Shown: piece after piece, positions 1 through 64,000 of the stretch
How the letters are laid out: every line of letters starts with the position of its first letter
How positions within the stretch are numbered: the stretch's first letter is position 1
Origin: a virus
DNA length: 64,000 bases
Reading direction: 5' to 3' (one strand)
Virus record (IMG/VR): IMGVR_UViG_3300012663_000801
Location: 32,955 to 96,954 of that record
The notes under the pieces: generated by a model
What the model was told of the DNA's origin: nothing
The model's input: the letters and a program-made list of their open reading frames with translations, nothing else
Database searches by the model: none
Program-made: the position numbers and the translations under genes

Positions 1-1
1 G

Positions 2-292
2 AAGCCTGAGTATCTGGAAACCTTCCATGAGATCGAGGAAAACATATCAGCAAATGGAGCTTTTGGATCAGCAATCAGTGAAATTTTTGAATCGAGTCTT
101 TTGGTAGGTTTGGGAATTTCAGATGTTGTCATGGATGAGTATTCCGACATTACTTTTGAAGATTGGAGGAAAGTTCAGCGTTTGCATGACAATCCAGATA
201 ATTGGAATGATAATGGATTGAGTAAGGTGGGGCGCACATTTATTCGCAATTTCGGAGAGGAAATTTACGACCAATTGTTTCCTTCGAATTAA
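2..292 (+). CDS. Hypothetical protein, 5'-truncated by window edge
   Basis: Frame open from base 2 to TAA 290-292, which is also the start of the first repeat unit. Confidence 0.7.
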   Translation, partial: KPEYLETFHEIEENISANGAFGSAISEIFESSLLVGLGISDVVMDEYSDITFEDWRKVQRLHDNPDNWNDNGLSKVGRTFIRNFGEEIYDQLFPSN

Positions 293-313
293 AAACTAAG
301 CCAAAATACTGGC

Positions 314-883
314 ATGAAGCATTGTGATAAAATCATGATTGTTGCATCCATTACATATGCAATTGTTGCACTATCGGTGCAGACAGTTCCCAGTGTTGCG
401 ATAGTGAAGAACCTGAAAAGCTATCCTGTTCTTGTTTCACCAAAGAACAAGATCCCATGGTTTTCCAAGATGACTGATAAAGTTAAGTCTTTTGAGTCAT
501 ACAGATCACAACCCTATCGTTGTCCTGCTGGTGTTCTGACTGTTGGATATGGGCACACTGGTAGATACGCCAGCAACAGCATGTCCTTGTCCAAAGCGGA
601 ATCTGTTCTTAATCAAGAACTGATTGAAACAAAGAGAGTTGTGCTATCCAAGGTCAAAGTGAAGCTGACTGAATATCAATTGGCGGCACTTGTTAGCTTC
701 ACACATAACACAAATGAAAGTTGTCTTGATACTTTAATCAATGGCAAGAACAGACTCAACTCTGGCAATTATGATAGTGTGCCCAAGTTGCTCCCTCTCT
801 ACTGCAAAGCATCGGGGGAGACATTGCGCGGGCTGGTCATTCGCAGGAATTGGGAAGTGAAGCTCTGGAGAGGGATTTCCTAA
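314..883 (+). CDS. GH24 phage lysozyme with N-terminal hydrophobic anchor
   Basis: FESYRSQPYRCPAGVLTVGYGHT (E-x8-C-x5-T triad), AALVSFTHN, LRGLVIRRNWE; N-terminal IMIVASITYAIVALSV. Confidence 0.9.
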   Translation: MKHCDKIMIVASITYAIVALSVQTVPSVAIVKNLKSYPVLVSPKNKIPWFSKMTDKVKSFESYRSQPYRCPAGVLTVGYGHTGRYASNSMSLSKAESVLNQELIETKRVVLSKVKVKLTEYQLAALVSFTHNTNESCLDTLINGKNRLNSGNYDSVPKLLPLYCKASGETLRGLVIRRNWEVKLWRGIS

Positions 884-908
884 TTAAAAACTACACCAAA
901 ATACTGGC

Positions 909-1145
909 ATGTTCGCAGTTACCAATAACAAAGGATTCCACATTAAGTTTGCAAACGGAAACACGATCTCCGTTCAATTCGGAGAAGGAAATTATTGCGA
1001 CAATCGGCATCTGAATGAGCCGAAACAGTGCGCAAATGCTGAAGTCTGGGCATGGGATGAGAATGGCAAGCCACTGTTCGATGAACCTCTGGGATGGCAG
1101 ACCCCTGATAAGGTGGCTGCTCTGATCGCAAAATACAGCGCATAA
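909..1145 (+). CDS. Hypothetical phage protein, 78 aa
   Basis: ATG at +24 of repeat unit; stop overlaps next unit. Confidence 0.85.
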   Translation: MFAVTNNKGFHIKFANGNTISVQFGEGNYCDNRHLNEPKQCANAEVWAWDENGKPLFDEPLGWQTPDKVAALIAKYSA

Positions 1146-1166
1146 AAACTACACCAAAATACTGGC

Positions 1167-1322
1167 ATGCAAGTCGCTACCCTACTGGTCTGGAAAGAAG
1201 GAACTGATCCCGAGCGTATCAAGAAGTGGATCAAGAAGCTGGAAGAGTTGGAAGTTCTTGAGAATTATTCTCAATCGAATTTCGATGTGGAGGATTGCTA
1301 TCCGGTTCTCTACTTCCCCTGA
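1167..1322 (+). CDS. Hypothetical protein, 51 aa (MQVATLLVWKEG...YPVLYFP), absent from ORF track
   Basis: ATG at +24 of unit 1143; fills the space to the next unit. Confidence 0.8.
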   Translation: MQVATLLVWKEGTDPERIKKWIKKLEELEVLENYSQSNFDVEDCYPVLYFP

Positions 1323-1348
1323 GTTAAAAACTACACCAAAATACCACC

Positions 1349-1540
1349 ATGAAAGTTCGACCACTTGAGAATTACTGGCTGATGGGCACTGAATTCAAGC
1401 TCGACAGCACCAAGGTTTACGATGCCACCCATGCCACCAATCTCCCTGACTGGGAAGCAAAGGGGAAAATCTTCGTGTATGAAGATGAGGATGGTCCTTC
1501 GATTGTCCTTGAGAAAGGGGAATACGAAATCGTCGGTTAA
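1349..1540 (+). CDS. Hypothetical protein, 63 aa
   Basis: ATG at +24 of unit 1325. Confidence 0.8.
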   Translation: MKVRPLENYWLMGTEFKLDSTKVYDATHATNLPDWEAKGKIFVYEDEDGPSIVLEKGEYEIVG

Positions 1541-1561
1541 AAACTACACCAAAATACTGCC

Positions 1562-1810
1562 ATGATCAAGAAGAGATACCCTTGGATTTTGATTGATAAA
1601 GCGAATATGTCCAAGATGTTGCATCGCTTTTCCAGTGTCGAAAGTGTGGCATTTGCAATGATGAAAAGCGGGACTTGGACTTACAGGGATTTCTCAGAGT
1701 TCATTGTTATCAAGGATGAGATGAAAGTTGTGGATCTTTCTGCTCTGACAAAGGGTGGGGATCTTGTATCTTTCCATGCGAAAGTGAAGAAATTGCTTGA
1801 ACTCTCCTGA
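1562..1810 (+). CDS. Hypothetical protein, 82 aa
   Basis: ATG at +24 of unit 1538. Confidence 0.8.
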   Translation: MIKKRYPWILIDKANMSKMLHRFSSVESVAFAMMKSGTWTYRDFSEFIVIKDEMKVVDLSALTKGGDLVSFHAKVKKLLELS

Positions 1811-1871
1811 GATAAAAACTACACCAAAATACCGACAAAAAGAAACAACAAAACAAGAAAGCCTGCCGCAA

Positions 1872-2003
1872 ATGAATTACCTCGGATGGAAGATTTCTTA
1901 CTTTCCAATTGGCTCGCAAGTCTGGAAAGCGTCACGCTTTGGAGTTGACCTATGTGCCAATTCTAAAGAATTGCTGATGGCAATGATTGCCAGCCGCAAG
2001 TAA
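1872..2003 (+). CDS. Hypothetical protein, 43 aa (MNYLGWKISY...)
   Basis: First ATG after unit 1813, behind an A-rich leader. Confidence 0.65.
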   Translation: MNYLGWKISYFPIGSQVWKASRFGVDLCANSKELLMAMIASRK

Positions 2004-2011
2004 TTTTCTGC

Positions 2012-2040
2012 TTGACTCACTCTTTTTAACTCTTCAAAAT
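2012..2040 (+). promoter_or_regulatory. Sigma70-type promoter TTGACT-N17-CAAAAT
   Basis: Canonical spacing; same CAAAAT hexamer as the repeat units; ATG 9 nt downstream. Confidence 0.7.
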
Positions 2041-2049
2041 ATCACTACT

Positions 2050-2376
2050 ATGCCCGAAACTCCCATAATCATCAGAGTAAATAATGATCTTGATCTGCGC
2101 AATCCTATCCATGCGAAAGCGTATCTAAAAGCCGCCAATCATTTCTTGTCTGGCTGGCCCGAAGAATGGGACGCCGAAACTCTTTGCCTTGCTCTTCTTG
2201 CTGAAGAAGAAGACGACGAAGAAAACCTTGCTAATCGAAAGAAGGTCTTCCCTTGGGAGGCAATCAAAAACTCAAGCTGTTTCGAGACACAAGGCGAGTA
2301 TCGTTTTCTTGAAGAAATCATCTGTAATCTGGCAGAAGATTTCATTGATTTTCTAAACGAAACTGATCCGAGTTAA
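2050..2376 (+). CDS. Acidic hypothetical protein, 108 aa (MPETPIIIRV...)
   Basis: ATG at 2050 after the sigma70-type promoter; stop overlaps unit 2374. Confidence 0.8.
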   Translation: MPETPIIIRVNNDLDLRNPIHAKAYLKAANHFLSGWPEEWDAETLCLALLAEEEDDEENLANRKKVFPWEAIKNSSCFETQGEYRFLEEIICNLAEDFIDFLNETDPS

Positions 2377-2397
2377 AAACTACACTAAAATACTGCC

Positions 2398-2640
2398 ATG
2401 CTCGACATCACCATTGACCCGAAGGAAATCAGAGCCAGATATCACGCCGACGACACCGGACGCGGATGGTTGTATTTCTCAGTCCCAAATGGATGGGAGG
2501 ATGTGGAAAAGGTTCACAAGAAAGTCCTGACCTACGACGGGCGCAAGTTTCTCTTCAGCGGGTGGAACTCGGATCGAAACGACTGCTTCTTCAGGGAGGA
2601 ACTGAAGGGAGGCCCGATGGTGGTCGCCCGCTTCCAATAA
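2398..2640 (+). CDS. Hypothetical protein, 80 aa
   Basis: ATG at +24 of unit 2374. Confidence 0.85.
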   Translation: MLDITIDPKEIRARYHADDTGRGWLYFSVPNGWEDVEKVHKKVLTYDGRKFLFSGWNSDRNDCFFREELKGGPMVVARFQ

Positions 2641-2661
2641 AAACTACACCAAAATACTGCC

Positions 2662-2790
2662 ATGAGAACAAACGAATTGTTTGAAACGCTGCAAAATCTG
2701 CTCATTCTCTCCCTGATACTGTTCACCATCTTAGTGGGAATGGCAATCGGCACCCTTGTGACTGCGATCATCGGGTCTCTTGCCCAATAA
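2662..2790 (+). CDS. Small membrane protein, 42 aa (MRTNELFETLQNLLILSLILF...)
   Basis: ATG at +24 of unit 2638; one long hydrophobic segment. Confidence 0.75.
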   Translation: MRTNELFETLQNLLILSLILFTILVGMAIGTLVTAIIGSLAQ

Positions 2791-2811
2791 AAACTACACC
2801 AAAATCGCTGC

Positions 2812-2922
2812 ATGCAATTCCTACTCACGCTCTGCGTCACATTCATTGCCATTGGAACTCGAAGTCTGATCATGTATGTGTTCGCTGCCATCCTCTGGTA
2901 TCTCGTCGTTGTTAAAAACTAA
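2812..2922 (+). CDS. Small membrane protein, 36 aa (MQFLLTLCVTFIAIG...)
   Basis: ATG at +24 of unit 2788; hydrophobic. Confidence 0.7.
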   Translation: MQFLLTLCVTFIAIGTRSLIMYVFAAILWYLVVVKN

Positions 2923-2936
2923 ACCAAAATACTGCC

Positions 2937-3230
2937 ATGTCGAAACCATACATGACCATCAATTCCGAAGGTAACACGCTCTACTTCAAGGACAAGGGGA
3001 TGACCATTCCCCACCGGGAAGACGGTCCCGCTGTTGAGTGGCCCAATGGGCACAAGGTTTGGTATGTCAATGGCAAGCGTCATCGTGAAGATGGCCCTGC
3101 GATTGAACACGCCAACGGTGGGAAGTATTGGTATCAGAACGATGTCCTCCACCGTGAAGATGGCCCTGCGATTGAACACGCCAATGGGAACAAAGCATGG
3201 TTCCTGAATGGCCGCGAAGTTAAAAACTAA
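2937..3230 (+). CDS. HREDGPA-repeat protein
   Basis: Three HREDGPA(V/I)E repeats at about 23-aa period. Confidence 0.85.
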   Translation: MSKPYMTINSEGNTLYFKDKGMTIPHREDGPAVEWPNGHKVWYVNGKRHREDGPAIEHANGGKYWYQNDVLHREDGPAIEHANGNKAWFLNGREVKN

Positions 3231-3244
3231 ACCAAAATACTGCC

Positions 3245-3457
3245 ATGTCCAAACCGAAGTTCAAATCATTCCTTCTCACCAAGACTCATGTGACCGCAAT
3301 GGTGAAAGCCATGAAGCAAGCGGGCCTGCGCGTCGTGGAAGACAAGTCCGCTGGCACTGTCCAAGCGTTTTATGGTGAGCACGAAGTTTATGCAGCAATC
3401 GAGAAGGGGCACAATCAGCCTTGGATCGTGCGCCATGTCGAGAACCTGTTCGACTGA
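3245..3457 (+). CDS. Hypothetical protein, 70 aa
   Basis: ATG at +24 of unit 3221. Confidence 0.8.
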   Translation: MSKPKFKSFLLTKTHVTAMVKAMKQAGLRVVEDKSAGTVQAFYGEHEVYAAIEKGHNQPWIVRHVENLFD

Positions 3458-3487
3458 TCAACACGGGGGAAGCGCATCCTACACGCT
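3458..3487 (+). repeat. 30-nt intergenic element TCAACACGGGGGAAGCGCATCCTACACGCT, copy 1 of 3 (others 5279-5308, 8081-8110)
   Basis: Copies differ by one base from this one; each abuts a TAAAAACT unit. Confidence 0.95.
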
Positions 3488-3511
3488 TAAAAACTTCAGC
3501 AAAATACTGCC

Positions 3512-3694
3512 ATGACCAAGAAGCACTTCGAGTTTATCGCCTCCACCATCGAGTCCATGCCATCCTTTTCCGCCACTCTGAGGGCACAGAAGCTCTCCTG
3601 CGCGAACACCTTCGCCGATGCCTTCGCCAAGGAGTTCCCGCGATTTGATCGGGACAAGTTCCTGCAAGCCTGCGGTGTCTATTACTTTCAATGA
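3512..3694 (+). CDS. Conserved phage hypothetical protein (MTKKHF...PRFDRDKFLQAC)
   Basis: ATG at +24 of unit 3488; PRFD..RF..AC-type motif familiar from phage early proteins. Confidence 0.8.
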   Translation: MTKKHFEFIASTIESMPSFSATLRAQKLSCANTFADAFAKEFPRFDRDKFLQACGVYYFQ

Positions 3695-3697
3695 GTG

Positions 3698-3748
3698 CAT
3701 GGCAAAGTCCCCTCTCTCTGGTGGTTCGGAGAGAGGGGCAACCCTTTT
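3698..3748 (+). terminator. Hairpin family B, copy 1 (copy 2 at 6001-6052)
   Basis: CCCCTCTCTCTG-GTGGTT-CGGAGAGAGGGG vs CCTCCCTCTCTG-GTGGTT-CGGAGAGGGAGG, compensatory changes, short T run after. Confidence 0.7.
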
Positions 3749-3774
3749 AAAAACTACAGCAAAATCATGGCACC

Positions 3775-4122
3775 ATGAAAGTCCGTGTTTACTTCAACCT
3801 GCACAAGAAACTCCTTTCGATTCAAACGAAAGTGAATGGCGCGTGGAAGGTGATCAGCCACCGCCAGAGCGTTAGCCTGTCCGATGTCACCTTCAAGGTG
3901 TCGGAGCGTGGTCGCCAGCGGGTGATCAAGAACAAGCGGAAGAACGTCCACGCCTACATCTGCGGCACCCTCAACGATGAACTGGTGAACGAGAGCGGGA
4001 TGGACCCGATCATCTACAACCCCTACAAGTTCGAGCGTTTCTTCAATGGTGAGCGATACGTGGACACCGCTGAAAGGGTCTTCATCGATGGTCGCAAGGT
4101 TTACGCCGCGAACGCCCAATAA
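3775..4122 (+). CDS. Conserved phage hypothetical protein (VYFNLHKK...KRKNVHAY...YNPYK)
   Basis: ATG at +27 of unit 3748; familiar phage family motifs. Confidence 0.85.
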   Translation: MKVRVYFNLHKKLLSIQTKVNGAWKVISHRQSVSLSDVTFKVSERGRQRVIKNKRKNVHAYICGTLNDELVNESGMDPIIYNPYKFERFFNGERYVDTAERVFIDGRKVYAANAQ

Positions 4123-4143
4123 AAACTACAGCAAAATACTGAC

Positions 4144-4281
4144 ATGCGCCAACGCTACTTCCTCTGGAACCTGCCACTCATCGACGGTGGCGAAATGATC
4201 ATCATCCACGAAATCACCCGGAACAACAACAAGGTGACCGGGTTCATCAACCACCGCTTCACCTTCCCGAAGGACCAATAA
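4144..4281 (+). CDS. Hypothetical protein, 45 aa (MRQRYFLWNLP...)
   Basis: ATG at +24 of unit 4120; stop overlaps next unit. Confidence 0.75.
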   Translation: MRQRYFLWNLPLIDGGEMIIIHEITRNNNKVTGFINHRFTFPKDQ

Positions 4282-4305
4282 AAACTACACCAAAATACCC
4301 CTGCC

Positions 4306-4539
4306 ATGAAAAACAAATTCCGCAACCAAGACGGCACGATCACCTCTTATTCATTCGCCTGTGGATACGTTGAAAGATACGGAAACTGGGATATTCCACG
4401 GGCCACAATTTCCCGCGAGGCCAATGGCTACCATGTCAAAGGGTTCGACAAGGACGGGAAACACTTCTGGGAAATCGTGGACAAGGTGAAGGACGCCAGA
4501 GCGATTGCCCGCAAGCAAGGGGGGAAGCTGAACAAATAA
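4306..4539 (+). CDS. Hypothetical protein, 77 aa
   Basis: ATG at +27 of unit 4279. Confidence 0.8.
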   Translation: MKNKFRNQDGTITSYSFACGYVERYGNWDIPRATISREANGYHVKGFDKDGKHFWEIVDKVKDARAIARKQGGKLNK

Positions 4540-4563
4540 AAACTACAGGAGAATAGCTGCACT

Positions 4564-4779
4564 ATGGAACACTTTCTAACTGAACAGCAAAAACATATCA
4601 TCTATCAGGAATATCGCAGTTATGATTGCGCAATGAGCGATCCATGGCGCAATGACTTTTCTGATGATGGGCAAGCGGATGATGAATGGAGACGGGAAAA
4701 CATGCTGGAAAATATCCGCGAGCAAATGCCCGAAATTCCCCTCGAAATGATTGAGGACGAAATTGACAGAATTTCTTGA
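4564..4779 (+). CDS. Acidic hypothetical protein, 71 aa
   Basis: ATG at +27 of unit 4537. Confidence 0.8.
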   Translation: MEHFLTEQQKHIIYQEYRSYDCAMSDPWRNDFSDDGQADDEWRRENMLENIREQMPEIPLEMIEDEIDRIS

Positions 4780-4816
4780 AATCTTCTGATAAAAACTACA
4801 GCAAAATAACGCTGCC

Positions 4817-4969
4817 ATGCAGAACAACATGCTATTCACTGTCAGCGGGGAAGTCCTCGCCTATGCCGTCACAAGGGATGCGGCAATCGCCATCTCGAAT
4901 TTCGCTCGTCGCCCCGTTCGCTGGGGGGATGAATTGATCGGAGGAGAATACGTCGGATGCGTCGGATAA
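4817..4969 (+). CDS. Hypothetical protein, 50 aa (MQNNMLFTVSG...)
   Basis: ATG at +27 of unit 4790; stop overlaps next unit. Confidence 0.75.
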   Translation: MQNNMLFTVSGEVLAYAVTRDAAIAISNFARRPVRWGDELIGGEYVGCVG

Positions 4970-4993
4970 AAACTACAGTAAAATAACGCTGCC

Positions 4994-5275
4994 ATGAAGA
5001 CCAAGAAAGAAATCAAGCTCAAGGACGGTTCCACTCTTCCCAAGGGACTCCGCGTCACGTTCATCGAGGACAAGCCCACCCGATGCCTTGTCCACTCGCC
5101 TGCTCATCCGGCACCGCTGCAAGTGCGGATCACCAGCGCGTTTCACGCCCCATCATACGAGAGGATGGAAGGCTGGGGCTGCATCTGCAAGACTCCCACC
5201 GGGCAGACTGTCGAGCCTGACGGCTACGGGGAAGACGGAAGCCCTTCGTGGCTGATCGTTCTCGGTCTGATCTGA
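4994..5275 (+). CDS. Hypothetical phage protein (VEPDG...PSWLIVLGLI)
   Basis: ATG at +27 of unit 4967. Confidence 0.85.
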   Translation: MKTKKEIKLKDGSTLPKGLRVTFIEDKPTRCLVHSPAHPAPLQVRITSAFHAPSYERMEGWGCICKTPTGQTVEPDGYGEDGSPSWLIVLGLI

Positions 5276-5332
5276 TACTCAACACGGGGGAAGCGCATCC
5301 GACACGCTTAAAAACTACAGTAAACTCCCGCC

Positions 5333-5407
5333 ATGCCTGACCTCACCAACCTCAACGACGCAGACCTGCAAGACCTCATCGACTTCCTCGCAGGTGTGAC
5401 AAAATGA
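5333..5407 (+). CDS. 24-aa peptide MPDLTNLNDADLQDLIDFLAGVTK
   Basis: ATG at +24 of unit 5309; resembles N-terminus of 8588-8728. Confidence 0.6.
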   Translation: MPDLTNLNDADLQDLIDFLAGVTK

Positions 5408-5460
5408 CGCACCTGACCGAAACCCGCCTGTAAAAACTACACTAAACTTTTGCCACGACC

Positions 5461-5676
5461 ATGAAAATCAACTGCATCGACATCGAATGGGACACAGACG
5501 GAGACGAAGAAATCCTTGCCACTCTTCCGACCGAAGTGATCGTTGACCTCAACGAAATCGAAGGCTTTGAGGATGAAGATGTTACAGAGGAAAACTCTTC
5601 CGATATTGCGGACTATCTTTCGGACGAATACGGGTTCTGCATCTTCAGCTTCAACTATCAAACGCTCAATTCCTGA
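5461..5676 (+). CDS. Highly acidic protein, 71 aa
   Basis: IEWDTDGDEE...IADYLSDEYGFC; follows unit 5431. Confidence 0.85.
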   Translation: MKINCIDIEWDTDGDEEILATLPTEVIVDLNEIEGFEDEDVTEENSSDIADYLSDEYGFCIFSFNYQTLNS

Positions 5677-5715
5677 CCACCCGCTTTTAAAAACTTCAGC
5701 AAAATCGCTACCGAC

Positions 5716-5997
5716 ATGAGACTCATCACCAAGAAAATCCACCTCGCCTTCTTCGCAGGCCGCGCCCTCACCCTCGGCAACACCCGCACAGACGGCAACA
5801 GCGTCTGGCTCCACGGCAACAAGATCGTGGAGATGCGCGAGGACGGCGTTTACGCTACCCTCGCAGGCTGGAACACTCCCACGACTCGGGAGCGCGTGAA
5901 CGGCATCACGGGTGCCCGGTTCAGCCAGAAAAATTTCACCCCGCACTTGGACGGGAAGCCAATCGACGCAAACGAATGGCACAAGGTTCTAGGCTGA
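5716..5997 (+). CDS. Conserved phage hypothetical protein (LHGNKI...AGWNTPTTRERVN)
   Basis: ATG at +28 of unit 5688. Confidence 0.85.
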   Translation: MRLITKKIHLAFFAGRALTLGNTRTDGNSVWLHGNKIVEMREDGVYATLAGWNTPTTRERVNGITGARFSQKNFTPHLDGKPIDANEWHKVLG

Positions 5998-6079
5998 AGT
6001 CATGGCAAAAGTCCTCCCTCTCTGGTGGTTCGGAGAGGGAGGCATCTCTTTTAAAAACTTGAGTAAGATCCCTACCGAC

Positions 6080-6352
6080 ATGAACGACACGCTCGCTACC
6101 CTGATCCGCTCCATCCCGCTCATCACCCGTTTCGAGGAGAACGGTGTGATTCGGGAATATCCCGCTCGCTTCCACTTTGTGGAAGCAGAGGTCAACCCGG
6201 CCTTCGGACCAGTCCAAGAACACCTCGCTCTGGTGGACGAAAGCGGTGGCGACCCCGCCCTGCTCTTCGATGCTAGCACCATCAAAACCAACGGCGACTG
6301 GTTCACCTTCGAGGACTCGCTCCACGGCACGGTCGAGTTCAAGCCAGCCTAA
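6080..6352 (+). CDS. Hypothetical protein, 90 aa (MNDTLATLIRS...)
   Basis: ATG at +28 of unit 6052; the track start at 6002 runs through a hairpin and promoter unit. Confidence 0.8.
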   Translation: MNDTLATLIRSIPLITRFEENGVIREYPARFHFVEAEVNPAFGPVQEHLALVDESGGDPALLFDASTIKTNGDWFTFEDSLHGTVEFKPA

Positions 6353-6359
6353 CAATCCA

Positions 6360-6400
6360 GCCCCCAGTGTTCACCTGAGCACTGGGGGCTTTTCTCTTTT
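6360..6400 (+). terminator. Hairpin/terminator family A, copy 1 of 5 (others about 6962, 7647, 8738, 9123)
   Basis: GCCCCC(A/G)GTGTTCA...CAC(T/C)GGGGGC plus T-tract; A-T to G-C covariation between copies. Confidence 0.85.
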
Positions 6401-6426
6401 AAAAACTTCACCAAAATAGCTGCGCC

Positions 6427-6648
6427 ATGATTCCTACCACTTACTACTGCCCGATCCGCTCGAACACTTTCGAGGTCCAAATCATTGAGGTGAAGTCCCA
6501 CTGGGCATGTGCAGCTTTTGCACGCTTCCGCTGCCTGATCGGTGTGTGGAACTTCAACTGCACCTCGTTCATCGACATTGCCCAAGGCAATGGCATGACC
6601 GAGAAAGAGGCTTTCGACGCTGCCGTTAAAGACGCACAGGGAGTCTGA
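6427..6648 (+). CDS. Hypothetical protein, 73 aa
   Basis: ATG at +27 of unit 6400. Confidence 0.75.
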   Translation: MIPTTYYCPIRSNTFEVQIIEVKSHWACAAFARFRCLIGVWNFNCTSFIDIAQGNGMTEKEAFDAAVKDAQGV

Positions 6649-6687
6649 TCACCCCGCTTTTAAAAACTTCACCAAAATAGCTGCACC

Positions 6688-6954
6688 ATGACAACGCTCA
6701 TTACCGGAAACACCTACCCCGTCCGCGACCAAATCAAAGCCCTCGGTGGTCGCTGGAATGCACCACGTAAGGGCTGGGAAGTCCCCAACGACAAGGCCGA
6801 CGAAGCCCGCGCCATCGTGGCGGATGCACCCGTCAACTACCGCTCGCGCTCCCGCTACGTGTCCGACACGTTCAAGACCAGCGGCGGCACGTTCTACCGC
6901 AACCGCAACGGACGATGCGAGGATGCACCCTGCTGCGGCTGCTGCACCTTCTGA
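6688..6954 (+). CDS. Phage protein with TYPVRDQIKALGGRW domain and C-terminal RCEDAPCCGCC metal-binding motif
   Basis: Motifs in translation; ATG at +27 of unit 6661. Confidence 0.85.
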   Translation: MTTLITGNTYPVRDQIKALGGRWNAPRKGWEVPNDKADEARAIVADAPVNYRSRSRYVSDTFKTSGGTFYRNRNGRCEDAPCCGCCTF

Positions 6955-7028
6955 TTCAATCGCCCCCAGTGTTCACCTGAGCACTGGGGGCTTTTTTCAT
7001 TTAAAAACTTCGACAAAATAGCTGCGCC

Positions 7029-7073
7029 ATGAAGCCCACCCTACACGAAACCCACAAAGGAGGTGCCCAATGA
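7029..7073 (+). CDS. 14-aa uORF MKPTLHETHKGGAQ coupled to 7070-7267
   Basis: ATG at +27 of unit 7002; contains AAGGAGGT; ATGA overlap with next ORF. Confidence 0.6.
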   Translation: MKPTLHETHKGGAQ

Positions 7074-7267
7074 TTCGCGCCTTCGATTCAAGGGGTCGCG
7101 AAGTGTTCCTGCGTCCGGGTCGAATCCTTCCAGAGGGAACGATCACCCAGCGCGGGAATGATTTCCAGACTCTGGAAACTCCGGTGGTTTACCGGAAAAG
7201 TCGAGTCTGGAACACGCTGACCCAATCGTGGGACGAATCGGAAGATCTGATCCCAATTGAGAAATAA
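7070..7267 (+). CDS. Hypothetical protein, 65 aa
   Basis: Strong Shine-Dalgarno AAGGAGGT upstream. Confidence 0.8.
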   Translation: MIRAFDSRGREVFLRPGRILPEGTITQRGNDFQTLETPVVYRKSRVWNTLTQSWDESEDLIPIEK

Positions 7268-7291
7268 AAACTTGAGTAAGATCCTGCTGCC

Positions 7292-7639
7292 ATGAGCACC
7301 ACCACCACCATCGTCACCAAGCAGTCCCTCCTCGAAATGCTCACCGCCTCCCGCGAGCGTCAAGCTCAGGTTGTCGGTCGCGCCCTCGTCGCTCTCTTCC
7401 TTCGCCAGACGGAGGATGAGAAGGACGCCAACAAAACGAACCACGACAACGATGTCGGGTTCCAGCACTCGGACGCCAAGAGGGGCAGCATCACCGCCAA
7501 GTATTTCCTGAAGCACCGCACGCTTCAGGACTGGCAGATCGAGCCTTGGCTTGCCCCACAGGGTGCCAAGGGCTATCCTCGGATTGCCAAGTATTCGCGC
7601 CAGCTGAACGAAATCGCCCTCGAAAAGCGCAAGGGCTGA
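7292..7639 (+). CDS. Conserved phage hypothetical protein (RQTEDEK...NDVGF...D)
   Basis: ATG at +27 of unit 7265. Confidence 0.85.
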   Translation: MSTTTTIVTKQSLLEMLTASRERQAQVVGRALVALFLRQTEDEKDANKTNHDNDVGFQHSDAKRGSITAKYFLKHRTLQDWQIEPWLAPQGAKGYPRIAKYSRQLNEIALEKRKG

Positions 7640-7713
7640 TTCAATCGCCCCCGGTGTTCAAACGGACACCGGGGGCTTTTTTCATTTAAAAACTTCGCCA
7701 AAATACCCCTGCC

Positions 7714-8079
7714 ATGAAAACATACCAAGTTCGCTACAACGGAAAGCAGACCACAGCCCTCTGGATCGCGGAGGGCTGGATCATCGACGGTGCCCTCGTC
7801 CCTACCGGGGCAGCGGCAATCCTCAATCCCTACGTCACCCGCGCCCAGATCTGGGAGTGGTATGGCGAAGAGGAACACGTTGGTGACCCCGCCTTCGGTC
7901 GCTACAAGGCCAAGGGTGGGCAAGACTTCATCGTTCACCTGACCACTGAGCAGGCATACGATGAGGAAGCGGTCCTCGCGAAGCTCAACGAGCGGCTGAA
8001 CACGAACGGGAAATGGACCCGGTTCGAGTTCAAGGGTGAACTCGAATACTACTTCGAGCCAACGGTGGTGGAACTGTGA
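7714..8079 (+). CDS. Hypothetical protein, 121 aa
   Basis: ATG at +27 of unit 7687. Confidence 0.85.
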   Translation: MKTYQVRYNGKQTTALWIAEGWIIDGALVPTGAAAILNPYVTRAQIWEWYGEEEHVGDPAFGRYKAKGGQDFIVHLTTEQAYDEEAVLAKLNERLNTNGKWTRFEFKGELEYYFEPTVVEL

Positions 8080-8137
8080 ATCAACAAGGGGGAAGCGCAT
8101 CCTACACGCTTAAAAACTTCGCCAAAATAGCTACGCC

Positions 8138-8362
8138 ATGATCGACCACATCACCACTGGCCCTCTCGCTGGGCACTTCACCCTCAATGGGTCCACTGAC
8201 TTCGCTGGAGATGTCCTCCAGTTGTTCCGGGATGGCGTGAAAGCCACCCCAAAAGCCCGCGTCCTGCTTTCTAAGTGGGCGAAGGAAGCCGATGCCCAAG
8301 CGGCAGCCAATGAGAAGGCATGGGACGAATTCAACGCCCATTACCCGTTTGGCGTTTATTAA
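8138..8362 (+). CDS. Hypothetical protein, 74 aa
   Basis: ATG at +27 of unit 8111. Confidence 0.8.
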   Translation: MIDHITTGPLAGHFTLNGSTDFAGDVLQLFRDGVKATPKARVLLSKWAKEADAQAAANEKAWDEFNAHYPFGVY

Positions 8363-8386
8363 AAACTTCGCCAAAATAGCTACGCC

Positions 8387-8566
8387 ATGAACATCATCAT
8401 CCTTGCCATCACAATCGCCTTCGTCGCCCCTGCCCTCGCCACCCGTGCGGCTGGGTCCAGCATCGTGGACTCCATCACCGCAGGGGTCGCAGGCGTCGGC
8501 ATCGGCGTCCTTCTCTACACCGCTGCCGTGCTGGCAGCAGCCTTCGGGCACGTTACCGCTCTGTAA
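8387..8566 (+). CDS. Two-TM membrane protein, 59 aa (MNIIILAITIAF...)
   Basis: ATG at +27 of unit 8360; stop overlaps next unit. Confidence 0.8.
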   Translation: MNIIILAITIAFVAPALATRAAGSSIVDSITAGVAGVGIGVLLYTAAVLAAAFGHVTAL

Positions 8567-8587
8567 AAACTTGGGTAAACTCCTGCC

Positions 8588-8728
8588 ATGCCTGACAACC
8601 TCACCGCCGCCGAGCTTGACGAGCTTATCGCCAAGCTCGCCCCCGTGACGCTCACCGCTTCCGCCATCGACCCCGCCCTCTTCGGACCAACAGCCCCCAG
8701 CGGGCTGCGTCTCGTCAGCGAAGCCTGA
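8588..8728 (+). CDS. Hypothetical protein, 46 aa (MPDNLTAAELDELIAKLAP...)
   Basis: ATG at +24 of unit 8564. Confidence 0.75.
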   Translation: MPDNLTAAELDELIAKLAPVTLTASAIDPALFGPTAPSGLRLVSEA

Positions 8729-8801
8729 TTCAATCCAGCCCCCGGTGTTCACCCAAGCACCGGGGGCTTCCTTTTAAAAACTTGGGTAAACTGTTACTAC
8801 C

Positions 8802-9116
8802 ATGAACCTGATCAACCTCACGCCCCACGCCATCAACGAAGTCACAACCGGGAGCACATTCGCTCCATCGGGCACTGTCGCCCGAGTGTCCACCAGCCTC
8901 GCCCCCCTTGGCGAGGTCAACGGAATCCCCTTGTTCTCAAGGGCTTTCGGAGAGGTCATCGGCCTCCCAGCCCCTGCCGAGGGTGTCCTGCTCATCGTCT
9001 CGGCCCTCGTGGCTGATGCCAGCCCTGACAGGCTGGATCTCGTCAGCCCCGGCGAATTGGTCAGGGATGACAAGGGCCAGCCCGTGGGCTGCAAGGGCTT
9101 TGTCCGCAAAGCCTGA
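8802..9116 (+). CDS. NLTPH-family small protein, possible Crn4-like ring nuclease
   Basis: LINLTPH, PSGTVARV, GLPAP..GVLLIVS, DLVSPGELVRD..G..VGC; family link is from recall only. Confidence 0.55.
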   Translation: MNLINLTPHAINEVTTGSTFAPSGTVARVSTSLAPLGEVNGIPLFSRAFGEVIGLPAPAEGVLLIVSALVADASPDRLDLVSPGELVRDDKGQPVGCKGFVRKA

Positions 9117-9122
9117 CTCTCA

Positions 9123-9167
9123 GCCCCCGGTGTTCACCTGAACGGTGGACGCCGGGGGCTTTTTTTT
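9123..9167 (+). terminator. Strong intrinsic terminator closing the array
   Basis: GCCCCCGGTGTTCACC...GGTGGACGCCGGGGGC followed by T8. Confidence 0.9.
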
Positions 9168-9363
9168 GGCTTTCGTTTTTGTAGTTTTTAACAGAGCTTG
9201 ATAAAAACTAGGGGGTCTGTTTGGATTTGCTTTAGTTTTTAAAAGGGGGTCGGGGGGTGGTGGGGGCCATGGCCAAAAATATTTATTTTATAAAATTCTT
9301 AAAATCTGCCTATTGAAAAAAATTTTTTTTTCTAAAATTCTCCCGATTTTCCCTATAGGGAAT

Positions 9364-10686
9364 TTATCTATTACTCATTAAATTCAATATAGCTTTTTTA
9401 TGGTTTGAAGGGAGCTTGAGAAATTCCTCCACTCCCGTTGCCCATAACTCATCATCATTTGCCATGCCATAGGAGTCTACCCACTTTACCAAATCTCTCA
9501 TTTCTTCGCGATATGGGGATTTGTCATTCCCTACCAACTTGTCTTCGGATTGGGGGAAATTTTTTTGAGTTAATGTATTTTCAAAAATATTATATACAAA
9601 ATTTATTATCATCATAACGATTCCATATCTATTATTATCTAATTCATCAAATTTATTACTAACTTCCGTATAAGAATCATCATTAGCGAATATAAAATTC
9701 TCGTTATGTTTTGTTTCACTTAATAGATAATTAGAAATGGATTCAAATTCTGATACCCAATCTTCTCCATCTTCCTTCGCCCACTTCCAATCACCCTCAT
9801 CCGCTTCCACTGAACGTTTTATATTCTTTATTAATTTTTCATAAAATAATTTTGTTAAGGCATTACTTAGATAATTGAGTTGTTTCTTATAAATTTTCAT
9901 ATCAACATACCAGAACTGTGATTTGGTTTGCATATCACTAATTATTTTTAATATTAATGCTCTAGTTTTGAATTTAAAATTATCTCTCCAAGAATTGATG
10001 TATGTTTTTTCATCTTCTTTCCATGGAGAATCGTCATCATTATATTTGTTTATAACGTATCCTTGGTAGATGTTTCTGACGATATACATCATTTCTCTGA
10101 CCACCTCATTCCATATTGTATCACTATAATTACGACCCAATAATTTTTCTGTTTGTTCAAAACTTTTAATTTTTGTTATGTGTTTAAATGGTTCTTTTTC
10201 TCTTTCTTTTTGTGCCACGGCGAAATTTGTTTTGTATTGGTTCAATAGAGTATTGTAGTATTCCTTTACTGCCATTTTGAATCCTTTGGAATTGTTGAAC
10301 ATCCATAGGTGCGCCCATTCATGGACTATAACCTTTATTAGATAATTTGGTTTGTTAATTTGATTCAATCCAACTGTCATGTATTTCCCTTTGCGGTGTG
10401 CATAACCCCCAACTCCTCCTCCTGAAACCCAATTTACTTCCTCTGATAAGTTTTTGATGAGAATGTTTGCATGCATGGAAGGAAAACCCATCTTGGTGAT
10501 TATCTTTCTTGCTTCCGTGCAAGCGTCCGTTATTTTTTCTTTTAATTCATTCATGCTCTCTACTTTATCCGCATCATCTTTAAAAAGATAAACAGTAAAC
10601 ATAGGTAACTTTGTGATGGGGATCACCTTTTTTGATTGGGAGAATTTTGCTTCTCTTATTAAAAAGTATTCTTTGAAAGATATCAT
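9364..10686 (-). CDS. Zincin-like metallopeptidase with capsid-targeting-like N-terminus
   Basis: VIVHEWAHLW (HExxH); distal SYGMANDDELWA; MISFKEYFLIRE; TAAATA-N5-ATG. Confidence 0.75.
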   Translation of the reverse strand: MISFKEYFLIREAKFSQSKKVIPITKLPMFTVYLFKDDADKVESMNELKEKITDACTEARKIITKMGFPSMHANILIKNLSEEVNWVSGGGVGGYAHRKGKYMTVGLNQINKPNYLIKVIVHEWAHLWMFNNSKGFKMAVKEYYNTLLNQYKTNFAVAQKEREKEPFKHITKIKSFEQTEKLLGRNYSDTIWNEVVREMMYIVRNIYQGYVINKYNDDDSPWKEDEKTYINSWRDNFKFKTRALILKIISDMQTKSQFWYVDMKIYKKQLNYLSNALTKLFYEKLIKNIKRSVEADEGDWKWAKEDGEDWVSEFESISNYLLSETKHNENFIFANDDSYTEVSNKFDELDNNRYGIVMMIINFVYNIFENTLTQKNFPQSEDKLVGNDKSPYREEMRDLVKWVDSYGMANDDELWATGVEEFLKLPSNHKKAILNLMSNR

Positions 10687-10730
10687 TCTATTATTTAATT
10701 TTTTTTCCCAATTCTCCCGATTCGACCGTA

Positions 10731-10757
10731 TAAAAACTACGGTATAATCCTGACATG
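10731..10757 (+). promoter_or_regulatory. Array-type promoter unit with perfect TATAAT (further TATAAT copies at 10899 and 11444)
   Basis: TAAAAACTACGGTATAATCCTGACATG. Confidence 0.85.
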
Positions 10758-10901
10758 AATAAAGACAAACTGCTCATCGCTGTAATTATTGCATCTGCCA
10801 TCATTCCCATCATGTATTTCCTGACGCAGTTATCGCCTCTTGAAACTCGCCAATACAATGGTAAGAATTCTTGCAAATGTGGTTGCCACTGTGACGGATA
10901 A
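10755..10901 (+). CDS. Small membrane protein with Cys-rich tail, 48 aa
   Basis: MNKDKLLIAVIIASAIIPIMYFL...SCKCGCHCDG; ATG at +24. Confidence 0.7.
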   Translation: MNKDKLLIAVIIASAIIPIMYFLTQLSPLETRQYNGKNSCKCGCHCDG

Positions 10902-10989
10902 AAACTACAGTATAATGATGGCAGATCACGACGGCAACAAACCGAACACGATCTTCGAAATTTAAAAAATAAAAAAGTTCTTAATGATG

Positions 10990-11018
10990 TTGACAAATGA
11001 AAATCTCATGATTAAATA
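10990..11018 (+). promoter_or_regulatory. Composite promoter TTGACA-N17-TAAATA upstream of tRNA-Met
   Basis: Perfect -35 plus late-type box; same arrangement on minus strand at 21889-21917. Confidence 0.7.
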
Positions 11019-11028
11019 CTAACTCAAT

Positions 11029-11105
11029 CGCGGGTTAGACAGGAGGTGGTTCCTGCCGGGTTTCATAAGCCTAGTACGTCGGTTCGACTCCGACACCCGC
11101 TACCA
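11029..11105 (+). tRNA. tRNA-Met(CAT), initiator-like
   Basis: CGCGGG acceptor with unpaired C1, TTCATAA loop, GGTTCGACTCC, encoded CCA. Confidence 0.85.
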
Positions 11106-11106
11106 A

Positions 11107-11181
11107 GCGTTCTTGATGTAATGGTTAACATGCCCTCCTTCCAAGTGGGTTACGAGAGTTCGAGTCTCTCAGAGCGCACCA
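11107..11181 (+). tRNA. tRNA-Gly(TCC)
   Basis: Cloverleaf, CTTCCAA loop, encoded CCA. Confidence 0.9.
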
Positions 11182-11196
11182 TTTTAAATCAATCGA

Positions 11197-11460
11197 ATGA
11201 GAATAACATATAAAGAAACAACAGAGTCCTTTTCACCTATTCCTCTTGTTTCCATCTTTTATGGAATATTTTATAAAGATGGTGTTGAATTTGTTCGTAT
11301 TAAGGATTCATTTGTATACGGTTTTAAAATGTATTATAAAAATGATGATGATATGAAAACTGAAATGAAAAGGGTTTTGTTTCATGCATTGAATGATCCT
11401 TCTTTGGAGGATGAATTTTGGAAAGTGTTCGAAGAAAGGTTCTTAAAAACTAGACTATAA
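11197..11460 (+). CDS. Hypothetical protein, 87 aa
   Basis: ORF between tRNA blocks. Confidence 0.65.
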   Translation: MRITYKETTESFSPIPLVSIFYGIFYKDGVEFVRIKDSFVYGFKMYYKNDDDMKTEMKRVLFHALNDPSLEDEFWKVFEERFLKTRL

Positions 11461-11528
11461 TGAGGGCATGTAAAAAATTGAAGAAAATTCTTGAAAAAAG
11501 TTTTGATATTGCTAAGTATTACTACAGC

Positions 11529-11591
11529 ATGAAATACCAGCAATATAATCAAAACAAACCAGCGACACCGATTGGGTGGCGGCGTGGATGA
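11529..11591 (+). CDS. Leader peptide MKYQQYNQNKPATPIGWRRG
   Basis: 20 codons; 3' end is complementary to the 5' arm of the downstream terminator. Confidence 0.75.
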   Translation: MKYQQYNQNKPATPIGWRRG

Positions 11592-11619
11592 TTCTATTGT
11601 AAATCATATTGAATCTTGC

Positions 11620-11654
11620 GCCCCATCTCTTCCAAAGATGGGGTTTTTTATTTT
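11620..11654 (+). terminator. Intrinsic terminator (attenuator) ahead of main tRNA block
   Basis: CCCCATCT-CTTCCAA-AGATGGGG followed by TTTTTTATTTT. Confidence 0.9.
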
Positions 11655-11727
11655 AGGGGTGAACGAAGCGACCTGAACAGCTAGAGAGTGGTGAAAGACT
11701 AATAGAGAATACGGTAATATATTTTTT

Positions 11728-11802
11728 GGGTTCATAATTCAATGGTAGAATAACTCACTTTTAATGAGTAAGCTGAAGGTTCGAGTCCTTCTGGACCCAC
11801 CA
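11728..11802 (+). tRNA. tRNA-Lys(TTT)
   Basis: ACTCA-CTTTTAA-TGAGT, T-arm, CCA. Confidence 0.95.
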
Positions 11803-11815
11803 TATTTTTTTTAAT

Positions 11816-11891
11816 GCTCCTGTCGTCTAAAGGTTAGGACAAAGGATTTTCAATCCTTAGATCGTGGGTTCAAGTCCCCGTGGGAGCACCA
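11816..11891 (+). tRNA. tRNA-Glu(TTC)
   Basis: AAGGA-TTTTCAA-TCCTT, CCA. Confidence 0.9.
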
Positions 11892-11901
11892 TTTTTTAAA
11901 T

Positions 11902-11988
11902 GCGTTAGCGGCGAAGTAGGTGAGTCGCGGCGGTCTGTAAAACCGCAGCCTTCGGGCTAAGTAGGTTCGAACCCTACCTGACGCACCA
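11902..11988 (+). tRNA. tRNA-Tyr(GTA)
   Basis: GCGGT-CTGTAAA-ACCGC, long variable arm, CCA. Confidence 0.95.
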
Positions 11989-11991
11989 TAT

Positions 11992-12067
11992 CTTGGCGTA
12001 GCGCAATTGGTAGCGCGGGTAGTTTGGGACTATCAGGTTGTAGGTTCGAGTCCTACCGTCGAGACCA
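11992..12067 (+). tRNA. tRNA-Pro(TGG)
   Basis: GGTAG-TTTGGGA-CTATC, C1-G72, CCA. Confidence 0.95.
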
Positions 12068-12077
12068 TTTTTTTCAT

Positions 12078-12154
12078 GGGCCATTAGTTCAGCTGGTAGA
12101 ACGTCTGATTTGCATTCAGAATGTCATGAGTTCGAGTCTCATATGTGTCCACCA
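12078..12154 (+). tRNA. tRNA-Ala(TGC), one-base bulge in acceptor stem
   Basis: TCTGA-TTTGCAT-TCAGA, G3:U70, CCA. Confidence 0.9.
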
Positions 12155-12158
12155 TAAT

Positions 12159-12232
12159 TGGGGGTTGGTGTAATGGTAGCACCGCAGATTTTGATTCTGT
12201 TAGCGAGGGTTCGACTCCCTCATCCCCTGCCA
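12159..12232 (+). tRNA. tRNA-Gln(TTG)
   Basis: GCAGA-TTTTGAT-TCTGT, G73, CCA. Confidence 0.95.
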
Positions 12233-12241
12233 ATTTTCAAA

Positions 12242-12317
12242 TCCCAAGTAGCACAGCGGTAGTTGCGTTCGACTGTTAATCGAAATGTCGGTGGTTCGAT
12301 CCCACCCTTGGGAGCCA
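12242..12317 (+). tRNA. tRNA-Asn(GTT)
   Basis: TTCGA-CTGTTAA-TCGAA, G73, CCA. Confidence 0.95.
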
Positions 12318-12325
12318 GATATAAA

Positions 12326-12399
12326 GGCCCGGTAGTTAAATGGTAGAACAGTAGATTTGTAACCTTCAGACGAGAGTTCGATTCTCTCTCGGGCCTCCA
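12326..12399 (+). tRNA. tRNA with Thr anticodon (TGT) on a Cys-like acceptor
   Basis: TTTGTAA loop; anticodon stem has 2 mismatches; G1-C72, G2-C71, C3-G70, U73. Confidence 0.7.
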
Positions 12400-12409
12400 T
12401 TATTCATAT

Positions 12410-12486
12410 CCTCCTATAGCTCAGTTGGTTAGAGCACTCGTTTGATAAATGAGAGGTCGTTAGTTCAAGTCTAACTGGGAGGACCA
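12410..12486 (+). tRNA. tRNA-Ile(GAT)
   Basis: CTCGT-TTGATAA-ATGAG, CCA. Confidence 0.9.
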
Positions 12487-12489
12487 CTT

Positions 12490-12816
12490 ATGACACTAAA
12501 TGAATACGAACAATTCGCACTCTCCACAGCAATATACGGAGAGGGCCAAAAAATAACATATCCAACTCTGGGACTTGCTGGTGAATCTGGGGAAGTTGCA
12601 GATAAAGTTAAGAAGGTTTTGAGGGATTATGATGGTGTTTTCACCGATGAACTCAAGCTTAATATTGCCAAAGAGATTGGTGATGTCCTCTGGTATATCA
12701 CGGCATTGTCAAGAGACTTGGGTTTCTCGCTAGAGGAAGTGGCCAAGATGAATGTTGATAAATTGGAATCCAGAAGACAACGAAATGTGATTTCTGGTTC
12801 CGGTGATGATCGATAA
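12490..12816 (+). CDS. mazG: MazG-like NTP pyrophosphohydrolase
   Basis: LGLAGESGEVADKVKK...KEIGDVLWY. Confidence 0.9.
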   Translation: MTLNEYEQFALSTAIYGEGQKITYPTLGLAGESGEVADKVKKVLRDYDGVFTDELKLNIAKEIGDVLWYITALSRDLGFSLEEVAKMNVDKLESRRQRNVISGSGDDR

Positions 12817-12818
12817 AT

Positions 12819-12912
12819 GGATCGGTATGATCGGGCTGGGCTGATGATTACGCACCGAAGTGTAATAGCTTGTAAAAGTCTTAGGGAAGTTCGAATCTTC
12901 CGCCATCCGCCA
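12819..12912 (+). tRNA. Aberrant tRNA-Ser-like RNA
   Basis: GGA acceptor with bulge, G73-CCA, GGAAG-TTCGAAT-CTTCC T-arm, long variable arm, non-standard anticodon loop containing CGA. Confidence 0.6.
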
Positions 12913-12932
12913 ATTTTATATTAAATAATACC

Positions 12933-13406
12933 ATGAGAACCTTTTTAGAATCTTTCTATGATATTCAGGAATTGAAACCAAATTCCAAATTGAAAGATAT
13001 CATCAAACATCCTTATCTTAAAGTCTTTCGTTCTTCGGCTCGTCCCAATAAGAATGATTATGTATCGGGTTCTCATGCTGGGACGAAACAACAAGCTTTG
13101 ATTCGGGCCGATTATATGATAAATGATGAAGGTAGATACGATACCTATTATTTGTATGAATTGATTATTCGTATTGAAAATGTGTATCCCGAATTATTAC
13201 CCGATGATGGGACTGATCATGGATACGGATTTGTCAAGGATTTGAATAATTATGATGTCGCCTTTTACAAAAATACGGGAGAAGGTGATATCAGAAACGA
13301 GAATCTTTCAATTATCATTATCAATCCTGATAGTGTCTTCGAATCCAAGATGGTTGAAGAGATCGATGGGGAATATTTGACCGCTATTCAGGATGAATTA
13401 TACTAA
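12933..13406 (+). CDS. Putative ADP-ribosyltransferase (polyvalent-protein ART type)
   Basis: VFRSS...GSHAGTKQQALIR...DVAFYKNTGEG...SIIIINP pattern; TAAATA-N5-ATG. Confidence 0.55.
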   Translation: MRTFLESFYDIQELKPNSKLKDIIKHPYLKVFRSSARPNKNDYVSGSHAGTKQQALIRADYMINDEGRYDTYYLYELIIRIENVYPELLPDDGTDHGYGFVKDLNNYDVAFYKNTGEGDIRNENLSIIIINPDSVFESKMVEEIDGEYLTAIQDELY

Positions 13407-13414
13407 ATAATGGA

Positions 13415-16321
13415 ATGAGAAGATTTCATGGATTGTATAAAAAGTTGATGGCGACATTATCTGAAGAGGTATGGCAACCATCGACTGTTATTGAGTTGGG
13501 GAATAAAAGAAAAAAATCAGATAGTGGATATTGCGAATATAACCCATTAATCAATAAATTTGCCATGGAAAATTCCGATAACTTGGCAATGGTATTTGCA
13601 TTTGTTTTCTATACTATTCAGACTGACTGGAACGTGGTTGTTGATAATTTTCCCCATTTCATAAAATGGTTCTATACAGAAGCAGTTAAGAAAAAAGGTA
13701 ATAAATTAATGGTTGATAGATCAGCTAAACCTCCGGGTATGGGTCATATGATGACATCCCCTAGTAAAAAATATAATGGGTTGGCTAGTGAAAGATTACA
13801 AAATTTATATGAAGTTTATGACAATAGACATAAAATATATGAAAATTTTGTTAAAAAAATTGATAATCCTAGAGAGTTATTCATCTATATTTTAAAAAAT
13901 ATAAAAGGCTTGGCAGCAGTAAAGGCTGGTTTCGTGGTTCAGTTGGTGACTGGTAGAATTGGTTGCATGGATAGTATAAATTCAAAAGTTTATACCGGAG
14001 ATATTACCGGATTCAATCCGAGTTCTAAAATTTCTAAAAATAAAGCAGGAGACTTTTCACCGAATACTTTAAAAAAAATCGACCAATATATTGAATATGT
14101 CGATCCTCTGAGTCAAATACTTTGGGATGATTGGTGTGAAATCGTTGAAAGTAAATTATTATATGCAATCCTAAAACCAAAGAAAGATGAAAAGGAAAGA
14201 GGTGAGCATAAAGTCATAGGAACCAGATTTAAAGATAACGATAATGTTATGACGCAAACATCGTATCTTTTAAATAAAAGAAAAGGAAACGCTGATAGTA
14301 TCGGAAAACACATTAAAAGATTGAATCAAGGTAAAGAAAAAGGTAAAGTTATATCTGGTGATCATTACAATGTTTTAAAGGACATAGAACAATACATGAG
14401 AAAAGAATCTTTCGATCAAGAATACGAGATGTTGATGCGTGAATATGTGGAAGATTTCGATCAAAAATGGACTAAAGCTGTTGACGATTCTGAAGAACTT
14501 AGAGTCGCACTTGATCTGATGCAGCAAATCAAATCAAAATTAAAGGGTGAGATTTATATTGTTGGTGGAGTTCCCCGTGATTTGCTTATGGGAAACGCGA
14601 TTGATGATGTGGATCTGGCTACCAACATTCCGGTTGAAGAGTTGGAGAAACATTTTGAATTGAGAAATATCTCCAAGAACGATTCACAACCAGTCTATGC
14701 TATTCTTTGGAAGGGATATGTGTATGATTTAGCGAAATTCAGAACAGACTCGGGTGACATCGGCAGACAAGCCAATGTTTCGACCGAGACAGATTCCTTT
14801 GAGAAAGATTCCGAGCGTAGGGATTTAACAATCAACTCCTTTGGATTGGACGAGAATGGAAAAATCGTGGATTATCAAGGTGGTCTCGATGATTTGAAAA
14901 ACAAAATCGTGCGTGCTGTCGGTGATGCCAAGAAAAGATTCTTGGAGGATGCGACGAGAATTCTTCGTGTTTTCCGTTTTGCCGCTAAAATGGATTTCGA
15001 AATTGAAGATAAAACCAAAAGAGCAGCAATTGAATTGAAACATTTGCTTCAAGATCCGAAGGCGATTTCCAAAGAAAGTATCTCAAAAGAATTTTACAAG
15101 TCTGCCAAGTCTGGTAGAACTCTCGCCAACTTCTTGAAGAAATTACAGGACACGAAAATCCTACATGATATCCTTCCTGAATTTACGGAGATGGAAGGTT
15201 TCGATCACGATCCAGAGCATCATCCTGAAGGTGAATCCCAAGTATTGGGACACATCTATGAGTGTTTGAATGCTTCCCCATACAAAGATCCAGTGATTAA
15301 TCTCGCAGTATTGTTCCACGATTTTGGCAAAGCCACTACAAGAGGACGAAAAGATAATGGATTCAGTAGCTATCATGGACACGAAGCTGCTGGTGTTCCT
15401 ATTGTCGAGAGAATATTCGAAAGATTGCGATTTGCCGAATTGTCTCAGCAAGATAAAAAGAACATCTTAGCGGCAGTGGATAAGCATATGCTTGTTCACA
15501 ATATCGATAAACTCAATATCAAAACGTTGACAAAGTTAATTCAAAATCCTGCATGGGAAACCATCAAAGCAGTTGGATATTGCGATGAAGCTTCTAGGGG
15601 ATCTGGTCTCTTCAATGAAAAAGAATTTTGGGACAAGATCAAAAGGGCTGAAGAAAAAGTTGCCAATATTGGAGGTTCCGAAGATGAAACCAGAAAGAGA
15701 CTCAAGCAATATTTCAGTGGTGATAAATTGATGAAATGGTTCCCAATTCTTGTCAAAGATAAATCAAAATTCAGAGAAATCACATCAGCACTTCAAGAAT
15801 ATACTTTAGAAGAATTGAATGCTGGTAGAGAACCGAATGAAGCGGAGATGAAGACGATTGTTTCTGGTATTCTGAAAGGAAATCAATTTAATGAGTGGGT
15901 TGCTATGTTTGAATCTTCTTTAAGAAAGAATGAAACCCATTTACCAGAAAATCCATTTGCTGTATTCGTGGTCCACCAATTTCCAAATGGTAAAATAGCG
16001 GCGACCACTAGACCAAAAGATAGAATGAAAGATGATGAAGGTTTGTCTTATGGACTTCCGGGTGGTAAGGTAGATCCCGGCGAAGATCCCATGGAAGCAG
16101 CTATCAGAGAATCAAAAGAAGAAGGTTGGAAGGTTTCTGGATTGACTCAAAAACATTCTGATATCGTTCAAGGTAAATTAGTGTGGTGGTATCACGCAAA
16201 ATCTGCTACTCCTTTACGGGAATACAAAGAAAAATATCGTGGTATTAAACCAATTCAAATTGGTATGGATCAATTAAAAGGATTTGGGAACGAAATCGCT
16301 ATTCCAAAATCATTGGAATAA
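13415..16321 (+). CDS. Fusion: HhH glycosylase-like domain + CCA-adding nucleotidyltransferase + HD phosphohydrolase + Nudix
   Basis: IKGLAAVKAGFVVQL..G..GCMDS; VGGVPRDLL..DDVDLAT, RRDLTINS, EDATRILR; HHPEG, LFHDFGK; Nudix box GGKVDPGEDPMEAAIRESKEEG. Confidence 0.9.
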   Translation: MRRFHGLYKKLMATLSEEVWQPSTVIELGNKRKKSDSGYCEYNPLINKFAMENSDNLAMVFAFVFYTIQTDWNVVVDNFPHFIKWFYTEAVKKKGNKLMVDRSAKPPGMGHMMTSPSKKYNGLASERLQNLYEVYDNRHKIYENFVKKIDNPRELFIYILKNIKGLAAVKAGFVVQLVTGRIGCMDSINSKVYTGDITGFNPSSKISKNKAGDFSPNTLKKIDQYIEYVDPLSQILWDDWCEIVESKLLYAILKPKKDEKERGEHKVIGTRFKDNDNVMTQTSYLLNKRKGNADSIGKHIKRLNQGKEKGKVISGDHYNVLKDIEQYMRKESFDQEYEMLMREYVEDFDQKWTKAVDDSEELRVALDLMQQIKSKLKGEIYIVGGVPRDLLMGNAIDDVDLATNIPVEELEKHFELRNISKNDSQPVYAILWKGYVYDLAKFRTDSGDIGRQANVSTETDSFEKDSERRDLTINSFGLDENGKIVDYQGGLDDLKNKIVRAVGDAKKRFLEDATRILRVFRFAAKMDFEIEDKTKRAAIELKHLLQDPKAISKESISKEFYKSAKSGRTLANFLKKLQDTKILHDILPEFTEMEGFDHDPEHHPEGESQVLGHIYECLNASPYKDPVINLAVLFHDFGKATTRGRKDNGFSSYHGHEAAGVPIVERIFERLRFAELSQQDKKNILAAVDKHMLVHNIDKLNIKTLTKLIQNPAWETIKAVGYCDEASRGSGLFNEKEFWDKIKRAEEKVANIGGSEDETRKRLKQYFSGDKLMKWFPILVKDKSKFREITSALQEYTLEELNAGREPNEAEMKTIVSGILKGNQFNEWVAMFESSLRKNETHLPENPFAVFVVHQFPNGKIAATTRPKDRMKDDEGLSYGLPGGKVDPGEDPMEAAIRESKEEGWKVSGLTQKHSDIVQGKLVWWYHAKSATPLREYKEKYRGIKPIQIGMDQLKGFGNEIAIPKSLE

Positions 16322-16328
16322 TGAAAAA

Positions 16329-16553
16329 TTAATCCTTATGCCATTTCTCCATCTTTGAATAATACTTAGGATCTTCCTCAACGTGTTGTTTGGAGATGGT
16401 TCTCGCTAATTTTTTACCTAATTTAGATTTACGTTTGGATGGTGCAACGTGTTCTTTTTCCACGTTCTCACCTTTGGAGACTTCTGATTCGGGTAAATCC
16501 TTCTTCTCAACTTTCTTGAAGTAGTCATCAAAGAAATCTTGGAATTTTTTCAT
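16329..16553 (-). CDS. DUF5661-like protein, start corrected to 16553 (MKKFQDFF...)
   Basis: GENVEKEH...ARTISKQHVEEDPKYYSK; TAAATA-N5-ATG. Confidence 0.7.
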   Translation of the reverse strand: MKKFQDFFDDYFKKVEKKDLPESEVSKGENVEKEHVAPSKRKSKLGKKLARTISKQHVEEDPKYYSKMEKWHKD

Positions 16554-16557
16554 AATA

Positions 16558-17379
16558 TTATTTAAGTTCGTGTAACAAAGGATCGCTTGATGTGATGCGA
16601 TGTTTCTTTCCTTCGTCATCCAAATAGATCACGGGATCGACGACAAAAATATTTCCATCATCATCCATCAATACGTTTTCATCGTGCATGTCTTCCACAC
16701 GAATCCCTTTTTCTTGATTAATGTAATCATGCTGGGTTCCCGGAATTTTTGAGTAACCCAAATTATTCATCAATTGTTCAACGTCTACAGGAGATGCGCC
16801 TTTAGTGGCACGAACATGTGGTTGTGAAATAACTGGCTGCAATTCGCCATGATTCATCACGAAACCTTCTAAAGCATAAGGAGCTTCAGGGAAAGCAGAA
16901 TTATGGAGTGCTAATCTATAAAAGAATTCTAAATATGTGGTGTGGTAGGAGAGATTATTCCGCTTGAACCATCTCTGGGATTCTTCATCGAAATATACAT
17001 TATTCTCTGCTTCCCCTTTTTCACCTTGCTGCTTCCATTTGCGATCAAATTCTTTGTTGTCCATCATTAGACCGACTTGTTCAGCCCAATGCTTCAGCCA
17101 TTTTTCTTCTACGGGTTTGACCCGTTTGGACATCAGATTTCTCGCAGCGACTTTTTTCTTGTAATCTTTTTCCGCTGCGAACTCTGGGATCGAATCATCT
17201 CGTATTGATTCATGGCTTCTGTAAGCGACAGCGGTGGCAGCTTTGAGCTTTTTTCCACCTCTTCCAGAATAGCCTTGTTCCGCTCCAGATGGGATTCTGT
17301 CAGGAGTGTATTTTTCATATTGTTCATAAATTATTCTTAAAAAATTTTCAAGATTTATCAAATCTTTCTGTTTAAACAT
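16558..17379 (-). CDS. Polyvalent-protein-type Ser/Thr/Tyr kinase
   Basis: GEAENNVY, LHNSAFPEAPYALEGF, VISQPHV, EDMHDENVL, VVDPVI. Confidence 0.8.
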   Translation of the reverse strand: MFKQKDLINLENFLRIIYEQYEKYTPDRIPSGAEQGYSGRGGKKLKAATAVAYRSHESIRDDSIPEFAAEKDYKKKVAARNLMSKRVKPVEEKWLKHWAEQVGLMMDNKEFDRKWKQQGEKGEAENNVYFDEESQRWFKRNNLSYHTTYLEFFYRLALHNSAFPEAPYALEGFVMNHGELQPVISQPHVRATKGASPVDVEQLMNNLGYSKIPGTQHDYINQEKGIRVEDMHDENVLMDDDGNIFVVDPVIYLDDEGKKHRITSSDPLLHELK

Positions 17380-17393
17380 ATTATTATTTAGGA

Positions 17394-18302
17394 TTAATCT
17401 TCATGATTCGTATTCTCGCTTAGTTTTTTACGATATCCATATTCTGCTACAGAAGGATATCCGCCTGTAACGTGTTTGATTTCTGAAGGATCGAAACCTC
17501 TGAATTCCCATACGATTTTCTTTTCATAAGGTGTCATTTTGAATCCAGTATGCGCTCTCATCAAAATATCTACGATATCATCGTGTGACAATTCTGGATG
17601 GATTCTACTTTTCAATTCCTTGACTTCTCCCAATTCGGTTTCTCTGTAATCATCTCCGTAGTGGTTGAATTTAGTTGAATCGGTAGCAGACCAGAATATA
17701 TCACCCAAGTTGAAATATTTTTTCAAATTTTTGAGATCGTCTGGCTTCAAATCTCTTTCTCTACACCAAAAAACAATAACATCAACATCTTTTTTCAATG
17801 TTTTAGATGGAACTGAAAACCATATTCTCCCTGCTCTGGTATTTCGTCTAGTATCAGTAGCCATTCCAGCTTTCTGTTCTTTCGCAAAATATTCCAGATT
17901 GGAGGCATCCAATTTACCCAAAAATGACACACCATCATCTTTAAGAATTTTCTTCGCATCTTTGATTTTGGTATTGACATACATCGACTTCAAATAACTC
18001 ATCGTCGCTGGGAATGGGATGATATTCAATGCCGCAGCTAATTTAGTAAATGCTGAAAATATGTATGGGTGCGTTCCTTCTCTGTGATTGATAGTGCCAA
18101 TCAATTCGGAATTATCTCCGATGAAGCAGAATGGTCTGGTGTTATCATCGAAATTCTTAGAAATCCCATCAAATTCAAGTCTATCAGGACTTGATCGTGT
18201 TACTGGGATATTTACATTTTCGAATAAAACAACACCTCTCGCCGCTGCTCTTTCTTGAATAATTTGATTATATAAATCTCTAATTTTTAGATCATCTTTC
18301 AT
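17394..18302 (-). CDS. Hypothetical protein, 302 aa
   Basis: Long ORF; N-terminus ends IIQE like its neighbours. Confidence 0.8.
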   Translation of the reverse strand: MKDDLKIRDLYNQIIQERAAARGVVLFENVNIPVTRSSPDRLEFDGISKNFDDNTRPFCFIGDNSELIGTINHREGTHPYIFSAFTKLAAALNIIPFPATMSYLKSMYVNTKIKDAKKILKDDGVSFLGKLDASNLEYFAKEQKAGMATDTRRNTRAGRIWFSVPSKTLKKDVDVIVFWCRERDLKPDDLKNLKKYFNLGDIFWSATDSTKFNHYGDDYRETELGEVKELKSRIHPELSHDDIVDILMRAHTGFKMTPYEKKIVWEFRGFDPSEIKHVTGGYPSVAEYGYRKKLSENTNHED

Positions 18303-18588
18303 GGTTCCAAATATCTTCTATTGTTTTAAATTTTGTTATCAGTAAATCCAAATTTTTGGAATGGAAATTACAGTCTATCGAAGTTTTTATAGTGTGTCTG
18401 TTGTTATTATTACAGAATGACAATTCGTAATTCAAATCACCCATTCCAGAAACGTGTTGAACTTCCATCACGAAAGTATCACACATGCCTGATGGAAGTG
18501 GACTTTGATTTTCAGAAAAAATAATATCCACTTCCGAATGATTTTTCGGAGCGTTCTCAATATATTCTTTAGGGTAAATTACTGTCAT
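18292..18588 (-). CDS. Hypothetical protein, 98 aa
   Basis: Overlaps both neighbours at start/stop. Confidence 0.65.
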   Translation of the reverse strand: MTVIYPKEYIENAPKNHSEVDIIFSENQSPLPSGMCDTFVMEVQHVSGMGDLNYELSFCNNNNRHTIKTSIDCNFHSKNLDLLITKFKTIEDIWNHER

Positions 18589-19187
18589 TATTTTAATTTC
18601 ATGTATACAACAACCGTCTCAGCATCCTTGTGGATCACGCCATCATCATCCACATAGTAGGAAATGCCATTGAAGATCGGATACGGCATGCTATCATCAT
18701 TTTTGTCAGTGTCAATCACAAAACCATTTCTACTGTAAAGTTTGAATAATTTAGTAGATTTGATATTACCGTTTTCATCTTGTTCAGCGAAACAATCCAA
18801 ACGTCTCGCACCATTTTTAATCGCACTCTTTACGATGGCATCGCCCGAAGATTCCCCAGCAGAGAAAACAGAAACCAATTCATCTCCCTCTTTGAGGCAA
18901 TATCCGCTGGTATTATTCGGACCAACGAAACATTCCATTTTTGAATATTCTTCTGGTTTGTAAATGGTGATATTATTTTTAATATCTTTGAAAAGCTCAG
19001 GATTATTGGATCGAGACTCATCAGCTTTCATGTAAGCATTGATGATTTTATAAAATGATCTCCAATCAACCTTTTTAAATTTTTCAGAATCGTCGGAGGT
19101 GAGTCTTCTACTGATTTTTAATTGCTCAGGTGATAATTTGCCGATGTCTGAGAATGCTTCCCAAAAGAATTGATAAAATGTCTTCAT
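18588..19187 (-). CDS. GNAT-like acetyltransferase
   Basis: ELVSVFS...GDAIVKSAIKNGARRLDCF...LFKLYSRNGF; MKTFYQFFWE; TAAATA-N5-ATG. Confidence 0.65.
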   Translation of the reverse strand: MKTFYQFFWEAFSDIGKLSPEQLKISRRLTSDDSEKFKKVDWRSFYKIINAYMKADESRSNNPELFKDIKNNITIYKPEEYSKMECFVGPNNTSGYCLKEGDELVSVFSAGESSGDAIVKSAIKNGARRLDCFAEQDENGNIKSTKLFKLYSRNGFVIDTDKNDDSMPYPIFNGISYYVDDDGVIHKDAETVVVYMKLK

Positions 19188-19348
19188 TCTATTATTTAAC
19201 TATTTCGACGTTTTCCCAAAACATATTTGTCGAACATACATGGTCTGGGAACCCCATCATCTCCTTAAAATTCCAAGCTTCTATCAAATCATGAAATATA
19301 CAATTAGCTACTATGTAGTATTCCACCATAACTATTTCAAATTCCTTT

Positions 19349-19627
19349 TTATTTTTCCAAATATTTGTCAATCACCATGGTCAGGTAATCAGCAAACCAA
19401 CAAATGGAAGATGCATAGAACCCCCATAAAGGCATAAGCCAAGGGGTTCCACTCCAAAACATACCGAAGAAACATCCCACCCAAAATCCAAGACACATGC
19501 AACATTTAAATAATTTTTTGAAGAAATCATTTTTAGATAAATGCTCACGAACAGGATTCAAGATTGACCCATATTTCAGAATCAAACAAGCACCAATTAA
19601 AACGAAAGATTGAAACCAAAGACTCAT
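19349..19627 (-). CDS. Small membrane protein (DUF1360-like, CxxCLGFW)
   Basis: KLFKCCMCLGFWVG plus hydrophobic segments. Confidence 0.7.
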   Translation of the reverse strand: MSLWFQSFVLIGACLILKYGSILNPVREHLSKNDFFKKLFKCCMCLGFWVGCFFGMFWSGTPWLMPLWGFYASSICWFADYLTMVIDKYLEK

Positions 19628-19821
19628 CCGAGAATAAGCTTTTGGTCATCAATCGTTTTAACACCATCGGAAATCAGAAGAGCTTCTTCCTTTTTCACTG
19701 TAATCTTGTTACCGAAATCGTCGGTAATTTCAACCATACCATTAGTAAGCTCTGTGACGACTGGACAACCTTTTCCCTTACAGCACAATTTAACACTATT
19801 ATTCGATAATACTTTGATCAT
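19624..19821 (-). CDS. Hypothetical protein (LCCKGKGCP...ITDDFGN)
   Basis: ORF behind TAAATA box. Confidence 0.75.
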   Translation of the reverse strand: MIKVLSNNSVKLCCKGKGCPVVTELTNGMVEITDDFGNKITVKKEEALLISDGVKTIDDQKLILG

Positions 19822-19882
19822 ACTAATTTATTTATCCGAATTGTAGAAAAATCAACAAAGAAATGTGTCCGAATTTGGGAAC

Positions 19883-20467
19883 TTATTGTTCCCAAACAGA
19901 GACTGTCATACCTTTTCCTCTGGTGGCGGATTGGGTGTCGATGATTTCTTCTTCATCATAAAAAACAGATACCAGATAATCCATATCATTTGGTCCTTCG
20001 ATTGTGTTGAATTTCAATTTGGATATTTCGAAATTATCAGTTTCAATGTATCCTCCGAAAATTGTTCCCTTTTCATACGAATTGATTTCCATCATTCGAT
20101 CTGGGCCTCGTAATGTCTCAGTAGATTCCAAACATTCGTATTCATCATTGAATTCGATGAAGGATTTATTCAAAATTTCCACATCATCTTCTTCAATACA
20201 GATATCACAATTGTCGAAGTCAGGAGTGCTAGAATGGAATTCAATAAGTGGATTTTCATCCCAACTATAAATTTCATCATTCTCGACTAGCAAATTCATT
20301 TCATCTGGAATGTCACCCTGAAAATCTTCAGGGGACCAAATGTAATCTGTGATTTCAAAATCCTCATCATCATTTTTCTTGAACCAATAAGAATATTGTT
20401 TGGGAGTGAGTCGCAGAATTACGGTTTCTACTCCATGACCATTTAGTGTAATTAGATATTTTTTCAT
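19883..20467 (-). CDS. Acidic hypothetical protein, 194 aa
   Basis: Long ORF, SYEKGTIF motif. Confidence 0.8.
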   Translation of the reverse strand: MKKYLITLNGHGVETVILRLTPKQYSYWFKKNDDEDFEITDYIWSPEDFQGDIPDEMNLLVENDEIYSWDENPLIEFHSSTPDFDNCDICIEEDDVEILNKSFIEFNDEYECLESTETLRGPDRMMEINSYEKGTIFGGYIETDNFEISKLKFNTIEGPNDMDYLVSVFYDEEEIIDTQSATRGKGMTVSVWEQ

Positions 20468-20481
20468 TTTATATTATTATT

Positions 20482-20808
20482 TTAAGGTATTTCCATTGCA
20501 GCGTCAATCGCTTCGCGTAAAGTCTTTCGCGAAGTTGTTCCTTCTTTCGGAGTCCAAACTGACCAACGAGGATATTCTCCATTCATCGTAACAGTTGAAA
20601 GTCCGATATGCCGAAACCATGAAGAATTTTCTTCGAAAAAATCCAAACGAATTTTATCGATATGATTATCGTGTTCTTCACGATCCCGATCACAATATTC
20701 GCAATCGTATTCTTGTTTATGTGTCCCTAAAACAACAGGGCAATCTTCATCACCGTATTTACAACCATGTCGAACGCAGCAATGTGATGTATGAACTCCA
20801 ATATTCAT
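20482..20808 (-). CDS. Cys/His-rich hypothetical protein
   Basis: VHTSHCCVRHGCKYGDEDCPV...CEYC. Confidence 0.8.
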   Translation of the reverse strand: MNIGVHTSHCCVRHGCKYGDEDCPVVLGTHKQEYDCEYCDRDREEHDNHIDKIRLDFFEENSSWFRHIGLSTVTMNGEYPRWSVWTPKEGTTSRKTLREAIDAAMEIP

Positions 20809-21480
20809 TTAATACCCCCAAGCTTTTAAAGTGTGTTCGAAAGGATTGCCTTCGATGTTCTTCACCAATTCCAACATTTCAGCAGCGATTTCTCGGATCT
20901 CTTTTTGAGCATGTTCGCTGTTTCGCAGCTTCAAGAAATTGGCAAACGAACGCATGTTAAACATTACATCAGCTTGAATTTGAGAATTGTAAGTCTTGAA
21001 GAATCGTGCGCTTTCTTTGGCACGTTTACGTCCAAGGATTGGAGTGAGATCCGCTAGACATGCGTGATATAGCATGTTACCTCTCTTGGTGTATTCTTCG
21101 AGTTGATCTAACCATTCAAACTGAGTCGGATTAAAAGTTAGTGGATCGAGCACAGTTCCTTTAATACCTTCCCAATCTTCAGGCAAGTAATACTTGTCGT
21201 CCTTCAATTCTTTGTAGCGAGCACTCTCGGCATTCATGCTGCTGATACGATGCTTCAAAAGATGAATATGCGAAGCGATTTCTGTGTCAACAAGAAAGTG
21301 AACCATTCCTTTTTCGAACGGAGTGTGGTGTCCTTCGCTCCAGAGCATATTGATAAGCTTTGGAATTCGTTCGCGTTTGTCGTCTGACAAATCACGAGAA
21401 GTGCTAGTCCAAGCTGAACAAGCGATAATTTCATCGCTCCCATAGTGTCCAATTAGGGATACTGTATTTTTATTACTCAT
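20809..21480 (-). CDS. thyX: Flavin-dependent thymidylate synthase
   Basis: GHHTPFE, HLLKHR..SMNAESARY, LRNSEHAQKEIR. Confidence 0.93.
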   Translation of the reverse strand: MSNKNTVSLIGHYGSDEIIACSAWTSTSRDLSDDKRERIPKLINMLWSEGHHTPFEKGMVHFLVDTEIASHIHLLKHRISSMNAESARYKELKDDKYYLPEDWEGIKGTVLDPLTFNPTQFEWLDQLEEYTKRGNMLYHACLADLTPILGRKRAKESARFFKTYNSQIQADVMFNMRSFANFLKLRNSEHAQKEIREIAAEMLELVKNIEGNPFEHTLKAWGY

Positions 21481-21486
21481 ATATTT

Positions 21487-21879
21487 TTATTGTAGAACTT
21501 CAACCTTGACATCGGTAACGCCTTGCGATTTGAATCCAAGACGAGACGCAACGCCGACTGTCACATCAATGACACGACCCTTGACATACGGTCCTCTGTC
21601 AGAGATTTTAACGATCTCGCTTTTACCATTACGAACATTGGTGACTTTTACCTTTGTTCCCATTGGAAGTGTTTTGTGCGCAGCCGTTGAGCTATTATTG
21701 TTCAAACGTTCACCGCTTGCGGTCTTGCTTCCTCTGTTGCAGAGAGTGGAATACCACGACGCTTTTCCAGTTTGAACTTGGATTTGTTTGCTTGATTTCG
21801 ACGGTTTGCTGGCTGGATTCACAGCGGAGCAGCTGACCGAGAAAATAAGAAGTAGTGCTGTTGTCAGTATTGTCTTCAT
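21487..21879 (-). CDS. rlpA: RlpA-like DPBB lytic transglycosylase lipoprotein
   Basis: GKASWY, TASGE, TAAHKTLPMGT, ISDRGPYVKGRVIDV; signal peptide with Cys. Confidence 0.92.
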   Translation of the reverse strand: MKTILTTALLLIFSVSCSAVNPASKPSKSSKQIQVQTGKASWYSTLCNRGSKTASGERLNNNSSTAAHKTLPMGTKVKVTNVRNGKSEIVKISDRGPYVKGRVIDVTVGVASRLGFKSQGVTDVKVEVLQ

Positions 21880-22035
21880 ATCGGGGAGTATTTAAGCAGG
21901 TAAATTTGGTTTGTCAACCCCGAGAATCGATGAGATCTTCTGGATTATTTTTTAATATAAAAGAATCGTATCACATTACCGATTGAATGTCAAGTATTTT
22001 TCTTAAAAATCCAAGATGGTAAATTAAATACATAT

Positions 22036-23463
22036 ATGGCTATCAATTCTAATATCAACGCGAATCCCGCTATTGTTGACTACGGTAAATATGTGCAGAT
22101 CGTTGATGATGCGAGATTTCCGAATATTAGTTCATATAATGGAACGCCTTTGACTCTGAGTGAATTTCCAAAATATGCGACGTTGACTTATAATGTTAAT
22201 ACATCTGATAACAGCGAACCTCAACCTATTGTAATTGTAGATCCTACACGTTTTAATGGTAACTTCAATATGGCGAGCGATGCATTTGGTCGTGTTCGTA
22301 TGTCTACACCACTAACTCTATTTGATTCATCTCACAGATACTCAGACAACAACTTGTGGGCAACTCTAACTGCTGGCACGACTACAACATCTGCTTCTGC
22401 TTCATTTAATCAGACACAAGGATTGGTAGATTTGAGAGTTGATGCATTGAGTGGTTCTAAGGTGTATAGAGAGACTAAAAAGGTATTCGCATATCAGCCC
22501 GGTAAGTCTCTTCAAGTTATGAACACTTTCACATTCAACGCAGATAAAACAAATCTTAGACAGCGTGTTGGATATTTTGGAAATGACAATGGTATTTACT
22601 TGGAGCTTGATGATTCAACACTATATATGGTTGAGCGTAGCATAACGTCAGGATCACTCTCTTCGACTCGTATAGCGCAGGCCAATTGGAATGTTGATCC
22701 TCTTGATGGTTCTGGACCGTCTGGTTTGGTGCTAGATATTACAAAAGCTCAGATATTTTTCATGGATATTGAATGGCTTGGCCTTGGCACCGTTAGAACA
22801 GGTTTTGTTATCAACGGACAATTTGTGCCATGTCATTATTTTCATCACGCAAATGTAATAGCATCAACGTATATTACAACAGCATCTTTGCCATTGAGAT
22901 ATGAAATAGAAAACAAAGCAGCTACATCTAGTCCTAGCTTATTGAAGCAAGTTTGTAGCACTGTTATATCCGAAGGTGGTTATGAGCTAAGAGGATTGCA
23001 ACAAGCAGTTGGCACAGATATTGAAACTCCGAGAGATCTTGGTAATGCTAGTGCATATATACCTGTTGTTTCAATTCGTTTAAGATCCATTAGGTTAGAT
23101 GCTATTGTTATCTTAACAGCCCTATCAATAATGGGTGTTGGGACAGGTGTTTACAATTGGAGGGTTATTACAAGCGGTGTAACGAGTGGTGGTAGTTGGT
23201 TACCTGCTGCTGATAATTCAAGTGTTGAATATAACCTTACCGGGACTAGCTTATCAGGAGGTCGCGTATTAGCTTCTGGCTTTTTAACTTCTAGCAATTC
23301 GACGACCATAACTACAGATATCTTGAAAGAAGCCTTGTTTAAATTTCAGTTGGAAAGAAATTCATTTACTAATACAGCTTACGAACTTACATTGGCTGTT
23401 GCTTCTAGGGATAATGGCGATGATGTTTATGCTTCAATGGATTGGGAAGAAGTATCCAGATAA
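22036..23463 (+). CDS. Probable virion structural protein (beta-rich)
   Basis: DAFGRVRMSTPLTLFDS, YQPGKS, EWLGLG motifs of a common phage structural family; late promoter. Confidence 0.65.
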   Translation: MAINSNINANPAIVDYGKYVQIVDDARFPNISSYNGTPLTLSEFPKYATLTYNVNTSDNSEPQPIVIVDPTRFNGNFNMASDAFGRVRMSTPLTLFDSSHRYSDNNLWATLTAGTTTTSASASFNQTQGLVDLRVDALSGSKVYRETKKVFAYQPGKSLQVMNTFTFNADKTNLRQRVGYFGNDNGIYLELDDSTLYMVERSITSGSLSSTRIAQANWNVDPLDGSGPSGLVLDITKAQIFFMDIEWLGLGTVRTGFVINGQFVPCHYFHHANVIASTYITTASLPLRYEIENKAATSSPSLLKQVCSTVISEGGYELRGLQQAVGTDIETPRDLGNASAYIPVVSIRLRSIRLDAIVILTALSIMGVGTGVYNWRVITSGVTSGGSWLPAADNSSVEYNLTGTSLSGGRVLASGFLTSSNSTTITTDILKEALFKFQLERNSFTNTAYELTLAVASRDNGDDVYASMDWEEVSR

Positions 23464-23491
23464 TCGAAAATTTCAAGCACTAAATAATAAT

Positions 23492-23896
23492 ATGGGCGAA
23501 TTAAATAAAAATGTTTTTCCAGACACCATTCAATTGGAGGATCTGGGTATTATCAAAGGAACTAGAAAATTTCGACTTTTGAAAGATTTTCGTTGTTTTT
23601 ATAAAGGAAAATTAACAACGGTTCAAAAAGGATTCATCACCGATGGTATTTCTGCACCTAAATTTGCATGGCCAATTATTGGGCCATATGGACCAGCTTT
23701 CCCCGCTGCTTTAATTCACGATTGGTGCTTCTCACCTTTTAATAAAGAATATTCTTGGAAAGATACCAATTGGTTATTCTTGGAATTGATGAAAGAAGCT
23801 GGAGTCGGATTCGTGATGAGATGGACTATCTATTCTGCGGTTGTAGTTGGTTCATACCCATTATGGCTCAAAAGAATTGAAAGTTATGGTAACTAA
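23492..23896 (+). CDS. DUF1353-family protein, start corrected to 23492
   Basis: KGFITDGISAP, AALIHDW; TAAATA-N5-ATG. Confidence 0.85.
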   Translation: MGELNKNVFPDTIQLEDLGIIKGTRKFRLLKDFRCFYKGKLTTVQKGFITDGISAPKFAWPIIGPYGPAFPAALIHDWCFSPFNKEYSWKDTNWLFLELMKEAGVGFVMRWTIYSAVVVGSYPLWLKRIESYGN

Positions 23897-23904
23897 ATAA
23901 TAAT

Positions 23905-24480
23905 ATGAAAGTTTTAGAAGATCATTGGGTAGACACCGCGAAAAGAGTCCCATTGGAAGGTGGCAGTAAAATGTATGTTCGTAGATTTCTCATTCAACAT
24001 TTTACAAGTGGTGCGACTGGAATGTCCTCTATTAATTTTTGGAAAACTCCCGACGCTAAAGGCGCATCTGCACATTTCGTGATTGATAGAGACGGAACAT
24101 TATTTCAATGTCGTCCTTGTAACGTCACATGCGGTCACGCAGGCAAATCATCGTGGACTTTCAAAGGTAAAACATATACAGGATTAAATTCTTGTTCAAT
24201 TGGTATTGAATATGCCAATGCTGGTGATTCTACTAATTTAATTAAACGTTATTCTAAATTGCCACCTCTGAGAGCTAAACACAAAAATGGTGGACCGCTT
24301 TGTGATTGGGAACAATATACTCCCGAACAAATCGCAACTGGCAAAGAATTGAGTAAAGTTCTCACCGAGCGTTATAAATTAGACGCTATCTTGGGTCATG
24401 ATGACATCGCACCTGATCGTAAAGTCGATCCGGGTCCAGCATTTCCTATGGAAGAATTTCGTAAATATTGTGGATTTTAA
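23905..24480 (+). CDS. N-acetylmuramoyl-L-alanine amidase (endolysin)
   Basis: IQHFTS, SAHFVIDRDG, HAGKS, SIGIE, GHDDIAPDRKVDPGPAF. Confidence 0.93.
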   Translation: MKVLEDHWVDTAKRVPLEGGSKMYVRRFLIQHFTSGATGMSSINFWKTPDAKGASAHFVIDRDGTLFQCRPCNVTCGHAGKSSWTFKGKTYTGLNSCSIGIEYANAGDSTNLIKRYSKLPPLRAKHKNGGPLCDWEQYTPEQIATGKELSKVLTERYKLDAILGHDDIAPDRKVDPGPAFPMEEFRKYCGF

Positions 24481-24488
24481 TACAATAT

Positions 24489-24794
24489 TTATTTAATTTT
24501 CTCTTTTAATTTGGCGAATGCTAATCGCACTGCATTGTTAATGGGAGAATCACCTTCATATTCACTCTCAATATCTTTGATAATTTTTAAAATATTGGAT
24601 GGTTCTTCTTCTTGTTCGCCATAAACAGTGGAAGTCACCATTGGTGGTGCTATCCCGATTACCTGCTTATTATAAGATAATTTAGTTCCCGCTTCTTTGG
24701 GCACCACTTGATTGGGGACTCTTTGGGGAGGATTGAATCCCGATTGATATTCTAAAATTAGATCGGCGTAAAGGTTTTGTAAATTTTTGTCCAC
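24489..24794 (-). CDS. Hypothetical late protein, GTG start
   Basis: TAAATA-N5-GTG. Confidence 0.7.
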   Translation of the reverse strand: MDKNLQNLYADLILEYQSGFNPPQRVPNQVVPKEAGTKLSYNKQVIGIAPPMVTSTVYGEQEEEPSNILKIIKDIESEYEGDSPINNAVRLAFAKLKEKIK

Positions 24795-24841
24795 GATATT
24801 ATTTAATTTGATAAGCTCATCTTTCGTGGTTAAATAATAAT

Positions 24842-25486
24842 ATGAAAAGATGGGGATATCGAAATGAAGAAGAAGCTGAAACTAAAACCAATAATCTTCC
24901 AAACATTATTATAACATCTCCAAGTGAAGATCTGACTACAACTGGTTATGGTATAAGGGTTATAAATAATAAAATTTTATTTTACGCTGATATTGACGAA
25001 GGTTCTGTTTTGGAATTGAATCGCATTCTTCTTGAATTGGATTCCAAATTACAAAGTATCAAAACCATGGGATTTGATGATAATTTCGATCCAACCATTC
25101 ATTTACACATCAATACCCACGGTGGTGTCGTGTTTGCAGCCTTTTCCACCGTTGACACGATTCGTAGATTAAAATCAAAGGTCCACACATACGTGGATGG
25201 TAACGTCGCCTCTGCTGGCACTCTGATCAGTTGCATTGGTGTCAAGAGATACATGGGACAACATGCCCATTTACTGATCCATCAATTGAGTTCTGGTGTC
25301 TATGGTAAATTTTCTGAAATGGAAGACGAAATGGTCACGTGCAATAAATTGATGAAATTGCTAAAAGATTTTTATAAAAAGCACACAAAAGTTCCGATGA
25401 AAAAAATGGATGAACTCATGAAGCGTGACATTTGGTTGGATGCTCAAGAGTGCCTCGAATACGGAATAATTGACGAAATTATTTGA
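24842..25486 (+). CDS. clpP: ClpP-like protease
   Basis: INTHGG, VASAGT, LIHQLS, RDIWLDAQECLEYGIIDEI. Confidence 0.88.
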   Translation: MKRWGYRNEEEAETKTNNLPNIIITSPSEDLTTTGYGIRVINNKILFYADIDEGSVLELNRILLELDSKLQSIKTMGFDDNFDPTIHLHINTHGGVVFAAFSTVDTIRRLKSKVHTYVDGNVASAGTLISCIGVKRYMGQHAHLLIHQLSSGVYGKFSEMEDEMVTCNKLMKLLKDFYKKHTKVPMKKMDELMKRDIWLDAQECLEYGIIDEII

Positions 25487-25592
25487 GAAAATAGGGGTTG
25501 ATTTTTTGTAGCTTCGTGGCATATTTAGCAAAACGAATGACAAAAAATCTGGAAATGAATGAGGAGAATTGAGGGATAAGTAATAGACAATT

Positions 25593-26567
25593 ATGAGTAT
25601 TTTCGACGAACAAATTAGCAGAAAACCAAACAAATATCCATGGACAACGAAATTTATCGAAGCCATGCATCAGGGTTTTTGGACCGATAAAGAATTCAGC
25701 TTTAAAGCGGATTATCACCAATTTAAGACTGTTTTGACTGATAGTGAACGAGAAATTATCGTTCGAACCTTATCGGCAATTGGTCAAATTGAAGTGGCAG
25801 TTAAGACATTTTGGTCAAAGCTCGGTGAGAATCTTCCCCATCCATCGTTATCCGATCTTGGGTTTGTCATGGCAAATGTTGAAGTTATTCACAATAATGC
25901 CTATGAGCGTCTTTTGGATGAACTCAATATGGAAGATATTTTCGAGGAAAATCTTAAACTCGAATGGATTCAAGGTCGCGTGAAGTATCTTAAAAAATAT
26001 ACACATCGCTTTTACAAAGATTCTAAGAAGCAATACCTTTACGCATTGATTCTTTTCACATTATTTGTTGAAAATGTTTCTCTGTTCAGCCAATTTTATG
26101 TTATCAATTGGTTCGCAAAGAATAAGAATGTTCTTAAGGACACTGATCAACAAGTTCGCTATACAAGAAACGAAGAAGCGATCCATGCAATGGTTGGTAT
26201 GAAGATTATCAATACGATTCGCGAAGAACATCCAGAATTGTTCGATAAGGAATTGGAAGAACGTATTCTACATGAAGCGGAGCAAGCTTTCATCGCAGAA
26301 AGTAAAATGATCGATTGGATGGTTAATGGTATCGATGAACAGGGATTATCGGCACCAATTTTAAAGGAATTTATTAAAAATAGGATAAATGACTCTTTGG
26401 ATGGAATCGGATTTCCGAAAGTGTTTGAGGTTGACACCAGCATTCTGGATGATACATTTTGGTTCGATGAGCAAATGCTTGCTCCCAACATGACGGATTT
26501 TTTCCATTCCAGACCTGTTGAATACGCTAAAAACACACAATCCTACGACGAAGACGATTTATTTTAA
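25593..26567 (+). CDS. nrdB: Ribonucleotide reductase class I beta subunit
   Basis: FWTDKE, EVIHNNAY, ENVSLFSQF, EEAIH, DFFHSRPVEY. Confidence 0.95.
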   Translation: MSIFDEQISRKPNKYPWTTKFIEAMHQGFWTDKEFSFKADYHQFKTVLTDSEREIIVRTLSAIGQIEVAVKTFWSKLGENLPHPSLSDLGFVMANVEVIHNNAYERLLDELNMEDIFEENLKLEWIQGRVKYLKKYTHRFYKDSKKQYLYALILFTLFVENVSLFSQFYVINWFAKNKNVLKDTDQQVRYTRNEEAIHAMVGMKIINTIREEHPELFDKELEERILHEAEQAFIAESKMIDWMVNGIDEQGLSAPILKEFIKNRINDSLDGIGFPKVFEVDTSILDDTFWFDEQMLAPNMTDFFHSRPVEYAKNTQSYDEDDLF

Positions 26568-26570
26568 TAT

Positions 26571-28223
26571 ATGACAAGAGAAAAATACTACTGGTTAAAC
26601 GAAGATTCAATTAAATTTTTAGAGCAAGGCTATCTTAGAGAAGGGCAATCACCCATCGATAGAATCCAAGAAATTGCAAATACTGCTCAAAAAATCCTCG
26701 GTATTGAAGGGTTCGCTGATAAATTTATTGATTACATGTCCCGTGGCTTTTATAGCCTTTCCACTCCAGTCTGGATGAACTTTGGAAATGATAGGGGCAA
26801 CCCAATTTCTTGTTTCAATTCCCATATTGGCGATAGTGTGGAAGATTTTCTAACCAAACAAGCTGAAGTTGGAATGATGACTAAAGTTGGTGGTGGAACA
26901 TCTGGATATTTCGGCGATATTCGTCCCCGAGGTTCTAAAATTTCCACTGGTGGTGTCGCTGAAGGTTCTGTCAGATGTATGGAATTATTCGACAATGTTG
27001 CCAAGATCATTAGCCAAGGGAGCGCACGTAGAGGAAGCTTTGCGGCATATTTACCTATTGACCATGGTGACTTTGATGAATTCATGAAGATTCGTTCAGA
27101 GGGCCATTCCATCCAAGAGATGTCCATCGGTGTTACCATTCCTGATGGATGGATGCAGTCGATGAGAGATGGTGACAAGGAAAAGAGACGTAGATGGGCT
27201 GCTGTGATTAAAAAGCGTTCGGAAACTGGATACCCATATATTTTCTTCACAGATAATGCCAATAAAAATGCCCCACAAGTCTATAAAGATAAGGGATATA
27301 AGATCAATGCGAGTAATCTCTGCTCTGAGATTTTCCTGCCATCATCGAAAGATGAATCTTTCGTCTGTTGTCTCTCATCGTTGAATTTGCTTTGGTGGGA
27401 TGAAATCAAAGAAACGGATGCAGTTGAAACATTGATCATGTTCTTGGATGCTGTCATGACAGAATTTATTTCGAAGACCAAGGACATTCGTTTGATGGAA
27501 GCTGCTCATAATTTCGCCAAGAATCATAGAGCATTGGGTATGGGCGTTCTCGGATACCATAGTTATCTCCAATCTAAAATGATTGCATGGGAAAGTATGG
27601 ATGCACACTATGAGAATATTTCAATCTTTTTTGAAATCCGCAAACGTGCTGATGATGCAACGAAAAAGCTTGCTGAAATGTTCGGTGAACCTGAAGTATT
27701 GAAGGGTTATGGTCGTCGCAATACCACGACTCTCGCGATTGCTCCAACTACGAGTTCTAGCTTTATTCTGGGACAAGTCAGTCCAAGCATCGAACCACTT
27801 AATAGTAATTACTTCGTCAAGAATCTCGCGAAGGGTCAATTCATCTATCGCAACCCCAAACTTGAAGAATTATTGAAATCTAAAGATAAGGATCAAAAAG
27901 AAATTTGGAAGAGTATTTTGCTTCATGGTGGCAGTGTCCAGCATCTTGATTTTCTCACAGATCACGAAAAAGATGTTTTGAAAACATTTGCAGAATTATC
28001 ACAAAAAGAAGTTGTGATACATGCTGCTCAAAGACAACCCCATATCGACCAAGGACAATCTCTTAATTTGATGATTCCCGCTGGAACGAAACCAAAAGAA
28101 ATTAACGAATTGATGATTTTTGCTTGGGAAATGGGTGTCAAGTCATTGTATTACCAACGCTCTTCGAATCCAAGTCAAGAATTATCCAGATCAATCCTCA
28201 CATGTAAATCATGTGAGGGTTAA
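26571..28223 (+). CDS. nrdA: Ribonucleotide reductase class I alpha subunit, short form without ATP cone
   Basis: PISCF, SNLCSEI, IAPTTSSS, KSLYYQR, C-terminal CKSCEG. Confidence 0.95.
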   Translation: MTREKYYWLNEDSIKFLEQGYLREGQSPIDRIQEIANTAQKILGIEGFADKFIDYMSRGFYSLSTPVWMNFGNDRGNPISCFNSHIGDSVEDFLTKQAEVGMMTKVGGGTSGYFGDIRPRGSKISTGGVAEGSVRCMELFDNVAKIISQGSARRGSFAAYLPIDHGDFDEFMKIRSEGHSIQEMSIGVTIPDGWMQSMRDGDKEKRRRWAAVIKKRSETGYPYIFFTDNANKNAPQVYKDKGYKINASNLCSEIFLPSSKDESFVCCLSSLNLLWWDEIKETDAVETLIMFLDAVMTEFISKTKDIRLMEAAHNFAKNHRALGMGVLGYHSYLQSKMIAWESMDAHYENISIFFEIRKRADDATKKLAEMFGEPEVLKGYGRRNTTTLAIAPTTSSSFILGQVSPSIEPLNSNYFVKNLAKGQFIYRNPKLEELLKSKDKDQKEIWKSILLHGGSVQHLDFLTDHEKDVLKTFAELSQKEVVIHAAQRQPHIDQGQSLNLMIPAGTKPKEINELMIFAWEMGVKSLYYQRSSNPSQELSRSILTCKSCEG

Positions 28224-29812
28224 ATGATCCTGATAGGAATTTTCTTTTCATGTAATTGCGCATAAGACTGGGCCACAGTGTTATGCGCGTTTATTTTATT
28301 ATTTTGAGCGTCTTTTCGAACATCTAAATTCGATTCAACGAGTTTCAAAGGAATGTTGTTGAAATGGTGACTATGTGGATACATCACAATCAAATCATCG
28401 GATGCTTTGGCATACACGGGGAAATAGCTACCACCGATATAACATTCACCGATAATTAATCGTCTATCCCTATCTATGGCGAACTTGCCAGTCACCACCG
28501 TATTTTCGGTTTGTTGCACCTCCAGAGGCGCTGTGACATGCTGTAGATAGGTTTCACCTTCAACTGCCAATCCACCACCTACGATTAAATTATTTTTAAC
28601 TCCTAGAGAAGATTCGACGTATACTTGCCTATTGGTTCTCAAAACAATAGTCTTTAGAGATTGTATCTCAACATTGCTTTCCGATGCGATATGAATACCA
28701 TGAGAAGCATTTAGATTTATTTGTTTGAATCCTCCTCTTAAAACAGTTCCACCCATTTCAAATGAACCAGTGGTTTTCAAAGAAATACCCCCAGAGCCAA
28801 CGATTCTGCTGAAAATATTTCCAACAATCGCATGATCTTTACCACAAGGGAAATTGGATGCATTGTCAACTTCCTCGACGAGAGGTATATAATCATGATT
28901 TTTGTAGATGCCTTTATCAGATACCAACATTTCAAGTGGTTGACTTCTGCCTTTTTCATCAATCCTTACAGATGGGAAATCATTGAAAATTGCGCCAATC
29001 GTTTCAATTTTATTTCTTTTGGTGATAAGATGCTCATCGCCTCCATCACCCATTTTCCCTTCAATAATAGTTAATTGTTCTTGGGTGTCCAGTAATTGTT
29101 TATCGATATCCAACGCATCTTGATCACTCGCCCATTCACCATTTTCAGTGGCAGCAGAAACAGATGCACCGAATTCTAAGACACCCGGAGCTTGTGAGCC
29201 TCGTGTCCCAGCACTTTTCCCAATATCTTGGAGAGAGATCGATTCATATTTCGCAGATTCCCCAATTCTTTCAGTAATGGGAGTATAAACAGTTACTTCA
29301 TCAATTTTTGATGTCCGGTAAGGTGTTCTACCATAGCCTATGAATTTATTTTCAACGACAAATACTTTCGAACCTATTACCGGGTTAGCACTACGAGTTC
29401 CGCTTGGTGAACTACTCGCACCATTTGGTAATGATATTCCGCCTCTTTTTATTTTAAATTTTGAATTATTATCCGCAATAGGTTTGATCAAATCTTTCCA
29501 TTCTTGGAATGCGTTTATCTCATTTTCATCTATGAAACCTTTATAATTATAAACAGTGCCTCCGACTCTTTCATTTTTACCACCGACGATAAATTCACTG
29601 GAATCTCCTTTGACGGTATCAAATTTATCATTCAATACCATAGTTTGTTTATTGTTGGTCGCCAATTCGGAATTAGCCACATTGTTCAATAAAATGTTAC
29701 TTCCCGATCTTTGAGAAATATGAAGTGATTCGTTATCGCTCGTATTGTTGATAACGATTGATCCACCTCTTTGGTTCAACACTGTGCGGTTTCTATATTT
29801 CTTTTTAGACAT
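28220..29812 (-). CDS. gp5-like baseplate hub/spike, C-terminal part
   Basis: Beta-repeat segments, HSHHF near C-terminus, directly downstream of gp5 OB-fold gene. Confidence 0.6.
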   Translation of the reverse strand: MSKKKYRNRTVLNQRGGSIVINNTSDNESLHISQRSGSNILLNNVANSELATNNKQTMVLNDKFDTVKGDSSEFIVGGKNERVGGTVYNYKGFIDENEINAFQEWKDLIKPIADNNSKFKIKRGGISLPNGASSSPSGTRSANPVIGSKVFVVENKFIGYGRTPYRTSKIDEVTVYTPITERIGESAKYESISLQDIGKSAGTRGSQAPGVLEFGASVSAATENGEWASDQDALDIDKQLLDTQEQLTIIEGKMGDGGDEHLITKRNKIETIGAIFNDFPSVRIDEKGRSQPLEMLVSDKGIYKNHDYIPLVEEVDNASNFPCGKDHAIVGNIFSRIVGSGGISLKTTGSFEMGGTVLRGGFKQINLNASHGIHIASESNVEIQSLKTIVLRTNRQVYVESSLGVKNNLIVGGGLAVEGETYLQHVTAPLEVQQTENTVVTGKFAIDRDRRLIIGECYIGGSYFPVYAKASDDLIVMYPHSHHFNNIPLKLVESNLDVRKDAQNNKINAHNTVAQSYAQLHEKKIPIRII

Positions 29813-29814
29813 AT

Positions 29815-30540
29815 TTAATTTTCAAAATTAGATGGATAATAAGGGGAAATGTTAGATTGATTATCAGTCCTATTTATGAGTGTGAGACTTCTGTAATCTT
29901 GCGTGACTCCGAAATAAACAGGGAAATTGAAATCTCCCAGATAATGGAATAACCATACTTTAGAACCAACTTCTGGAATTCCCATCAATCCCTTTGTTTT
30001 ATTGGCGAATTTTTCGGATTTATAACCAAAGGAATATGAATTACATTTTACGGAAAATGCATTGATTGGATTATTGAAAGCATCACCCATGATGGTATCT
30101 TTATTTTCATAAATGAATGAAGGTGAGAATGAACCGTTTTGTAAAGTCGGTGGGTCTTCATCGTTTGTTCTGAAACCTTCTTCGTAATTACAATCGGAAA
30201 TGGTGGAAATGCTATCCTCATCGTTTTGATAATATCGCCCATTCCCTGACTCACCAATTATAGGGTAACATGGTTCAGCCCATGGAATATTATTCACTAT
30301 CTCTTTGAAAATTGCAGTGTCATACCAATTATCAGTCGGATTATTAACACCACCAATTTTTACATTAATTTCGTCGTATTTATCAAACCAATCATCAAAT
30401 GGTTGATTTGATAATTCTGGAATATAAATCTTGATTCTATTCAATTTTAAAGGATCATCATTTTTTACGACGATACCGCTATAAAATGATTCATCAGTTC
30501 TTTTGGATTCTATTCCAGAACCACTTCCCCTATTAAACAT
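29815..30540 (-). CDS. gp5/VgrG N-terminal OB-fold protein
   Basis: GIVVKNDDPLKLNRIKIYIP, IPWAEP, IPEVGSKVWLFH..GD..FPVYFG. Confidence 0.85.
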   Translation of the reverse strand: MFNRGSGSGIESKRTDESFYSGIVVKNDDPLKLNRIKIYIPELSNQPFDDWFDKYDEINVKIGGVNNPTDNWYDTAIFKEIVNNIPWAEPCYPIIGESGNGRYYQNDEDSISTISDCNYEEGFRTNDEDPPTLQNGSFSPSFIYENKDTIMGDAFNNPINAFSVKCNSYSFGYKSEKFANKTKGLMGIPEVGSKVWLFHYLGDFNFPVYFGVTQDYRSLTLINRTDNQSNISPYYPSNFEN

Positions 30541-30555
30541 AATATTATTTAAGAG

Positions 30556-30584
30556 AAAAGCACACGAATCAACCGTGTGCTTTC
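30556..30584 (-). terminator. Intrinsic terminator
   Basis: AAAGCACACG-AATCAAC-CGTGTGCTTT inverted repeat. Confidence 0.7.
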
Positions 30585-30618
30585 ATATTCGAAAATAAAG
30601 ACGGAGAGTGTCTTACTA

Positions 30619-31071
30619 TTAATATCCGAGTAATCTCTTTCTACGAGTGTCAGGAGTAGAAACAGAATCTCCTTCGGTGAATGCCGAAGTTGGGACAGTT
30701 GTGACTGAACTCAGGAATGTGAAGGTCGTAAATGTATTATCTGTATTCACAAGAGCCATCTGAGTGTTATGGAGCGAATTAGGGATATTAAACACCGAAC
30801 CAAGGACATTCACTGTGACACTTGGATAAGCAGCAAGAGAAAATGAAGATGCAGTATTGACCGTAGTGCCCACTGAGAAAACAACTGGATTGAATGTGAG
30901 ACCAACATCAGTAGTGGAAAGAGAAACCATGCCAAGATCTCTGGTCGCGACAACGACATCAGCACCAGAAACAAATGTAACACCTGTCGAAGAAAGTGTG
31001 GTATTGGTGAGATTAGGGTTGCCAGTTTTTTGGGCAGAAAGAATGTTTGATTGGAACGTATAAATGCTCAT
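30619..31071 (-). CDS. Ser/Thr-rich virion protein, start corrected to 31071
   Basis: TAAATA-N5-ATG; downstream of major capsid gene. Confidence 0.65.
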   Translation of the reverse strand: MSIYTFQSNILSAQKTGNPNLTNTTLSSTGVTFVSGADVVVATRDLGMVSLSTTDVGLTFNPVVFSVGTTVNTASSFSLAAYPSVTVNVLGSVFNIPNSLHNTQMALVNTDNTFTTFTFLSSVTTVPTSAFTEGDSVSTPDTRRKRLLGY

Positions 31072-31140
31072 GTTATTATTTAGCAAAATCGCTCAAATTT
31101 TAGAAATTATCAGATAAAAATACGATCAATATGAAACGAA

Positions 31141-31172
31141 GAAACCCGAGGCTCTTCGGCACCTCGGGTTTC
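31141..31172 (-). terminator. Terminator after major capsid gene
   Basis: GAAACCCGAGG...CCTCGGGTTTC inverted repeat. Confidence 0.8.
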
Positions 31173-31203
31173 AGATTTGTTTCAGCGTGTTGCTTGGTTA
31201 GAC

Positions 31204-32706
31204 TTACAGGTAAGTGCTAATCGAACCCGGAGTAAACGCAGTACCAAGACCTTTGACAATGATCAGGTGATAATAAAGATTAGCACCGAAGATATTGTTT
31301 ACGATACCATAACGGGTCATGAGTCCAACGCGAGGAGCGAAATCATTCGGTCCAATTGTGCGTTGCACCATAATCGGGATGTATGGGCAGTAAATAATAC
31401 CTGTGTCATAGTATTCAGAACCTTTGTAACCCAAGAGCGCATACTCAACACCGTTACCGCTGTTAGGCGCATTGGTGTAGCTATTTGGTCTATAAAGCGT
31501 AGTGTTCTGAACTTCAGTCCGAGTATCACGATAAACGGTCCAGCGGCTACCAACAGTACCAACTTTTGAAATACCGACACCAGCAGTGGAGACAGTTCCA
31601 TTAACTTCAAAGACTTTGAAGTCAGGAAGCATCTCAAGGATGCTGCAAACGCGAGGAGTTGCGATAACAAAGTTAGCGGCACCTCTACGGTTACGAGCAG
31701 CCATACGGCCACTTTCGATAAGCAAGCGTTGATAGAAGGTAATATTTCTTTCAGCAGTCCAACGACCATCCGCACTAACAGGACTCCAGATGGAGAAACC
31801 TGCACCAGCACCAGCATTGAAGGCGGTTTGGATCATACGCATCACAACTTCACGGTCGATTTCGGCTTGGATTTCATACGACATTGCGTTCGTAAGTTCT
31901 CCATCGATATCGATGCCGTTCATGTTCTTGATGTCTTGTTCCAACTCAACCGACCAGCGGGTAGCGAGTCTACGTGTTCCAGCTTCAACAGCGGTCTTGT
32001 CAAACTTCAATTCGATTTGAGGGATTTTGCCCGTCAATTCGTAATTATTCAGAAGTTCAGCGATACCACGGTCTTGATCTGCGAATAACCAGTGATCGGT
32101 GTTACCCGAAAGGAAACCAGCAGATGTGCCAGTGAAACGTGTGTCCAGAAGTTGATAACCAAGTTCGTCACTAGCAGTGACAGTGTCATTCAGCGAGGGG
32201 AGATCTTTACCACCAGTGTAAGCAGCTTTAAGCTGATTACCGAAACTGGAGCCAGATCCACCTTGACTAGCGTATCCGTCGATACCACCATCGCTCAGAG
32301 TATCACCTTGATAGGCGTAACGAAGAGCGAAAGCAAGACCAACTGGACCACCCATAGGCTGAACACCAACGATTTCATTGGAGATCAATTCAGGGAAAGT
32401 GCGTCGAATCATAGGAATAAGAATCTTGGGCAAACGTGCATCACCAGTAGCATAGGAATCGCTGTTAGCGATACCCGGAACTCCAGTTGGTTGCAAACTT
32501 GCACCAAAAACGCCGTTAGTACCAGCGTTGTTCGATTCTTGAAAGCACCACTGTTCTTGGTTCTCAAGCAGCATAGCAGTAGTCTTGTAAACGTGTTCGT
32601 TCTGGATAGCAGGAATCGAGTTCGAGCTATAGTCCAGCACCTTACGCCATTTAGCGACTGCGCGTTGCATCTTTGAGCCATTCAGATCATTTTGTGGGAT
32701 ATTCAT
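31204..32706 (-). CDS. gp23: T4-like major capsid protein
   Basis: LLENQE, MIRRTFPELI, VGVQPMGGPVGLAFALR, WSVELEQD, YCPYIP, PRVGLMTRYG. Confidence 0.97.
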   Translation of the reverse strand: MNIPQNDLNGSKMQRAVAKWRKVLDYSSNSIPAIQNEHVYKTTAMLLENQEQWCFQESNNAGTNGVFGASLQPTGVPGIANSDSYATGDARLPKILIPMIRRTFPELISNEIVGVQPMGGPVGLAFALRYAYQGDTLSDGGIDGYASQGGSGSSFGNQLKAAYTGGKDLPSLNDTVTASDELGYQLLDTRFTGTSAGFLSGNTDHWLFADQDRGIAELLNNYELTGKIPQIELKFDKTAVEAGTRRLATRWSVELEQDIKNMNGIDIDGELTNAMSYEIQAEIDREVVMRMIQTAFNAGAGAGFSIWSPVSADGRWTAERNITFYQRLLIESGRMAARNRRGAANFVIATPRVCSILEMLPDFKVFEVNGTVSTAGVGISKVGTVGSRWTVYRDTRTEVQNTTLYRPNSYTNAPNSGNGVEYALLGYKGSEYYDTGIIYCPYIPIMVQRTIGPNDFAPRVGLMTRYGIVNNIFGANLYYHLIIVKGLGTAFTPGSISTYL

Positions 32707-32768
32707 ATATATTTGACTTTCTATTCACATTTGTTCAGGAATTACTTCCTCATTGTGCGGGGTGGAAA

Positions 32769-33653
32769 TTATCTTTTGAATTCCATCGTTTGAAGGACAC
32801 TCAAATAAGGATCATTCTCCTCTACATCATTATTTAGCTTTTCTTCGATAATTTTTTCATTTTTCACGAAGTCGGGCTTATATTTGCGATTTTGGATAGC
32901 TTCTTCCTTAATCACTTCGAGTTGTTTCTTCTCTTGCTTTTCAAAGAGGCGAACCGTGTAATCGAAATTTTCTTGAATAAACTTCAGAGACTTGTCTCCA
33001 AGAGCCTTCTGAATGAAGTTCTTCTTGGTTTCGGGATATTTCGAAGTCTTAGCTTCGAGGAACAATTTGGTCTGAGTCTTGTTCTTCTCTTCAGTGATAA
33101 CTTTGAGATTGTTCTTCAATTGTGCATTTTCGTTACGAAGACCATCCAACTCGACTTTACCTTGCATGATAGCGTCCGAAACGGATTCCTTCATGACAGC
33201 AGAATCAATCGCTAACACTCTGCGAAGATTTTCCAAGACATTGTATGCAGTCTTGTTCTTAACCGCAGTTTCCATATCTTCTTTCGGGAAAGACTCATTC
33301 AAAAATTCATCCAAGAACACGCTAACAGACTCTGTGAGTTGCTTTTTGAATTTGAGCAAATCGACTTGTTGTTCTCTTTCGTATTTCTTGACAATTTTAA
33401 CAAGCTTGGCAGTCTTATCTCTGTCAAAAGCTTCCATCAATTTTTTCATTTTAATGGTGCGGTCCTTATCAACCGACTCCATAAGAGACTTCAATTTGAC
33501 GGCATACACTTCATCCTGTTCGAGCAATGCCGCTTCGACTGCGAGATCAACTTTGGCTTCCAAAGCTTCTTGGATAGCATTGACGGACTCATCGGAAAGA
33601 CCGAGACTTGCTTGAACGTCTTCAGAGAAAAGATTCTGTTTGTTTTTCTTCAT
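32769..33653 (-). CDS. gp22: Prohead core scaffolding protein
   Basis: Coiled-coil, E/K rich, directly upstream of gp23. Confidence 0.8.
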   Translation of the reverse strand: MKKNKQNLFSEDVQASLGLSDESVNAIQEALEAKVDLAVEAALLEQDEVYAVKLKSLMESVDKDRTIKMKKLMEAFDRDKTAKLVKIVKKYEREQQVDLLKFKKQLTESVSVFLDEFLNESFPKEDMETAVKNKTAYNVLENLRRVLAIDSAVMKESVSDAIMQGKVELDGLRNENAQLKNNLKVITEEKNKTQTKLFLEAKTSKYPETKKNFIQKALGDKSLKFIQENFDYTVRLFEKQEKKQLEVIKEEAIQNRKYKPDFVKNEKIIEEKLNNDVEENDPYLSVLQTMEFKR

Positions 33654-33689
33654 AATATTATTTAGAGATTTGATATAATTTTTTATGAT

Positions 33690-34133
33690 TTAGAACAAAG
33701 GTTTTTCGATTTCTTTCGAAATTTGTTGTTGAATCTTTTGATTGATGGTATTCTTCAAATATGCATGAGCTTCTGCATGATTATTGGTCATGATTGCTTC
33801 GATAAATTTGATAATCGATGCTGATTCTTGGATGTCCACTTTTTTACCCTCTTTACGATCATATTTCTTTTCGTCTTTATGCTGTTTAGTAGGTGGTGCG
33901 AAATGTTTGCGCTCCTTCACTTTTGGCCCTTTGAGCGTAGCTTTCCCATCTTTTTTCATTTTTTTGGAGATAGATTGCTCATCTTCGTCCTTAGTCTTGA
34001 GAAATTCTTCAATCTTCTTTTTAGGCATTTCCTTAGCTACTTTTTTGGCTTCACCAGAGACTTTTTTCTGTCCTTTTTTAGCACCCATAACAGCGCCAAA
34101 GAATCTTTTTTGTTTTTCCGTTTTAGATGGCAT
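33690..34133 (-). CDS. Basic prohead core-like protein (gp67/68-like position)
   Basis: Between protease and scaffold; MPSKTEKQKRFFGAV. Confidence 0.55.
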   Translation of the reverse strand: MPSKTEKQKRFFGAVMGAKKGQKKVSGEAKKVAKEMPKKKIEEFLKTKDEDEQSISKKMKKDGKATLKGPKVKERKHFAPPTKQHKDEKKYDRKEGKKVDIQESASIIKFIEAIMTNNHAEAHAYLKNTINQKIQQQISKEIEKPLF

Positions 34134-34141
34134 ATTATTAT

Positions 34142-34804
34142 TTAGATACTATTGATAAATTTTATGATTTGTTGACGAAGATAAGATTCAACATCATGTT
34201 TCGGAAGAACTTTAAGAGACTTTTCAAAATTCTCATATACTTCTCCAAAGGAACCATCTTGATCAACCACGAATGTTTTACTTTCCAGAATACCATTGAC
34301 AAATGCTTTTGGATAAGATGGATCTGCGACAGCATCAATAGCAACCAAATGCATATTTTGGACTAAATTGTAATCACGATTTTCCATCAATTGACCCAGT
34401 GCGCGGGTGGACATCCCAACTTTCACACCATCGTTGATCAAAGCACGAAGAATCTGACCAGTTGGAGTGGATAAAACCTTTGCTTTACCAACGAAATAAT
34501 CATTAACTTCGGTCAATTCAGTGACCAAATGGCAAGCTCTTTCCAAATTAACGTCTGCACTTGTGGGGTGGTTCAATTCACCCATCGCTCTACCCGGAAG
34601 AACCATCTCATTGATGTATCTTTGAACTTCTGTTCTAGTTTCATCGAGACGATACATTCTCTTATTTTTATTAACGCTGTTGCATCCAATAAACGGTCCT
34701 TTCACATAAAGATTGGACGAACTGTTTCTATTAGATTGCTCCTCGATAACTTCAAAATTATCGAAAACATCGGGATTTTCTGCGATCAACTTTAATTTCA
34801 GCAT
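34142..34804 (-). CDS. gp21: Prohead protease
   Basis: NKNKRMY, AMGELNHP, GKAKVLSTPTG, GMSTRALG, DAVADPS. Confidence 0.95.
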   Translation of the reverse strand: MLKLKLIAENPDVFDNFEVIEEQSNRNSSSNLYVKGPFIGCNSVNKNKRMYRLDETRTEVQRYINEMVLPGRAMGELNHPTSADVNLERACHLVTELTEVNDYFVGKAKVLSTPTGQILRALINDGVKVGMSTRALGQLMENRDYNLVQNMHLVAIDAVADPSYPKAFVNGILESKTFVVDQDGSFGEVYENFEKSLKVLPKHDVESYLRQQIIKFINSI

Positions 34805-34839
34805 ATGATATTATTTATGTTTAATGAATGCAAATTCTA

Positions 34840-35304
34840 TTAATTTAACTCTTTTTCGGTAATAATAATGAAGTCCATACCATGTTTTTTTGCGAATTTC
34901 CTCGCAAAATCCCATTTATCACAATTATTCTTCCACATTACTTGCTCATAGAGTAAATTGGATTTCTTTTTTCTTTTGGTAACTTTAGGCTCTTGGGTCT
35001 GTTTCCAAGGTTTAACTTCTATAAGATATTTTTTAACATTATCACCCTCTTTTATTTTGACATAGGCATCGATAAAGTATTTGCGATTTTTCTTTTGAAC
35101 GCTATCGAAATAAGGGATGGCGATCTCTTCACTATTCCATTCTAAAACATTTGCATTATTGTCGGCCCATCGGAACAATTTTAATTCTAAACCAGAGCGA
35201 TATATGATATTATCAAGCTTTCCGATATATTTTTGAGGATTTTTAGGGGAATAAAATCCTTGATGAAATTTACTATTGCGTTTTGATAAACCTAAACTGC
35301 CCAT
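34840..35304 (-). CDS. gp4: Head completion nuclease (TnsA-like)
   Basis: PKNPQKYIG, YRSGLE, WNSEEIAIPY, LIEVKP, IITEKEL. Confidence 0.92.
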   Translation of the reverse strand: MGSLGLSKRNSKFHQGFYSPKNPQKYIGKLDNIIYRSGLELKLFRWADNNANVLEWNSEEIAIPYFDSVQKKNRKYFIDAYVKIKEGDNVKKYLIEVKPWKQTQEPKVTKRKKKSNLLYEQVMWKNNCDKWDFARKFAKKHGMDFIIITEKELN

Positions 35305-35351
35305 TATTTTATTTACTTAATAATGATTCTGAGGGCACAAATCTTATTTCG

Positions 35352-35696
35352 TTACTCTTCTGTGGCAACAGGTGTTTCCTCTACAACAACAGGAATTTCG
35401 TATTTGAAAATATTACCGTCAAATGAATAACCTTGCGGCATGGTTACTATGCAGCGTTCACCTACATTAGTCTTTTCTAACTGCTTGTTTACAGCCAGTC
35501 CTAAATCGGTGTTACCTTGAAATCGTTCAAGAGTTAATGGTATGTCACTATTGATACTGTCAAGGATGATTTGAGGGTCACGATTCCAGAACTTATGGTA
35601 GCATTCATTCTGAGTGATTGCATAATGACGAGCCGCTTTAGTTTGAATTATAGCAAGCTCTCTATTATATTGTGTTGATGTTAATGCTTCGATCAT
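35352..35696 (-). CDS. Hypothetical late protein, possible fibre chaperone
   Basis: Follows fibre-like genes; TAAATA-N5-ATG. Confidence 0.6.
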   Translation of the reverse strand: MIEALTSTQYNRELAIIQTKAARHYAITQNECYHKFWNRDPQIILDSINSDIPLTLERFQGNTDLGLAVNKQLEKTNVGERCIVTMPQGYSFDGNIFKYEIPVVVEETPVATEE

Positions 35697-35704
35697 AATA
35701 ATAT

Positions 35705-36727
35705 TTATCCTATTATTTCTGATTCTATATAACTACCCGGTAAAATAGAACCAGATAGACTGCCAGCATATACCCCCCAAGTTACATTCATATTACCGTT
35801 AGCTGTAGGTTTTATTACCAAATCAATATTAACAGATTGAACTGCGCCCAAGCCAGTATTTATTATACCAAAAGTTACAAATGGATTGTTAGTACTAATA
35901 AAGGTAGTAGACACTACATTGCCGGATCTGAATAAAAATCCTCTTACAAAATCATATGCTGGACCATTTAACCCAGCATCCATTTGAGCACTACTAAGAC
36001 CGGAGAATGCTAAAAAGTATTTCATTCTATACGTATTCCCAGCTATTACTGGAAGTGTAAGCAGAGGATCGGCTGTGGGAGTAGCAACAGGTCTTGTAAG
36101 AGTTGTTGTTCTTATGACTCTCTGTATACCTGTTAAATTCGTAACAGAATAACCTGTGCTCCCTGATAAATTACTTACAATCGTTCCACCGCTAATTGCT
36201 GGTGAAGTTAAAGTTGGATTATTAGCAAAAACATTAGCTCCAGTTCCAGTGTCATCTGTTAACGCTGCTCTTAAGTTATCACTCGTTGGTGTTTGTAAAA
36301 ATGCGGCAACTCCAGTTCCAAGTGAAGATAATCCTGTGCCACCAGAACTAGCTGCAAGAGGGGTAGTTGCAAGAGTTAACCCAGCTGCCGATACACTAGC
36401 GAAAAGAGTATTATCATTGGTTCTAAATTGAAGCGTTCCGTCAGATGGTGAGTAGATTCTTGATCGTCCTAGAATACTTAACGAACCAGCAGCGGCGCAT
36501 GATACGTTACCAGCACTACTTTGAATGTTGTTTGTGACAGTAAGTGTGCTGCTGAATGTGGCAGCACCTGTGACAGTAAGTGTATTACCAAACGCAACTG
36601 CACCTGTGATATTAAGTGTGTTACTAGAACTAATCGCTTTTGTAAGCGTAATCAATGCCTGCGCATTTAAATTAGTTTGCGCTGCGTTATCTGCTAAAAC
36701 TGATGATGTTACTTTTGTTATTGCCAT
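35705..36727 (-). CDS. Fibre-like virion protein
   Basis: LTVTGA repeats, GGTGLSSLGTGV, TDDTGTG..VFA..PTL. Confidence 0.75.
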   Translation of the reverse strand: MAITKVTSSVLADNAAQTNLNAQALITLTKAISSSNTLNITGAVAFGNTLTVTGAATFSSTLTVTNNIQSSAGNVSCAAAGSLSILGRSRIYSPSDGTLQFRTNDNTLFASVSAAGLTLATTPLAASSGGTGLSSLGTGVAAFLQTPTSDNLRAALTDDTGTGANVFANNPTLTSPAISGGTIVSNLSGSTGYSVTNLTGIQRVIRTTTLTRPVATPTADPLLTLPVIAGNTYRMKYFLAFSGLSSAQMDAGLNGPAYDFVRGFLFRSGNVVSTTFISTNNPFVTFGIINTGLGAVQSVNIDLVIKPTANGNMNVTWGVYAGSLSGSILPGSYIESEIIG

Positions 36728-36729
36728 AA

Positions 36730-39300
36730 TTAGTATAATTTAGTGATTTCGATATACGATCCCGCTTTTCTCGTTAATGTATTACCAGCCGTCGATGGAC
36801 CCCAACCTAGAGTTAAACGACCTGAAGTTGCAGTTGTTATAGTGCCTTCATATCTTACACCCTGTCTACTATTTGTCATAGCGATGCAAGAACCAAGTGA
36901 TTGAAATGGCGTTGCTCCTAACACAACACTTGCTGATATATAGCTATTTGTTCTGGAATGAAATAATGTATAGTCAGCTAAATTAAATGTTCCGAGTAAT
37001 TGTCCAAATGGACCTGTGCTAGTTCCAGTAAAATAAAAAACGACGTTTATTAGATATGTCGTATTAGCTTCAAGGTTTACACTTAAAACCAAATCAGGAT
37101 TACGGCTTGCTGGGTGTGAAATAGTATCATCGGTAGTTGCTATTATACGTGTAAACTGACCAAAGGTGCTATCTAAATAGCCTTTTGTGACCACACTGGC
37201 GCTACTAGTAACATTTTGATTCGGAGCAAAAACTTGACCCAATAATGTCGGATCACTTATAGAAACACCACCAGCGATCTTAGAGCTTGTCACACTGCCA
37301 TCTGAAGGCACCATTTGAGCGGCTTGTATTGCATTAGTTGGTGATATAACTACAGCCTTTGAACCGTTTGGTAGAGGTGATGTAAATGTGATCTGATTAC
37401 TACTTACATTATAATCAACAGCAGGTTCTTGTAAAGCACCATCAATAGCAACAATCAAAGCAGATGGATTAATAAGATTGTTAGCTCCGCTAATCGCAAA
37501 TGTTGAAAGAGTGCCATCACCAGTTAGTGTTGTTCTTACTGGATCTACAACTGTTGCTATAGCGTTTCCTGATATAGTTGGTGTTGATGTAAAGTTCTTC
37601 ACACCTGATATATCTTGTGCTCCTGTATTATAAACTAAATTAGTCCCATAAACGGCAGCGTTAGAACTAACACTACCCTGAATTGTGCAATCACCAGTTA
37701 CATTGAAACCAGACAATTCGTATTGCTTGATGTCAATGACTGTGATGTTAGCAGATAAAGCATCCAACTGAGATGTGAAAATACGATCAGCTGAAAGTGT
37801 GTTTCTTACAGTTAGATCTCCCGTGATAGTTCCACCTGATAGCGGTAGATAATCTCCTGATGGTATGGTAATTCCGAGATACTCACTCGCCGAAATAGAC
37901 CCCAGAATAGTCAGATTGCCATTCATTGTGCCACCGTCTTGATATTGAGTGGCGTTTGTTCCGCCGCCTGATGCATAAACTGCTATATATTTTCTTAAAT
38001 CTGTCTTATAATTTTCAAATTTATCATGAATTTTTTTATTCCAATCCTTTTCAATGGAGTCCCAATCCTTTACGATTGGTCCACCTTTTTTGGATTCTAA
38101 AATATATTCGACAGGTTTTTCATCCTTAATTTTACGAATTTCGGAAAGCAGATTACCTCTACTTTCTTCAATAAGATTGAAGAAATATTTCCTCGCTTCG
38201 TCTGTAATATCAAGAGTTTCTTCTTTAACCAAAGATAATTTCTCATCGAAATACTGAGCGATTTCTTGCTCAGTATCTGTTATTTTTTTATCAAATTTTT
38301 CCGTAATCTCGACGATTCTCTTATCGATATTACCAACTCGGGACAATGCCTTTTGAACGCCTTTGTTTAAGGAATTATTAAGTTCAATGTTGGCATCACG
38401 AATCGCGTCCAATTCTTTATTAACACCTTCGATTAAAGAAACATCTGCCTTTTGATTCAACTTATTGTTGAGATTTTTATCAATTTCCGATACCTTATCA
38501 ACAATTTCCTCTGCAATATTTTTTAATTCATTATCAACTTTCGGATTGATATTGCTTTCATATAATTCTTTGACTAATTGTTTGACGGATTTATCAATTA
38601 GTTTGGAAGAATTTTGGAAGTTCTTTTTGAGAGATTCGTTTAAATTATCCGCGATATCTTTAATTTTCAGATCGACACTTTCGCGAATCTCATCCAATTT
38701 ATCATCATTATTAAAAATTAATTCTTTTTTAATTTTTTCGGAGATGTTTGTGAATTCATCTACCAAATTTTCTCTAGCAGATTCCAAATATTTCGCGAGA
38801 GCCTTTTCCTTTTTCTTACTCTCATTTTTGATATTTTGGATTTTTCTCGACTCATTTTGTTCAAGAATCTCCATAGACTTCTTGATAGCGTCTCTCTTCA
38901 CTCTCTTTATTTCTTCGATGATCTCTTGTTTCTTATCTTCAATAATTTCAATATTATCAAAAGATTGTTCAACAATTTCGACTATCTCTTCATCTTCGAC
39001 TTCTTCAATCGTGATGTTCGATTCAAAGATTTCGACTGCTTCGCTTTCCGAATTGAAATAAATTTCTTGTTTTCCTTTTAAAAGTAGGAAAGGGTATTGT
39101 GCCGTAATGCCTCCATCTTCGACAACAACAGAAATAATTGGATTTCCGTTTTCTTCGGAAATCTTTTCGGCCACATATTTATTTTCGTTTATCTGCACCT
39201 CAAAAACACCGAAAAAGACTTCTTGGAAATCTTTAACCTGAAGGATGTTTCGAGGAGAGTTAGACGAGGTAATTTTCACCTCTTCGCTAAACAGTCTCAT
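36730..39300 (-). CDS. Coiled-coil plus fibre-like virion protein, 856 aa
   Basis: About 370 aa of E/K coiled coil, then SGGGTNA, YLPLSGGTITGDL, IDGALQEP..DY. Confidence 0.75.
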   Translation of the reverse strand: MRLFSEEVKITSSNSPRNILQVKDFQEVFFGVFEVQINENKYVAEKISEENGNPIISVVVEDGGITAQYPFLLLKGKQEIYFNSESEAVEIFESNITIEEVEDEEIVEIVEQSFDNIEIIEDKKQEIIEEIKRVKRDAIKKSMEILEQNESRKIQNIKNESKKKEKALAKYLESARENLVDEFTNISEKIKKELIFNNDDKLDEIRESVDLKIKDIADNLNESLKKNFQNSSKLIDKSVKQLVKELYESNINPKVDNELKNIAEEIVDKVSEIDKNLNNKLNQKADVSLIEGVNKELDAIRDANIELNNSLNKGVQKALSRVGNIDKRIVEITEKFDKKITDTEQEIAQYFDEKLSLVKEETLDITDEARKYFFNLIEESRGNLLSEIRKIKDEKPVEYILESKKGGPIVKDWDSIEKDWNKKIHDKFENYKTDLRKYIAVYASGGGTNATQYQDGGTMNGNLTILGSISASEYLGITIPSGDYLPLSGGTITGDLTVRNTLSADRIFTSQLDALSANITVIDIKQYELSGFNVTGDCTIQGSVSSNAAVYGTNLVYNTGAQDISGVKNFTSTPTISGNAIATVVDPVRTTLTGDGTLSTFAISGANNLINPSALIVAIDGALQEPAVDYNVSSNQITFTSPLPNGSKAVVISPTNAIQAAQMVPSDGSVTSSKIAGGVSISDPTLLGQVFAPNQNVTSSASVVTKGYLDSTFGQFTRIIATTDDTISHPASRNPDLVLSVNLEANTTYLINVVFYFTGTSTGPFGQLLGTFNLADYTLFHSRTNSYISASVVLGATPFQSLGSCIAMTNSRQGVRYEGTITTATSGRLTLGWGPSTAGNTLTRKAGSYIEITKLY

Positions 39301-39342
39301 TTTTTATATTTAGTCAAATGGTTATTATGTCAATGGGAATTA

Positions 39343-40485
39343 TTAGAACACTGAGAATCCAACCGGATCGAAATCTCCATAGCCACCTTCGATTAAGAAT
39401 TGTTCTAATTCTTTTTTCTCTGCAACACCTTCTGACAAAATAGAATCACCATTGATAGATCCGCCACCGGGTAAACCGACTCCACTGATTTTGGTGAGGA
39501 TTCTACCCCACATGACTTTACATAAAGCAGTAGCATAATCTAGCACCCATTTTTCTTTCACCAAATCTCTAAGTGGTTTCTCGACGTAACACTCTAAAAG
39601 ACCATAAAATGTGGTGTTTTTTGGTTGTGGCAGCAAACGTAAATATTGTGTTCTTGGATCGAAATGAATGTCTCTTCTAGTGGCAAACATTTTTTCTCTA
39701 GTATCGATCCAATCTTTCACAGTATGCCAAGACAGAATATCGAATCCATAATTCCCAAGCGAGTAAGCATGATACGATTGCTGTGCCATGGTTTGCTCCA
39801 CCGAGAATAATGTATTCACACCAGTTGTAGATCCTTCTTCGAATGAAATAACATCGACAACTTTTCTATAATCCATGATATCATAATCAAACATATTATT
39901 GAATGTTTGGACATCTTCTTTTGGCTCACATTGAACGGTGAAGGGTTTTTGATATGATTCTTTGAATAGAGCACTCAAGGACGGATTAAATCCGATAAGA
40001 GAATCATACGTCGCTTTATCTATAATCTGCATCGATGATATTCCATCAGATGGGACCACGGCACTCAAAGCCGAAGATGATGCGAAATAAGAATTTGGAA
40101 TTGTCGAGAGAGATACATAAAGACTCTCTGGTATTTTGATTTCATAATCAGGATTTGGCCCGATGGTCTTATTATTCAATTTTTCCGATGGGGTATAACC
40201 TGAATTTGCAACAGAGAAAAGTGTATCAAGACGAATTCCCTTATTGCCTTCATACAATCGGCTATCAAAAATAACATATTCTTTCGAATAACCCGCATAT
40301 TTCGTGTAAAAATCAGTAGCCATTGAAATCGCTTCATGGAGTTGATCATAATGCAGTTCCACGTTAATCATGGGGTGTCCCAAAAGTCTCAGAATTCTTT
40401 CACCTAAACGTTGATAACACTCAATCTTTGAATTGAGATTGGTGGACATGAAAGCTGAAATCGGTTCAATTTGACAAAGACTCAT
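39343..40485 (-). CDS. gp13: Neck protein
   Basis: LRLLGHPMINVEL..DQL, WVLDYATALCK..WG..L.K..G..LPGGG.ING. Confidence 0.9.
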   Translation of the reverse strand: MSLCQIEPISAFMSTNLNSKIECYQRLGERILRLLGHPMINVELHYDQLHEAISMATDFYTKYAGYSKEYVIFDSRLYEGNKGIRLDTLFSVANSGYTPSEKLNNKTIGPNPDYEIKIPESLYVSLSTIPNSYFASSSALSAVVPSDGISSMQIIDKATYDSLIGFNPSLSALFKESYQKPFTVQCEPKEDVQTFNNMFDYDIMDYRKVVDVISFEEGSTTGVNTLFSVEQTMAQQSYHAYSLGNYGFDILSWHTVKDWIDTREKMFATRRDIHFDPRTQYLRLLPQPKNTTFYGLLECYVEKPLRDLVKEKWVLDYATALCKVMWGRILTKISGVGLPGGGSINGDSILSEGVAEKKELEQFLIEGGYGDFDPVGFSVF

Positions 40486-40513
40486 GGAATTATTTAATAC
40501 GCTAAATAATAAT

Positions 40514-40810
40514 ATGTCATTTGAATCGAATAATAGTTCTGTTTATTATCAACTTTCCTGCGGTGTCCCCACTGTTTCAGGCTGGAATGCTAATAGTAAC
40601 AACAGTTCTAAATATTATTATATTTCTTCCAATGATTTCATACTTTGGGGTCAAGGCACTGTTTTCACGCAATCATCCGCCAATAATACCAATCAATATT
40701 ATTTCTATGTGTGTGACAGATCTACCGATACTGGTTGGTCTTCGTTGTCCAATAATGGGACTAAATTTTATTACAGTTCTGCGTTAAATTGTATTAGCTT
40801 TTGTGGATAA
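40514..40810 (+). CDS. Small Ser/Asn/Tyr-rich late protein with internal duplication, start 40514
   Basis: TAAATA-N5-ATG; GW....NN..KYYY motif twice. Confidence 0.65.
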   Translation: MSFESNNSSVYYQLSCGVPTVSGWNANSNNSSKYYYISSNDFILWGQGTVFTQSSANNTNQYYFYVCDRSTDTGWSSLSNNGTKFYYSSALNCISFCG

Positions 40811-40818
40811 ATAATATT

Positions 40819-41493
40819 ATGAATTTATGGATTTTTCTAACACAAAACGCTCAGACTATTTCAATTCTTATTGGAATATTCAGCACTTTTGTAATTTTTT
40901 TTAAAAGAATAAAAAAATATATTGCCAAAAAATACGAACAGCATAAAATTTATTCCAGATCTAAACACGAAATACCGGAGATTTTACAAGAAATCAAATC
41001 GGGTATCGATAATTTAGACGCACGTTTGAAAAATGTGGAGTATGAAATCTCTCCAAACGGGGGAGGTTCCATGAAAGATTCTTTAAAAATCATAAAAGCT
41101 GAAGTGGAAGCGATGTTCTGGTTGAACCCGAAACCATCTTTTCGCACTACTTCAAAAGCGTTGAACATTCAAGTGAATGAAGCATATTGTCATCTATGTG
41201 GCACGGCATCGGAAGAATTGCTTCGATTGAATTGGAAGAATTTCATAGAAGATGCTGATCAATTAGATGATTACATGCGTAGATGGGAAGAATCGACTAA
41301 TGCGTTCTCACAATTCTCTGGTAAATTAAAATTCAAAAATTCTCTCGGGGAATATATGGGAGAATGGTTAGTGAAAGTCCGTCCTCTCGGATCAATAGAA
41401 GAAGGTAAAGAATATTTATGGCACGGGACAATTTACCCCATGGATCAAAAATCGAAGGAATATGCCAGAAATTTCAATATTCCCCTAAATTAA
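40819..41493 (+). CDS. Membrane protein with PAS-like domain, start 40819
   Basis: N-terminal TM, PNGGGSMKD, VNEAYCHLCG...EELL..NWKNFI; TAAATA-N5-ATG. Confidence 0.7.
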   Translation: MNLWIFLTQNAQTISILIGIFSTFVIFFKRIKKYIAKKYEQHKIYSRSKHEIPEILQEIKSGIDNLDARLKNVEYEISPNGGGSMKDSLKIIKAEVEAMFWLNPKPSFRTTSKALNIQVNEAYCHLCGTASEELLRLNWKNFIEDADQLDDYMRRWEESTNAFSQFSGKLKFKNSLGEYMGEWLVKVRPLGSIEEGKEYLWHGTIYPMDQKSKEYARNFNIPLN

Positions 41494-41503
41494 GAATTTG
41501 AAG

Positions 41504-43327
41504 TTAAACTTCTGGTTCAGGAACTTCAGCAGTTTCTGCTGGTGGTGCTTCTGCTTCAGCACCCAGATCGGCTTCTCCACCACCAACGGTAGCACCTGCT
41601 CCTCCGAAGTCTGGGGGCATTCCACCACCACCGCCGCCACCACCTAAGTCGCCCATATCGCCACCTTCTCCACCCATGGCACCTTCAGCCTGTTGAGCAG
41701 CGATCTCCTTCCAATTGGGGCCATTGGATTTAATCTGTTCGATTTCGTATAAGAATTCAGCTTCGTTTCGCAAGAAGTGGCGATTAGCCAGAATATCCGA
41801 ATCTTTCCAATCCAAATACTTTTTCATGGCAAAGGTTTTGGAGACAAATTCGCTGTTTGTAATACTGGTGAAGGTATTGATTTTCAATTCGAGCTTCTGA
41901 CTTTCTCTCATGTCATAGAAATTCGTCGGAACGTTGAATTCTACGCGAATATTATCTTCGAAAAGATCATATTCATCGAACATGTCTTTGAATTTGAGAT
42001 GGGTGATGAAAGCTCGTTTAATACCTTGGGCAAATCTCTGTTGCTGGCGAATGATCATCTTCGCGAATTTAAGTTCTTCGCGAAGCATTTCGGTTCCGTC
42101 ACTATAACCTGTTTCATTATTGAGACGAGAAGTAGGAGCCTTCAAAGAACGATAAAGTTTCTTGATGAACCAATCGAGAACATCCATATTACCATCGGAT
42201 GGTTGACCACCGAATGTTTCAACAGTTGTCGCTTCTTGTCCCTGTCTTTTAGCAAACCAGAAAGAATCCAGAGTGGATTGAGGTGCATATTTCTTGACAA
42301 TATCGCTTTGATCCAAATCGAAAGTCTTAGTGGACCAATATTGCGATTGCAATTTTCTCAGATATGCTTCAGCTTGTGGGACGGGTAATCTACCCACATC
42401 AACATTGAACAAGAATCGAAGAGGAGCATGAACCATTCTATGGATCACAACACTGTCTTCAATCATCGAAAGTTGTCTGTAAGCTCTACGACAATTCTCA
42501 ATGAAAGGGATAATGAAATCTTTAGTCTCATTATATTGTCCGCTATTCACATACAGAACTTGGTTCTTTTCAAATGGAATGTATTCGTAGCGTTCAACTT
42601 TTCTATTGTCAACACTCGAAAAAATCGGCTTTTTGTAGATAAATGCCTTGACTAACATCGTTTGGATGTTGTCATAAACAGGATCGAATTGATCAGCGGG
42701 GAGATTCTTGATCGCGACAACACCTTGTTTGATATAATCCTCTTTGAGGATCAATTCGAAAAAGAGTTCACCTTCGACAAGAAATTGTCTAAAATAATTC
42801 CATCCATTATCTTCCATTTCCATCATGGAAATAAAACGAGAAAATTCTTTCTGTAAATCTTCCTTCTTCTCTGAATCCAAATCAGTATTTCGAAATTCCA
42901 ACGTCACGATTTCACCATTTTCATCAACGTTGATCGTTTCATCGCAAATTTCATCTAAGGCATCAGCAACCTCCGAATAAGCAGCAATCATGCGGTAGTC
43001 TCTAAGACGACCGGGCTTTTCCTCGGAAGCTTGAGAATACATCAAATCCGTGAAGGACTTGTCTTGGTAAATGGCTGAAAACGCTGTGCCATTCCAATCA
43101 TTATTGAGAGCTACCGAATTTTTCGCAATAGCTTCAGGTCTGCGTAATCCAATTTTCTGGAAATATTTATATTTCGTGTTTTTCGCCTCATCGGGTGATT
43201 GTTGGATGAAATTACCACGATTCTTCAAATAGGATTGCATATTCCTATCAAAAGTAGAGCCTTTACCATCACTCCCTTGATATTGTTTATTTGAAGATGG
43301 TGTTGTTGAACTGCCGATACCCGCCAT
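41504..43327 (-). CDS. gp20: Portal protein
   Basis: YSEVADALDEICDE, QLSMIEDSVVIHR, FNVDVGRLP, LYRSLKAPTSRL, REELKF. Confidence 0.96.
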   Translation of the reverse strand: MAGIGSSTTPSSNKQYQGSDGKGSTFDRNMQSYLKNRGNFIQQSPDEAKNTKYKYFQKIGLRRPEAIAKNSVALNNDWNGTAFSAIYQDKSFTDLMYSQASEEKPGRLRDYRMIAAYSEVADALDEICDETINVDENGEIVTLEFRNTDLDSEKKEDLQKEFSRFISMMEMEDNGWNYFRQFLVEGELFFELILKEDYIKQGVVAIKNLPADQFDPVYDNIQTMLVKAFIYKKPIFSSVDNRKVERYEYIPFEKNQVLYVNSGQYNETKDFIIPFIENCRRAYRQLSMIEDSVVIHRMVHAPLRFLFNVDVGRLPVPQAEAYLRKLQSQYWSTKTFDLDQSDIVKKYAPQSTLDSFWFAKRQGQEATTVETFGGQPSDGNMDVLDWFIKKLYRSLKAPTSRLNNETGYSDGTEMLREELKFAKMIIRQQQRFAQGIKRAFITHLKFKDMFDEYDLFEDNIRVEFNVPTNFYDMRESQKLELKINTFTSITNSEFVSKTFAMKKYLDWKDSDILANRHFLRNEAEFLYEIEQIKSNGPNWKEIAAQQAEGAMGGEGGDMGDLGGGGGGGGMPPDFGGAGATVGGGEADLGAEAEAPPAETAEVPEPEV

Positions 43328-43356
43328 ACTTATTATTTAATCTAATAACTCAAATA

Positions 43357-44436
43357 TCAAGTGGAACTAACCCATCCTGCATCATTAGCAGTCACGAACA
43401 CCGCATTACCAGTAAAATTATTAAAATAATTAGAACTTAGAGAAATTGTGGCGATATTATCATTCACGAGATTGATCACATTCTCTGGTAATTGGTATGC
43501 GGAAATCGCGGGGAACTTGGCAGTTACAATCTTTTTATATGTCAGTTCGGGAATATTTTTATTCGCCGACAAATACCAAGTATTGTTATAGTCAAATCGC
43601 TTCCCATAGAATTGGAAATTTCTTTCATTCAATTCGGAAACAATCAATGAATCTCCTTGGTGGATACCATTGATGAAATAATTTGTAAATTCTGGATACG
43701 CGCTGATGGATATCGAATCTGTTTCGACGCCTTCTGCACTGATAGCATCGAACAAATTATACTCGCAAAATTTGTTGTTTATTGGGAGAGCGTGGAGATC
43801 AGCATTAACCACGTAAATTGGTGCTTGGGTCTGGTTATAATCCTTGAACAACCAACCCTTTAATGTAAATGAAGTGGAAGCGGAAATTCTCCATTTTGTA
43901 TCGGGTGATAAATCTTTGGGATTCTCGTAAGAAATATCACCCGACCACTGAATTTCAGAGCGGATCTCATCGAGAAACGGTAAGTTAAATTTCTCAGGAA
44001 CTTTCCACGAAACAATGATATATGGGTTACAATTTACAACGAAATTTTGAATAATTTGATCCAAATCTTCCTTGAAGTAACATATAATATTGACATCCAA
44101 TGAGATATTTATTGGAATCGGTGTCGGGATTTTAGCCAATCTATTGCTAGAATCCAATTGTTTTCTATACAGGAATTGATCCTTATTGGAAATTCTGCTT
44201 GGATCGCGAGCCAAGCTGGTTTGTTCGATTGTGACTACTGGTAATGTAAGCGTTTTGGCCCGGTCGCTCAAATCATGTAGAACACGGTGCTTGGGGCCAT
44301 TAACATATCGAACATCTATTCTCTCCTTAGCCTGTCTAGTGTTGGCATCATATCGATACACGAAGGCATCGTCAAATGCCGCTACGAACAAATTGAGGAG
44401 TTGGGAATTTTCAAAGAAATAACTGTAATCACGCAT
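43357..44436 (-). CDS. gp15: Tail terminator/sheath stabiliser-like protein
   Basis: YVNGPKHR, LTLPVV, PIPINI, DLDQIIQNF, FTLKGWLF. Confidence 0.8.
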   Translation of the reverse strand: MRDYSYFFENSQLLNLFVAAFDDAFVYRYDANTRQAKERIDVRYVNGPKHRVLHDLSDRAKTLTLPVVTIEQTSLARDPSRISNKDQFLYRKQLDSSNRLAKIPTPIPINISLDVNIICYFKEDLDQIIQNFVVNCNPYIIVSWKVPEKFNLPFLDEIRSEIQWSGDISYENPKDLSPDTKWRISASTSFTLKGWLFKDYNQTQAPIYVVNADLHALPINNKFCEYNLFDAISAEGVETDSISISAYPEFTNYFINGIHQGDSLIVSELNERNFQFYGKRFDYNNTWYLSANKNIPELTYKKIVTAKFPAISAYQLPENVINLVNDNIATISLSSNYFNNFTGNAVFVTANDAGWVSST

Positions 44437-44451
44437 TACAGTATTACTTAA

Positions 44452-45597
44452 TTAAAAATTTCCAAATCCGATAGTTCTTTCTTCGAATGAATTTTTTAAA
44501 GTGTTTTCTTTGTGGTGATTGAATATTTCAGCCAGAGTCATCTCTTCTTGAATTTTAACATCCAACTCACAGTGGTCTGATAATCTCTGGCCATCTTTGA
44601 TGGAAAGTTTCCCAAAATGATATTCGTAATAAAGTCTACCCTTTCGCATTAATGCTGGGTCGATCTTTTTCAAATCACAATTGAAAGTGCAGATGATACG
44701 CATCTTCATACAATCTCGAAGAAATCCATCCGTCATACCAAGGATATTCTGAGTGCCAGAATTTCTATCAATCGACAAGATTTCTTCCGCATCTTCGATC
44801 AACAAAATACATCCACGATTTTCCAACATGAAGGATACGAATGTTGGCTGTGATATAACCGAAACCATCGACGGTGGAATGTAGATGACATCATCGACAC
44901 ATTCTGTGATCAGATTCTTGATCAAATTAGATTTTCCACTGCCGGGGACTCCGTGTAGAAGCATCAAACTCTCAGGATGCTCCTCCTTGACAAAATTTAC
45001 AATTTTTTCATATGGGAAAGATTCACCATAATACAAATCATATCTGTTATCCTTGATTTCAATATTATTGAAAGTTGTCTTCTGCTTATAAAGACCTTGT
45101 GGTCCCTGAGCAATCATATAAAAATTCTTCTCGGAATCAGGAACAAATAAGACATTTAAATCGGCAATTTCTTCTAAAAATTGCTCGATCAACTTCTTAT
45201 TTTTAAGCAAAGGACAGAAGTATACAGAGAACACATTATTATCATAGCTAGTGATCAGATCTTCATCATCACTTTTACTGATCTTATTTTGGCGCAATCC
45301 AAAATTACAACGAACCATCATATATAGAGATTCATTGAAATAATATGCCGATTTGAAATCATTGATTTTGTATTGCTTTACAACATCGAAACCCCATTTT
45401 TTCAAAAATTCGTGTGTCTCGTTGATCTGTTGAATATCGATTAGATAATCATCCAAGCTGATCGTATTCAGAGATATGTTACCGAATTTTTGTTCGAATT
45501 CTTGCGGATATTCGGAAATATTTTTGAATTGGCCGATGGAATTTATCCAATAGGTTTTCTCCAAAGACTTATTAACAATTTCTTTTAATTTGCTCAT
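44452..45597 (-). CDS. AAA+ ATPase
   Basis: GVPGSGKS, LLIEDAE, IDPALMRKGRL. Confidence 0.9.
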   Translation of the reverse strand: MSKLKEIVNKSLEKTYWINSIGQFKNISEYPQEFEQKFGNISLNTISLDDYLIDIQQINETHEFLKKWGFDVVKQYKINDFKSAYYFNESLYMMVRCNFGLRQNKISKSDDEDLITSYDNNVFSVYFCPLLKNKKLIEQFLEEIADLNVLFVPDSEKNFYMIAQGPQGLYKQKTTFNNIEIKDNRYDLYYGESFPYEKIVNFVKEEHPESLMLLHGVPGSGKSNLIKNLITECVDDVIYIPPSMVSVISQPTFVSFMLENRGCILLIEDAEEILSIDRNSGTQNILGMTDGFLRDCMKMRIICTFNCDLKKIDPALMRKGRLYYEYHFGKLSIKDGQRLSDHCELDVKIQEEMTLAEIFNHHKENTLKNSFEERTIGFGNF

Positions 45598-45617
45598 TTC
45601 AATTTTTTATATTACAT

Positions 45618-47243
45618 TCAATTAAATCGGTCGAGGAAGAATTTCGGAAGCTTCTTCTTATTCCTATTAATAGCATCGAAAATGCTCCCGTCAAGTATGT
45701 ATGTCTCGCACCAGTCATCGTGAGCGCGAACACTGCGCCCACAAGCCTGAAGTAGAGTCTTCAACATCGCATTTCCATACCAATCCTTATCAATTTTCAT
45801 CAATTTCTCCACTCGCACATCCTTCGTAGGCAGCCATGGTGCTTTGAGAATGATTTGGAAGCGTGACAGATCACCTTTCAGGTCCACGCCATACGTCATC
45901 GATGGTGACACCAAAATAGTAGGTTCATCGGATGATTCGTGTATTTCTAATAATTGTTCATTATTCACCCCAGCTTCTCTACAAAGCAAACGGTCAGATT
46001 TTATATTTTCTCGAATATAATCAGCCAAATACTGAGTGTGAGTATGGATGATTCCCTTCTCATTGGAATGATGTTCCATGATTCCTTTGATCTGTTTCAT
46101 CAAAGTTGGGAGCATGGACTTCAGATTTGAGAAATTCAATTTCTGCTTTGCCATGATATGGATCGGCGATTTTTCTGGATTGAAATCAGTTCCAATGTGG
46201 ATATATTCAAAATCGGTGATACCGAGAGCCTTACAGTAAGCACTAGGATCGATAATGGTTGCCGAAAGAATGACAACCTTCTCGGCATATTGGAACAAAT
46301 ATTTGGAGAGGACATCTACTTTCAATGGAATGAATCGGATGTTATTTTCCAATCTCTCGACGATGTAATCGCTGTCGTAAAAGGTTTCAACCAACAATGC
46401 CAGAGAATTTTGCAGATTCGACAATTTCGTATACTCCTGCTTCTTTTTATTGAAAGTAATAATATCCTTTTTACTACTATTCTCCCCGAACCAATTTTTA
46501 TATTCCTCTACAGAATTGGTCACGCTCTCTGAAATTTTACTGACCCATGCCAACACTTTGGTTTTATTCTTATCATCGTTGGGGAACGGTGTCACCATAG
46601 TTTGGGTCTTCATAAGAAATGGGATGTCCACTTCACAGGTGAATTGACCAACTAATTGTTCCTCCAATTCCGATCCTTCATCACAAACAATGATCTGTCT
46701 CTTCTTGAGATGGCTCGGGAGAGAGAAGAACATACTATAATTCAATGCAGAGAATTTTGATGTGAGCATATCATTACGAGAATTGTAGTATGGGCAACGA
46801 TTCGCCTTCCAACATTCATTCTTCTGTGTTGCCACGTAGATGCAAGGAGCAACATCAACTGACAATGTATCGTCCACATCACACTGATAATTACTCTTAC
46901 CCTTCAAGACTCCTGTATCATCGAAAGTATTCTGATACTGGTCTTGAAGGGATTTGGTGATCGTCAAAGAGTAGCAACCAAACGGTTCGAAATCTTCGAC
47001 TAATTCTCCTCCATTATCGGCAAATACACTGTAATTTTTGACGAGTCGTTCGAATTCGACAGGCACATCTCTGGATACATTTCCAAGAGTTTTCGCCAAG
47101 TGTGTTTTACCAACACCCGTATCGGCGTGAACGATCACAAATTTTTTCCCATTCTCGAATGCCTTTTCGATGGCATTGAGCGCCTGAGCCTGCTTGTCAC
47201 GAGGGCTAAATCCCTCTGGAAAGTTTAAGATTAAATTATTCAT
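45618..47243 (-). CDS. DinG/XPD-like SF2 helicase
   Basis: ADTGVGKT, LKGKSNYQC, Cys cluster CPYY, VCDEG, LSATI, QACGRSVR. Confidence 0.9.
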   Translation of the reverse strand: MNNLILNFPEGFSPRDKQAQALNAIEKAFENGKKFVIVHADTGVGKTHLAKTLGNVSRDVPVEFERLVKNYSVFADNGGELVEDFEPFGCYSLTITKSLQDQYQNTFDDTGVLKGKSNYQCDVDDTLSVDVAPCIYVATQKNECWKANRCPYYNSRNDMLTSKFSALNYSMFFSLPSHLKKRQIIVCDEGSELEEQLVGQFTCEVDIPFLMKTQTMVTPFPNDDKNKTKVLAWVSKISESVTNSVEEYKNWFGENSSKKDIITFNKKKQEYTKLSNLQNSLALLVETFYDSDYIVERLENNIRFIPLKVDVLSKYLFQYAEKVVILSATIIDPSAYCKALGITDFEYIHIGTDFNPEKSPIHIMAKQKLNFSNLKSMLPTLMKQIKGIMEHHSNEKGIIHTHTQYLADYIRENIKSDRLLCREAGVNNEQLLEIHESSDEPTILVSPSMTYGVDLKGDLSRFQIILKAPWLPTKDVRVEKLMKIDKDWYGNAMLKTLLQACGRSVRAHDDWCETYILDGSIFDAINRNKKKLPKFFLDRFN

Positions 47244-47309
47244 ATTTTACGTTTTACATCAAACTCGCACTATTCGGTTCCTTCATGGAAGGGAGAATAC
47301 CAGAATCGA

Positions 47310-47639
47310 TCAGGATGTCAAGACGTAAAGATAATTGTCGAAAAATTTGGATGCGTCCGATTTGTTGATCGCTTTCATTTTCCAATAAACCTCTTCAGTT
47401 CTTGGGCAAAATGCGCTCAGAGCGTAATCAAAAATAAATCCATTATCAGTCACTTTGACATCGTATGGGTAGGAGAGTTCCCATTCTTTGACCTCCCCAT
47501 CTTCCTCAATTTTGAATCTTACAAAATTTTGTTTCGTGTTGAACATTTGTATTTTACCCGACTTGATAGTTCGGGAATTCAGCACAAATTTCACATCGCG
47601 GAAAATTATTTTTTTTAAATATTCTTCAATTCTATTCAT
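47310..47639 (-). CDS. Hypothetical protein, 109 aa
   Basis: ATGA-coupled ORF. Confidence 0.75.
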   Translation of the reverse strand: MNRIEEYLKKIIFRDVKFVLNSRTIKSGKIQMFNTKQNFVRFKIEEDGEVKEWELSYPYDVKVTDNGFIFDYALSAFCPRTEEVYWKMKAINKSDASKFFDNYLYVLTS

Positions 47640-48049
47640 TGATAAGTATCGAGATTTAGTTCAATGTCCATGTATCGCATTTTTTCATTTGGACTCATTG
47701 GAAATATATTTTCATTGAAAAATTTCCAAAAGTTGTCGTCTGCTGGGATTTTTTGAACGAGATAGCACATGTCCATTGAGACATTTCTGTAATCTTGCAT
47801 GAAAATGTCCCATGTGACGACTAGATTATGTTTGCGTTCGTCAACTTTTTTGGGTTCAAAGGAACCCGAATAATTTAATACTCTCAGACCATTTTCCGAT
47901 CTAAGAATTTCCATACTGTTCGTGCAAAGCATCTGACGTAACTCCGGTCGTCCCGGTGCGCGTTCAGGTCGCCTACGAACAATCAATAAATCGCAAATAT
48001 TACTTTTCAGTAATCTTTGCAATTCAGTTCTTTTTATTAATTTCAGCAT
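47636..48049 (-). CDS. SH3/WYL-like fold protein
   Basis: RQMLCT...LVVTWDIFMQDYRNV. Confidence 0.55.
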   Translation of the reverse strand: MLKLIKRTELQRLLKSNICDLLIVRRRPERAPGRPELRQMLCTNSMEILRSENGLRVLNYSGSFEPKKVDERKHNLVVTWDIFMQDYRNVSMDMCYLVQKIPADDNFWKFFNENIFPMSPNEKMRYMDIELNLDTYQ

Positions 48050-48452
48050 TTATTTCACAAACGCCAAACATGCGTTGCTCGTTCAAGAACAGACCGTTCT
48101 TCACTTTTCCATGACCCGTCACTTCCAAATTGGTGATCGGGATACCCATATTATTAGGGAACACTACGATATCACCGACTTCAGTGTATCGAACATTTGG
48201 GCCTTTGAGGATAACTTTACCCTTTCTCCAAGCGTTATGAACTTGGGCGACAGGGATTGCGATACCTCCACGTAAAATATAATCACCCGTTTCTTCGCCT
48301 GTGACCAAATCGCAATACTCAAGGAGCATCACATCATCGAAAAGCTTCGATAAACTATAATCATCCAAACCAAAATCACTAGGCAGTGCCTTATCACTGA
48401 GATCGATATGGGACTTTTGGGTAGCTAAAACATCAATTGATACGTTCGACAT
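48024..48452 (-). CDS. GroES-like co-chaperonin
   Basis: RGGIAIP, GKVILKGPNV..TEVGDIVVFP, FLNEQRMFG. Confidence 0.8.
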   Translation of the reverse strand: MSNVSIDVLATQKSHIDLSDKALPSDFGLDDYSLSKLFDDVMLLEYCDLVTGEETGDYILRGGIAIPVAQVHNAWRKGKVILKGPNVRYTEVGDIVVFPNNMGIPITNLEVTGHGKVKNGLFLNEQRMFGVCEINAEINKKN

Positions 48453-48473
48453 GAAAGTATTTATTGATGTTAT

Positions 48474-49232
48474 TTATTTGTCAATGGATATTTGACAATT
48501 TCCACCATGCTTGACCTTAAACGGTGTATTGATTTGTCTGTAGTGGTGGACCAAATCATGGATCATATTCAATTTATCATAATCAGGTTCTATCCAGTAA
48601 TGACCTCCTTCTAATTTCATATCCACTAATTGTTGGTGGGCTATTTTATCTATAGTGTCATGAGGGATGCATGATAAATGATAATTGACACCACCAAAAT
48701 GGTATACAAAATCGATATTATCTTTATCATTTTCTTCTAATAAGATATTACGATTTTTCAAATCATCATAAATTTTGCCGTCATCTGCCCTAGAATTCTT
48801 TAAAATTTTATATCCACCGACATTATACCACTCTTCTTTTTTAAAAGAAATTGAATTTGGGGCTGAGATATCTATTAAAAATTTATCACCATATATCATG
48901 TAACATGGCACATTTCTGTAAGCTTTGTTATCACTATATTTTGAAATATGATTGCTAATTCGGTTCGGTAGAAAAATATCATCATCGTCCAATGGTAATA
49001 TTAAATCGTAATTACCAACAGAGACGCCGATATTTCTCTTCTCCGCGACTGTCATTTTCTTGTTACAATTTATAACAGTCACGTTCGAATAATCGCAATG
49101 TAGTGTCACATTTTTATCATCATTAATGATGACTAAATGTTTATCATCCCAGTCCTGTGACAAGAAAGACGCCAGCATCCTTCCCAAGTAAGGAATCCTA
49201 CCATATGTGGGACATACAACAAGACTTTTCAT
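48474..49232 (-). CDS. GT2 glycosyltransferase
   Basis: VVCPTYGR, VIINDD, KRNIG, LDDDD. Confidence 0.9.
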   Translation of the reverse strand: MKSLVVCPTYGRIPYLGRMLASFLSQDWDDKHLVIINDDKNVTLHCDYSNVTVINCNKKMTVAEKRNIGVSVGNYDLILPLDDDDIFLPNRISNHISKYSDNKAYRNVPCYMIYGDKFLIDISAPNSISFKKEEWYNVGGYKILKNSRADDGKIYDDLKNRNILLEENDKDNIDFVYHFGGVNYHLSCIPHDTIDKIAHQQLVDMKLEGGHYWIEPDYDKLNMIHDLVHHYRQINTPFKVKHGGNCQISIDK

Positions 49233-49489
49233 TTTTCTCTTCTTTTAGAAATATAATTGATATTTTTCCTCTTCAGTTTCGGGATGATGTTTTCAAAGAA
49301 ACGAAATCTTTCTTCATCAGTGTCGAATATTTCCGAATACTTGTTCACAGTCTCATTGGCATAATTCAACAGATCACCATCATAGAAACTCAAATATCGA
49401 GTCACCATGTATGGAGAAAATTCTGCCAGTAATTCATTGGTCATTTCACCCTTTTTATCGAAAAGAATGTGATTTATTGCATTAAACAT
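49229..49489 (-). CDS. gp62-like clamp loader small subunit
   Basis: FSPYMVTRYLS...IPK.KRK..YI. Confidence 0.55.
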   Translation of the reverse strand: MFNAINHILFDKKGEMTNELLAEFSPYMVTRYLSFYDGDLLNYANETVNKYSEIFDTDEERFRFFENIIPKLKRKNINYISKRREK

Positions 49490-50222
49490 CGTGTTTTATA
49501 ATTTTATCGTGATAAATGTCAGTAGCTTCACTATTATTCACGAACCACTTAGAAGGGAAATAAGATGTTTTATTACCGATCAGAGCAGCCCACCAAGAAA
49601 AAGTAGAGTTACTACCAACAAGTGTATCACACCTCGTCATACATGCAAGCTCTTTAATATCTGAATCCGATTTCAATATATCAAATTTATAATTGGAGAA
49701 TTCGTTCGCTACGTGATCAGGATCATCGGTAAATACCTTGATGTCCCTGTCTTTAAATTTTTCAAAGAAATGTTCGAAATATTCTGTATGACAGACATGG
49801 TGTATAGTTGGATACTTCAAATAATCACCTCGTCTAATATGAAGACCTACATCAATTTTCAAATCATTACTGATTTCAGGTAGGTTCAATAAAGATATAA
49901 ATTCTTTCTTGACATCTTCGAAATATTTTAAGGATTGGAAATATCCGTGTAATGAGACATCCCCAGAATGATATGGTAATTGGTCATAATTGAATCTCTT
50001 TTCTTGTATTCTCGTTACATCTGTAGTTGTGTAATTCCCATATTCAAAATTCTTAAAGATGGTGTCTTTGTATACCAAAGGATTGGTGCCTTGACCTGCG
50101 AACCAATTATAAGGATTTATGATTAATTTTTTACCATATTTTTCGGCATAGGCGTATCCAGCAGCTATTTGAAATAGCTGATTACCCACGCCACCGATGA
50201 CATTTACATAACAATTATTCAT
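49482..50222 (-). CDS. GT11 alpha-1,2-fucosyltransferase-like
   Basis: GGVGNQLFQ, GYFQS, HIRRGDY, NSTFSWWAA. Confidence 0.92.
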   Translation of the reverse strand: MNNCYVNVIGGVGNQLFQIAAGYAYAEKYGKKLIINPYNWFAGQGTNPLVYKDTIFKNFEYGNYTTTDVTRIQEKRFNYDQLPYHSGDVSLHGYFQSLKYFEDVKKEFISLLNLPEISNDLKIDVGLHIRRGDYLKYPTIHHVCHTEYFEHFFEKFKDRDIKVFTDDPDHVANEFSNYKFDILKSDSDIKELACMTRCDTLVGSNSTFSWWAALIGNKTSYFPSKWFVNNSEATDIYHDKIIKHDV

Positions 50223-51204
50223 AATTTTTCAATTTCAACATTACATGTTTTACTGCCATCCACATATCCAAATATTTGTATTGTGCGAGGCGACCGATGA
50301 ATATTATCCCTTTTTCCTTTTTTGTCAATTCTTCATATTTGGAATAAATCGAATTTCCTTCTCCAAATGGAATTGGGTAAAATGGTATGTCGTCTCTGTT
50401 CGCTTGTCTAGGATATTCATCAGTCACTAAAGTATTTTTACCATCATGCTCATAATTGAAAATACTATGATCATATGTTCTAGTATGTGATACTAAGTCG
50501 TTACATTCATTCACAACTGGATAATGTAATGGCTCATCATGGACAGTATGTTTGAAATCTAATGTTCTATAAGGTAGTTCGCCGTAACAATAATCATAAT
50601 ATTCATCAATTTTTCCAGTATAAATTACTAAATCGGCATCATATTTTTCCCAATAATTTTTTTCAACGCTCAAATGGACATCTACCCCTTCTAACATTTT
50701 TTCAAACATTTTGGTGTATCCTTCTTTCGGGATGCATTGATATTTTTGTCCTTCAAACCATGTCGGGTCTTCAGAATCTTTGGTTTTGGGTATTCTATTT
50801 GTAATCGTTTTTGGTATATTATCAAACGGGACACCCCATTGCTTCTCTGAATAATCTTTGAAAATATTTTCAACAATTTCTTCTTGTGATAACTCTCTAC
50901 CCAATTCCTTAACAGTTTTTTTACTATAAGGGATAGATATCATACCTAATCGAGTAGCAGCCTTTGGTTGATATTTAAAATCGAACCATTCGGTATATTG
51001 AGAAAGGAATTTGAAAACTTCTTCATCATCTGTATGAAAAATGTGCGGGCCATATTTGTGATACAACATTCCGAAAATTTTAGCATCTGCACAATTTCCT
51101 CCAATATGATTTCGTGTATCGAAAATTTTTATCTCATGCTTATGCTTCAGCAAAGCAGCCGCAGTGATGCCAGATAATCCGCAACCAACAATATTAATTT
51201 TCAT
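50215..51204 (-). CDS. glf: UDP-galactopyranose mutase
   Basis: GCGLSG, HIGGN, HKYGPHIFHT, LPYRTL, GRLAQYKYLDM. Confidence 0.95.
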   Translation of the reverse strand: MKINIVGCGLSGITAAALLKHKHEIKIFDTRNHIGGNCADAKIFGMLYHKYGPHIFHTDDEEVFKFLSQYTEWFDFKYQPKAATRLGMISIPYSKKTVKELGRELSQEEIVENIFKDYSEKQWGVPFDNIPKTITNRIPKTKDSEDPTWFEGQKYQCIPKEGYTKMFEKMLEGVDVHLSVEKNYWEKYDADLVIYTGKIDEYYDYCYGELPYRTLDFKHTVHDEPLHYPVVNECNDLVSHTRTYDHSIFNYEHDGKNTLVTDEYPRQANRDDIPFYPIPFGEGNSIYSKYEELTKKEKGIIFIGRLAQYKYLDMWMAVKHVMLKLKNYE

Positions 51205-51236
51205 TATTTTATATCAATATTTTTATATCACAGAAT

Positions 51237-51875
51237 TCATGGTAAATACTTATGAAATCCGAAAGGTGTGATACCAACACATTCGAGTGTTTTAATTTCT
51301 TGTGAAAAATGTGCAGCGATTTCTGGTGTCGGATATTTACAACCCCATTGCTCAAGAATATGCTTGTTATGTATGGCGACGAAACCATCTTCATTATAAA
51401 AACCATAATATGGTTTCCATTCGAGATTAAGTTTTTTCGGAAGTGACATCAATTTCTTGCTACGAAAAGAAAATCCACCGTTTCCAACACGGACAATATT
51501 ATTGAAAGGATCACGATAAGAAAAATTATCATTTGGTAGGGGCCAAGGAGCACCGATATAATCATATTTATAAAATTCATCAGACCATTTATCAGGATTG
51601 ATGATCCACCCGTCATGCTGCACTGTTATAGCAAACTCGGTATCAATATAATCTGCCAAATCATAAACCATGAAACGACTATACTCATCAACATTCGACA
51701 TTTTAGGAATTTGATAAACATCTACACCTTTTTTTTCACAATTCACATCGGTTAATAATTTTACCGAATTGAATTTTAATCCTTTACAACTATCCACCAA
51801 AGCATTTAAAGTCTCTTCGATTTTGACACTTGTCACCGCAACTAATGTTATGTTATCTAAATTTATTTTATCCAC
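51237..51875 (-). CDS. DUF5672 glycosyltransferase-like protein
   Basis: VQHDGW, YDYIGAPW, VGNGGFSFRSKK, NEDGF, FGFH. Confidence 0.85.
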   Translation of the reverse strand: MDKINLDNITLVAVTSVKIEETLNALVDSCKGLKFNSVKLLTDVNCEKKGVDVYQIPKMSNVDEYSRFMVYDLADYIDTEFAITVQHDGWIINPDKWSDEFYKYDYIGAPWPLPNDNFSYRDPFNNIVRVGNGGFSFRSKKLMSLPKKLNLEWKPYYGFYNEDGFVAIHNKHILEQWGCKYPTPEIAAHFSQEIKTLECVGITPFGFHKYLP

Positions 51876-52651
51876 TTTTTATATTTTGGTTTATTATTTA
51901 CGATATATTCGGGAAATCTGGCATCCAGTTCAACTATGGAATGATTTACATATCTACCAAATAAATCTATATTATTATTCAAAGAATTTTGAATATTTTG
52001 TTTAATACCATCATTATTAAATTCTTGATGAGAAAAAGATTCTAATTTATATTTAATTTGCTCTTCCCCGCCAATATAAGAAAAATGCCAACCCGCATTT
52101 CTGATCACAGTGCTTGATAATTTGTTAAAAATTTCTGTTGATTCTCTGATATCATCTATACTTCTTTTAGTTAAAATCGATTTACCACAAGCTCTGGTTC
52201 CGAACCAATTTGATGTTTTAAAATTATTTAAATAATACATGAACATATCTTGCTGAAAATGATATAATTCATTTTTATCAAACCATTTATCAACATTTTC
52301 TAAGATTTTTAATGATGGGATCTCATCAACATCACTGGTGAGTATGAGATCATCATCTGTTGATATTTTTTCGATTGCTTCCCATTGTGAATTTCTTTGC
52401 CAAATTTCGCGATCCCATGTAACTGCGATATCCGAGGGAATTGAAACTGGATTATAAATAATCTTTTCTTCAAATTTCTCAAAAAGATTTCTATGTTTCT
52501 CCAGAAATAATTCTTTAGAATTACCTGAAAATGTATTATCTGATTCTGTGATCACGAAATAATCAACATGATTTTTGAGGATATTCAACCGCATATCCAA
52601 AAGATCAATTTCATTGAAAAATAAAAATGCGTCAATTATTTTCATAACCAA
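51863..52651 (-). CDS. GT17 N-acetylglucosaminyltransferase-like
   Basis: DAFLFFNEIDLL, TFSG, SDVDEIP, GWHFSY, KLESFSH. Confidence 0.9.
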   Translation of the reverse strand: MVMKIIDAFLFFNEIDLLDMRLNILKNHVDYFVITESDNTFSGNSKELFLEKHRNLFEKFEEKIIYNPVSIPSDIAVTWDREIWQRNSQWEAIEKISTDDDLILTSDVDEIPSLKILENVDKWFDKNELYHFQQDMFMYYLNNFKTSNWFGTRACGKSILTKRSIDDIRESTEIFNKLSSTVIRNAGWHFSYIGGEEQIKYKLESFSHQEFNNDGIKQNIQNSLNNNIDLFGRYVNHSIVELDARFPEYIVNNKPKYKKWIK

Positions 52652-53583
52652 TAATGAGAATTTTGTTGTTCATAATTTTCCTTTTCTTTCAAACAAACGT
52701 CATAAGATTTTATTTGTCCTTGTCTATTTAAAAAATTCCATCCGGGGATTAAAGCATCACCACAAGACCAATAACCATCAGAATTCTTATAATCACCCCA
52801 ATACATTGGCGCGATTACATTCTCACATCCACCCAACCAAGTGGGCCACCAACTAAAACTGGAGGCGGAAATAATTAAATTTTTAGCATTGTAGATAATT
52901 GTCCAATCCATCCATATTGGACCCCCAATATGATGTCCAGCCTTTCGAGTATCATTTTCCCCCGAGATGGAACCCCCAATAATCTTTACATCTGGACACA
53001 ATTTTTTAGCATATTCGACATCATCAGTTACGATATAAAATATAATATTTGGATTTTTTTCTTTCATATAATCCATTGCATTTCTATAATATTCATCTTG
53101 GAGGAAAGCACTACTACCTAAAAAGTCACCACCTCTGATATGAATAATGCAAATATTTTCATTTGAATATTCTAAAATATTCCTATCAGATTTAATCTTA
53201 ATCCAATCCCTAATTTGATTTCTATGATTTTCAACATAATCATAGGATTGCATGATACCATCTATTTTAGTATTATCTGAAATATTCAATAATATATCAT
53301 CTTTTTTGCTAATATCGATTAAATTTTTAGGATTTCTTGTTAATTTTTCTTTGTAATAATATTGAATATTTTTTGGCAAAGAATTTGGCGGTCCACCTTC
53401 GGGACCATCACCACCAATTACTTCTTCGCCCCAATATAATTGAAGAAATTCTTTACCCTTAAATTTTTCTATTGCCTTGATTCCAAAATCATAACCTTTA
53501 TTTTGCGCTATGATTCTCGTAACAATATAACACCAAAGTTGGTTACCCAATCCTTGTCCATTGTATAATTCAGTTATTATCAT
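52642..53583 (-). CDS. GT11-like glycosyltransferase
   Basis: GLGNQL, HIRGGDF, SSFSWWP. Confidence 0.85.
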   Translation of the reverse strand: MIITELYNGQGLGNQLWCYIVTRIIAQNKGYDFGIKAIEKFKGKEFLQLYWGEEVIGGDGPEGGPPNSLPKNIQYYYKEKLTRNPKNLIDISKKDDILLNISDNTKIDGIMQSYDYVENHRNQIRDWIKIKSDRNILEYSNENICIIHIRGGDFLGSSAFLQDEYYRNAMDYMKEKNPNIIFYIVTDDVEYAKKLCPDVKIIGGSISGENDTRKAGHHIGGPIWMDWTIIYNAKNLIISASSFSWWPTWLGGCENVIAPMYWGDYKNSDGYWSCGDALIPGWNFLNRQGQIKSYDVCLKEKENYEQQNSHYWL

Positions 53584-54209
53584 AAATTTTTATTTTTCAA
53601 TAGAACATCAGTTCTAAAGTCTTGAACGATCTCCCAATTATTACCTAAAAGTTCTTTGATTCTATGCTGATTTGGGGCATTATCATAAAATTCTCTATCA
53701 GAGTATTCAGTGTAAAAATATCTAACACCACTTTCAAACATTTTTTTACCACCTTCAATCAAATAATCTTCAGCACCCTGAACATCAGCCCAAATAAAAT
53801 CGATCAATTGAATTGAATTTTGTTCACAAAATGTGTCAAGAGTGATCGCCCGCACATCAGTGAATTCGTCAAATAAGATATGAGGCCAATTTTGAGTGTG
53901 TTCTTTCGGAGATTTTACTGAACCAGAATATCGATAATCATTATAATCGTGTTGATTCCTCGATCTATTAAATCTGGTCACACCATTTTCTTTGGACACT
54001 GCGCCTTCAAACAACGATACATTATTTGATAAATTTCTATTTTTGAAATGTTGTATATTCGTCGGTTCCGGTTCAAAACAATATAATTTGAAATTTGTAT
54101 CGCCGAAAACATTTACGAAATCTTGCGTATCCCCACCATCGGCACATCCAATTTCAAATAAAATTGGATCATTGACTCCTATAATTTGTTTAATAATATT
54201 TTTATCCAT
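53580..54209 (-). CDS. FkbM-family methyltransferase
   Basis: EIGCADG, CFEPEP, IDFIWADVQGAE. Confidence 0.9.
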   Translation of the reverse strand: MDKNIIKQIIGVNDPILFEIGCADGGDTQDFVNVFGDTNFKLYCFEPEPTNIQHFKNRNLSNNVSLFEGAVSKENGVTRFNRSRNQHDYNDYRYSGSVKSPKEHTQNWPHILFDEFTDVRAITLDTFCEQNSIQLIDFIWADVQGAEDYLIEGGKKMFESGVRYFYTEYSDREFYDNAPNQHRIKELLGNNWEIVQDFRTDVLLKNKNL

Positions 54210-54885
54210 GTTTTTGTTTTATATATTTTAGATCATTTTGCATTTTATCATGAATTAAATGTTGCGTTTGATTCGAATGTGTCATGTTCACCACAGTAAT
54301 ATCACGGAGATACAAAGGTTCGCCCCATGATTTATTCATTCTATAGTAATATTCTACATCTGGCATGTATAAAATGTTTTCATCAAATAAAGTTTCTTTA
54401 CATTCTCGCCTAATCGTAACTACCGATGGGGCAGAATAAGTATTTTCACCATAAAGCATGTTATCGTTCCATACTGGTTGAAATGGTCTTTCTACGTGAA
54501 TTCCATCTTTAGAGTGGCAACATGCTGAAACTAACCACTTTCTATCTGATTTTTTTAAAGCGTCGATTGTTTTTTGTAAAGAAAATTCATCCATGAAATA
54601 ATCATCCTGATACAAAATCTTGATGAAATCACCTGAACAATTTTTCAAAACATTATTAGTATTGCAGGAATGATTACCTCTATTCGGTTCTCTGAAATAT
54701 TTCAGACCATTAACCGGAGAAATCTTCAAGAAATTTTCAATATCATAATCTAAGCTTTGATCAGAAACAATAATTTCCAAATCAAAATTAATTTTTTGTG
54801 ATAATATTGAACAAAGATTTTTTTGGAGAAATTTCACCCCCTCACCTTTCATATCATAAACTGGAACTGCCAGAGACACAATCAT
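54202..54885 (-). CDS. GT2 glycosyltransferase
   Basis: AVPVY, IIVSDQS, KILYQDD. Confidence 0.88.
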   Translation of the reverse strand: MIVSLAVPVYDMKGEGVKFLQKNLCSILSQKINFDLEIIVSDQSLDYDIENFLKISPVNGLKYFREPNRGNHSCNTNNVLKNCSGDFIKILYQDDYFMDEFSLQKTIDALKKSDRKWLVSACCHSKDGIHVERPFQPVWNDNMLYGENTYSAPSVVTIRRECKETLFDENILYMPDVEYYYRMNKSWGEPLYLRDITVVNMTHSNQTQHLIHDKMQNDLKYIKQKHG

Positions 54886-54886
54886 A

Positions 54887-55054
54887 TCAAATATTCCAAG
54901 AATTAATGTTTTGTTTTATAAGGATATTATCAACGCCATGAACAATAAATTCATCGTGTTTGTGATTCTCGTGATAATATGAATGTTTTCCTCTCACAGT
55001 GTTTTCGTGTAGTAGACGCCATGTGCATAATAATAATTCTGGTTTACTTGTCAT
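54887..55054 (-). CDS. 55-aa ORF resembling C-terminus of the upstream glycosyltransferase
   Basis: CTWRLLHENTVR vs ICWHLRHENTIR; ATGA-coupled; absent from track. Confidence 0.55.
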   Translation of the reverse strand: MTSKPELLLCTWRLLHENTVRGKHSYYHENHKHDEFIVHGVDNILIKQNINSWNI

Positions 55055-55803
55055 AAATTATATAAAAGGTTGATATTATTTTTATAATTATCGCTTTCAG
55101 TTCTAATTGTGTTTTCGTGTCGCAAATGCCAACAAATTGCATCCTCATTTTGTAGTCTACCTACCTTGTTTTGAGTTTTCGATCTTCTTTCAATTTCAAC
55201 ATCTTCGCATCCCCATCCGATAAAATTGGAATTATAACCACCGATCTTTGAGAAAGCTTCTTTGGATATCATGACTATTCCTCCGACAGATGATGTATGT
55301 ATAACATTTACATCATCATTATCATATCCCAAATGTCTTTCTAATAATAGACTCTCTAATTTTTCAAAATCATAATTAGCCAATGTCTCCCTGCAATTCT
55401 TCTTAACATCGACAAACATACCATTGTATGGGTATGCATGATCGATCAACCCATTTAATATACTATTTTGAGATTCGAATAGATATTTTGGTTTGATTAA
55501 TGTATCAGTATCATAAAAACATAGAACTTTTTTAGTGGAGATGCTCGCAGTTTTATTGAAACATTCAGTTCTTCTATAGGCACCGCAGTTTTTTAAGAAC
55601 ACTAATTTAACATTTGGATATTCTATTGAAATGTTTTTCAACTCTGGATCTTGTTCAGCATCATCATTTATAACGAATAATTCCCCATACTCGATAAAAG
55701 TGTGGAAATATTTCAATATACATCTAAGATTAAATACTCTATCTTCAGAATCTCTTCTAAAGTGAATTATAAATGATGTATCTAGTAGATTAAATTTAAT
55801 CAT
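55051..55803 (-). CDS. GT2/GT7-like glycosyltransferase
   Basis: FYDTD, IGGYNSNFIGWGCED, WHLRH. Confidence 0.88.
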   Translation of the reverse strand: MIKFNLLDTSFIIHFRRDSEDRVFNLRCILKYFHTFIEYGELFVINDDAEQDPELKNISIEYPNVKLVFLKNCGAYRRTECFNKTASISTKKVLCFYDTDTLIKPKYLFESQNSILNGLIDHAYPYNGMFVDVKKNCRETLANYDFEKLESLLLERHLGYDNDDVNVIHTSSVGGIVMISKEAFSKIGGYNSNFIGWGCEDVEIERRSKTQNKVGRLQNEDAICWHLRHENTIRTESDNYKNNINLLYNL

Positions 55804-56510
55804 AAATTATTAATATCCTCCTCGTATTGTTTCTGAACCATCAAACCATATTCATACAGCGATCTATTATTATGTGTTCCGCCAAAATCAATATCAGTAT
55901 CTGATTCTGAAGGATTGAATTTTTTTGTTCTCCACGACATACCTTCGTAATGTTTGAAGTATTTATTTTCCAAATTTACATTAGCAATAAGAAAATCAGA
56001 ATTTATTACATCCTCGAACATTGTAGATCCTATGTCATAAATTCTATCCTCTGTTCTGCTTTGCTTAGTTCTTATAGGATCGAAAAATTTAATATTGTAT
56101 TCTTTTAAATGTTTTAAATTTATAAAACAAAACCATGGGTCAACTCTGGGATACAATCGCTTTCCTCCCCTATCACCAGATACATTTCCTAATAATGTGA
56201 AATTTCCACTTTTAAACTTTTCGTAAATGGGTGCGATATCTTGATACAAAATTACATCAGAATCTATCAATAAAACATGATCAGTTTCGATAAGCTCGAA
56301 TCCTTTATTTACACCATTACCGTGTGACGTATTCTCCATAACGTAATACGTCACCCCTTCTACCACATCCGATATATCCGTAGGTGTTCCTGTATCCATT
56401 ACGAGAATTTCAGGCATTTCAGAGCAATGTGAACGGACCGATTTTAACAAATTTTGAATTAAAATCGGTGTATTGTAATTACATGTGAGTAATGTCAGAG
56501 CCATAATCAA
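55800..56510 (-). CDS. GT2-like glycosyltransferase
   Basis: CNYNT, HGNGVN, LLIDSDV. Confidence 0.8.
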   Translation of the reverse strand: MIMALTLLTCNYNTPILIQNLLKSVRSHCSEMPEILVMDTGTPTDISDVVEGVTYYVMENTSHGNGVNKGFELIETDHVLLIDSDVILYQDIAPIYEKFKSGNFTLLGNVSGDRGGKRLYPRVDPWFCFINLKHLKEYNIKFFDPIRTKQSRTEDRIYDIGSTMFEDVINSDFLIANVNLENKYFKHYEGMSWRTKKFNPSESDTDIDFGGTHNNRSLYEYGLMVQKQYEEDINNL

Positions 56511-57307
56511 CTACCGTAAGTTACTTTGATTTCTCTCAATTTTCGCATGATATCATATTCATTGCTTGTCGGTATCTGACCGGGATAGCAATTATGTTTT
56601 GATAAGAATATCGCGTCAGCTTTTGAGATTATCTCAGAATGATTTGGCTTTGATGAAATCGTAGATTGCTGCAAACTCCATTGTTCGTCACCTAAATATT
56701 CCCACGAATTCTCAATATCTGCGAAATTCCAAAACGGAGGATGCATTCCCAATTTGATGATTTCGTATGTGTGGTCAACATGCTCACATGCATTGTAGTA
56801 TCGTTCATCTAAGAATCCAGCGTGATTGATACAATTCTTCGTGTAAAAGGAAAACGCGCCAACACAATGTGGATACAATGGAAGTTTCATAGTTCCATAT
56901 TCCACCACATATGTTGGATTTGGTCGATTCGTGCCATCAAATGTCTTATTCATCAATCCATGTTGGGAATAATTGAAATGTTGGATGCCAGTATACATCG
57001 AAGCTTCAATATATCTTTGAAAGACTTCTGGATTTTTAATATAGATATCATCTTCGATTAAGAAGAAATAATCACATCCTTTATCAAATAAAAACTTCAA
57101 AGCATCATTTTTACTCTTACCAACTCCTTGATAAGGTTCATCGTGCGATATCAAATTGTCAATATTTTTGAGATGATCTTTAGATAATCCATCATTGACA
57201 ACTACGAGTTCCATCTCCGCATCAGGAAGAATCGACGTATAACATTTGATGAACGATTCTGGGCGGTCGCAAGTTACAATCCCGACACCAATTTTACCAT
57301 TATTCAT
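56507..57307 (-). CDS. GT2 glycosyltransferase
   Basis: GIVTCDR, VVNDG, GVGKSKN, LIEDD. Confidence 0.85.
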   Translation of the reverse strand: MNNGKIGVGIVTCDRPESFIKCYTSILPDAEMELVVVNDGLSKDHLKNIDNLISHDEPYQGVGKSKNDALKFLFDKGCDYFFLIEDDIYIKNPEVFQRYIEASMYTGIQHFNYSQHGLMNKTFDGTNRPNPTYVVEYGTMKLPLYPHCVGAFSFYTKNCINHAGFLDERYYNACEHVDHTYEIIKLGMHPPFWNFADIENSWEYLGDEQWSLQQSTISSKPNHSEIISKADAIFLSKHNCYPGQIPTSNEYDIMRKLREIKVTYGS

Positions 57308-57311
57308 AATA

Positions 57312-58049
57312 TCAGATCTTAAAATTCTTGATTTGTTTTGTTAAATTTCTGAATTGATCGTCATTTTCGGTCCATTGTTGTTGGTCCCTCAACATCTGCT
57401 CCATCATTTCAAGATTCTTGGGATCGAGAATACTATCCTGTGTTTCAATTAGATCACCCTTTTGATCAATAAATTCACCGACCCAAGCAATTCTATCATC
57501 GAGATTCGGAATATTTTCAATAGGAATAATCGCTGGGCAATCCTCTGCGATGAAAAATGGTGTTTTTTCCAAATCATCAGAATATTGCTCATAAAGACCA
57601 GCAAAAATATCGTCAATCTCCTTGATGTAATTCAAATTAGCATCTCGTAACCCATCATCGACAATCTTGATCGAAGGATCGTATTTGATCCAAAAAATAA
57701 TATCAAGATTTTTCAAAGAACGTCGAACAACATCAACAGTAACACCTAAAACATCTTCAGAAACTTGATCCTTTTCGGCTGCATGGAGTGTGTATGCCAA
57801 ATTATCTAACGGGCAACGATCATAAACAACATGTTTTTCATTCTTATTGGCCTCTAAAGTCTGAGTCATCCAATCCAATATGAGCAATTGCGTTTCTGCT
57901 GTGGTATTGGAAGAATGTTTCAAATCATTTTCTTTGATAATATCTCTGTATGTCTTTGCAGGAGTCCTATACATCGGCCATTTCTTCAAAAATGACTGAA
58001 TTAATGTGCTCTTGCCGACATTTCCACTGCCACTGAATGCGATTTTCAT
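57312..58049 (-). CDS. P-loop nucleotide kinase-like protein
   Basis: GSGNVGKST, YDRCPLDNLAY, DDGLR. Confidence 0.8.
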   Translation of the reverse strand: MKIAFSGSGNVGKSTLIQSFLKKWPMYRTPAKTYRDIIKENDLKHSSNTTAETQLLILDWMTQTLEANKNEKHVVYDRCPLDNLAYTLHAAEKDQVSEDVLGVTVDVVRRSLKNLDIIFWIKYDPSIKIVDDGLRDANLNYIKEIDDIFAGLYEQYSDDLEKTPFFIAEDCPAIIPIENIPNLDDRIAWVGEFIDQKGDLIETQDSILDPKNLEMMEQMLRDQQQWTENDDQFRNLTKQIKNFKI

Positions 58050-58109
58050 ATTATTAAACTTACCATTCGTTTCTGAGAAATCAAGTGGGTTTTGGTTAAA
58101 TAATAATGT

Positions 58110-58847
58110 ATGTCAGTTAAAAAGACACCTCGTAAGAGGAAAGAGCGGGATGTAACAGAGGAATTCACTGAACACATAAAAAAGGGTTTTGATTTATCAA
58201 GTATAAATCTAAGAAATAATTACCCTATGACTGATAACCAGCAAAAATTTTATTATATGTCTCAGAATACGAGAAATAATATGGTATTTGTTAATGGTCC
58301 AGCAGGAAGTGCGAAAACGCATTTGGCGGTATTTTCAGCACTTGAACTTCTAAAAAACGGAAGCGTTGACAAAATCATTTATATTCGTTCGGTTGTAGAG
58401 AGTTCTTCTCGTTCGATTGGTTATTTAAAGGGAGACGAAAATGAAAAATTTCTTCCTTATATCATGCCAATGCTTGATAAATTAAATGAAATTTTAACGA
58501 AGGCTGATATTACTCATTTGATGGATAATGAGTATATTAAAGCGATACCGGTAAATTTCGTTCGAGGTCTGACCTTCCATCGCTGTGCTGTCATCATTGA
58601 TGAGGCTCAAAACATGACAAGAGGAGAATTAACAACCATTTTGACACGATTTGGTAGACATTCCCATTATTTTGTTCTGGGAGATGCAGCGCAAGCAGAC
58701 ATTAAAGATTCTGGATTTGTTTCAGTATATGAAGCATTCGATACCGAATTCTCAAGAAAAAATGACATTCAATGTGTCAAGTTCGACACGAGCGATATCG
58801 TTAGATCACAAATATTGAAGCATATCACGCAGGTTCTCAAGGTATGA
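58110..58847 (+). CDS. phoH: PhoH-family protein
   Basis: GPAGSAKT, RGLTF, IIDEAQN, GDAAQAD, DIVRS. Confidence 0.93.
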   Translation: MSVKKTPRKRKERDVTEEFTEHIKKGFDLSSINLRNNYPMTDNQQKFYYMSQNTRNNMVFVNGPAGSAKTHLAVFSALELLKNGSVDKIIYIRSVVESSSRSIGYLKGDENEKFLPYIMPMLDKLNEILTKADITHLMDNEYIKAIPVNFVRGLTFHRCAVIIDEAQNMTRGELTTILTRFGRHSHYFVLGDAAQADIKDSGFVSVYEAFDTEFSRKNDIQCVKFDTSDIVRSQILKHITQVLKV

Positions 58848-58858
58848 GCGCATTTATT

Positions 58859-59242
58859 CTAGTCACGACGCACTAGATGGTAAATATCATATTGCACATC
58901 CCACATGTAGCAAGCAAACTTTCGTTTGGGTTTTTCCCATAACTTATATTTTAAGATATCAACGACATTGTTGAATGTGATATTCTCTTTTTTCTTCTTT
59001 TTTCTCAATTTGAAAAATTTGAGAACTTTGTCGTTGAGATTCTTTTCATATTTCTCGACCATTTCTAATTTAACTTCATCATACTTTCCTTGAATATTAT
59101 AAATATCTCTAACTGTGTATGATTTACCGGAATGCATATCCCAAACAGCATTCAGATAATTTTTTGCCAAGTATGCCGCAATTTGTTCGGCTTCTTCTCT
59201 TTCAGAATCCGTCATAGTATATGTATTATTTTTCTCATTCAT
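58859..59242 (-). CDS. Hypothetical protein, 127 aa
   Basis: ORF in minus-strand run. Confidence 0.7.
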   Translation of the reverse strand: MNEKNNTYTMTDSEREEAEQIAAYLAKNYLNAVWDMHSGKSYTVRDIYNIQGKYDEVKLEMVEKYEKNLNDKVLKFFKLRKKKKKENITFNNVVDILKYKLWEKPKRKFACYMWDVQYDIYHLVRRD

Positions 59243-59246
59243 AATT

Positions 59247-59480
59247 TTATCCTTTGAAAATCCCCTTGGATTTGGCTACACCCAAATCATCTGAATACTT
59301 GATAGCACCTCCAGTGGATTTGCCATAGAATTCATTGAGAAGATCGTTCATATCGATACTTTCTTTACCGAAGACATTTTCTTCGTAAATATTACCAATT
59401 TCTTGGTTGAGTGCATTTCGTTCCCAAGCATCGAATATTTTCCCAATGCCACCATAATTTTTTGTGAAAGAGTCTTTCAT
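59247..59480 (-). CDS. Hypothetical protein, 77 aa
   Basis: Abuts ABC ATPase gene. Confidence 0.65.
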   Translation of the reverse strand: MKDSFTKNYGGIGKIFDAWERNALNQEIGNIYEENVFGKESIDMNDLLNEFYGKSTGGAIKYSDDLGVAKSKGIFKG

Positions 59481-60266
59481 TTATTTATTTACTAATTTTT
59501 CGATAATTCCCTTACATTCAGCACTATAACCATTCTCAATATCGTAGATTTTGGCATCCAAATCCATCAAACAGACGAAAGGTGAATGAGTCGCAACGAT
59601 AATCTGGTAATCTTTAGACATTTTTTTCAAAAGCGCGAATAATTCCATTTGCTTTGGCAAAGATAATGCTCTTTCGGGTTCATCAAGTAACAATGTGACT
59701 CTTCCCGTGCGCGGGAGAGAACGAATATAATCAACCTCTCCAATTTGGGCAGGATGTTGAGAGATATACTTGGTGAGATCAGGCGGATTCTTGAGCATAT
59801 TGAAAAGTTTGTTCAACTTTTTCAAACGATATTGCCCCGATGATGGCTTCTCAATCATCGCCTCCATGTGTTCAGCTTCTGTAGTCATCCCATCTTCCGA
59901 TGAAATTTCCTTATTTGTGAACCATGCCCATTGATCGATCTTAACATCTCCTTCATTATAGAAGGTTGGAGTGCCATCCCAGCCCACGATACAATCAGAT
60001 TGACCGGGAGAATAGGCTCGATATACCCATGGGAAATGGCTCTTTTGTTGAGCACCCAAAGCAAGTTCTGAAGAGATCCGAGACCATCCAGCGAATCCAT
60101 TTGGAATGCCACAATAGGCTTTAATCATTTTCAATATACTGGTCTTACCGCAACCATTGGGTCCACTTAAAATAGTCAGACCTTCGGGAAAATGATACTC
60201 AATTCCTTGATGGAAATTGGGAAGTTCAGAGGTGAACCCGTTTAAGATTTTGATGTGACTAATCAT
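59481..60266 (-). CDS. ABC-type ATPase, likely start 60266
   Basis: GPNGCGKT, SSGQ, LLLDEPE, IIVATHSP. Confidence 0.88.
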   Translation of the reverse strand: MISHIKILNGFTSELPNFHQGIEYHFPEGLTILSGPNGCGKTSILKMIKAYCGIPNGFAGWSRISSELALGAQQKSHFPWVYRAYSPGQSDCIVGWDGTPTFYNEGDVKIDQWAWFTNKEISSEDGMTTEAEHMEAMIEKPSSGQYRLKKLNKLFNMLKNPPDLTKYISQHPAQIGEVDYIRSLPRTGRVTLLLDEPERALSLPKQMELFALLKKMSKDYQIIVATHSPFVCLMDLDAKIYDIENGYSAECKGIIEKLVNK

Positions 60267-60267
60267 A

Positions 60268-60441
60268 TTAATTTGCCCCCCAAGAAGTGCCATTGAACCA
60301 TGAATGGCCCTTTGGACTTTCCAAAGTTGGTCGTGCCTTTTCTTCCCTGATCGGTTGTTCGACGACTGGTGGAAGTTCTACCGTTTCACCAGTCACGATC
60401 TTGAAATTCTCATCTTCGTTCACTACAATTTTAATATCCAT
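60268..60441 (-). CDS. 57-aa late protein (MDIKIVVNEDE...SWGAN), absent from track
   Basis: TAAATA-N5-ATG; fills the gap exactly. Confidence 0.7.
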   Translation of the reverse strand: MDIKIVVNEDENFKIVTGETVELPPVVEQPIREEKARPTLESPKGHSWFNGTSWGAN

Positions 60442-60481
60442 GACGATATTTACGAATAAGAAACGAATGTCAAGTCAATTA

Positions 60482-60994
60482 TTATCTTCTAGGTTTAGCA
60501 GATTCATCCCAATATTCGTCTCCACCATTTCCGTCTTTGATAAATACATCACTTCTAGGTTTAATGACCCAATCAAAGGAATCTTTGTCTTTATCAAAAA
60601 GAACAATTGCTTGGGGATATCTAAATTTTTTACCGGGAACTGTATCACCTGTCGGGGTGACACCTTTTTGCGCAACCTTAACCACATAGTGTTGCCCCTT
60701 TGGGGTATTTTTACCCAGCTTGATATTTTCATCTGGAATCGGAACTATACCTTGCTCATCCATCCAATCCAAAATCCGTTCTTGTATTGTCTGTCCTGCT
60801 TGTTTTATTCTTTGTGTAGCACCTCTAACTCCTTTGACAATATTGCCAATTTGAGATGATGTATTAGGAGCGATCACACTCGCCACTTCTTTAGCACCTT
60901 GAATGACTTTTTTACCAAGTCTACCAATTTTGCTATTTTTAAAGGTATCCCAAAACCCTTCTTCCAATAATTCTTTTTGTGAAAACTTATACAT
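60482..60994 (-). CDS. Hypothetical protein with LLEEG cleavage-like N-terminus
   Basis: MYKFSQKELLEEGFWD. Confidence 0.75.
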   Translation of the reverse strand: MYKFSQKELLEEGFWDTFKNSKIGRLGKKVIQGAKEVASVIAPNTSSQIGNIVKGVRGATQRIKQAGQTIQERILDWMDEQGIVPIPDENIKLGKNTPKGQHYVVKVAQKGVTPTGDTVPGKKFRYPQAIVLFDKDKDSFDWVIKPRSDVFIKDGNGGDEYWDESAKPRR

Positions 60995-61445
60995 TGACTG
61001 ATAATTGTTTGTCGGCTACGTTGTTTAATGCCACATCGATCAGAGCGTCCAGTTCATTTTTGATGAAGTCTTTTCCAATTAAAACCTTGTGGTCATTGGT
61101 AGATCGATTACTGATGGAAAAGGGGATGCTTTTAAATTTCTTATCACCTATGATGCAATCGAAAAGACAAACTGGTCTTTCGACAGTATTACCCTCTCCA
61201 ATATTAATTACGATAGTATCTTTGACTGATTTTTCTAATCTCATGGAATTTATGGTTGTGAATCTTACTATTTTCTCGCCTGTCTTTTTGTCTTTTCCAA
61301 ATTCAACATCTTCTCCGTGTAAAACATTGTAAGCCCCGTTTCCGGTATCCAATTTGGCGGAAATAGTCCCGACACCATCAATAATGATGTCTTCCACTAA
61401 TCCAAATATATTTTTCTCCACAAAGAATTGTTTGAAATTTGTCAT
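60987..61445 (-). CDS. Retropepsin-like (RimK-associated type) protease
   Basis: AKLDTGNGA, ERPV, NRS....VLIGKDFI; MTNFKQFFVE. Confidence 0.85.
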   Translation of the reverse strand: MTNFKQFFVEKNIFGLVEDIIIDGVGTISAKLDTGNGAYNVLHGEDVEFGKDKKTGEKIVRFTTINSMRLEKSVKDTIVINIGEGNTVERPVCLFDCIIGDKKFKSIPFSISNRSTNDHKVLIGKDFIKNELDALIDVALNNVADKQLSVNV

Positions 61446-61461
61446 TCATTTATTAAAATTA

Positions 61462-61932
61462 TTAATAATCGTGCGACTGTTCGAATCCGGTATTCGCAAA
61501 GTCAGCTTTGGCATCAAGGCGATGCCAAACATCGGAAACATAAGTTGAAGCAATCGTAATGGCAGAAACCATCCAATCTTCAAATTCGCAATCGTTTCTC
61601 TTATCATACAAACGATCTGCATATTCGGCGAGCTTTTTCAACTCAGAAACGAGAACTTCATTGACTTCATGCTTTTCAACAGGACCGACAGGTTCGATTT
61701 CCATGACCATTCCTTGTTGATGGGGTTGATCAAAATCGTCATCATCCCCTTCGCTGTCAAATCCATCTTCACCGAAATCGGGATCATCACGCATCATTCC
61801 GAAATCATCATTATCATCGAAATCATCGTCGCCTTCGAAATCATAATCCATTTCATCATCAAATCTTTCATTGACAGTTTTACCACGGAAAGATTCCCAA
61901 ATCATTTTATTCTCTTCGCCTTTGAATTTCAT
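61462..61932 (-). CDS. Highly acidic late protein
   Basis: D/F-rich tract; TAAATA-N5-ATG. Confidence 0.8.
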   Translation of the reverse strand: MKFKGEENKMIWESFRGKTVNERFDDEMDYDFEGDDDFDDNDDFGMMRDDPDFGEDGFDSEGDDDDFDQPHQQGMVMEIEPVGPVEKHEVNEVLVSELKKLAEYADRLYDKRNDCEFEDWMVSAITIASTYVSDVWHRLDAKADFANTGFEQSHDY

Positions 61933-61940
61933 AATATTAT

Positions 61941-62336
61941 TTAGCTAATGGAGTCCAAATTATCTCTCAATTCCTGACCTTCTTGGGCAGGGCGTATAAT
62001 TGGTAGGATTTTTGTTTGATAAATATCTTTGGCGGTTTTACCACTTCCTTGTATTCTCTGAATCGCATCTGGTTTTTTCAGAAGATCTAGGAAATTTTCC
62101 AACGCAATTCTATCGCCACCTGAAGGTCTTGGTTCCATCAATGCAGCCAAGACCACATCTTCAATGTAGCGAATTTCTGCTTGAGAACTCAATGGAACAG
62201 TCTCGGGTTGTTCTGCTGGCATTTCAGGTGCTGGTGCTGCTTCTGGAGGAGCTTCCATACCAGCATTAGGATCTTGTTCATCCTGTTCAATAATACGATA
62301 ATATTGCTCAATTAATTTTAAGGTTTTCGATTTCAT
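61941..62336 (-). CDS. Hypothetical late protein, 131 aa
   Basis: RIIEQDE followed by P/A-rich linker. Confidence 0.75.
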   Translation of the reverse strand: MKSKTLKLIEQYYRIIEQDEQDPNAGMEAPPEAAPAPEMPAEQPETVPLSSQAEIRYIEDVVLAALMEPRPSGGDRIALENFLDLLKKPDAIQRIQGSGKTAKDIYQTKILPIIRPAQEGQELRDNLDSIS

Positions 62337-62337
62337 A

Positions 62338-62808
62338 TTAATATGTTCTAGCGATGGCTGATCTCTTCACTGCCTGTAATCCCTTCTTGATTCTCTCCGA
62401 ACCTTTTTTATAAGCATCGACAGCTTGACCCGCCAAATTCTGTCTTTCTTTGACAGCTGATTTTGCCTTTTGCGCTTTAGTGCCAAACGCTTTTCCAACG
62501 AGACCCTTTAGACCACTAGCTGCTTTGTCTGCCAGCCCTTCAACTTCTTTGTCAATCTCGTAAGTGCCAGTGCTGGCATTAATAGATTCGTCTTCTTCAG
62601 CATCTGCTTCGACTTCTTGTTGTCGAGGTTTGATACCAATTACTTCCATGACGATATCGCCTTTTTCGGTATGCAAAATGATCTTGGAACCTTCAGAACT
62701 AAAAGGCACTTCTTGTTCATATAGAAAGAACTTCGCTTGGAAAGCTGCATCCATTTTTGATTGATTGGAAGGATCGTGTTCTTCGAGAATTGTCAAAAAT
62801 TTACTCAT
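62338..62808 (-). CDS. Hypothetical late protein, start corrected to 62808
   Basis: TAAATA-N5-ATG; MSKFLTILEE. Confidence 0.75.
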   Translation of the reverse strand: MSKFLTILEEHDPSNQSKMDAAFQAKFFLYEQEVPFSSEGSKIILHTEKGDIVMEVIGIKPRQQEVEADAEEDESINASTGTYEIDKEVEGLADKAASGLKGLVGKAFGTKAQKAKSAVKERQNLAGQAVDAYKKGSERIKKGLQAVKRSAIARTY

Positions 62809-62812
62809 AGGA

Positions 62813-63310
62813 TTATTTAACAAAAATAATCATCTTATTGACAACTTCTTGGAAATATTGCTCATTGAGAAATGTTAAACCCTCCTTTTCCAAATATTTG
62901 GAAATCTTACGAAATGAAGGTGTTTTTCTGTTTTGGAATGCTGATTCGAATTCGGAAATGATTGCAGCATCATAGATCCCCAAAAGATATTCCAAATGAT
63001 CCATATCAAAATTCTTTTCAATAATATTGATTTTAAAAATTCGGCGGATTTTGCTTAAAAGCTGATTACGGAATGTGTCTTTGGTGAGAGTATTTGAAAA
63101 GAATATAAAATCTTGCCGAGTGTATTTTAAAAATTCGGTGAATGTTCGGATGAACTCATGCGTGTATAATTTTTTGTTATTTCTCTTAGAGAAATCAAAG
63201 GTTGCGGTCAATCCGAGATTTCTCAAAAGAATTGAAAAATTCTCATTGGTATCTTTGAAAACCTCATCAATATCAATGATCGTCTTTTTTCTAAAGGAAA
63301 TTGTATTCAT
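62813..63310 (-). CDS. Hypothetical protein, likely start 63310
   Basis: ATG 1 nt after upstream stop. Confidence 0.7.
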   Translation of the reverse strand: MNTISFRKKTIIDIDEVFKDTNENFSILLRNLGLTATFDFSKRNNKKLYTHEFIRTFTEFLKYTRQDFIFFSNTLTKDTFRNQLLSKIRRIFKINIIEKNFDMDHLEYLLGIYDAAIISEFESAFQNRKTPSFRKISKYLEKEGLTFLNEQYFQEVVNKMIIFVK

Positions 63311-63311
63311 A

Positions 63312-63776
63312 TTACAACCCGAGAGTATCAGGATTGCGTTCGATGTCAACGTAATTTTTGGGTATGACACCTAATCTTACATTTAAAATGCCATTGTAAT
63401 ATCGTTGATCCATCAAAGCGTTGCACTTAATTTGCCAAATTAATTCTGCGTAAGTCATATGGAATTTCGATTGGCAGACCTCTATCACTTCTTTGGTAAA
63501 ATGCTCGATTCCATATTTTTCAATATCTGCCAACAATTCTTTGGACGATCCCCAATATTTCTCAACATCATTGTCCACATACGATATCCGATTTCGTGTC
63601 TTACCTTTCAATGGTTTTCGTTTTATTTTTTTCAGCAATTTCTTTTGTCCGATATAATACTTTTTGATTGAATCTGGATGGTTATTGCGAATTAAATAAA
63701 CAAATCCTACGACACCTTCTGTATCGGTTGGGAAATTTTTCCATGTGCTTGGGGGTTGACTTTCGGATTTTTGCAT
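63312..63776 (-). CDS. GIY-YIG-like nuclease
   Basis: GFVYLIRN...YYIGQK, KYWGSSKEL, YYNG. Confidence 0.75.
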   Translation of the reverse strand: MQKSESQPPSTWKNFPTDTEGVVGFVYLIRNNHPDSIKKYYIGQKKLLKKIKRKPLKGKTRNRISYVDNDVEKYWGSSKELLADIEKYGIEHFTKEVIEVCQSKFHMTYAELIWQIKCNALMDQRYYNGILNVRLGVIPKNYVDIERNPDTLGL

Positions 63777-64000
63777 TTATATTTAATTATAATTGATTAT
63801 GATTAATATTTATAGTACTATCAATCATAATCAATATCTAATGATAAGCTGATTGATTATAATTAATTTTTTTTCTTTTGTTTCTTTCTTTAGTTATCTT
63901 TAATCATAGTTAATATATAATCTATATCTAATAATAAGATAATTAATTAAAATAATAGAATAGCTATTGACAAAGAATATGGTTTGAATAGGTATAGGGA
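63777..64000. other. Very AT-rich non-coding region ending in TTGACA (63967)
   Basis: No ORF; ATTATAATT and ATCAAT/TGATT repeats. Confidence 0.6.

Follow-up and report, generated by a model that had tools for sequence, protein, structure and literature searches.

Small genes on the plus strand at positions 290-9167 are preceded by copies of a short unit, in which an invariant box, TAAAAACT, is followed by a −10-like hexamer and, as a rule, an ATG. We consider it probable on balance that, as a whole, these units are promoters with a phage-read box that double as recombination joints. The window analyzed here, 64 kb long, forms the right-hand part of a 97-kb fragment from an uncultured phage, a distant T4 relative with a complete genome of about 200 kb. 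The geometry of the unit, the invariance of the box, its lineage variants, and the breakpoints at units were observed directly in the sequences.

TAAAAACT followed by N4 and a hexamer occurs in 31 same-strand (+) copies within 290-9167 (boxes 290 to 8775) and, with those at 10731, 10899, and 11444, in 34 copies on the plus strand of the window; our recount agrees with the initial annotation. Regardless of the hexamer, TAAAAACT was found 39 times on both strands of the window; 4.8 ± 2 copies would be expected, and none of 100 shuffles gave more than 10. The hexamers are CAAAAT, TAAAAT, TAAACT, TAAGAT, GAGAAT, and TATAAT, and a copy-by-copy check confirmed both this list and the constancy of A2 and T6, both of which are present in 72/72 units of the contig, as required by the search pattern. 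With the T of the box counted as 0, the ATG within 290-9167 lies at offset 24 in 14 copies, 27 in 13, 28 in two, and 30 in one, and is absent in one (box 1813). The previously reported 13 copies at +27 were thus reproduced, whereas the 16 reported at +24 are reached only with 10731 and 11444. A pyrimidine-purine step lies 7 nt past the hexamer in 68-72 of the 72 contig copies (position 23 is C/T in 72/72 and position 24 is A/G in 68/72), and it is kept with or without an ATG, as had been proposed. The ATG falls on this step in 42 of the 72 contig copies and 3 nt later in 13-16. Across five genomes, an ATG stands exactly at the predicted +1 of 42/72, 35/67, 75/111, 39/60, and 40/57 box promoters, and GTG is almost never found there.

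The predicted geometry places the −10 at −12 to −7, the box at −24 to −17, and the start site on the ATG or 3 nt before it. The absence of a −35 and of a Shine-Dalgarno sequence was borne out: the −35 position of the 72 contig copies carries no information content, and no Shine-Dalgarno signal was found at the units or in any of seven related genomes. In 13 box promoters TTGAC(A/T) lies 16-18 bp before the hexamer (0.55 expected), and this excess indicates that the hexamer occupies the proper −10 place. The TAA of the box serves as the stop of the upstream ORF at 11 of 30 junctions, in line with the dual use noted initially. Within each genome, the 67-111 copies of the box are all identical, and the adjoining N3-4 and hexamer are variable; homogenisation through repeated recombination of the units could account for part of this identity.

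The features of the array are all on the plus strand, and each cassette is given below from the first position of its box. The array opens with 290-883 (CAAAAT, ATG 314, 189 aa), which encodes a phage lysozyme domain (PF00959, E = 2e-26), followed by 885-1145 (ATG 909, 78 aa), of which the stop is the TAA of box 1143, 1143-1322 (ATG 1167, 51 aa; family F32, moved in the relative G001), 1325-1540 (ATG 1349, 63 aa), and 1538-1810 (ATG 1562, 82 aa). In 1813-2003, box 1813 (CAAAAT) has no ATG at +1; its predicted start is on an A-rich leader, and a 43-aa ORF is possible at 1872-2003. The segment 2012-2376 contains the sole array ORF without a box (2050-2376, 108 aa), and the TTGACT-N17-CAAAAT assigned to it instead of a unit was found at 2012-2040. 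Then come 2374-2640 (TAAAAT, ATG 2398, 80 aa), 2638-2790 (ATG 2662, 42 aa), 2788-2922 (ATG 2812, 36 aa), 2913-3230 (ATG 2937, 97 aa; paralog family F3 with internal 69-nt repeats), 3221-3457 (ATG 3245, 70 aa), and 3488-3694 (ATG 3512, 60 aa). The box of the last is preceded by a 30-nt intergenic repeat (3458-3487), which is also present at 5279 and 8081 and is not a stem-loop.

A G+C-rich stem-loop with a T run (3709-3738; −25 kcal/mol, z −3.2) lies directly before 3748-4122 (ATG 3775 after a 3-nt leader, 115 aa), a member of the mycobacteriophage L5 gp82 family (PF25735, E = 1e-30). It is followed by 4120-4281 (ATG 4144, 45 aa), 4279-4539 (ATG 4306, 77 aa), 4537-4779 (GAGAAT, ATG 4564, 71 aa), 4790-4969 (ATG 4817, 50 aa), 4967-5275 (TAAAAT, ATG 4994, 93 aa), 5309-5407 (TAAACT, ATG 5333, 24 aa; family F4, also in G001 and G002), 5431-5676 (TAAACT, ATG 5461 after a 6-nt leader, 71 aa), and 5688-5997 (ATG 5716, 93 aa; Kyanoviridae Gp96 family PF23790, E = 7e-7). 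A terminator-like stem-loop at 6013-6042 (−25 kcal/mol, z −4.0) precedes 6052-6352 (TAAGAT, ATG 6080, 90 aa; family F16, at another position in G001), and an intrinsic-terminator-like stem-loop with a T run at 6359-6390 is part of a 79-nt terminator-plus-promoter repeat. Next are 6400-6648 (ATG 6427, 73 aa) and 6661-6954 (ATG 6688, 88 aa; family F39, moved in G001), a terminator-like stem-loop with a T run (6962-6991), and 7002-7267, in which a 14-codon ORF (ATG 7029) ends in a stop overlapping, as ATGA, the ATG of a 65-aa ORF (7070-7267). The cassette 7265-7639 (TAAGAT, ATG 7292, 115 aa) and another terminator-like stem-loop with a T run (7647-7676) lead to 7687-8079 (ATG 7714, 121 aa), 8111-8362 (ATG 8138, 74 aa), 8360-8566 (ATG 8387, 59 aa), and 8564-8728 (TAAACT, ATG 8588, 46 aa). 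A terminator-like stem-loop (8737-8768), the last cassette (8775-9116; TAAACT, ATG 8802, 104 aa), and the strongest terminator (9122-9160; 17 pairs plus T8) close the array. Among its products are one lysozyme and two members of phage families that are widespread and have no known function; the remaining array products had no matches. Of the "expandable host-takeover gene array" proposed initially, the gene shuffling was upheld and the host takeover found no backing in these products.

The array does not begin at 290, as had been assumed. A scan of the 97-kb contig, in line with the wider scan suggested in the initial annotation, recovered 72-78 copies of TAAAAACT-N4-hexamer, all in its first 44 kb (contig positions 1323-44399), and the motif reaches 32 kb beyond the left end of the window. 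The array makes up no more than the distal, GC-rich end of an early region that spans 44 kb and keeps to one strand. GC3 climbs steadily toward that distal end. Just past the array, three boxes without any −10 (9183 −, 9202 +, and 9234 −; 9183-9241) are conserved in G001. Further plus-strand units are a cassette at 10731-10901 (TATAAT, ATG 10755, 48 aa), box 10899 (segment 10899-11181; TATAAT, no ORF) upstream of tRNA-Met and tRNA-Gly, and box 11444 (segment 11444-12486; TATAAT), which has ATG-TAA where the start is predicted and is followed by nine tRNA genes. Within the 44 kb, units also precede genes for a 2H phosphoesterase, a cREC-type receiver domain, and a phosphatase, as well as other conserved early genes and tRNA genes. 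As units lie behind strong terminators and before tRNA genes, transcription must begin there, and we regard it as very likely, judging from sequence, that the unit is a promoter with a leaderless or near-leaderless start.

The leaderless layout appears not to be special to the box units. In these phages, T4-type late promoters (TAAATA-N5-ATG) and a separate TTGACA/TGnTAnnnT class are set against the ATG at a distance equal to that of the box promoters, and TTGACn-N13-15-TGnTAnnnT is enriched about 10-fold in all four complete relatives (G001-G004). The phage clade as a whole is, to judge by its genomes, free of Shine-Dalgarno sequences. The geometry put forward for leaderless units stands, although not as a peculiarity of the units.

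Cassette order, which the initial annotation had suggested comparing, is permuted among G000, G001, and G002, with gains and losses of single cassettes. Alignments of moved cassettes open at a box and close at the next box or terminator, and 75% of the ends of homology blocks are no more than 45 nt from a box; random positions gave 29%, with a maximum of 54% in 2,000 trials. Since the units flank the blocks of homology that relatives share, we conclude with considerable confidence that they are recombination joints, as are PeSLs (promoter-early stem-loops) and as had been supposed.

The box differs among sublineages. TAAAAACTA was found in the window phage and two relatives, AAACACTA in a second sublineage (G003, L290, L291, and L293), and TAATTAAAACCGAA in a third (G004 and L287-L289). 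All versions sit at −27/−24 to −14/−16 and have the core AAnAC at −22 to −18 in common, whereas TTGACA, TGn, and TAnAAT are identical across sublineages. The variation of the box beside a constant TTGACA and −10 argues for a phage-specific reader, and the lack of both −35 and TGn strengthens this argument; we lean slightly toward the box being bound by a phage-lineage-specific protein, although a host factor that varies from host to host may bind it instead. The phage activator or unusual sigma factor envisaged initially gained from these observations, but not from the search for candidates. Pfam searches gave no matches to MotA (both domains), AsiA, or sigma70 region 4; no extra sigma factor was detected, and the one weak match to sigma70 region 2 per complete genome (about 150 aa) is probably a gp55-like late factor. 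Two conserved early proteins behind canonical promoters yielded poor models (pLDDT 50 and 59). One of the two looks winged-helix-like, and its putative recognition helix is not conserved between two phages with the same box.

Inferring start sites, expression timing, and a box reader with its source from sequence, we propose that each unit would be a promoter for the host multisubunit RNA polymerase, with the hexamer acting as a sigma70-type −10 at −12 to −7 and the invariant TAAAAACT(A) at −24 to −16 substituting for the missing −35 and TGn. The transcription start, 7 nt past the hexamer, would coincide with the first base of the ATG in about 60% of the units and precede it by 3 nt in about 20%; with the start on or near the ATG, the mRNAs would be (nearly) leaderless and need no Shine-Dalgarno sequence. 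The reader would be a sequence-specific protein of the phage lineage, similar in logic to T4 MotA/AsiA without detectable sequence kinship, binding nearer the −10 than these do, and either made from canonical TTGACA/TGnTAnnnT promoters or injected with the DNA. Since about 27 nt, sometimes headed by a terminator, are repeated before every gene, homologous recombination could delete, insert, and reorder single genes, making the array a hyperplastic region of the PeSL/PmSL type.

It is possible, though rather unlikely, that the host RNA polymerase holoenzyme reads the box directly through sigma region 3, the beta-prime zipper, or another spacer contact. The units would then be true early promoters needing no phage protein, and the three boxes would stem from a difference in hosts, or else from drift combined with homogenisation as units recombine. 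The box does lie within the spacer, where core and sigma contacts occur, and such contacts are established for extended −10 and spacer elements; nevertheless, 8-9 bp that stay invariant throughout 67-111 copies, next to a spacer and hexamer that vary, are unlike them. A common AAnAC core and the tolerance of a −35 at normal spacing also fit direct reading by the host, as do the fruitless search for a phage reader (MotA, AsiA, and sigma70 region 4) and the early, host-only promoters of T4-type small-ORF arrays (PMC2839356), but the box changes with the sublineage where TTGACA, TGn, and TAnAAT do not. Moreover, many array hexamers are CAAAAT, weak at −12, which unaided sigma70-type enzymes are not expected to use without TGn or −35. 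A scan of 185,579 bacterial species genomes, requiring CATG at the start, gave, among the matches listed, only scattered single ones, with none of the genomes listed carrying the motif in numbers.

That the unit works on RNA, as a nuclease cleavage site just before each AUG of a long early transcript or as an A-rich signal for Shine-Dalgarno-free translation restart, is very improbable. Stops inside the box (11/30 junctions) and many junctions without a terminator do mean that read-through RNA must contain units, the Shine-Dalgarno sequence is absent everywhere, and the conserved pyrimidine-purine step could be a cleavage site. Nonetheless, the hexamer has the signature and spacing of a −10, −35 hexamers at 16-18 bp are far above chance, units restart expression past strong terminators and drive tRNA genes, and two further promoter classes keep an equal distance to the ATG. 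We give even less credence to the unit being chiefly an integron attC-like target of a dedicated site-specific recombinase with secondary promoter activity. The breakpoints at units and the distal rise in GC3 would suit such a target, but the units have no inverted-repeat core, stand throughout 44 kb before conserved genes (those with a known function and other early ones) and before tRNA genes as well as array genes, and need no more than homologous recombination between 27-79-nt repeats, which suffices for PeSLs (PMC2839356). Hardly credible is a promoter of a phage-encoded RNA polymerase: the motif is long, invariant, and lineage-specific with a fixed start, as in T7-type phages, yet a search of four complete relatives turned up no T7-like polymerase, the variation of the hexamer is exactly that of a −10 element, and the gp55-like factor together with T4-type late promoters indicates use of the host core enzyme.

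Among known systems, Thermus phage P23-45 reportedly uses −10-only middle and late promoters without −35 after phage proteins retarget the host polymerase, and many of its messages are said to be leaderless; its promoters reportedly rely on an extended −10 TG motif, not on an invariant 8-9 bp box. This phage is unrelated, and we know of no description of cassette shuffling in it. The box TAAAAACCAC, proposed for other uncultured phage genomes, is unlike the boxes here in sequence. T4 middle promoters, with a Mot box and a −10 read by MotA with AsiA, and the PmSLs of vibriophage nt-1 resemble the units in having a −10 with an upstream box replacing the −35, in coexisting with a canonical host-type class and gp55-type late promoters, and, for PmSLs, in forming cassettes with stem-loops (PMC4122927). 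In contrast to the Mot box (TGCTT core, centred near −30), the box here differs in sequence, ends at −16/−17, and has at least three lineage-specific versions; MotA and AsiA were undetected, and the messages are predicted to be leaderless. PeSLs, which occur in the T4-type phages RB49/phi1, T4/PST, and KVP40/nt-1 (PMC2839356, PMC4122927), are likewise short promoter units that recur, in some cases with a terminator stem-loop, ahead of almost every small ORF of unknown function in a T4-like hyperplastic region; the upstream stop codon lies inside the unit, and gene gains, losses, and replacements between relatives end at units. PeSL promoters have a sigma70 −35/−10, an A/T-rich upstream part, and a Shine-Dalgarno sequence at the end, whereas the units here have neither −35 nor Shine-Dalgarno sequence, carry the invariant box at −24 to −16 and an ATG at the start site, and have a stem-loop in only 7 of about 31 copies. 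Altogether, these units extend the T4-type promoter cassettes to one invariant box promoter set against the ATG, with a version of the box for each lineage.

Between positions 290 and 9167 of the window, 31 units precede ~30 small ORFs. Each unit comprises the box TAAAAACTA at -24 to -16, three or four variable nucleotides (acac, acag, tcgc, agaa, etc.) and a hexamer resembling a -10 element, and opens one ORF of 14-189 aa. The string TAAAAACT was found 39 times in the window against ~5 expected; 31 of these are + strand copies located from 290 to 8775, and in each case a hexamer whose second base is A and sixth base is T comes after a gap of 4 nt. The unit counts and hexamer list of the initial annotation were reproduced on recount, as was TTGACT-N17-CAAAAT ahead of the ORF at 2050. 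The array at 290-9167 is organized as that annotation described, but it is just the distal portion of a more extensive field, as the whole contig carries 72-78 box copies, all on the + strand, spanning contig positions 1323-44399. Among 72 contig copies, the base 6 nt past the hexamer was C or T without exception, and the following base was A or G in 68. An ATG is located exactly at the predicted start in 42 of the 72 and 3 nt further on in 13-16; in the array units, it lies 6-9 nt past the hexamer. The -35 position was devoid of conservation across the 72 copies, and box promoters have no TG at -15/-14, TGn being confined to a separate TTGACA class. At 11 of 30 junctions, the upstream ORF terminates on the TAA of the box.

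The window forms the final 64 kb of a 96,954-bp virus contig, and bears the genes for a gp23-type major head protein, portal, helicase and ribonucleotide reductase as well as 11 tRNAs. The T4-like hallmarks found are gp23, portal and late promoters. The head protein shared at most ~33% identity with that of any GenBank phage, with gp23 of T4-like cyanophages as the best match, and a megablast search of window positions 1-12000 against GenBank phages found no close cultured relative. Hundreds of uncultured relatives are present in IMG/VR. As the complete ones are ~200 kb in size and possess terminal repeats, we regard the contig (termed G000) as a fragment. Six complete relatives (G001-G006) were compared: G001 is syntenic with the contig at 80-87% nucleotide identity, and the head-protein identities were 85% for G002, 75% for G003, 72% for G004, and ~61% for both G005 and G006. 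Searches for WhiB, psbA and bS21 as clues to the host found none of them, and Bacteroidetes-type TAnnTTTG/TTTG promoters were not enriched in G001-G004.

From the sequence, we infer that the units are promoters at which transcription would start at the ATG. The variation of the hexamer is typical of -10 elements, and the pyrimidine-purine step lies at the canonical 7-nt distance, being kept even in the units preceding tRNA genes (10899 and 11444) or an ORF with a leader (1813). Furthermore, TTGAC[A/T] was found 16-18 bp ahead of the hexamer in 13 box promoters of five genomes (0.55 expected), and these hybrids fix the hexamer as the -10 element in ordinary sigma70 geometry. Seven strong stem-loops, G+C-rich and with T runs, occur directly ahead of units in the distal half of the array, implying that transcription must restart there; ~24 array units have no stem-loop. 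GTG almost never occupies the predicted start, as expected if a 5' AUG itself recruits the ribosome. No Shine-Dalgarno signal was detected in any of the seven related genomes, and the 6-9 nt separating hexamer from ATG hold no G-rich signal. Most genes that lack an individual promoter either overlap the preceding stop codon or carry A/C-rich leaders. At window 11444-11473, the box ahead of a block of nine tRNA genes has ATG-TAA, a one-codon ORF, exactly at the predicted start. At window 7002-7267, a box is followed by a 14-codon ORF, with an ATGA overlap between its stop codon and the start codon of a 65-aa ORF; this arrangement represents either a leader peptide with a coupled restart or a frameshifted gene.

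Two further promoter classes place the ATG at the same distance as the box units. The T4-type late promoter, TAAATA-N5-ATG, precedes 26-63 genes per genome, and this layout was found in each of the seven related genomes, even in the two without a box. In the window, TAAATA(AT) occurs 5-6 nt ahead of ATG on the - strand (e.g., 10686, 19187, 33653, 43327 and 61932), and this spacing predicts that the late messages are leaderless as well. The canonical class, TTGACn-N13-15-TGnTAnnnT, was observed 21-26 times in G001-G004 against 1.4-3 expected (~10-fold enrichment), and no enrichment was found in G005 or G006. Copies are located at contig 6261, 8909 and 9335, left of the window, and some copies lie 6 nt ahead of an ATG. 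Altogether, leaderless mRNAs are suggested by promoter geometry in a manner consistent across the three promoter classes. A leaderless promoter of the TTGAC type is also kept in all four complete box-carrying relatives ahead of a ~225-aa protein (G001 144815-145483 in the analysis orientation; L097:12200-12868:-), for which no PHROG match was found.

Three other readings of the units appear unlikely. An RNA-level signal, acting in processing or translation restart, is made improbable by the hybrids with a -35 element, by the terminators and by the promoters of tRNA genes. Recognition by a phage polymerase is difficult to reconcile with a hexamer that behaves as a -10 element, and no T7-like RNA polymerase was detected in four complete relatives. 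A dedicated recombination site is at odds with the occurrence of box units across 44 kb, ahead of tRNA genes as well as conserved early genes; the units also contain no inverted-repeat core of the attC kind.

The box is invariant within one genome while the adjoining 3-4 nt and the hexamer vary, arguing for selection on the box itself and not only homogenization by recombination. Among genomes, three versions were recognized. TAAAAACTA is common to G000, G001 and G002 (72, 67 and 111 one-strand copies, respectively), AAACACTA is the box of G003 (67 copies) and TAATTAAAACCGAA that of G004 (~60 copies); the -10 element and leaderless layout of the latter two genomes are the same as those of the TAAAAACTA genomes. 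Aligned on the -10 element, the three versions have only AAnAC at -22 to -18 in common. No such box was found in G005 or G006. We scanned eight further early-region contigs, located via a conserved 80-aa early protein: L287-L289 carry the G004-type box and L290, L291 and L293 the G003-type, L286 has only two copies of the G004-type, and L295 has none. No box promoter was found in five fragments around the capsid gene (L015, L016, L025, L028 and L029), in which the early region is probably missing. When 185,579 species genomes were searched for the box with a -10 element and CATG, the matches listed were scattered single ones in unrelated taxa.

The initial annotation attributed the box to a phage activator or an unusual sigma factor. 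We lean, by a little better than even chances, toward a protein specific to the lineage that would read the box, because the box differs by sublineage while TTGACA, TGn and TAnAAT are identical in all of them, and because box promoters lack both the -35 element and TGn. Reading by the host enzyme alone ranks below such a protein and seems rather improbable. No recognizable regulator was found to fill this role. Profiles of both MotA domains and AsiA (PF09158, PF09114 and PF09010) had no match at E <= 1 in the contig and four complete relatives, a search that remote homologs could escape, and the Pfam profile of sigma70 region 4 had none either. With the profile of sigma70 region 2, each complete genome yielded a single weak hit of ~150 aa, probably a late factor of the gp55 kind. 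The set of proteins present in box phages and absent from G005 and G006 comprised 43 candidates, too many to use. Comparison of ten conserved early proteins with Pfam and PHROGs yielded phosphatases and a receiver domain, and no regulator. Two conserved early proteins with canonical promoters, p80 (80 aa; contig 6293-6535) and p128 (128 aa; contig 8952-9338), had no family match, and their predicted folds were poor. p128 weakly resembles a winged-helix protein, with only weak hints of this fold from PDB and Atlas searches; it is a poor candidate, as G001 and G002 have the same box yet do not conserve its putative recognition helix. A protein injected with the phage DNA is another possible reader. 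Just past the last array terminator, at window 9183-9241, three boxes without any -10 element (two on the - strand and one on the + strand) are conserved in G001 and could be a cluster of binding sites for the putative reader at the border of early and late genes.

The proposal of the initial annotation that the units serve as recombination joints was borne out, as units mark the ends of the genes gained, lost, replaced or reordered between close relatives. On grouping, the box-driven proteins from G000, G001 and G002 fell into 45 shared families plus 124 singletons. Shared families occur in permuted order (e.g., F30-F1 versus F1-F30, with F16 and F39 moved), and single cassettes have been gained or lost among the three genomes. 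For three moved cassettes, the alignments start at a box and stop at the next box or a terminator, and the flanks are unrelated. A box was found no more than 45 nt from 75% of the 48 homology-block ends, compared with 29% at random and a maximum of 54% in 2,000 trials. The same exchange behavior was reported for the PeSLs, promoter stem-loop cassettes of T4-type phages, and for the Mot-box PmSLs of nt-1 (PMC2839356, PMC4122927).

The array genes had been described as serving host takeover, which amounts to a guess. Of the 20 array proteins searched, three gave matches, to the phage lysozyme domain, the mycobacteriophage L5 gp82 family and the Kyanoviridae Gp96 family, respectively, and the rest had no match; homologs of cassette proteins are spread over phages infecting many unrelated hosts. 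The GC3 of box-driven ORFs rises from 0.44 to 0.73 toward the distal end (window 1-9167 plus contig 1-33000), while that of late genes is 0.32; the same gradient was found in G001 and a weaker one in G002. Array genes favor codons ending in C (CTC, ATC, AAC, ACC, GCC and CGC), and the phage tRNAs read codons ending in A or U. The rise suggests tuning of the earliest genes to a host richer in GC or distal entry of new genes. Three cassettes of the contig (window 2937-3230; contig 31721 and 32256) and one of G001 belong to the paralog family F3, which has internal 69-nt repeats encoding a HREDGPAIE-like motif. The 30-nt intergenic repeat TCAACACGGGGGAAGCGCATCCTACACGCT occupies window positions 3458-3487, 5279-5308 and 8081-8110, each time directly ahead of a box, and forms no stem-loop.

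If the start sites hold, this T4-like group has three promoter classes all giving messages that begin with AUG, and would be a natural system in which to examine leaderless translation beyond Actinobacteria and Deinococcus. The box variants are a comparative handle on how phages retarget host RNA polymerase without MotA or AsiA, and may supply small orthogonal pairs of promoter and factor. The shuffling of the PeSL type appears independent of a -35/-10 promoter or terminator, any short unit repeated per gene being sufficient. We tentatively entertain a broader reading, which we consider possible but doubtful: an uncultured T4-like sublineage with its own unrecognized promoter-specificity protein, an 8-14 bp box within -27 to -14 joined to a normal -10 element and at least three discrete specificities, in which essentially every gene is free of a Shine-Dalgarno sequence and mostly leaderless, possibly sparing the phage's own messages during a shutdown of leader-dependent host translation.

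No paper describing this cassette architecture was found; full-text searches gave only chance strings for the box, and nothing relevant on leaderless T4-like or gp55 phages. The closest known units are PeSL and PmSL, which likewise place a repeated promoter motif ahead of most small ORFs in a hyperplastic region of T4-like genomes. In contrast to them, the units here have neither the near-consensus sigma70 -35 element of PeSL nor the Mot box TGCTT at -30 of PmSL, most are without a stem-loop, and they do not end in a Shine-Dalgarno sequence as the known units do. The T4 middle promoters, read through sigma appropriation by MotA and AsiA, similarly combine a -10 element and an upstream box in the absence of a -35 element, but the Mot box is centered at about -30, whereas the box here occupies -24 to -16 and has another sequence. 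On the broader reading above, the discrete box specificities would resemble the orthogonal promoters of the T7 type, but operate on the host enzyme.

Follow-up and report, generated by a model that had tools for sequence, protein, structure and literature searches.

The tRNA genes clustered at this locus of an uncultured T4-like phage are likely to be controlled by a leader-peptide transcription attenuator, which would govern the entry of RNA polymerase into the tRNA operon. The phage would probably make nine tRNAs when ribosomes decode the codons of the leader slowly. What the analysis shows directly are the sequence elements with their conservation, helix covariation and codon statistics; we infer from them that the leader is translated, where its promoter and start site lie and that it responds to tRNA shortage. 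The trigger may be host anticodon nucleases, a stop to tRNA synthesis in the host or demand from the A/T-rich codons of the phage itself.

The locus belongs to IMG/VR record IMGVR_UViG_3300012663_000801 (96,954 bp), of which we analyzed a stretch of 64,000 nt, hereafter the window (record positions 32,955-96,954). A blastn search against 50,697 phage records found no cultured relative of the locus, and the capsid protein shares just 32% identity with gp23 of a T4-like cyanophage. Related loci were located through relatives of the MazG-like protein encoded behind the tRNA genes (79-42% identity). In related uncultured phages, we found seven more sequence versions of the element belonging to five leader types, some of them on several contigs. 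The comparison set thus comprises eight sequence versions and six leader types, from the window and from related IMG/VR and metagenome contigs. Nearly all matches of a 14-base pattern scan for the element were due to chance, and two later scans gave no new members. The more distant relatives L003 and L004, with MazG proteins 72-73% identical, have neither leader nor terminator; they carry larger tRNA arrays with strong sigma-70 promoters inside.

Organization of the locus and possible entry points for transcription

The features of the locus are collected in Table 1. ARAGORN finds nine tRNA genes after the terminator, as well as tRNA-Met and tRNA-Gly upstream, which agrees with the earlier note on this DNA.

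Table 1. Features of the tRNA locus (positions in the window)
Feature	Position	Strand	Description and evidence
Sigma-70-like promoter	10990..11018	+	TTGACA-17 nt-TAAATA, before tRNA-Met and tRNA-Gly, outside the switch; read from sequence
tRNA-Met (CAU) and tRNA-Gly (UCC)	11029..11181	+	Upstream of the switch, not gated; ARAGORN, Rfam tRNA model
87-codon ORF	11197..11460	+	Present in the window and L002 only
Phage-type promoter	11445..11473	+	AAAAACT box-4 nt-TATAAT; window and L002 only
Promoter-like pair of the leader	11491..11518	+	TTGAAA (11491-11496)-16 nt-TAAGTA (11513-11518); alignment A2
Leader ORF	11529..11594	+	20 codons and TGA; codons 2-15 readable by the block tRNAs, codons 16-20 and stop form the 5' antiterminator strand
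Segment 1:2 hairpin (putative anti-antiterminator)	11540..11600	+	Predicted pairing of codons 4-14 with codons 15-20 and the stop region
Antiterminator	11574..11628	+	11574-11594 with 11611-11628; consumes the whole 5' arm of the terminator
Intrinsic terminator	11620..11654	+	9-pair stem, 7-nt loop, T-run; sequence, folding, A2
Non-coding spacer	11655..11727	+	From terminator to tRNA-Lys; most conserved non-coding stretch
Block of nine tRNAs	11728..12486	+	Lys UUU, Glu UUC, Tyr GUA, Pro UGG, Ala UGC, Gln UUG, Asn GUU, Thr UGU, Ile GAU; ARAGORN, Rfam tRNA model (47-73 bits)
MazG-like pyrophosphatase gene	12490..12816	+	Begins 4 nt past tRNA-Ile, without a promoter box of its own

Box pairs like that of the sigma-70-like promoter are rare in this phage: a pattern scan covering both strands of the entire 97-kb record found 10, this one among them. 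The 87-codon ORF, for which we found neither relatives nor a PHROG family, is missing from all relatives other than L002, in which tRNA-Gly is followed directly by the leader promoter. The phage-type promoter is, to judge from its sequence, a second transcription entry into the leader; a start-stop mini-ORF (ATG TAA, 11468-11473) lies behind it. The record has about 75 promoters with the AAAAACT box, and in every case an ATG follows the hexamer at a distance of 6-9 nt.

The promoter-like pair of the leader ends 10-11 nt ahead of its ATG; from this distance, the 5' UTR is predicted to span about 2-5 nt. Its second box, TAAGTA in the window, reads TAAATA in relatives. In alignment A2, the first box is invariant and one of the six columns of the second varies; between the boxes, 12 of the 16 columns are variable and the length is constant. 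The leader has no Shine-Dalgarno sequence. This is normal for the phage, whose record holds 32 TAAATA-N4-6-ATG sites (with a 5-nt spacing in most of the late-type genes checked) in addition to the box promoters with their close ATG.

The leader ORF of the window reaches 43 codons when read from an ATG in the same frame at 11460, which shares bases with the stop codon of the 87-codon ORF. We rejected this extension, which is not conserved: the corresponding region of L002 carries a one-base indel and offers no ATG in frame, and that of L052 is interrupted by two TAA codons in the equivalent frame. In the stretch immediately 5' of the leader ATG, the window and L002 seem to differ by a run of synonymous changes; L052 does not bear this out, and the run is a coincidence.

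The spacer in front of tRNA-Lys deserves particular attention. Its 23-nt core is identical in seven of the eight versions, with one change in L169. It contains AAAGACT (11694-11700) followed after 4 nt by GAGAAT (11705-11710), a one-mismatch copy of the AAAAACT-box promoter. A promoter-like element is thus present in 11655-11727, the interval in which the earlier note had counted an independent promoter as evidence against attenuation. Since the spacer holds a one-mismatch phage promoter box with a good hexamer, the tRNAs could also be transcribed from there without passing the gate; the element may serve as an additional promoter, active under some conditions, or as an operator.

The same element invites another reading, in which the locus is an ordinary boundary between transcription units: the terminator would end an early transcript of tRNA-Met, tRNA-Gly, the 87-codon ORF and the leader, a promoter in the spacer would drive the tRNAs, and the short ORF would be incidental or a micropeptide gene. 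Indeed, the spacer element matches a real box promoter (window position 17428, minus strand) at 17 of 20 bases, and its AAAGACT variant is retained in all relatives, which all use AAAAACT. Moreover, conservation ends right past the spacer hexamer, as it would for a promoter, and two other tRNA genes of the record, tRNA-Ile UAU and tRNA-Leu CAA, sit directly behind box promoters. However, the box is invariant in its roughly 75 functional copies here and in dozens more in relatives, and no other one-mismatch copy shows the layout of promoter plus ATG. We consider this reading unlikely, as it leaves unexplained the compensatory pairing between the ORF tail and the terminator arm, the fixed ATG, TGA and length of the ORF and its codon statistics (see below). 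Besides, a second promoter would leave attenuation of the read-through possible.

Other explanations of the spacer were tried and rejected. It does not belong to a repeated promoter class, being unrepeated elsewhere in the record. It contains no conserved ORF on either strand; the start of a 43-codon minus-strand ORF that crosses it is absent in the L153, L167 and L164 types. No covariation was found that would make it a structured RNA. On the far side of the tRNA block, the MazG-like gene probably belongs to the same transcription unit, to judge from its position.

Competing RNA structures and their conservation

The earlier note had described a geometry of the trp/his type, which our analysis bears out. 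The 20-codon ORF (11529-11591, with TGA at 11592-11594) and the intrinsic terminator (stem 11620-11644, T-run to 11654, hairpin of -13.8 kcal/mol) are present, and the 18-pair helix between ORF tail and terminator arm (13 Watson-Crick and 5 G-U pairs, two bulges; -20.5 kcal/mol) was recovered exactly. Promoter-like boxes, short ORF, putative anti-antiterminator, antiterminator and terminator are kept in eight versions. In all eight, the promoter-like boxes are followed by an ORF of 20-21 codons that starts with ATG and stops at TGA, the sole indel inside the ORF being of 3 nt. Furthermore, all of them retain the terminator and the antiterminator, with compensatory base changes in each.

In A2, 100% of the terminator cells are paired, and one pair changes from C-G through U-G to U-A. 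The antiterminator, which is the minimum-energy fold of the nascent RNA, is paired in 99% of cells versus 45-65% in slid controls; substitutions affect both partners in two of its pairs and one partner in four. In L164, the two double changes alter the tail of the peptide (Arg to Cys, Glu to Lys). Because these compensatory changes are not silent, it is the RNA rather than the peptide that is conserved in the tail of the leader. The 1:2 hairpin is found in the minimum-energy free-RNA fold of all versions, and its core, a 4-pair stem with a 5-nt loop, also in the RNAalifold consensus. In A2, 81% of its cells are paired versus 29-56% in slid controls, with one covarying pair only.

These structures suggest how the switch would work. 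Transcription would start at the host-type promoter 11491-11518, a few bases 5' of the ATG, and the leader would be translated as a nearly leaderless mRNA, as most phage genes here appear to be. A ribosome reaching the TGA would cover 11574-11594; no antiterminator would form, the terminator (11620-11654) would fold and transcription would stop before the tRNAs. With no ribosome on the RNA, segment 1 would pair with segment 2, and the terminator would form as well. A ribosome still in the leader would instead cover segment 1, so that 11574-11594 could pair with 11611-11628 and polymerase would read through into the nine tRNAs and probably as far as mazG. The best position of the ribosome for read-through would be with its A site at about codons 10-14.

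Constrained folding gives the same outcomes: termination for free RNA or for a ribosome at the stop codon, and read-through for a ribosome inside the leader. The terminator forms with a probability of 0.93-0.99 in free RNA; a ribosome at the stop codon gives 0.89-1.0, and one with its A site at codons 10-12 (window) or 11-13 (L002) gives 0.0-0.3. For the L153, L167 and L052 types, folding predicts a gate that opens only in part (0.33-0.68). One claim of the earlier note, that a stall at any depleted codon allows read-through, does not hold in the equilibrium folds, in which the terminator is lost only when the A site is at codons 10-14. When the ribosome is firmly arrested at codons 2-8, the terminator keeps a probability of 0.7-0.98, and the early codons of the leader could therefore act only through added delay.

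A switch of this shape could in principle work without translation: a protein or an uncharged tRNA, in the manner of a T-box, would stabilise the antiterminator through its G-rich 5' strand, and the ORF would not be read. This is very improbable. An Rfam cmscan of 10500-13000 (E <= 1) returned tRNA matches and chance hits only, with no T-box, no amino-acid leader family and no match to another family. Moreover, the roughly 45 nt between the predicted start and the antiterminator are too short for a Stem I, and an unread ORF accounts neither for the conserved ATG, frame, TGA and 3-nt indel nor for the non-random codon content. In favor of such a switch, phage genes for enzymes that handle tRNA, among them a CCA-adding/HD/Nudix fusion, lie nearby, and the 5' strand of the antiterminator bears what we take to be a loose resemblance to the T-box motif.

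Codons of the leader and content of the tRNA block

Under the attenuation reading, the speed of the ribosome through the leader would report the supply of the gated tRNAs, because the leader body uses only codons that these tRNAs read; the products of the block would relieve the signal, which closes a feedback loop. As previously noted, codons 2-15 of the window are all read by the nine tRNAs, and eight of the nine are sampled. The 18 codons covered by the block make up 42.6% of the codons in long ORFs, giving a probability of 6e-6 for 14 consecutive ones. No block-readable run of at least 12 codons other than the leader exists in the six frames of the 96,954-bp record, and a shuffled control gave 0.01 covered runs of at least 14. 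Shuffling the leader's own 42 bases yields full coverage with a frequency of 7e-5 (p of about 5e-5 to 2e-4), while the complete sampling of the tRNAs, taken alone, has a p of 0.01-0.2. The codon match exceeds chance. In G004, a more A/T-rich relative with 10 gated families, the run of the leader is not unique, as the genome contains 33 runs of at least 12 codons. Upstream of six unrelated or distantly related tRNA clusters (fetched loci), covered runs reach just 1-4 codons.

The match extends to all four lineages with an intact block, in which the block reads all body codons and the leader samples 8/9, 10/10, 8/8 and 8/8 of the tRNAs. Body codons covered are 14/14 (window), 15/15, 14/14 and 14/14, the count of 15/15 including one codon, ACT, that needs U34:U reading. 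Furthermore, the leader body samples none of the 10 tRNA genes (His, Ser GCU, two Leu, Ile UAU, two Met, Cys, Val and Gly) that lie beyond the gated block in G004, a relative with a complete genome.

The idea that leader codons track tRNA content is supported for gains, through two events (Ile and Ser), and not for recent losses of tRNAs. Leaders with an Ile codon are confined to the two lineages that have tRNA-Ile in the block, and TCA is confined to the single lineage with tRNA-Ser UGA. This co-variation amounts to two evolutionary events only, all leaders being of one origin. Relatives whose blocks were eroded by insertions of HNH endonucleases keep the old leader, with mismatched codons. 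G005 (a record 89% complete) lacks tRNA-Ala anywhere and keeps two Ala codons in its leader, while G006, L166, L167 and L164 lack tRNA-Tyr and keep two Tyr codons. The leader of L164 also contains one AGC codon.

Leaders that stay unchanged after tRNA losses would be expected if the attenuator were real and read the general status of translation (host shut-off, ribosome-targeting defence, antibiotics or starvation), with read-through following whatever slows the ribosomes and the codon match being a side effect. Base composition offers a route to such a side effect: an A-rich unstructured 5' part gives NAN codons, a C-rich segment 1 pairing with a G-rich segment 2 gives NCN codons, and the block tRNAs happen to read the NAN and NCN columns plus Ile. 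Moreover, the Pro-Ala-Thr-Pro codons are the 1:2 pairing partner, and the variable columns of the ORF fall 15 in first, 4 in second and 9 in third codon positions. Nevertheless, composition does not readily give the observed leaders, as the shuffles of leader bases cited above almost never reach full coverage. Asp and His codons are also NAN but occur in no leader body, even though GAT ranks second in frequency among the codons of the phage. In addition, Ile and Ser codons appear only alongside their tRNAs, and in three of the four lineages with intact blocks no block tRNA is left unsampled. A sensor blind to particular tRNAs thus seems improbable to us.

If the leader does read individual tRNAs, it might work as a kinetic checklist, a detailed version of the attenuation reading that we put forward tentatively and hold to be somewhat less probable than not. 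The delay at each body codon would depend on one of 8-10 gated tRNA species, and the position of the ribosome when the terminator is made would sum their supply. The tRNAs, together with MazG in this lineage, would be switched on when anticodon nucleases cleave the host tRNAs or when these run out after host shut-off, and off once the host tRNAs are restored. The tRNAs that decode NAN codons (Lys, Glu, Gln, Asn, Tyr) are those that anticodon nucleases classically target.

Relation to known systems

In the enterobacterial attenuators trpL, hisL, pheL, leuL, thrL and ilvL, a translated leader whose stop overlaps segment 2 is followed by alternative 1:2, 2:3 and 3:4 helices and a terminator. Their regulatory codons are cognate to the end product of the operon, and the thr and ilv leaders sense several amino acids. 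The phage element has the same geometry, with alternative helices, a terminator and a conserved leader ORF. However, its gated genes are tRNAs instead of enzymes, and the loop would close at the tRNA rather than at the amino acid. Moreover, 8-10 codon families are used one to three times each, whereas the enterobacterial leaders contain runs of one or two. The element is also phage-borne, predicted to give a nearly leaderless mRNA and devoid of a Shine-Dalgarno sequence, and it has no sequence or Rfam kinship with these attenuators.

Attenuation of the translation apparatus itself is known from the pheM leader of pheST in E. coli, which senses the supply of charged tRNA. That system controls one synthetase and responds to a single amino acid, whereas the phage element would control tRNA genes and respond to many species. 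T-box riboswitches, which control genes of tRNA charging and amino-acid supply, likewise convert the status of a tRNA into a choice between terminator and antiterminator. Unlike the phage element, which has a conserved ORF and no room for Stem I, they need no translation and bind uncharged tRNA directly, with Stem I and the bulge of the antiterminator. In the ribosome-stalling leaders of ermC, cat, bmrCD and msrD, the position of the stalled ribosome remodels the downstream RNA (PMC4191407, PMC10314930). Stalls in these resistance-gene leaders depend on the drug and the peptide, whereas a codon- and tRNA-dependent stall is expected here.

Phage tRNA genes are usually seen as constitutive aids to codon usage or as spares against tRNA-cleaving defences, and the control of their expression is largely unknown. 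Phage tRNA clusters and tRNA depletion have been reviewed (PMC12482277). In the literature, we found no report of a phage tRNA cluster regulated by a codon-matched leader and a terminator. If our reading is correct, this would be, to our knowledge, the first known case of classical attenuation controlling tRNA genes, with feedback at the level of tRNA abundance. The element would be a compact sensor of decoding capacity, about 170 nt long and reading many tRNA species at once, and would allow a phage counter-defence to be deployed only when needed. The content of the leader would then predict which host tRNAs the phage expects to lose and could guide the hunt for matching host nucleases. As in T4, T5 and their relatives, the tRNA genes of this phage are clustered near tRNA-repair functions.

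Leader, terminator and tRNA genes

The window covers bases 32955-96954 of a 96,954-bp virus record (an estimated 71% complete). The phage is a distant T4-like phage: it carries a portal protein and a gp23-like head protein 32% identical to proteins of T4-like cyanophages. All parts described in the earlier note, i.e. the leader ORF, the terminator, the nine tRNA genes and the 18-pair antiterminator helix, are present (see table). Among folds of the nascent RNA, this helix (-20.5 kcal/mol) has the lowest energy. tRNA-Met and tRNA-Gly are located upstream of the switch. An in-frame 43-codon extension of the leader in the window was rejected because relatives do not conserve it.

The whole arrangement is probably best explained as an attenuator of the trp type that gates an operon of phage tRNA genes. 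It would be a variation on a known regulatory type, leader-peptide attenuation, placed here before tRNA genes, a location for which a full-text literature search found no description. Furthermore, the tRNAs together with the MazG-like and CCA-adding genes look like a neighbourhood for tRNA supply and repair. The only Shine-Dalgarno-like bases of the MazG-like gene fall within the 3' end of tRNA-Ile.

Coordinates of the attenuator, its neighbours and altered genes in relatives (window positions unless marked)
Feature	Position	Strand	Remarks
Leader ORF, 20 codons	11529-11591; TGA 11592-11594	+	
Antiterminator helix	11574-11594 with 11611-11628		18 pairs: 13 Watson-Crick, 5 G-U, two bulges
Canonical intrinsic terminator	11620-11654	+	hairpin -13.8 kcal/mol
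Nine tRNA genes (gated block)	11728-12486	+	
MazG-like pyrophosphatase gene	12490-12816		starts 4 nt past tRNA-Ile
CCA-adding nucleotidyltransferase	13415-16321		968 residues, C-terminal Nudix part; just downstream of MazG-like gene
tRNA-Ile (UAU), box promoter	record 26845-26941		upstream of window
tRNA-Leu (CAA), box promoter	record 27781-27902		upstream of window
HNH endonuclease-like ORF	L174 1525-2112	-	between gated-block tRNA genes
HNH endonuclease-like ORF	L155 979-1650	+	between gated-block tRNA genes
Asn/Lys hybrid, first tRNA	L164 3629-3705	-	
tRNA at Thr position	L167 651-726	+	anticodon UGA rather than UGU

Match between leader codons and the downstream tRNAs

In the window, all 14 codons of the leader body (codons 2-15) are read by tRNAs of the block, and eight of the nine tRNAs are sampled. 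The 18 codons that these tRNAs can read account for 42.6% of codon usage in the long ORFs of the phage; the probability of 14 consecutive covered codons is therefore about 6e-6. The leader is the sole run of at least 12 covered codons in the six frames of the whole record, and shuffled genomes contain 0.01 such runs of at least 14. To control for the A- and C-richness of the leader, its 42 bases were also shuffled among themselves, and full coverage arose 7 times per 100,000 shuffles. Covered runs upstream of six tRNA clusters from other fetched loci reach only 1-4 codons. With these checks agreeing, the codon match in the window is real. In G004, a complete relative (197.7 kb, 36.8% G+C, ten gated families), covered runs of at least 12 codons number 33, so that of the leader does not stand alone. 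Genome-wide uniqueness is replaced in this case by a location-specific estimate of about 1 in 1,000 (five runs of at least 15 in some 395,000 codon positions versus about 300 starts just upstream of the block).

Seven other sequence versions of the element, some on several contigs, came from searches with the downstream MazG gene and with DNA words conserved in the spacer: L002 (in G004), L052, L155, L167, L169 (in G006), L164 and L153, the last found also as L161/L154 (in G005) and L166. The block reads all 15 body codons in L002 (ACT requiring U34:U reading) and all 14 in both L052 and L155; all ten, eight and eight block tRNAs, respectively, are sampled. In lineages with intact blocks, the leader thus appears to follow tRNA content. 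ATT (Ile) is restricted to two lineages, the window and L002, in which tRNA-Ile closes the block; the remaining versions, whose blocks have no tRNA-Ile, carry AAT in this codon position (TAT in L164). Likewise, TCA is confined to L002, the sole block with tRNA-Ser UGA. Furthermore, none of the 10 tRNA genes that G004 carries outside the block is sampled by its leader body.

HNH endonuclease genes are eroding the blocks of relatives. tRNA-Ala has been lost in G005, where an HNH-like ORF replaces it, and tRNA-Tyr in G006, L166, L167 and L164, where other such ORFs accompany the loss. Leaders of eroded blocks retain the old codons, against a strict codon-tRNA rule; with two gain events behind it, co-variation is suggestive, not conclusive. 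In the L164 hybrid, tRNA-Asn supplies the first 7 bases and tRNA-Lys the remainder; its acceptor stem cannot pair, Rfam covers model positions 7-64 only and ARAGORN makes no call. It looks like a deletion through the identical D-arms of both genes. The L167 tRNA with anticodon UGA has 4 nt duplicated in its variable region and is otherwise identical to the tRNA-Thr of contig L175; it may have switched its anticodon or be a gene in decay.

RNA structure and predicted position of the gate

In the alignment of the eight versions, the ATG, the TGA and the length of 20-21 codons are conserved, the sole indel within the ORF being 3 nt. The antiterminator is 99% paired (45-65% for slid controls). Two pairs are altered on both sides in L164, and another four vary on one side. 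As such changes modify the tail of the peptide, conservation in this part concerns the RNA. Pairing of the terminator reaches 100%, with one pair passing from C-G via U-G to U-A. RNAalifold independently yields the antiterminator core and a small hairpin between leader codons and the tail (1:2 hairpin); a longer 1:2 helix is 81% paired with little covariation.

Folding constrained by a 30-nt ribosome footprint gave terminator probabilities of 0.93-0.99 for free RNA and 0.89-1.0 with a ribosome on the stop codon. They fell to 0.0-0.06 in the window (A site at codons 10-12) and to 0.01-0.29 in L002 (A site at codons 11-13). Values were intermediate at codons 13-14, and also in the L052, L153 and L164 types. 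These folds show the geometry of trp-type attenuation. The earlier note proposed a multi-tRNA damage sensor in which a stall at any depleted codon opens the gate to replacement tRNAs. The modelled gate does open at codons 10-12, but the terminator stays at 0.7-0.98 upon arrest at codons 2-8. The equilibrium model would confine sensing to about five codons (Lys, Pro/Ser/Ala, Ala/Thr, Thr/Ala, Pro); early codons would matter only where slow decoding delays ribosome arrival.

Spacer element and promoters

Conservation of the 73-nt spacer past the terminator exceeds that of the leader: seven of the eight versions share an identical 23-nt core, and L169 differs once. Within the spacer, AAAGACT, 4 nt and GAGAAT form a copy of the phage's promoter box with one mismatch; 17 of 20 bases agree with a real promoter. 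The true AAAAACT box is invariant in every functional copy of this phage and its relatives, and none of the other one-mismatch copies looks functional. The conserved non-coding element (11655-11714) contains no ORF on either strand and no covariation, and no second copy was found elsewhere in the record. Its role may be that of a second promoter, weak or conditional, that of an operator, or a different one. The element leaves the upstream switch unexplained; if it is active, the terminator would not be the sole gate.

Upstream of the leader, two promoter-like boxes are nearly invariant, and the 16-nt stretch between them has 12 variable positions at constant length. The leader has no Shine-Dalgarno sequence, which this phage hardly uses. 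Its ATG lies 10-11 nt past its -10-like box, which predicts a 5' UTR of 2-5 nt. TAAATA followed after 4-6 nt by ATG occurs at 32 sites in the record, with 5-nt spacing in most late-type genes checked (for instance upstream of 12933, 13415, 22036, 23905 and 24842 on the plus strand, plus many minus-strand genes). Such a T4-late-like promoter would start the transcript at or next to the ATG. In addition, in about 75 early cassettes of the record the invariant AAAAACT box is followed by 4 nt and a -10-like hexamer, with the ATG 6-9 nt on. Since they have neither a -35 box nor a Shine-Dalgarno sequence, their mRNAs appear leaderless.

Each cassette heads a short gene (throughout the record; in the window at 291-11445 on the plus strand, e.g. 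10732, 10900 and 11445), and L002/L157 and L052 share the box system. Two tRNA genes in the part of the record before the window, tRNA-Ile (UAU) and tRNA-Leu (CAA), have their own box promoters and no attenuator in front; tRNA-Ile (UAU) begins 6 nt past the hexamer, so its primary transcript may begin directly with the 5' end of the mature tRNA. A mini-ORF made of a start and a stop codon (ATG TAA, 11468-11473) lies exactly at the leaderless start placed by box promoter 11445, and its L002 counterpart reads ATG CAA TAA.

Follow-up and report, generated by a model that had tools for sequence, protein, structure and literature searches.

The stretch of viral DNA analysed here, called the window, comprises 64,000 nucleotides of IMG/VR record IMGVR_UViG_3300012663_000801 (positions 32,955 to 96,954). 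On its plus strand, a single open reading frame of 968 aa (13415-16321) joins four catalytic domains in one chain: a HhH-GPD fold, a class II nucleotidyltransferase, an HD phosphohydrolase and a Nudix hydrolase. This four-domain architecture, with its HhH-glycosylase-like N-domain, had been proposed in an earlier note, and searches against Pfam, NCBIfam and PHROG, together with fold comparison, bear it out. Upstream and on the same strand there is a block of 11 tRNA genes (11029-12486), followed by a tagged late gene (12933-13406) for a protein of 157 aa that begins MRTFLESFYDIQE and is recognised by its leader and its late-promoter-like element. Downstream, on the minus strand, a gene of the polyvalent-protein kinase family (Kinase-PolyVal, Pfam PF18762, E 5e-36; 16558-17379) converges on the fusion gene, and a further minus-strand late gene (18588-19187) begins with MKTFYQFFWE, a near copy of the capsid-targeting sequence (CTS) of T4. 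Both carry TAAATAAT at -11.

The fusion gene lies 0.9 kb from the tRNA block. Each of the 11 tRNA genes of the window, called with ARAGORN and Rfam and read at their 3' ends, has an encoded CCA. The earlier note had claimed this for all tRNA genes of the phage; the claim is correct within the window, but on the whole contig it is true of 12 out of 14, the exceptions being tRNA-Ile(TAT) and a 'Leu(CAA)' called by ARAGORN. Because of these one or two tRNAs, the enzyme may also take part in ordinary maturation, and the accompanying claim that the role is not maturation does not fully stand. A tRNA-like element at 12817-12921 was set aside, as Rfam and folding statistics gave no confirmation.

The N-terminal module occupies residues 18-330 (13466-14404, plus strand). 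Neither the sequence of the first 345 aa nor a profile of 70 sequences gave a match in Pfam, PHROGs or PDB, and the domain was therefore identified through its fold only, from an AlphaFold model with a pLDDT of 89.9. In VIA-align this model matches the Ogg protein Tm1821 (3n0u_A) with a Z of 12.6 over 189 of 209 residues; every one of the 22 hits that reach a Z of at least 5 belongs to the HhH-GPD superfamily. Foldseek places MjOgg first and has Tm1821 among its top hits as well, so that the fold matches agree with the assignment as HhH glycosylase-like. Across 70 homologs K170, G180, G183 and D186 are invariant, the motif being G-x-x-G-C-x-D-S-x-N, and in the model the invariant residues fall on a helix (168-179), a loop and a second helix (187-190). 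The distance between K170 and D186 is 16 residues, against 18 in EndoIII (K120/D138), a comparison of spacings and not of superposed residues. As in the Ogg2 family (Tm1821, MjOgg), a Gly-rich loop and an invariant Asp seem to come after the HhH, and the second helix seems to open with an invariant Lys, as in bifunctional glycosylase/lyases. The module departs from this family by its low identity (at most 14%) and by an additional C-terminal part of about 80 residues with a conserved His317, and no Pfam or PDB entry matches it in sequence. It has 249 homologs at E <= 0.001, for which there is no Pfam model; they are almost wholly phage-borne and leader-tagged, and Pfam scans of the longer ones gave no informative partner domain except Nudix. 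These homologs define a phage family of Ogg2-like HhH-GPD proteins that is large and has no counterpart in current model libraries.

The central module consists of the head, neck and body of a class II nucleotidyltransferase of the CCA-adding type (residues 347-595; 14453-15199, plus strand), with the motifs GGxxRD..DxD, RRD and EDxxR, and of an HD phosphohydrolase region with the C-terminal helices (residues 596-820; 15200-15874, plus strand), with H..HDFGK..GHE..D. The Pfam head domain PolyA_pol (PF01743) covers residues 380-500 over its full length at E 1e-24, and PolyA_pol_RNAbd (PF12627) weakly matches residues 527-592. NCBIfam models of CCA enzymes score 159 and 142 bits versus 118 and 82 for those of PcnB, all of them below the equivalog cut-offs, and among PDB relatives CCA-adding enzymes reach 108 bits (1miv) versus 71 bits for poly(A) polymerases. 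PHROG 2244, tRNA nucleotidyltransferase, matches the module at E 5e-61. In the alignment to 1miv, the CCA enzyme of B. stearothermophilus, IVGGVPRD..DDVDLAT (motif A) and ERRDLTIN (motif B) are seen, and at the template motif D (EDxxR) FLEDATRILR stands opposite FREDALRMMR. From these scores the nucleotidyltransferase appears closest to CCA-adding enzymes, exact equivalog membership being unsupported by them; the class II CCA type that had been read from the letters is upheld by the motifs and by the CCA models and structures outscoring poly(A) polymerases. The same holds for the HD domain, for which Pfam HD matches residues 628-697 with 25.7 bits (cut-off 22) and the metal-binding residues H...HD...H...D are found in GHIYECL, LFHDFGK, YHGHE and YCDEAS. 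A model for a multifunctional CCA addition/repair protein (NF008137) aligns across residues 379-711. The phage protein shares with the E. coli-type addition/repair enzyme the head motifs GGxxRD/DxD, RRD and EDxxR and, after these, an HD domain that has H..HD..H..D. It scores 142 bits against an equivalog cut-off of 451 in NCBIfam and, unlike that enzyme, bears a leader of some 35 residues at its N-terminus, a conserved tail with QFNEW and two further catalytic modules.

The C-terminal module (residues 846-968; 15950-16321 including the stop codon, plus strand) is a Nudix hydrolase with the Nudix box GGKVDPGEDPMEAAIRESKEEGW, as had been proposed. Pfam NUDIX matches residues 849-904 with 31.7 bits (cut-off 21.1), and the box, GKVDPGE-DPMEAAI-RESKEE-GW, has a deletion of one residue after EE relative to GX5EX7REUXEEXGU and keeps the catalytic RE..EE. 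Its relatives in PDB are generic (RppH, Ap4A and ADP-ribose pyrophosphatases, E >= 0.002), and a subfamily search there gave no assignment, the best E-value being 0.002. Relatives of the module occur together with 2H phosphoesterase and P-loop kinase domains of RNA-end healing (P0029). For phage Nudix and ART proteins, packaging in the virion has been predicted (Iyer et al. 2022, PMC9503650). Like the virion-associated Nudix proteins of myoviruses, for which packaging and injection are predicted, the present one is encoded among putatively late or virion genes; in contrast to them, it is joined to a CCA/HD enzyme and not to MuF, portal or protease (PMC9503650).

The modules are bounded by a leader and two linkers. 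In the CTS of T4, residues 4 and 7 serve targeting and residues 8 and 10 processing, with cleavage after L/I-x-E (PMC9026906). The N-terminal leader of the fusion, MRRFHGLYKKLMATLSE (residues 1-17; 13415-13465, plus strand), is CTS-like, with F4, Y8 and L-S-E at positions 15-17, and longer than the T4 type. Relatives begin with MRSFNKLYKELME, then VWSP; homology with leaderless forms starts at residue 17-19, and an [LI]xE site ends at E17. Within the genome, the strict expression F-x-x-L-Y-x-x-L-M matched in the fusion protein only, and this variant of the leader is therefore no genome-wide tag; a looser pattern is present in 11 of 125 N-termini, a modest enrichment (Fisher p 0.04 with promoter). 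Linker 1, ESFDQEYEMLMREYVE (residues 331-346; 14405-14452, plus strand), aligns with the start of the proteins that stand-alone CCA genes encode (MKKFHKLYHQLMREYVEDFDQKW) in nine loci (L003-L011). On this alignment, it is the N-terminal leader of a stand-alone CCA gene, retained at the junction. Under a position matrix that was derived from the short MKTF-type leaders of unrelated tagged genes, linker 1 is the best-scoring window of the whole protein; the N-terminus of the fusion and linker 2 score poorly, which counts against a reading as cargo. Linker 2 (residues 821-845; 15875-15949, plus strand) comprises a C-terminal tail of the CCA module (GILKGNQFNEW...), matching the end of stand-alone CCA proteins (NQFNEWYNYYQKN), and a spacer to L-P-E845. 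The two linker peptides that the earlier note had likened to targeting peptides are both present (residues 331-343 and 830-840). The likeness is right for the first, given its homology to the leader of stand-alone CCA genes, and wrong for the second, which is a conserved CCA tail with its spacer and no leader of the Nudix domain.

In all Nudix relatives the homology breakpoint is at residue 845, and an [LI]xE site ends at E845. Two of the 14 [LI]xE sites in the fusion end exactly at module starts, with an estimated chance of about 0.006. Several observations count against cleavage: the other 12 sites sit within folded domains, h-x-E tripeptides are common, and junction 1 carries M-R-E343 or Y-V-E346 instead of a strict L/I-x-E. 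In almost every relative an [LIM]-x-E lies ahead of the CCA core, and CCA enzymes from cultured phages of Vibrio and Sinorhizobium were found to have no leader. The capsid-targeting sequences of T4 are known to act at N-termini, and internal copies are only putatively functional, which counts against the reading as cargo. In a full-length AlphaFold model the CCA/HD core has a pLDDT of 85-97 and both linkers one below 50; owing to a thin alignment for the other modules, this model is confident for the core only and barely informative on inter-domain contacts.

The phage, an uncultured one of T4-like kind, has T4-type Gp23 capsid, Portal_T4 and Peptidase_S77 genes (Pfam). The last of these (34142-34804, minus strand; PF03420, E 5.5e-28) encodes a gp21-type prohead serine protease, the candidate processing enzyme, in which alignment with T4 gp21 shows the ELNHP and Ser motif to be kept and I-A-E9 to lie opposite L-I-E9 of T4. 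The capsid maturation site was sought through alignment with T4 gp23 and not recovered, L-T-E65 of T4 falling on S-L-Q-P; since that site is not kept, it does not inform the P3 preference of the phage protease, and this is counted against the reading as cargo. The fusion gene is preceded by a late-promoter-like element, CTAAATAAT-N3-ATG, with its TAAATA core at 13404-13409 (plus strand), -11 from the start codon. TAAATAAT-N3-ATG stands at a fixed -11 before about 22 genes, where about 0.1 would be expected by chance, and these genes include those for scaffold, prohead protease, portal, adaptor and baseplate. The element resembles the late promoter of T4, TATAAATA, and the shared motif by itself suggests late expression of the fusion gene. 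Neighbouring genes have leader starts (MKTFYQFFWE, MISFKEYFLIRE, MRTFLESFYDIQE) comparable to MKTYQEFIAE of the T4 CTS, and the N-termini MKTFYQFFWE and MTNFKQFFVE closely match the T4 pattern. The tagged gene for 157 aa is kept beside the CCA gene in four loci of relatives (L002, L007, L010 and L011).

Relatives were compared in their genomic contexts in IMG/VR loci. They hold the HhH-GPD, CCA and Nudix modules in every order, or as separate neighbour genes: CCA precedes HhH-GPD in P0013 and P0016, Nudix precedes CCA in P0014, P0015 and P0017, P0022 has HhH-GPD, Nudix and CCA in succession, and in L006-L008 the modules are separate, adjacent, tagged genes. Among the permuted relatives, the breakpoints of homology are always at the same residues. 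CCA is also joined to GNAT and, by a weak match, to an ART-PolyVal-like domain. Among cultured phages, no close relatives were found at the DNA level, and in a protein search 474 phage records match the CCA core only, none covering 80% of the query.

The best explanation seems to be that the fusion is a cargo polyprotein targeted to the capsid, which the prohead protease cuts and which is ejected together with the DNA; we give this about an even chance. A cleaved polyprotein, which the earlier note had raised as a possibility, would fit the gp21-type protease, the late-promoter-like element, the CTS-like neighbours and the L-x-E at two module starts. The enzymes are probably in the capsid and delivered along with the DNA, because peptides resembling those with which T4 loads and cuts its cargo lie at the joins of a putatively late protein. 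The fusion may have originated when three genes that belonged to a variable island of genes for internal head proteins were joined in frame; each of the three would have borne a T4-type capsid-targeting leader. MRRFHGLYKKLMATLSE would bring the chain of 968 aa into the prohead scaffolding core, where the gp21-type protease would cut after Glu at L-S-E17, near M-R-E343 or Y-V-E346 and at L-P-E845. Three products are predicted, an Ogg2-like HhH-GPD enzyme (about 37 kDa), a CCA-adding/HD enzyme (about 58 kDa) and a Nudix hydrolase (about 14 kDa), and each would be ejected with the DNA. The system would resemble that of the T4 proteins IPI, IPII, IPIII and Alt in several ways: a T4-type capsid, portal, scaffold region and Peptidase_S77 protease, late-promoter-like elements, a variable island of otherwise unrelated proteins, a CTS-like N-terminal leader, short and amphipathic, with an aromatic residue at 4, another at 7 or 8 and h-x-E, and neighbours with near copies of MKTYQEFIAE. 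It differs in the length of the enzyme chain, in the leader-derived peptides kept at an internal junction and in the longer variant of the leader (F-x-x-L-Y-x-x-L-M...L-S-E); CCA/HD, Nudix and HhH-GPD enzymes are not among the known T4 head proteins.

Once delivered, the activities known from these families could be combined. The HD domain may clear tRNA 3' ends of 2',3'-cyclic or 2'/3' phosphates, the nucleotidyltransferase may then restore CCA, and the Nudix hydrolase may take off a diphosphate-linked group, for example an ADP-ribose derivative or a 3'-pyrophosphate, leaving tRNA acceptor ends usable ahead of the translation of any phage gene. A role of the fusion against tRNA 3'-end toxins, as the earlier note had imagined, is something that we infer only. 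The fuller proposal, that the capsid is preloaded with a complete kit for healing tRNA 3' ends (Nudix, HD and nucleotidyltransferase), delivered as protein, is unlikely on present evidence. In such a kit, Nudix would clear a diphosphate-linked block, such as a 3'-pyrophosphate of the toxSAS/CapRel type or an ADP-ribose adduct, HD would strip the leftover 2'/3' phosphate and the nucleotidyltransferase would remake CCA. If true, it would work even once host defences stop translation through tRNA-end damage, and would answer the inability of the phage to translate its own repair genes after the tRNAs are disabled.

A less probable alternative to the cargo polyprotein, though the strongest of those considered, is an uncleaved, multifunctional enzyme of the cytoplasm, which acts as a single chain late in infection and guards phage and host tRNA 3' ends; the leader-like peptides would then be linkers kept by inheritance, or helices that do not serve targeting. 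Multifunctional CCA/HD enzymes do act as single chains, and the NF008137 match is of that kind. The short distance to the tRNA block, the occurrence of Nudix relatives beside RNA-end-healing domains (P0029) and the finding that HhH-GPD, CCA and Nudix modules are repeatedly fused or adjacent, in either order, which could mean functional coupling instead of co-packaging, also speak for it. However, freely permuted modules and low-confidence linkers argue against a fixed inter-domain geometry, and the leader, missing in the CCA enzymes of other phages, is conserved here at N-termini and junctions. The promoter-like element is moreover common to structural genes, and the island also holds T4 CTS-like neighbours and a kinase of a polyvalent family.

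Still less probable is an effector, delivered or expressed, in which a poly(A) polymerase or other tailing enzyme marks host RNAs for decay, Nudix decaps or de-pyrophosphorylates 5' ends and the glycosylase-like domain attacks host nucleic acid. The PolyA_pol name of the Pfam head domain, the 118 bits of a PcnB subfamily model and an RNA pyrophosphohydrolase as nearest Nudix match in PDB are in its favour, and Pol-beta nucleotidyltransferases commonly serve as effectors in polyvalent proteins (PMC5512222). Against these stand the higher scores of CCA models and structures, the PHROG 2244 match and an EDxxR template motif with an intact HD domain, like those of the E. coli-type repair enzyme. 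An assembly or sequencing error, or a decaying pseudogene fusion of genes that several relatives carry separately and adjacently, is very improbable: the frame is open over 968 codons with all catalytic motifs intact, the 90% cluster of the protein has five member sequences with a representative that is 99% identical and likewise 968 aa long, and HhH-GPD+CCA fusions of 64-73% identity occur on many independent contigs (up to 198 kb), so that the assembly error which the earlier note had thought fatal to its proposal is excluded.

The proposed cargo polyprotein is also reminiscent of the polyvalent proteins that phages and conjugative elements encode (PMC5512222), with which it shares unrelated catalytic domains in one chain, a domain order that varies among relatives and a predicted delivery with the DNA. 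It is phage-borne, with at least two unrelated effector domains per chain and a varying architecture, as is the rule for such proteins, and families of this type surround it: the Kinase-PolyVal gene adjoins, and GNAT and ART-PolyVal-like domains are fused in relatives. It differs from them in that a Pfam scan of the chain found none of their hallmark domains (MuF, zincin-like MPTase, ArdC-N, SNF2 and others); instead of a hallmark peptidase of its own, processing is proposed to occur through the prohead protease at leader-derived sites. CCA-adding enzymes are mentioned nowhere in the survey of Iyer, Burroughs, Anand, de Souza and Aravind 2017 (PMC5512222).

Signatures of T4 head cargo in a CCA-adding/HD enzyme suggest that repair enzymes could be delivered ready-made alongside DNA. 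Phage tRNA repair is usually regarded as expressed after infection, and ready-made delivery would matter against tRNA-targeting defences that stop translation before phage genes are expressed. As to the evolution of cargo in this lineage, leader-tagged genes seem to fuse, split and reorder at the leader, and the leader left at the joins of fused genes is a likely protease site.

The reading frame at 13415-16321 (+) is an uninterrupted 968-codon frame within a viral record of 96,954 bp, whose completeness is 71% by CheckV estimate. By Pfam, residues 380-500 form a PolyA_pol head (E 1e-24) and residues 527-592 match PolyA_pol_RNAbd weakly; HD and NUDIX domains follow at 628-697 and 849-904, both exceeding their curated cut-offs. 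Together with the HhH-GPD fold of the N-terminal domain, this single frame bears out the four-domain fusion claimed in an earlier note, and the fusion is certainly real. An artefact is ruled out by the modular relatives and by its 90% cluster, which has five members; the cluster representative, also 968 aa long, is 99% identical.

The core is assigned to the tRNA nucleotidyltransferases by PHROGs (E 5e-61). In NCBIfam, CCA-enzyme models outscore poly(A) polymerase models for this core, and the 'multifunctional CCA addition/repair protein' model aligns with residues 379-711; none of the NCBIfam CCA or poly(A) polymerase models reaches its equivalog cut-off. The best matches among solved structures are CCA-adding enzymes (1miv, 108 bits), as against 71 bits for poly(A) polymerases, and the motifs GGxxRD..DxD, RRD and EDxxR are visible in the alignment with 1miv. 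The Nudix box lacks one residue after EE and is otherwise intact, and comparison with PDB relatives gave no subfamily assignment.

Residues 1-345 have no sequence match in Pfam, PHROGs or PDB. An exhaustive HMMER search retrieved 249 homologs of this domain at E <= 0.001, mostly stand-alone proteins of 200-390 aa, and no Pfam model covers the region in any of the homologs scanned. The AlphaFold model (pLDDT 89.9, pTM 0.89) confirms, as a fold, the 'HhH glycosylase-like' domain previously proposed. In an all-against-all structural comparison, it resembles the Tm1821 8-oxoguanine glycosylase of Thermotoga (Z 12.6, 189 residues aligned, rmsd 3.5), and all 22 structural hits with Z >= 5 belong to the HhH-GPD superfamily, including EndoIII, OGG1, Mag1, MutY, AlkA, AGOG and a queuine salvage enzyme. 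Foldseek, as an independent search, also puts MjOgg and Tm1821 at the top. In a 70-homolog alignment K170, F173, Q176, G180, G183, C184, D186 and N189 are invariant; in the model, K170 lies at the start of the hairpin's second helix and D186 after a Gly-rich loop, a layout that we take to be that of bifunctional glycosylase/lyases. This Ogg2-like HhH-GPD family is large, nearly all phage-borne and without a Pfam model, with K, D and GxxGCxDSxN invariant, and most of its proteins begin with an M-x-x-F-x-x-W/Y...EE leader.

Among the relatives, the three modules are found in every order, with breakpoints at identical residues. HhH-GPD and CCA occur without Nudix in the related proteins P0003-P0007, P0010 and P0011 and the related locus L002; CCA precedes HhH-GPD in P0013 and P0016; Nudix precedes CCA in P0014, P0015 and P0017; and P0022 has the order HhH-GPD, Nudix, CCA. 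Other partners are an extra module between CCA and Nudix (P0008), GNAT (P0019) and a weakly matching ART-PolyVal-like domain (P0024). Nine related IMG/VR loci, on contigs of up to 207 kb, encode the CCA/HD core separately, as a protein of about 506 aa; in three of these related loci (L006-L008) an HhH-GPD homolog adjoins the CCA gene as a gene of its own, in divergent orientation.

Stand-alone CCA genes start with M-[EIK]-[RK]-F-H-K-L-Y-[HR]-[QR]-L-M-R-E-Y-V-E-D-F-D-[EQ]-K-W. Linker 1 (between HhH-GPD and the CCA core), which reads K-E-S-F-D-Q-E-Y-E-M-L-M-R-E-Y-V-E-D-F-D-Q-K-W, matches this start residue by residue, and by this alignment it is the N-terminal leader retained from a CCA gene. 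In cultured Vibrio and Sinorhizobium phages, CCA enzymes lack the leader and begin at the catalytic strand. Linker 2 (residues 821-845) consists of the C-terminal tail conserved in stand-alone CCA proteins (...GILKxNQFNEW..., followed by the stop) and a spacer ending H-L-P-E845 before Nudix. The likeness to targeting peptides, as first proposed, is upheld for linker 1, which is homologous to the CCA leader; linker 2 is not a leader of the Nudix module. In the full-length model both linkers have pLDDT below 50, as against 85-97 for the CCA/HD core.

Leaders are not confined to the CCA module. In Nudix-first relatives a leader precedes Nudix (MNKFDKLYKELMESYDE|SPFAVF), and the query N-terminus, MRRFHGLYKKLMATLSE|EVWQP, corresponds to MRSFNKLYKELME|VWSP of its relatives with five additional residues. 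M-x-x-F-x-x-W/Y...E-E leaders also open stand-alone HhH-GPD homologs of many other phages. Duplicated leader pieces border the inserted modules in P0014, P0018, P0012 and P0022 (for example, LMESYDE|Nudix|NESYEEDF and MREYVEDFDQ|module|...EQYVEDFDQKW), which suggests that module shuffling may be driven by recombination within leader-coding DNA.

By its gene content the phage is T4-like: genes for Gp23, Portal_T4, a gp15-like protein and a Peptidase_S77 prohead protease are present. With cyanophage gp23 the capsid protein shares only about 32% identity, and it has not kept the T4 gp23 maturation site at the aligned position. The protease keeps its His and Ser motifs, with I-A-E9 aligned with L-I-E9 of T4 gp21. 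The T4 capsid-targeting sequence (CTS) is MKTYQEFIAE, in which targeting depends on residues 4 and 7 and processing on residues 8 and 10, and gp21 cleaves after L/I-x-E (PMC9026906). Two genes of this phage start in a CTS-like manner, MKTFYQFFWE at 18588-19187 (-) and MTNFKQFFVE at 60987-61445 (-); the N-termini encoded at 9364-10686 (-) and 12933-13406 (+) read MISFKEYFLIRE and MRTFLESFYDIQE. In related loci the CCA gene is surrounded by more leader-tagged genes.

The fusion protein contains only 14 [LI]xE sites in 968 residues, two of which, E17 and E845, finish exactly at module starts (estimated chance about 0.006), and nearly all relatives have [LIM]-x-E ahead of their CCA core. In T4, Asp at the cleavage site prevents processing while targeting persists. 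The motif h-x-E is short, and junction 1 of the query reads M-R-E or Y-V-E, not strict L/I-x-E. A matrix built from short MKTF-type tags gives linker 1 as the top window of the protein, where about 0.14 hits of such strength would be expected for a protein this long; neither the query's own leader nor linker 2 stands out by this matrix. At the N-termini of this genome's proteins, a loose leader pattern shows only a 4.8-fold enrichment. Capsid targeting is a reasonable reading of the T4-type head genes, the leaders, these sites, the low-confidence linkers and the promoter-like element described below, and the chances that the fusion protein is both targeted and cleaved seem about even. The T4 CTS, gp21 processing, variable internal-protein loci and polyvalent proteins (the last in PMC5512222) are already known; the polyvalent-protein paper makes no mention of CCA enzymes, and the literature searches turned up no account of a CCA-adding enzyme with a capsid tag.

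The T4 late promoter is TATAAATA, and the element [CT]TAAATAAT of this phage resembles it. As [CT]TAAATAAT-N3-ATG, at a fixed -11, it precedes about 22 genes (chance expectation about 0.1), among them the fusion gene, its tagged neighbours, the Kinase-PolyVal gene, and scaffold-region, protease, portal, adaptor and baseplate genes. With the element this near the ATG, late transcripts would have little or no leader. Its occurrences lie between 9364 and 63776, for example at 13404-13409 and before 32769-33653 (-) and 41504-43327 (-), and take in most head and baseplate genes. A ClpP-family protease gene at 24842-25486 (+) carries the same element, besides the gp21-type prohead protease at 34142-34804 (-).

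As to function, the statement that all phage tRNA genes encode CCA holds for the window (11 of 11) but not for the contig, where tRNA-Ile(TAT) and an ARAGORN 'Leu(CAA)' call, upstream of the window at 26867-26941 and 27821-27902 of the contig (G000:C1), lack it; the other 12 contig tRNA genes encode CCA. Since CCA is already encoded by most of these genes, repair is probably a likelier role of the CCA/HD enzyme than maturation, which may still apply to one or two phage tRNAs. The nearest non-CCA relatives of the Nudix module are found in multidomain proteins that also carry a 2H-SAK phosphoesterase and a P-loop kinase (P0029), typical partners in RNA-end healing. Phage Nudix and ART proteins are predicted to be often virion-packaged, and Nudix has been linked to ADP-ribose derivatives and RNA repair (PMC9503650); the RNA-repair functions of large phages include CCA-adding enzymes (PMC7824862). 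That such a kit counters toxins hitting tRNA 3' ends is coherent, if speculative.

Finally, a MazG pyrophosphohydrolase gene at 12490-12816 (+) immediately follows the tRNA block. Between it and the frame starting at 12933 lies a tRNA-like element, about 100 nt long, at 12817-12921 (+), with T-arm GGGAAGTTCGAATCTTCC and 3' end ...CCATCCGCCA; the element is called by neither ARAGORN nor Rfam, and it folds no more stably than shuffled sequence (z -0.33). In the region 1-9200, GC is 0.49-0.57 from about 2 to 10 kb, as against 0.31-0.41 elsewhere. A Kinase-PolyVal gene (PF18762, E 5e-36) at 16558-17379 (-) is convergent with the fusion gene.
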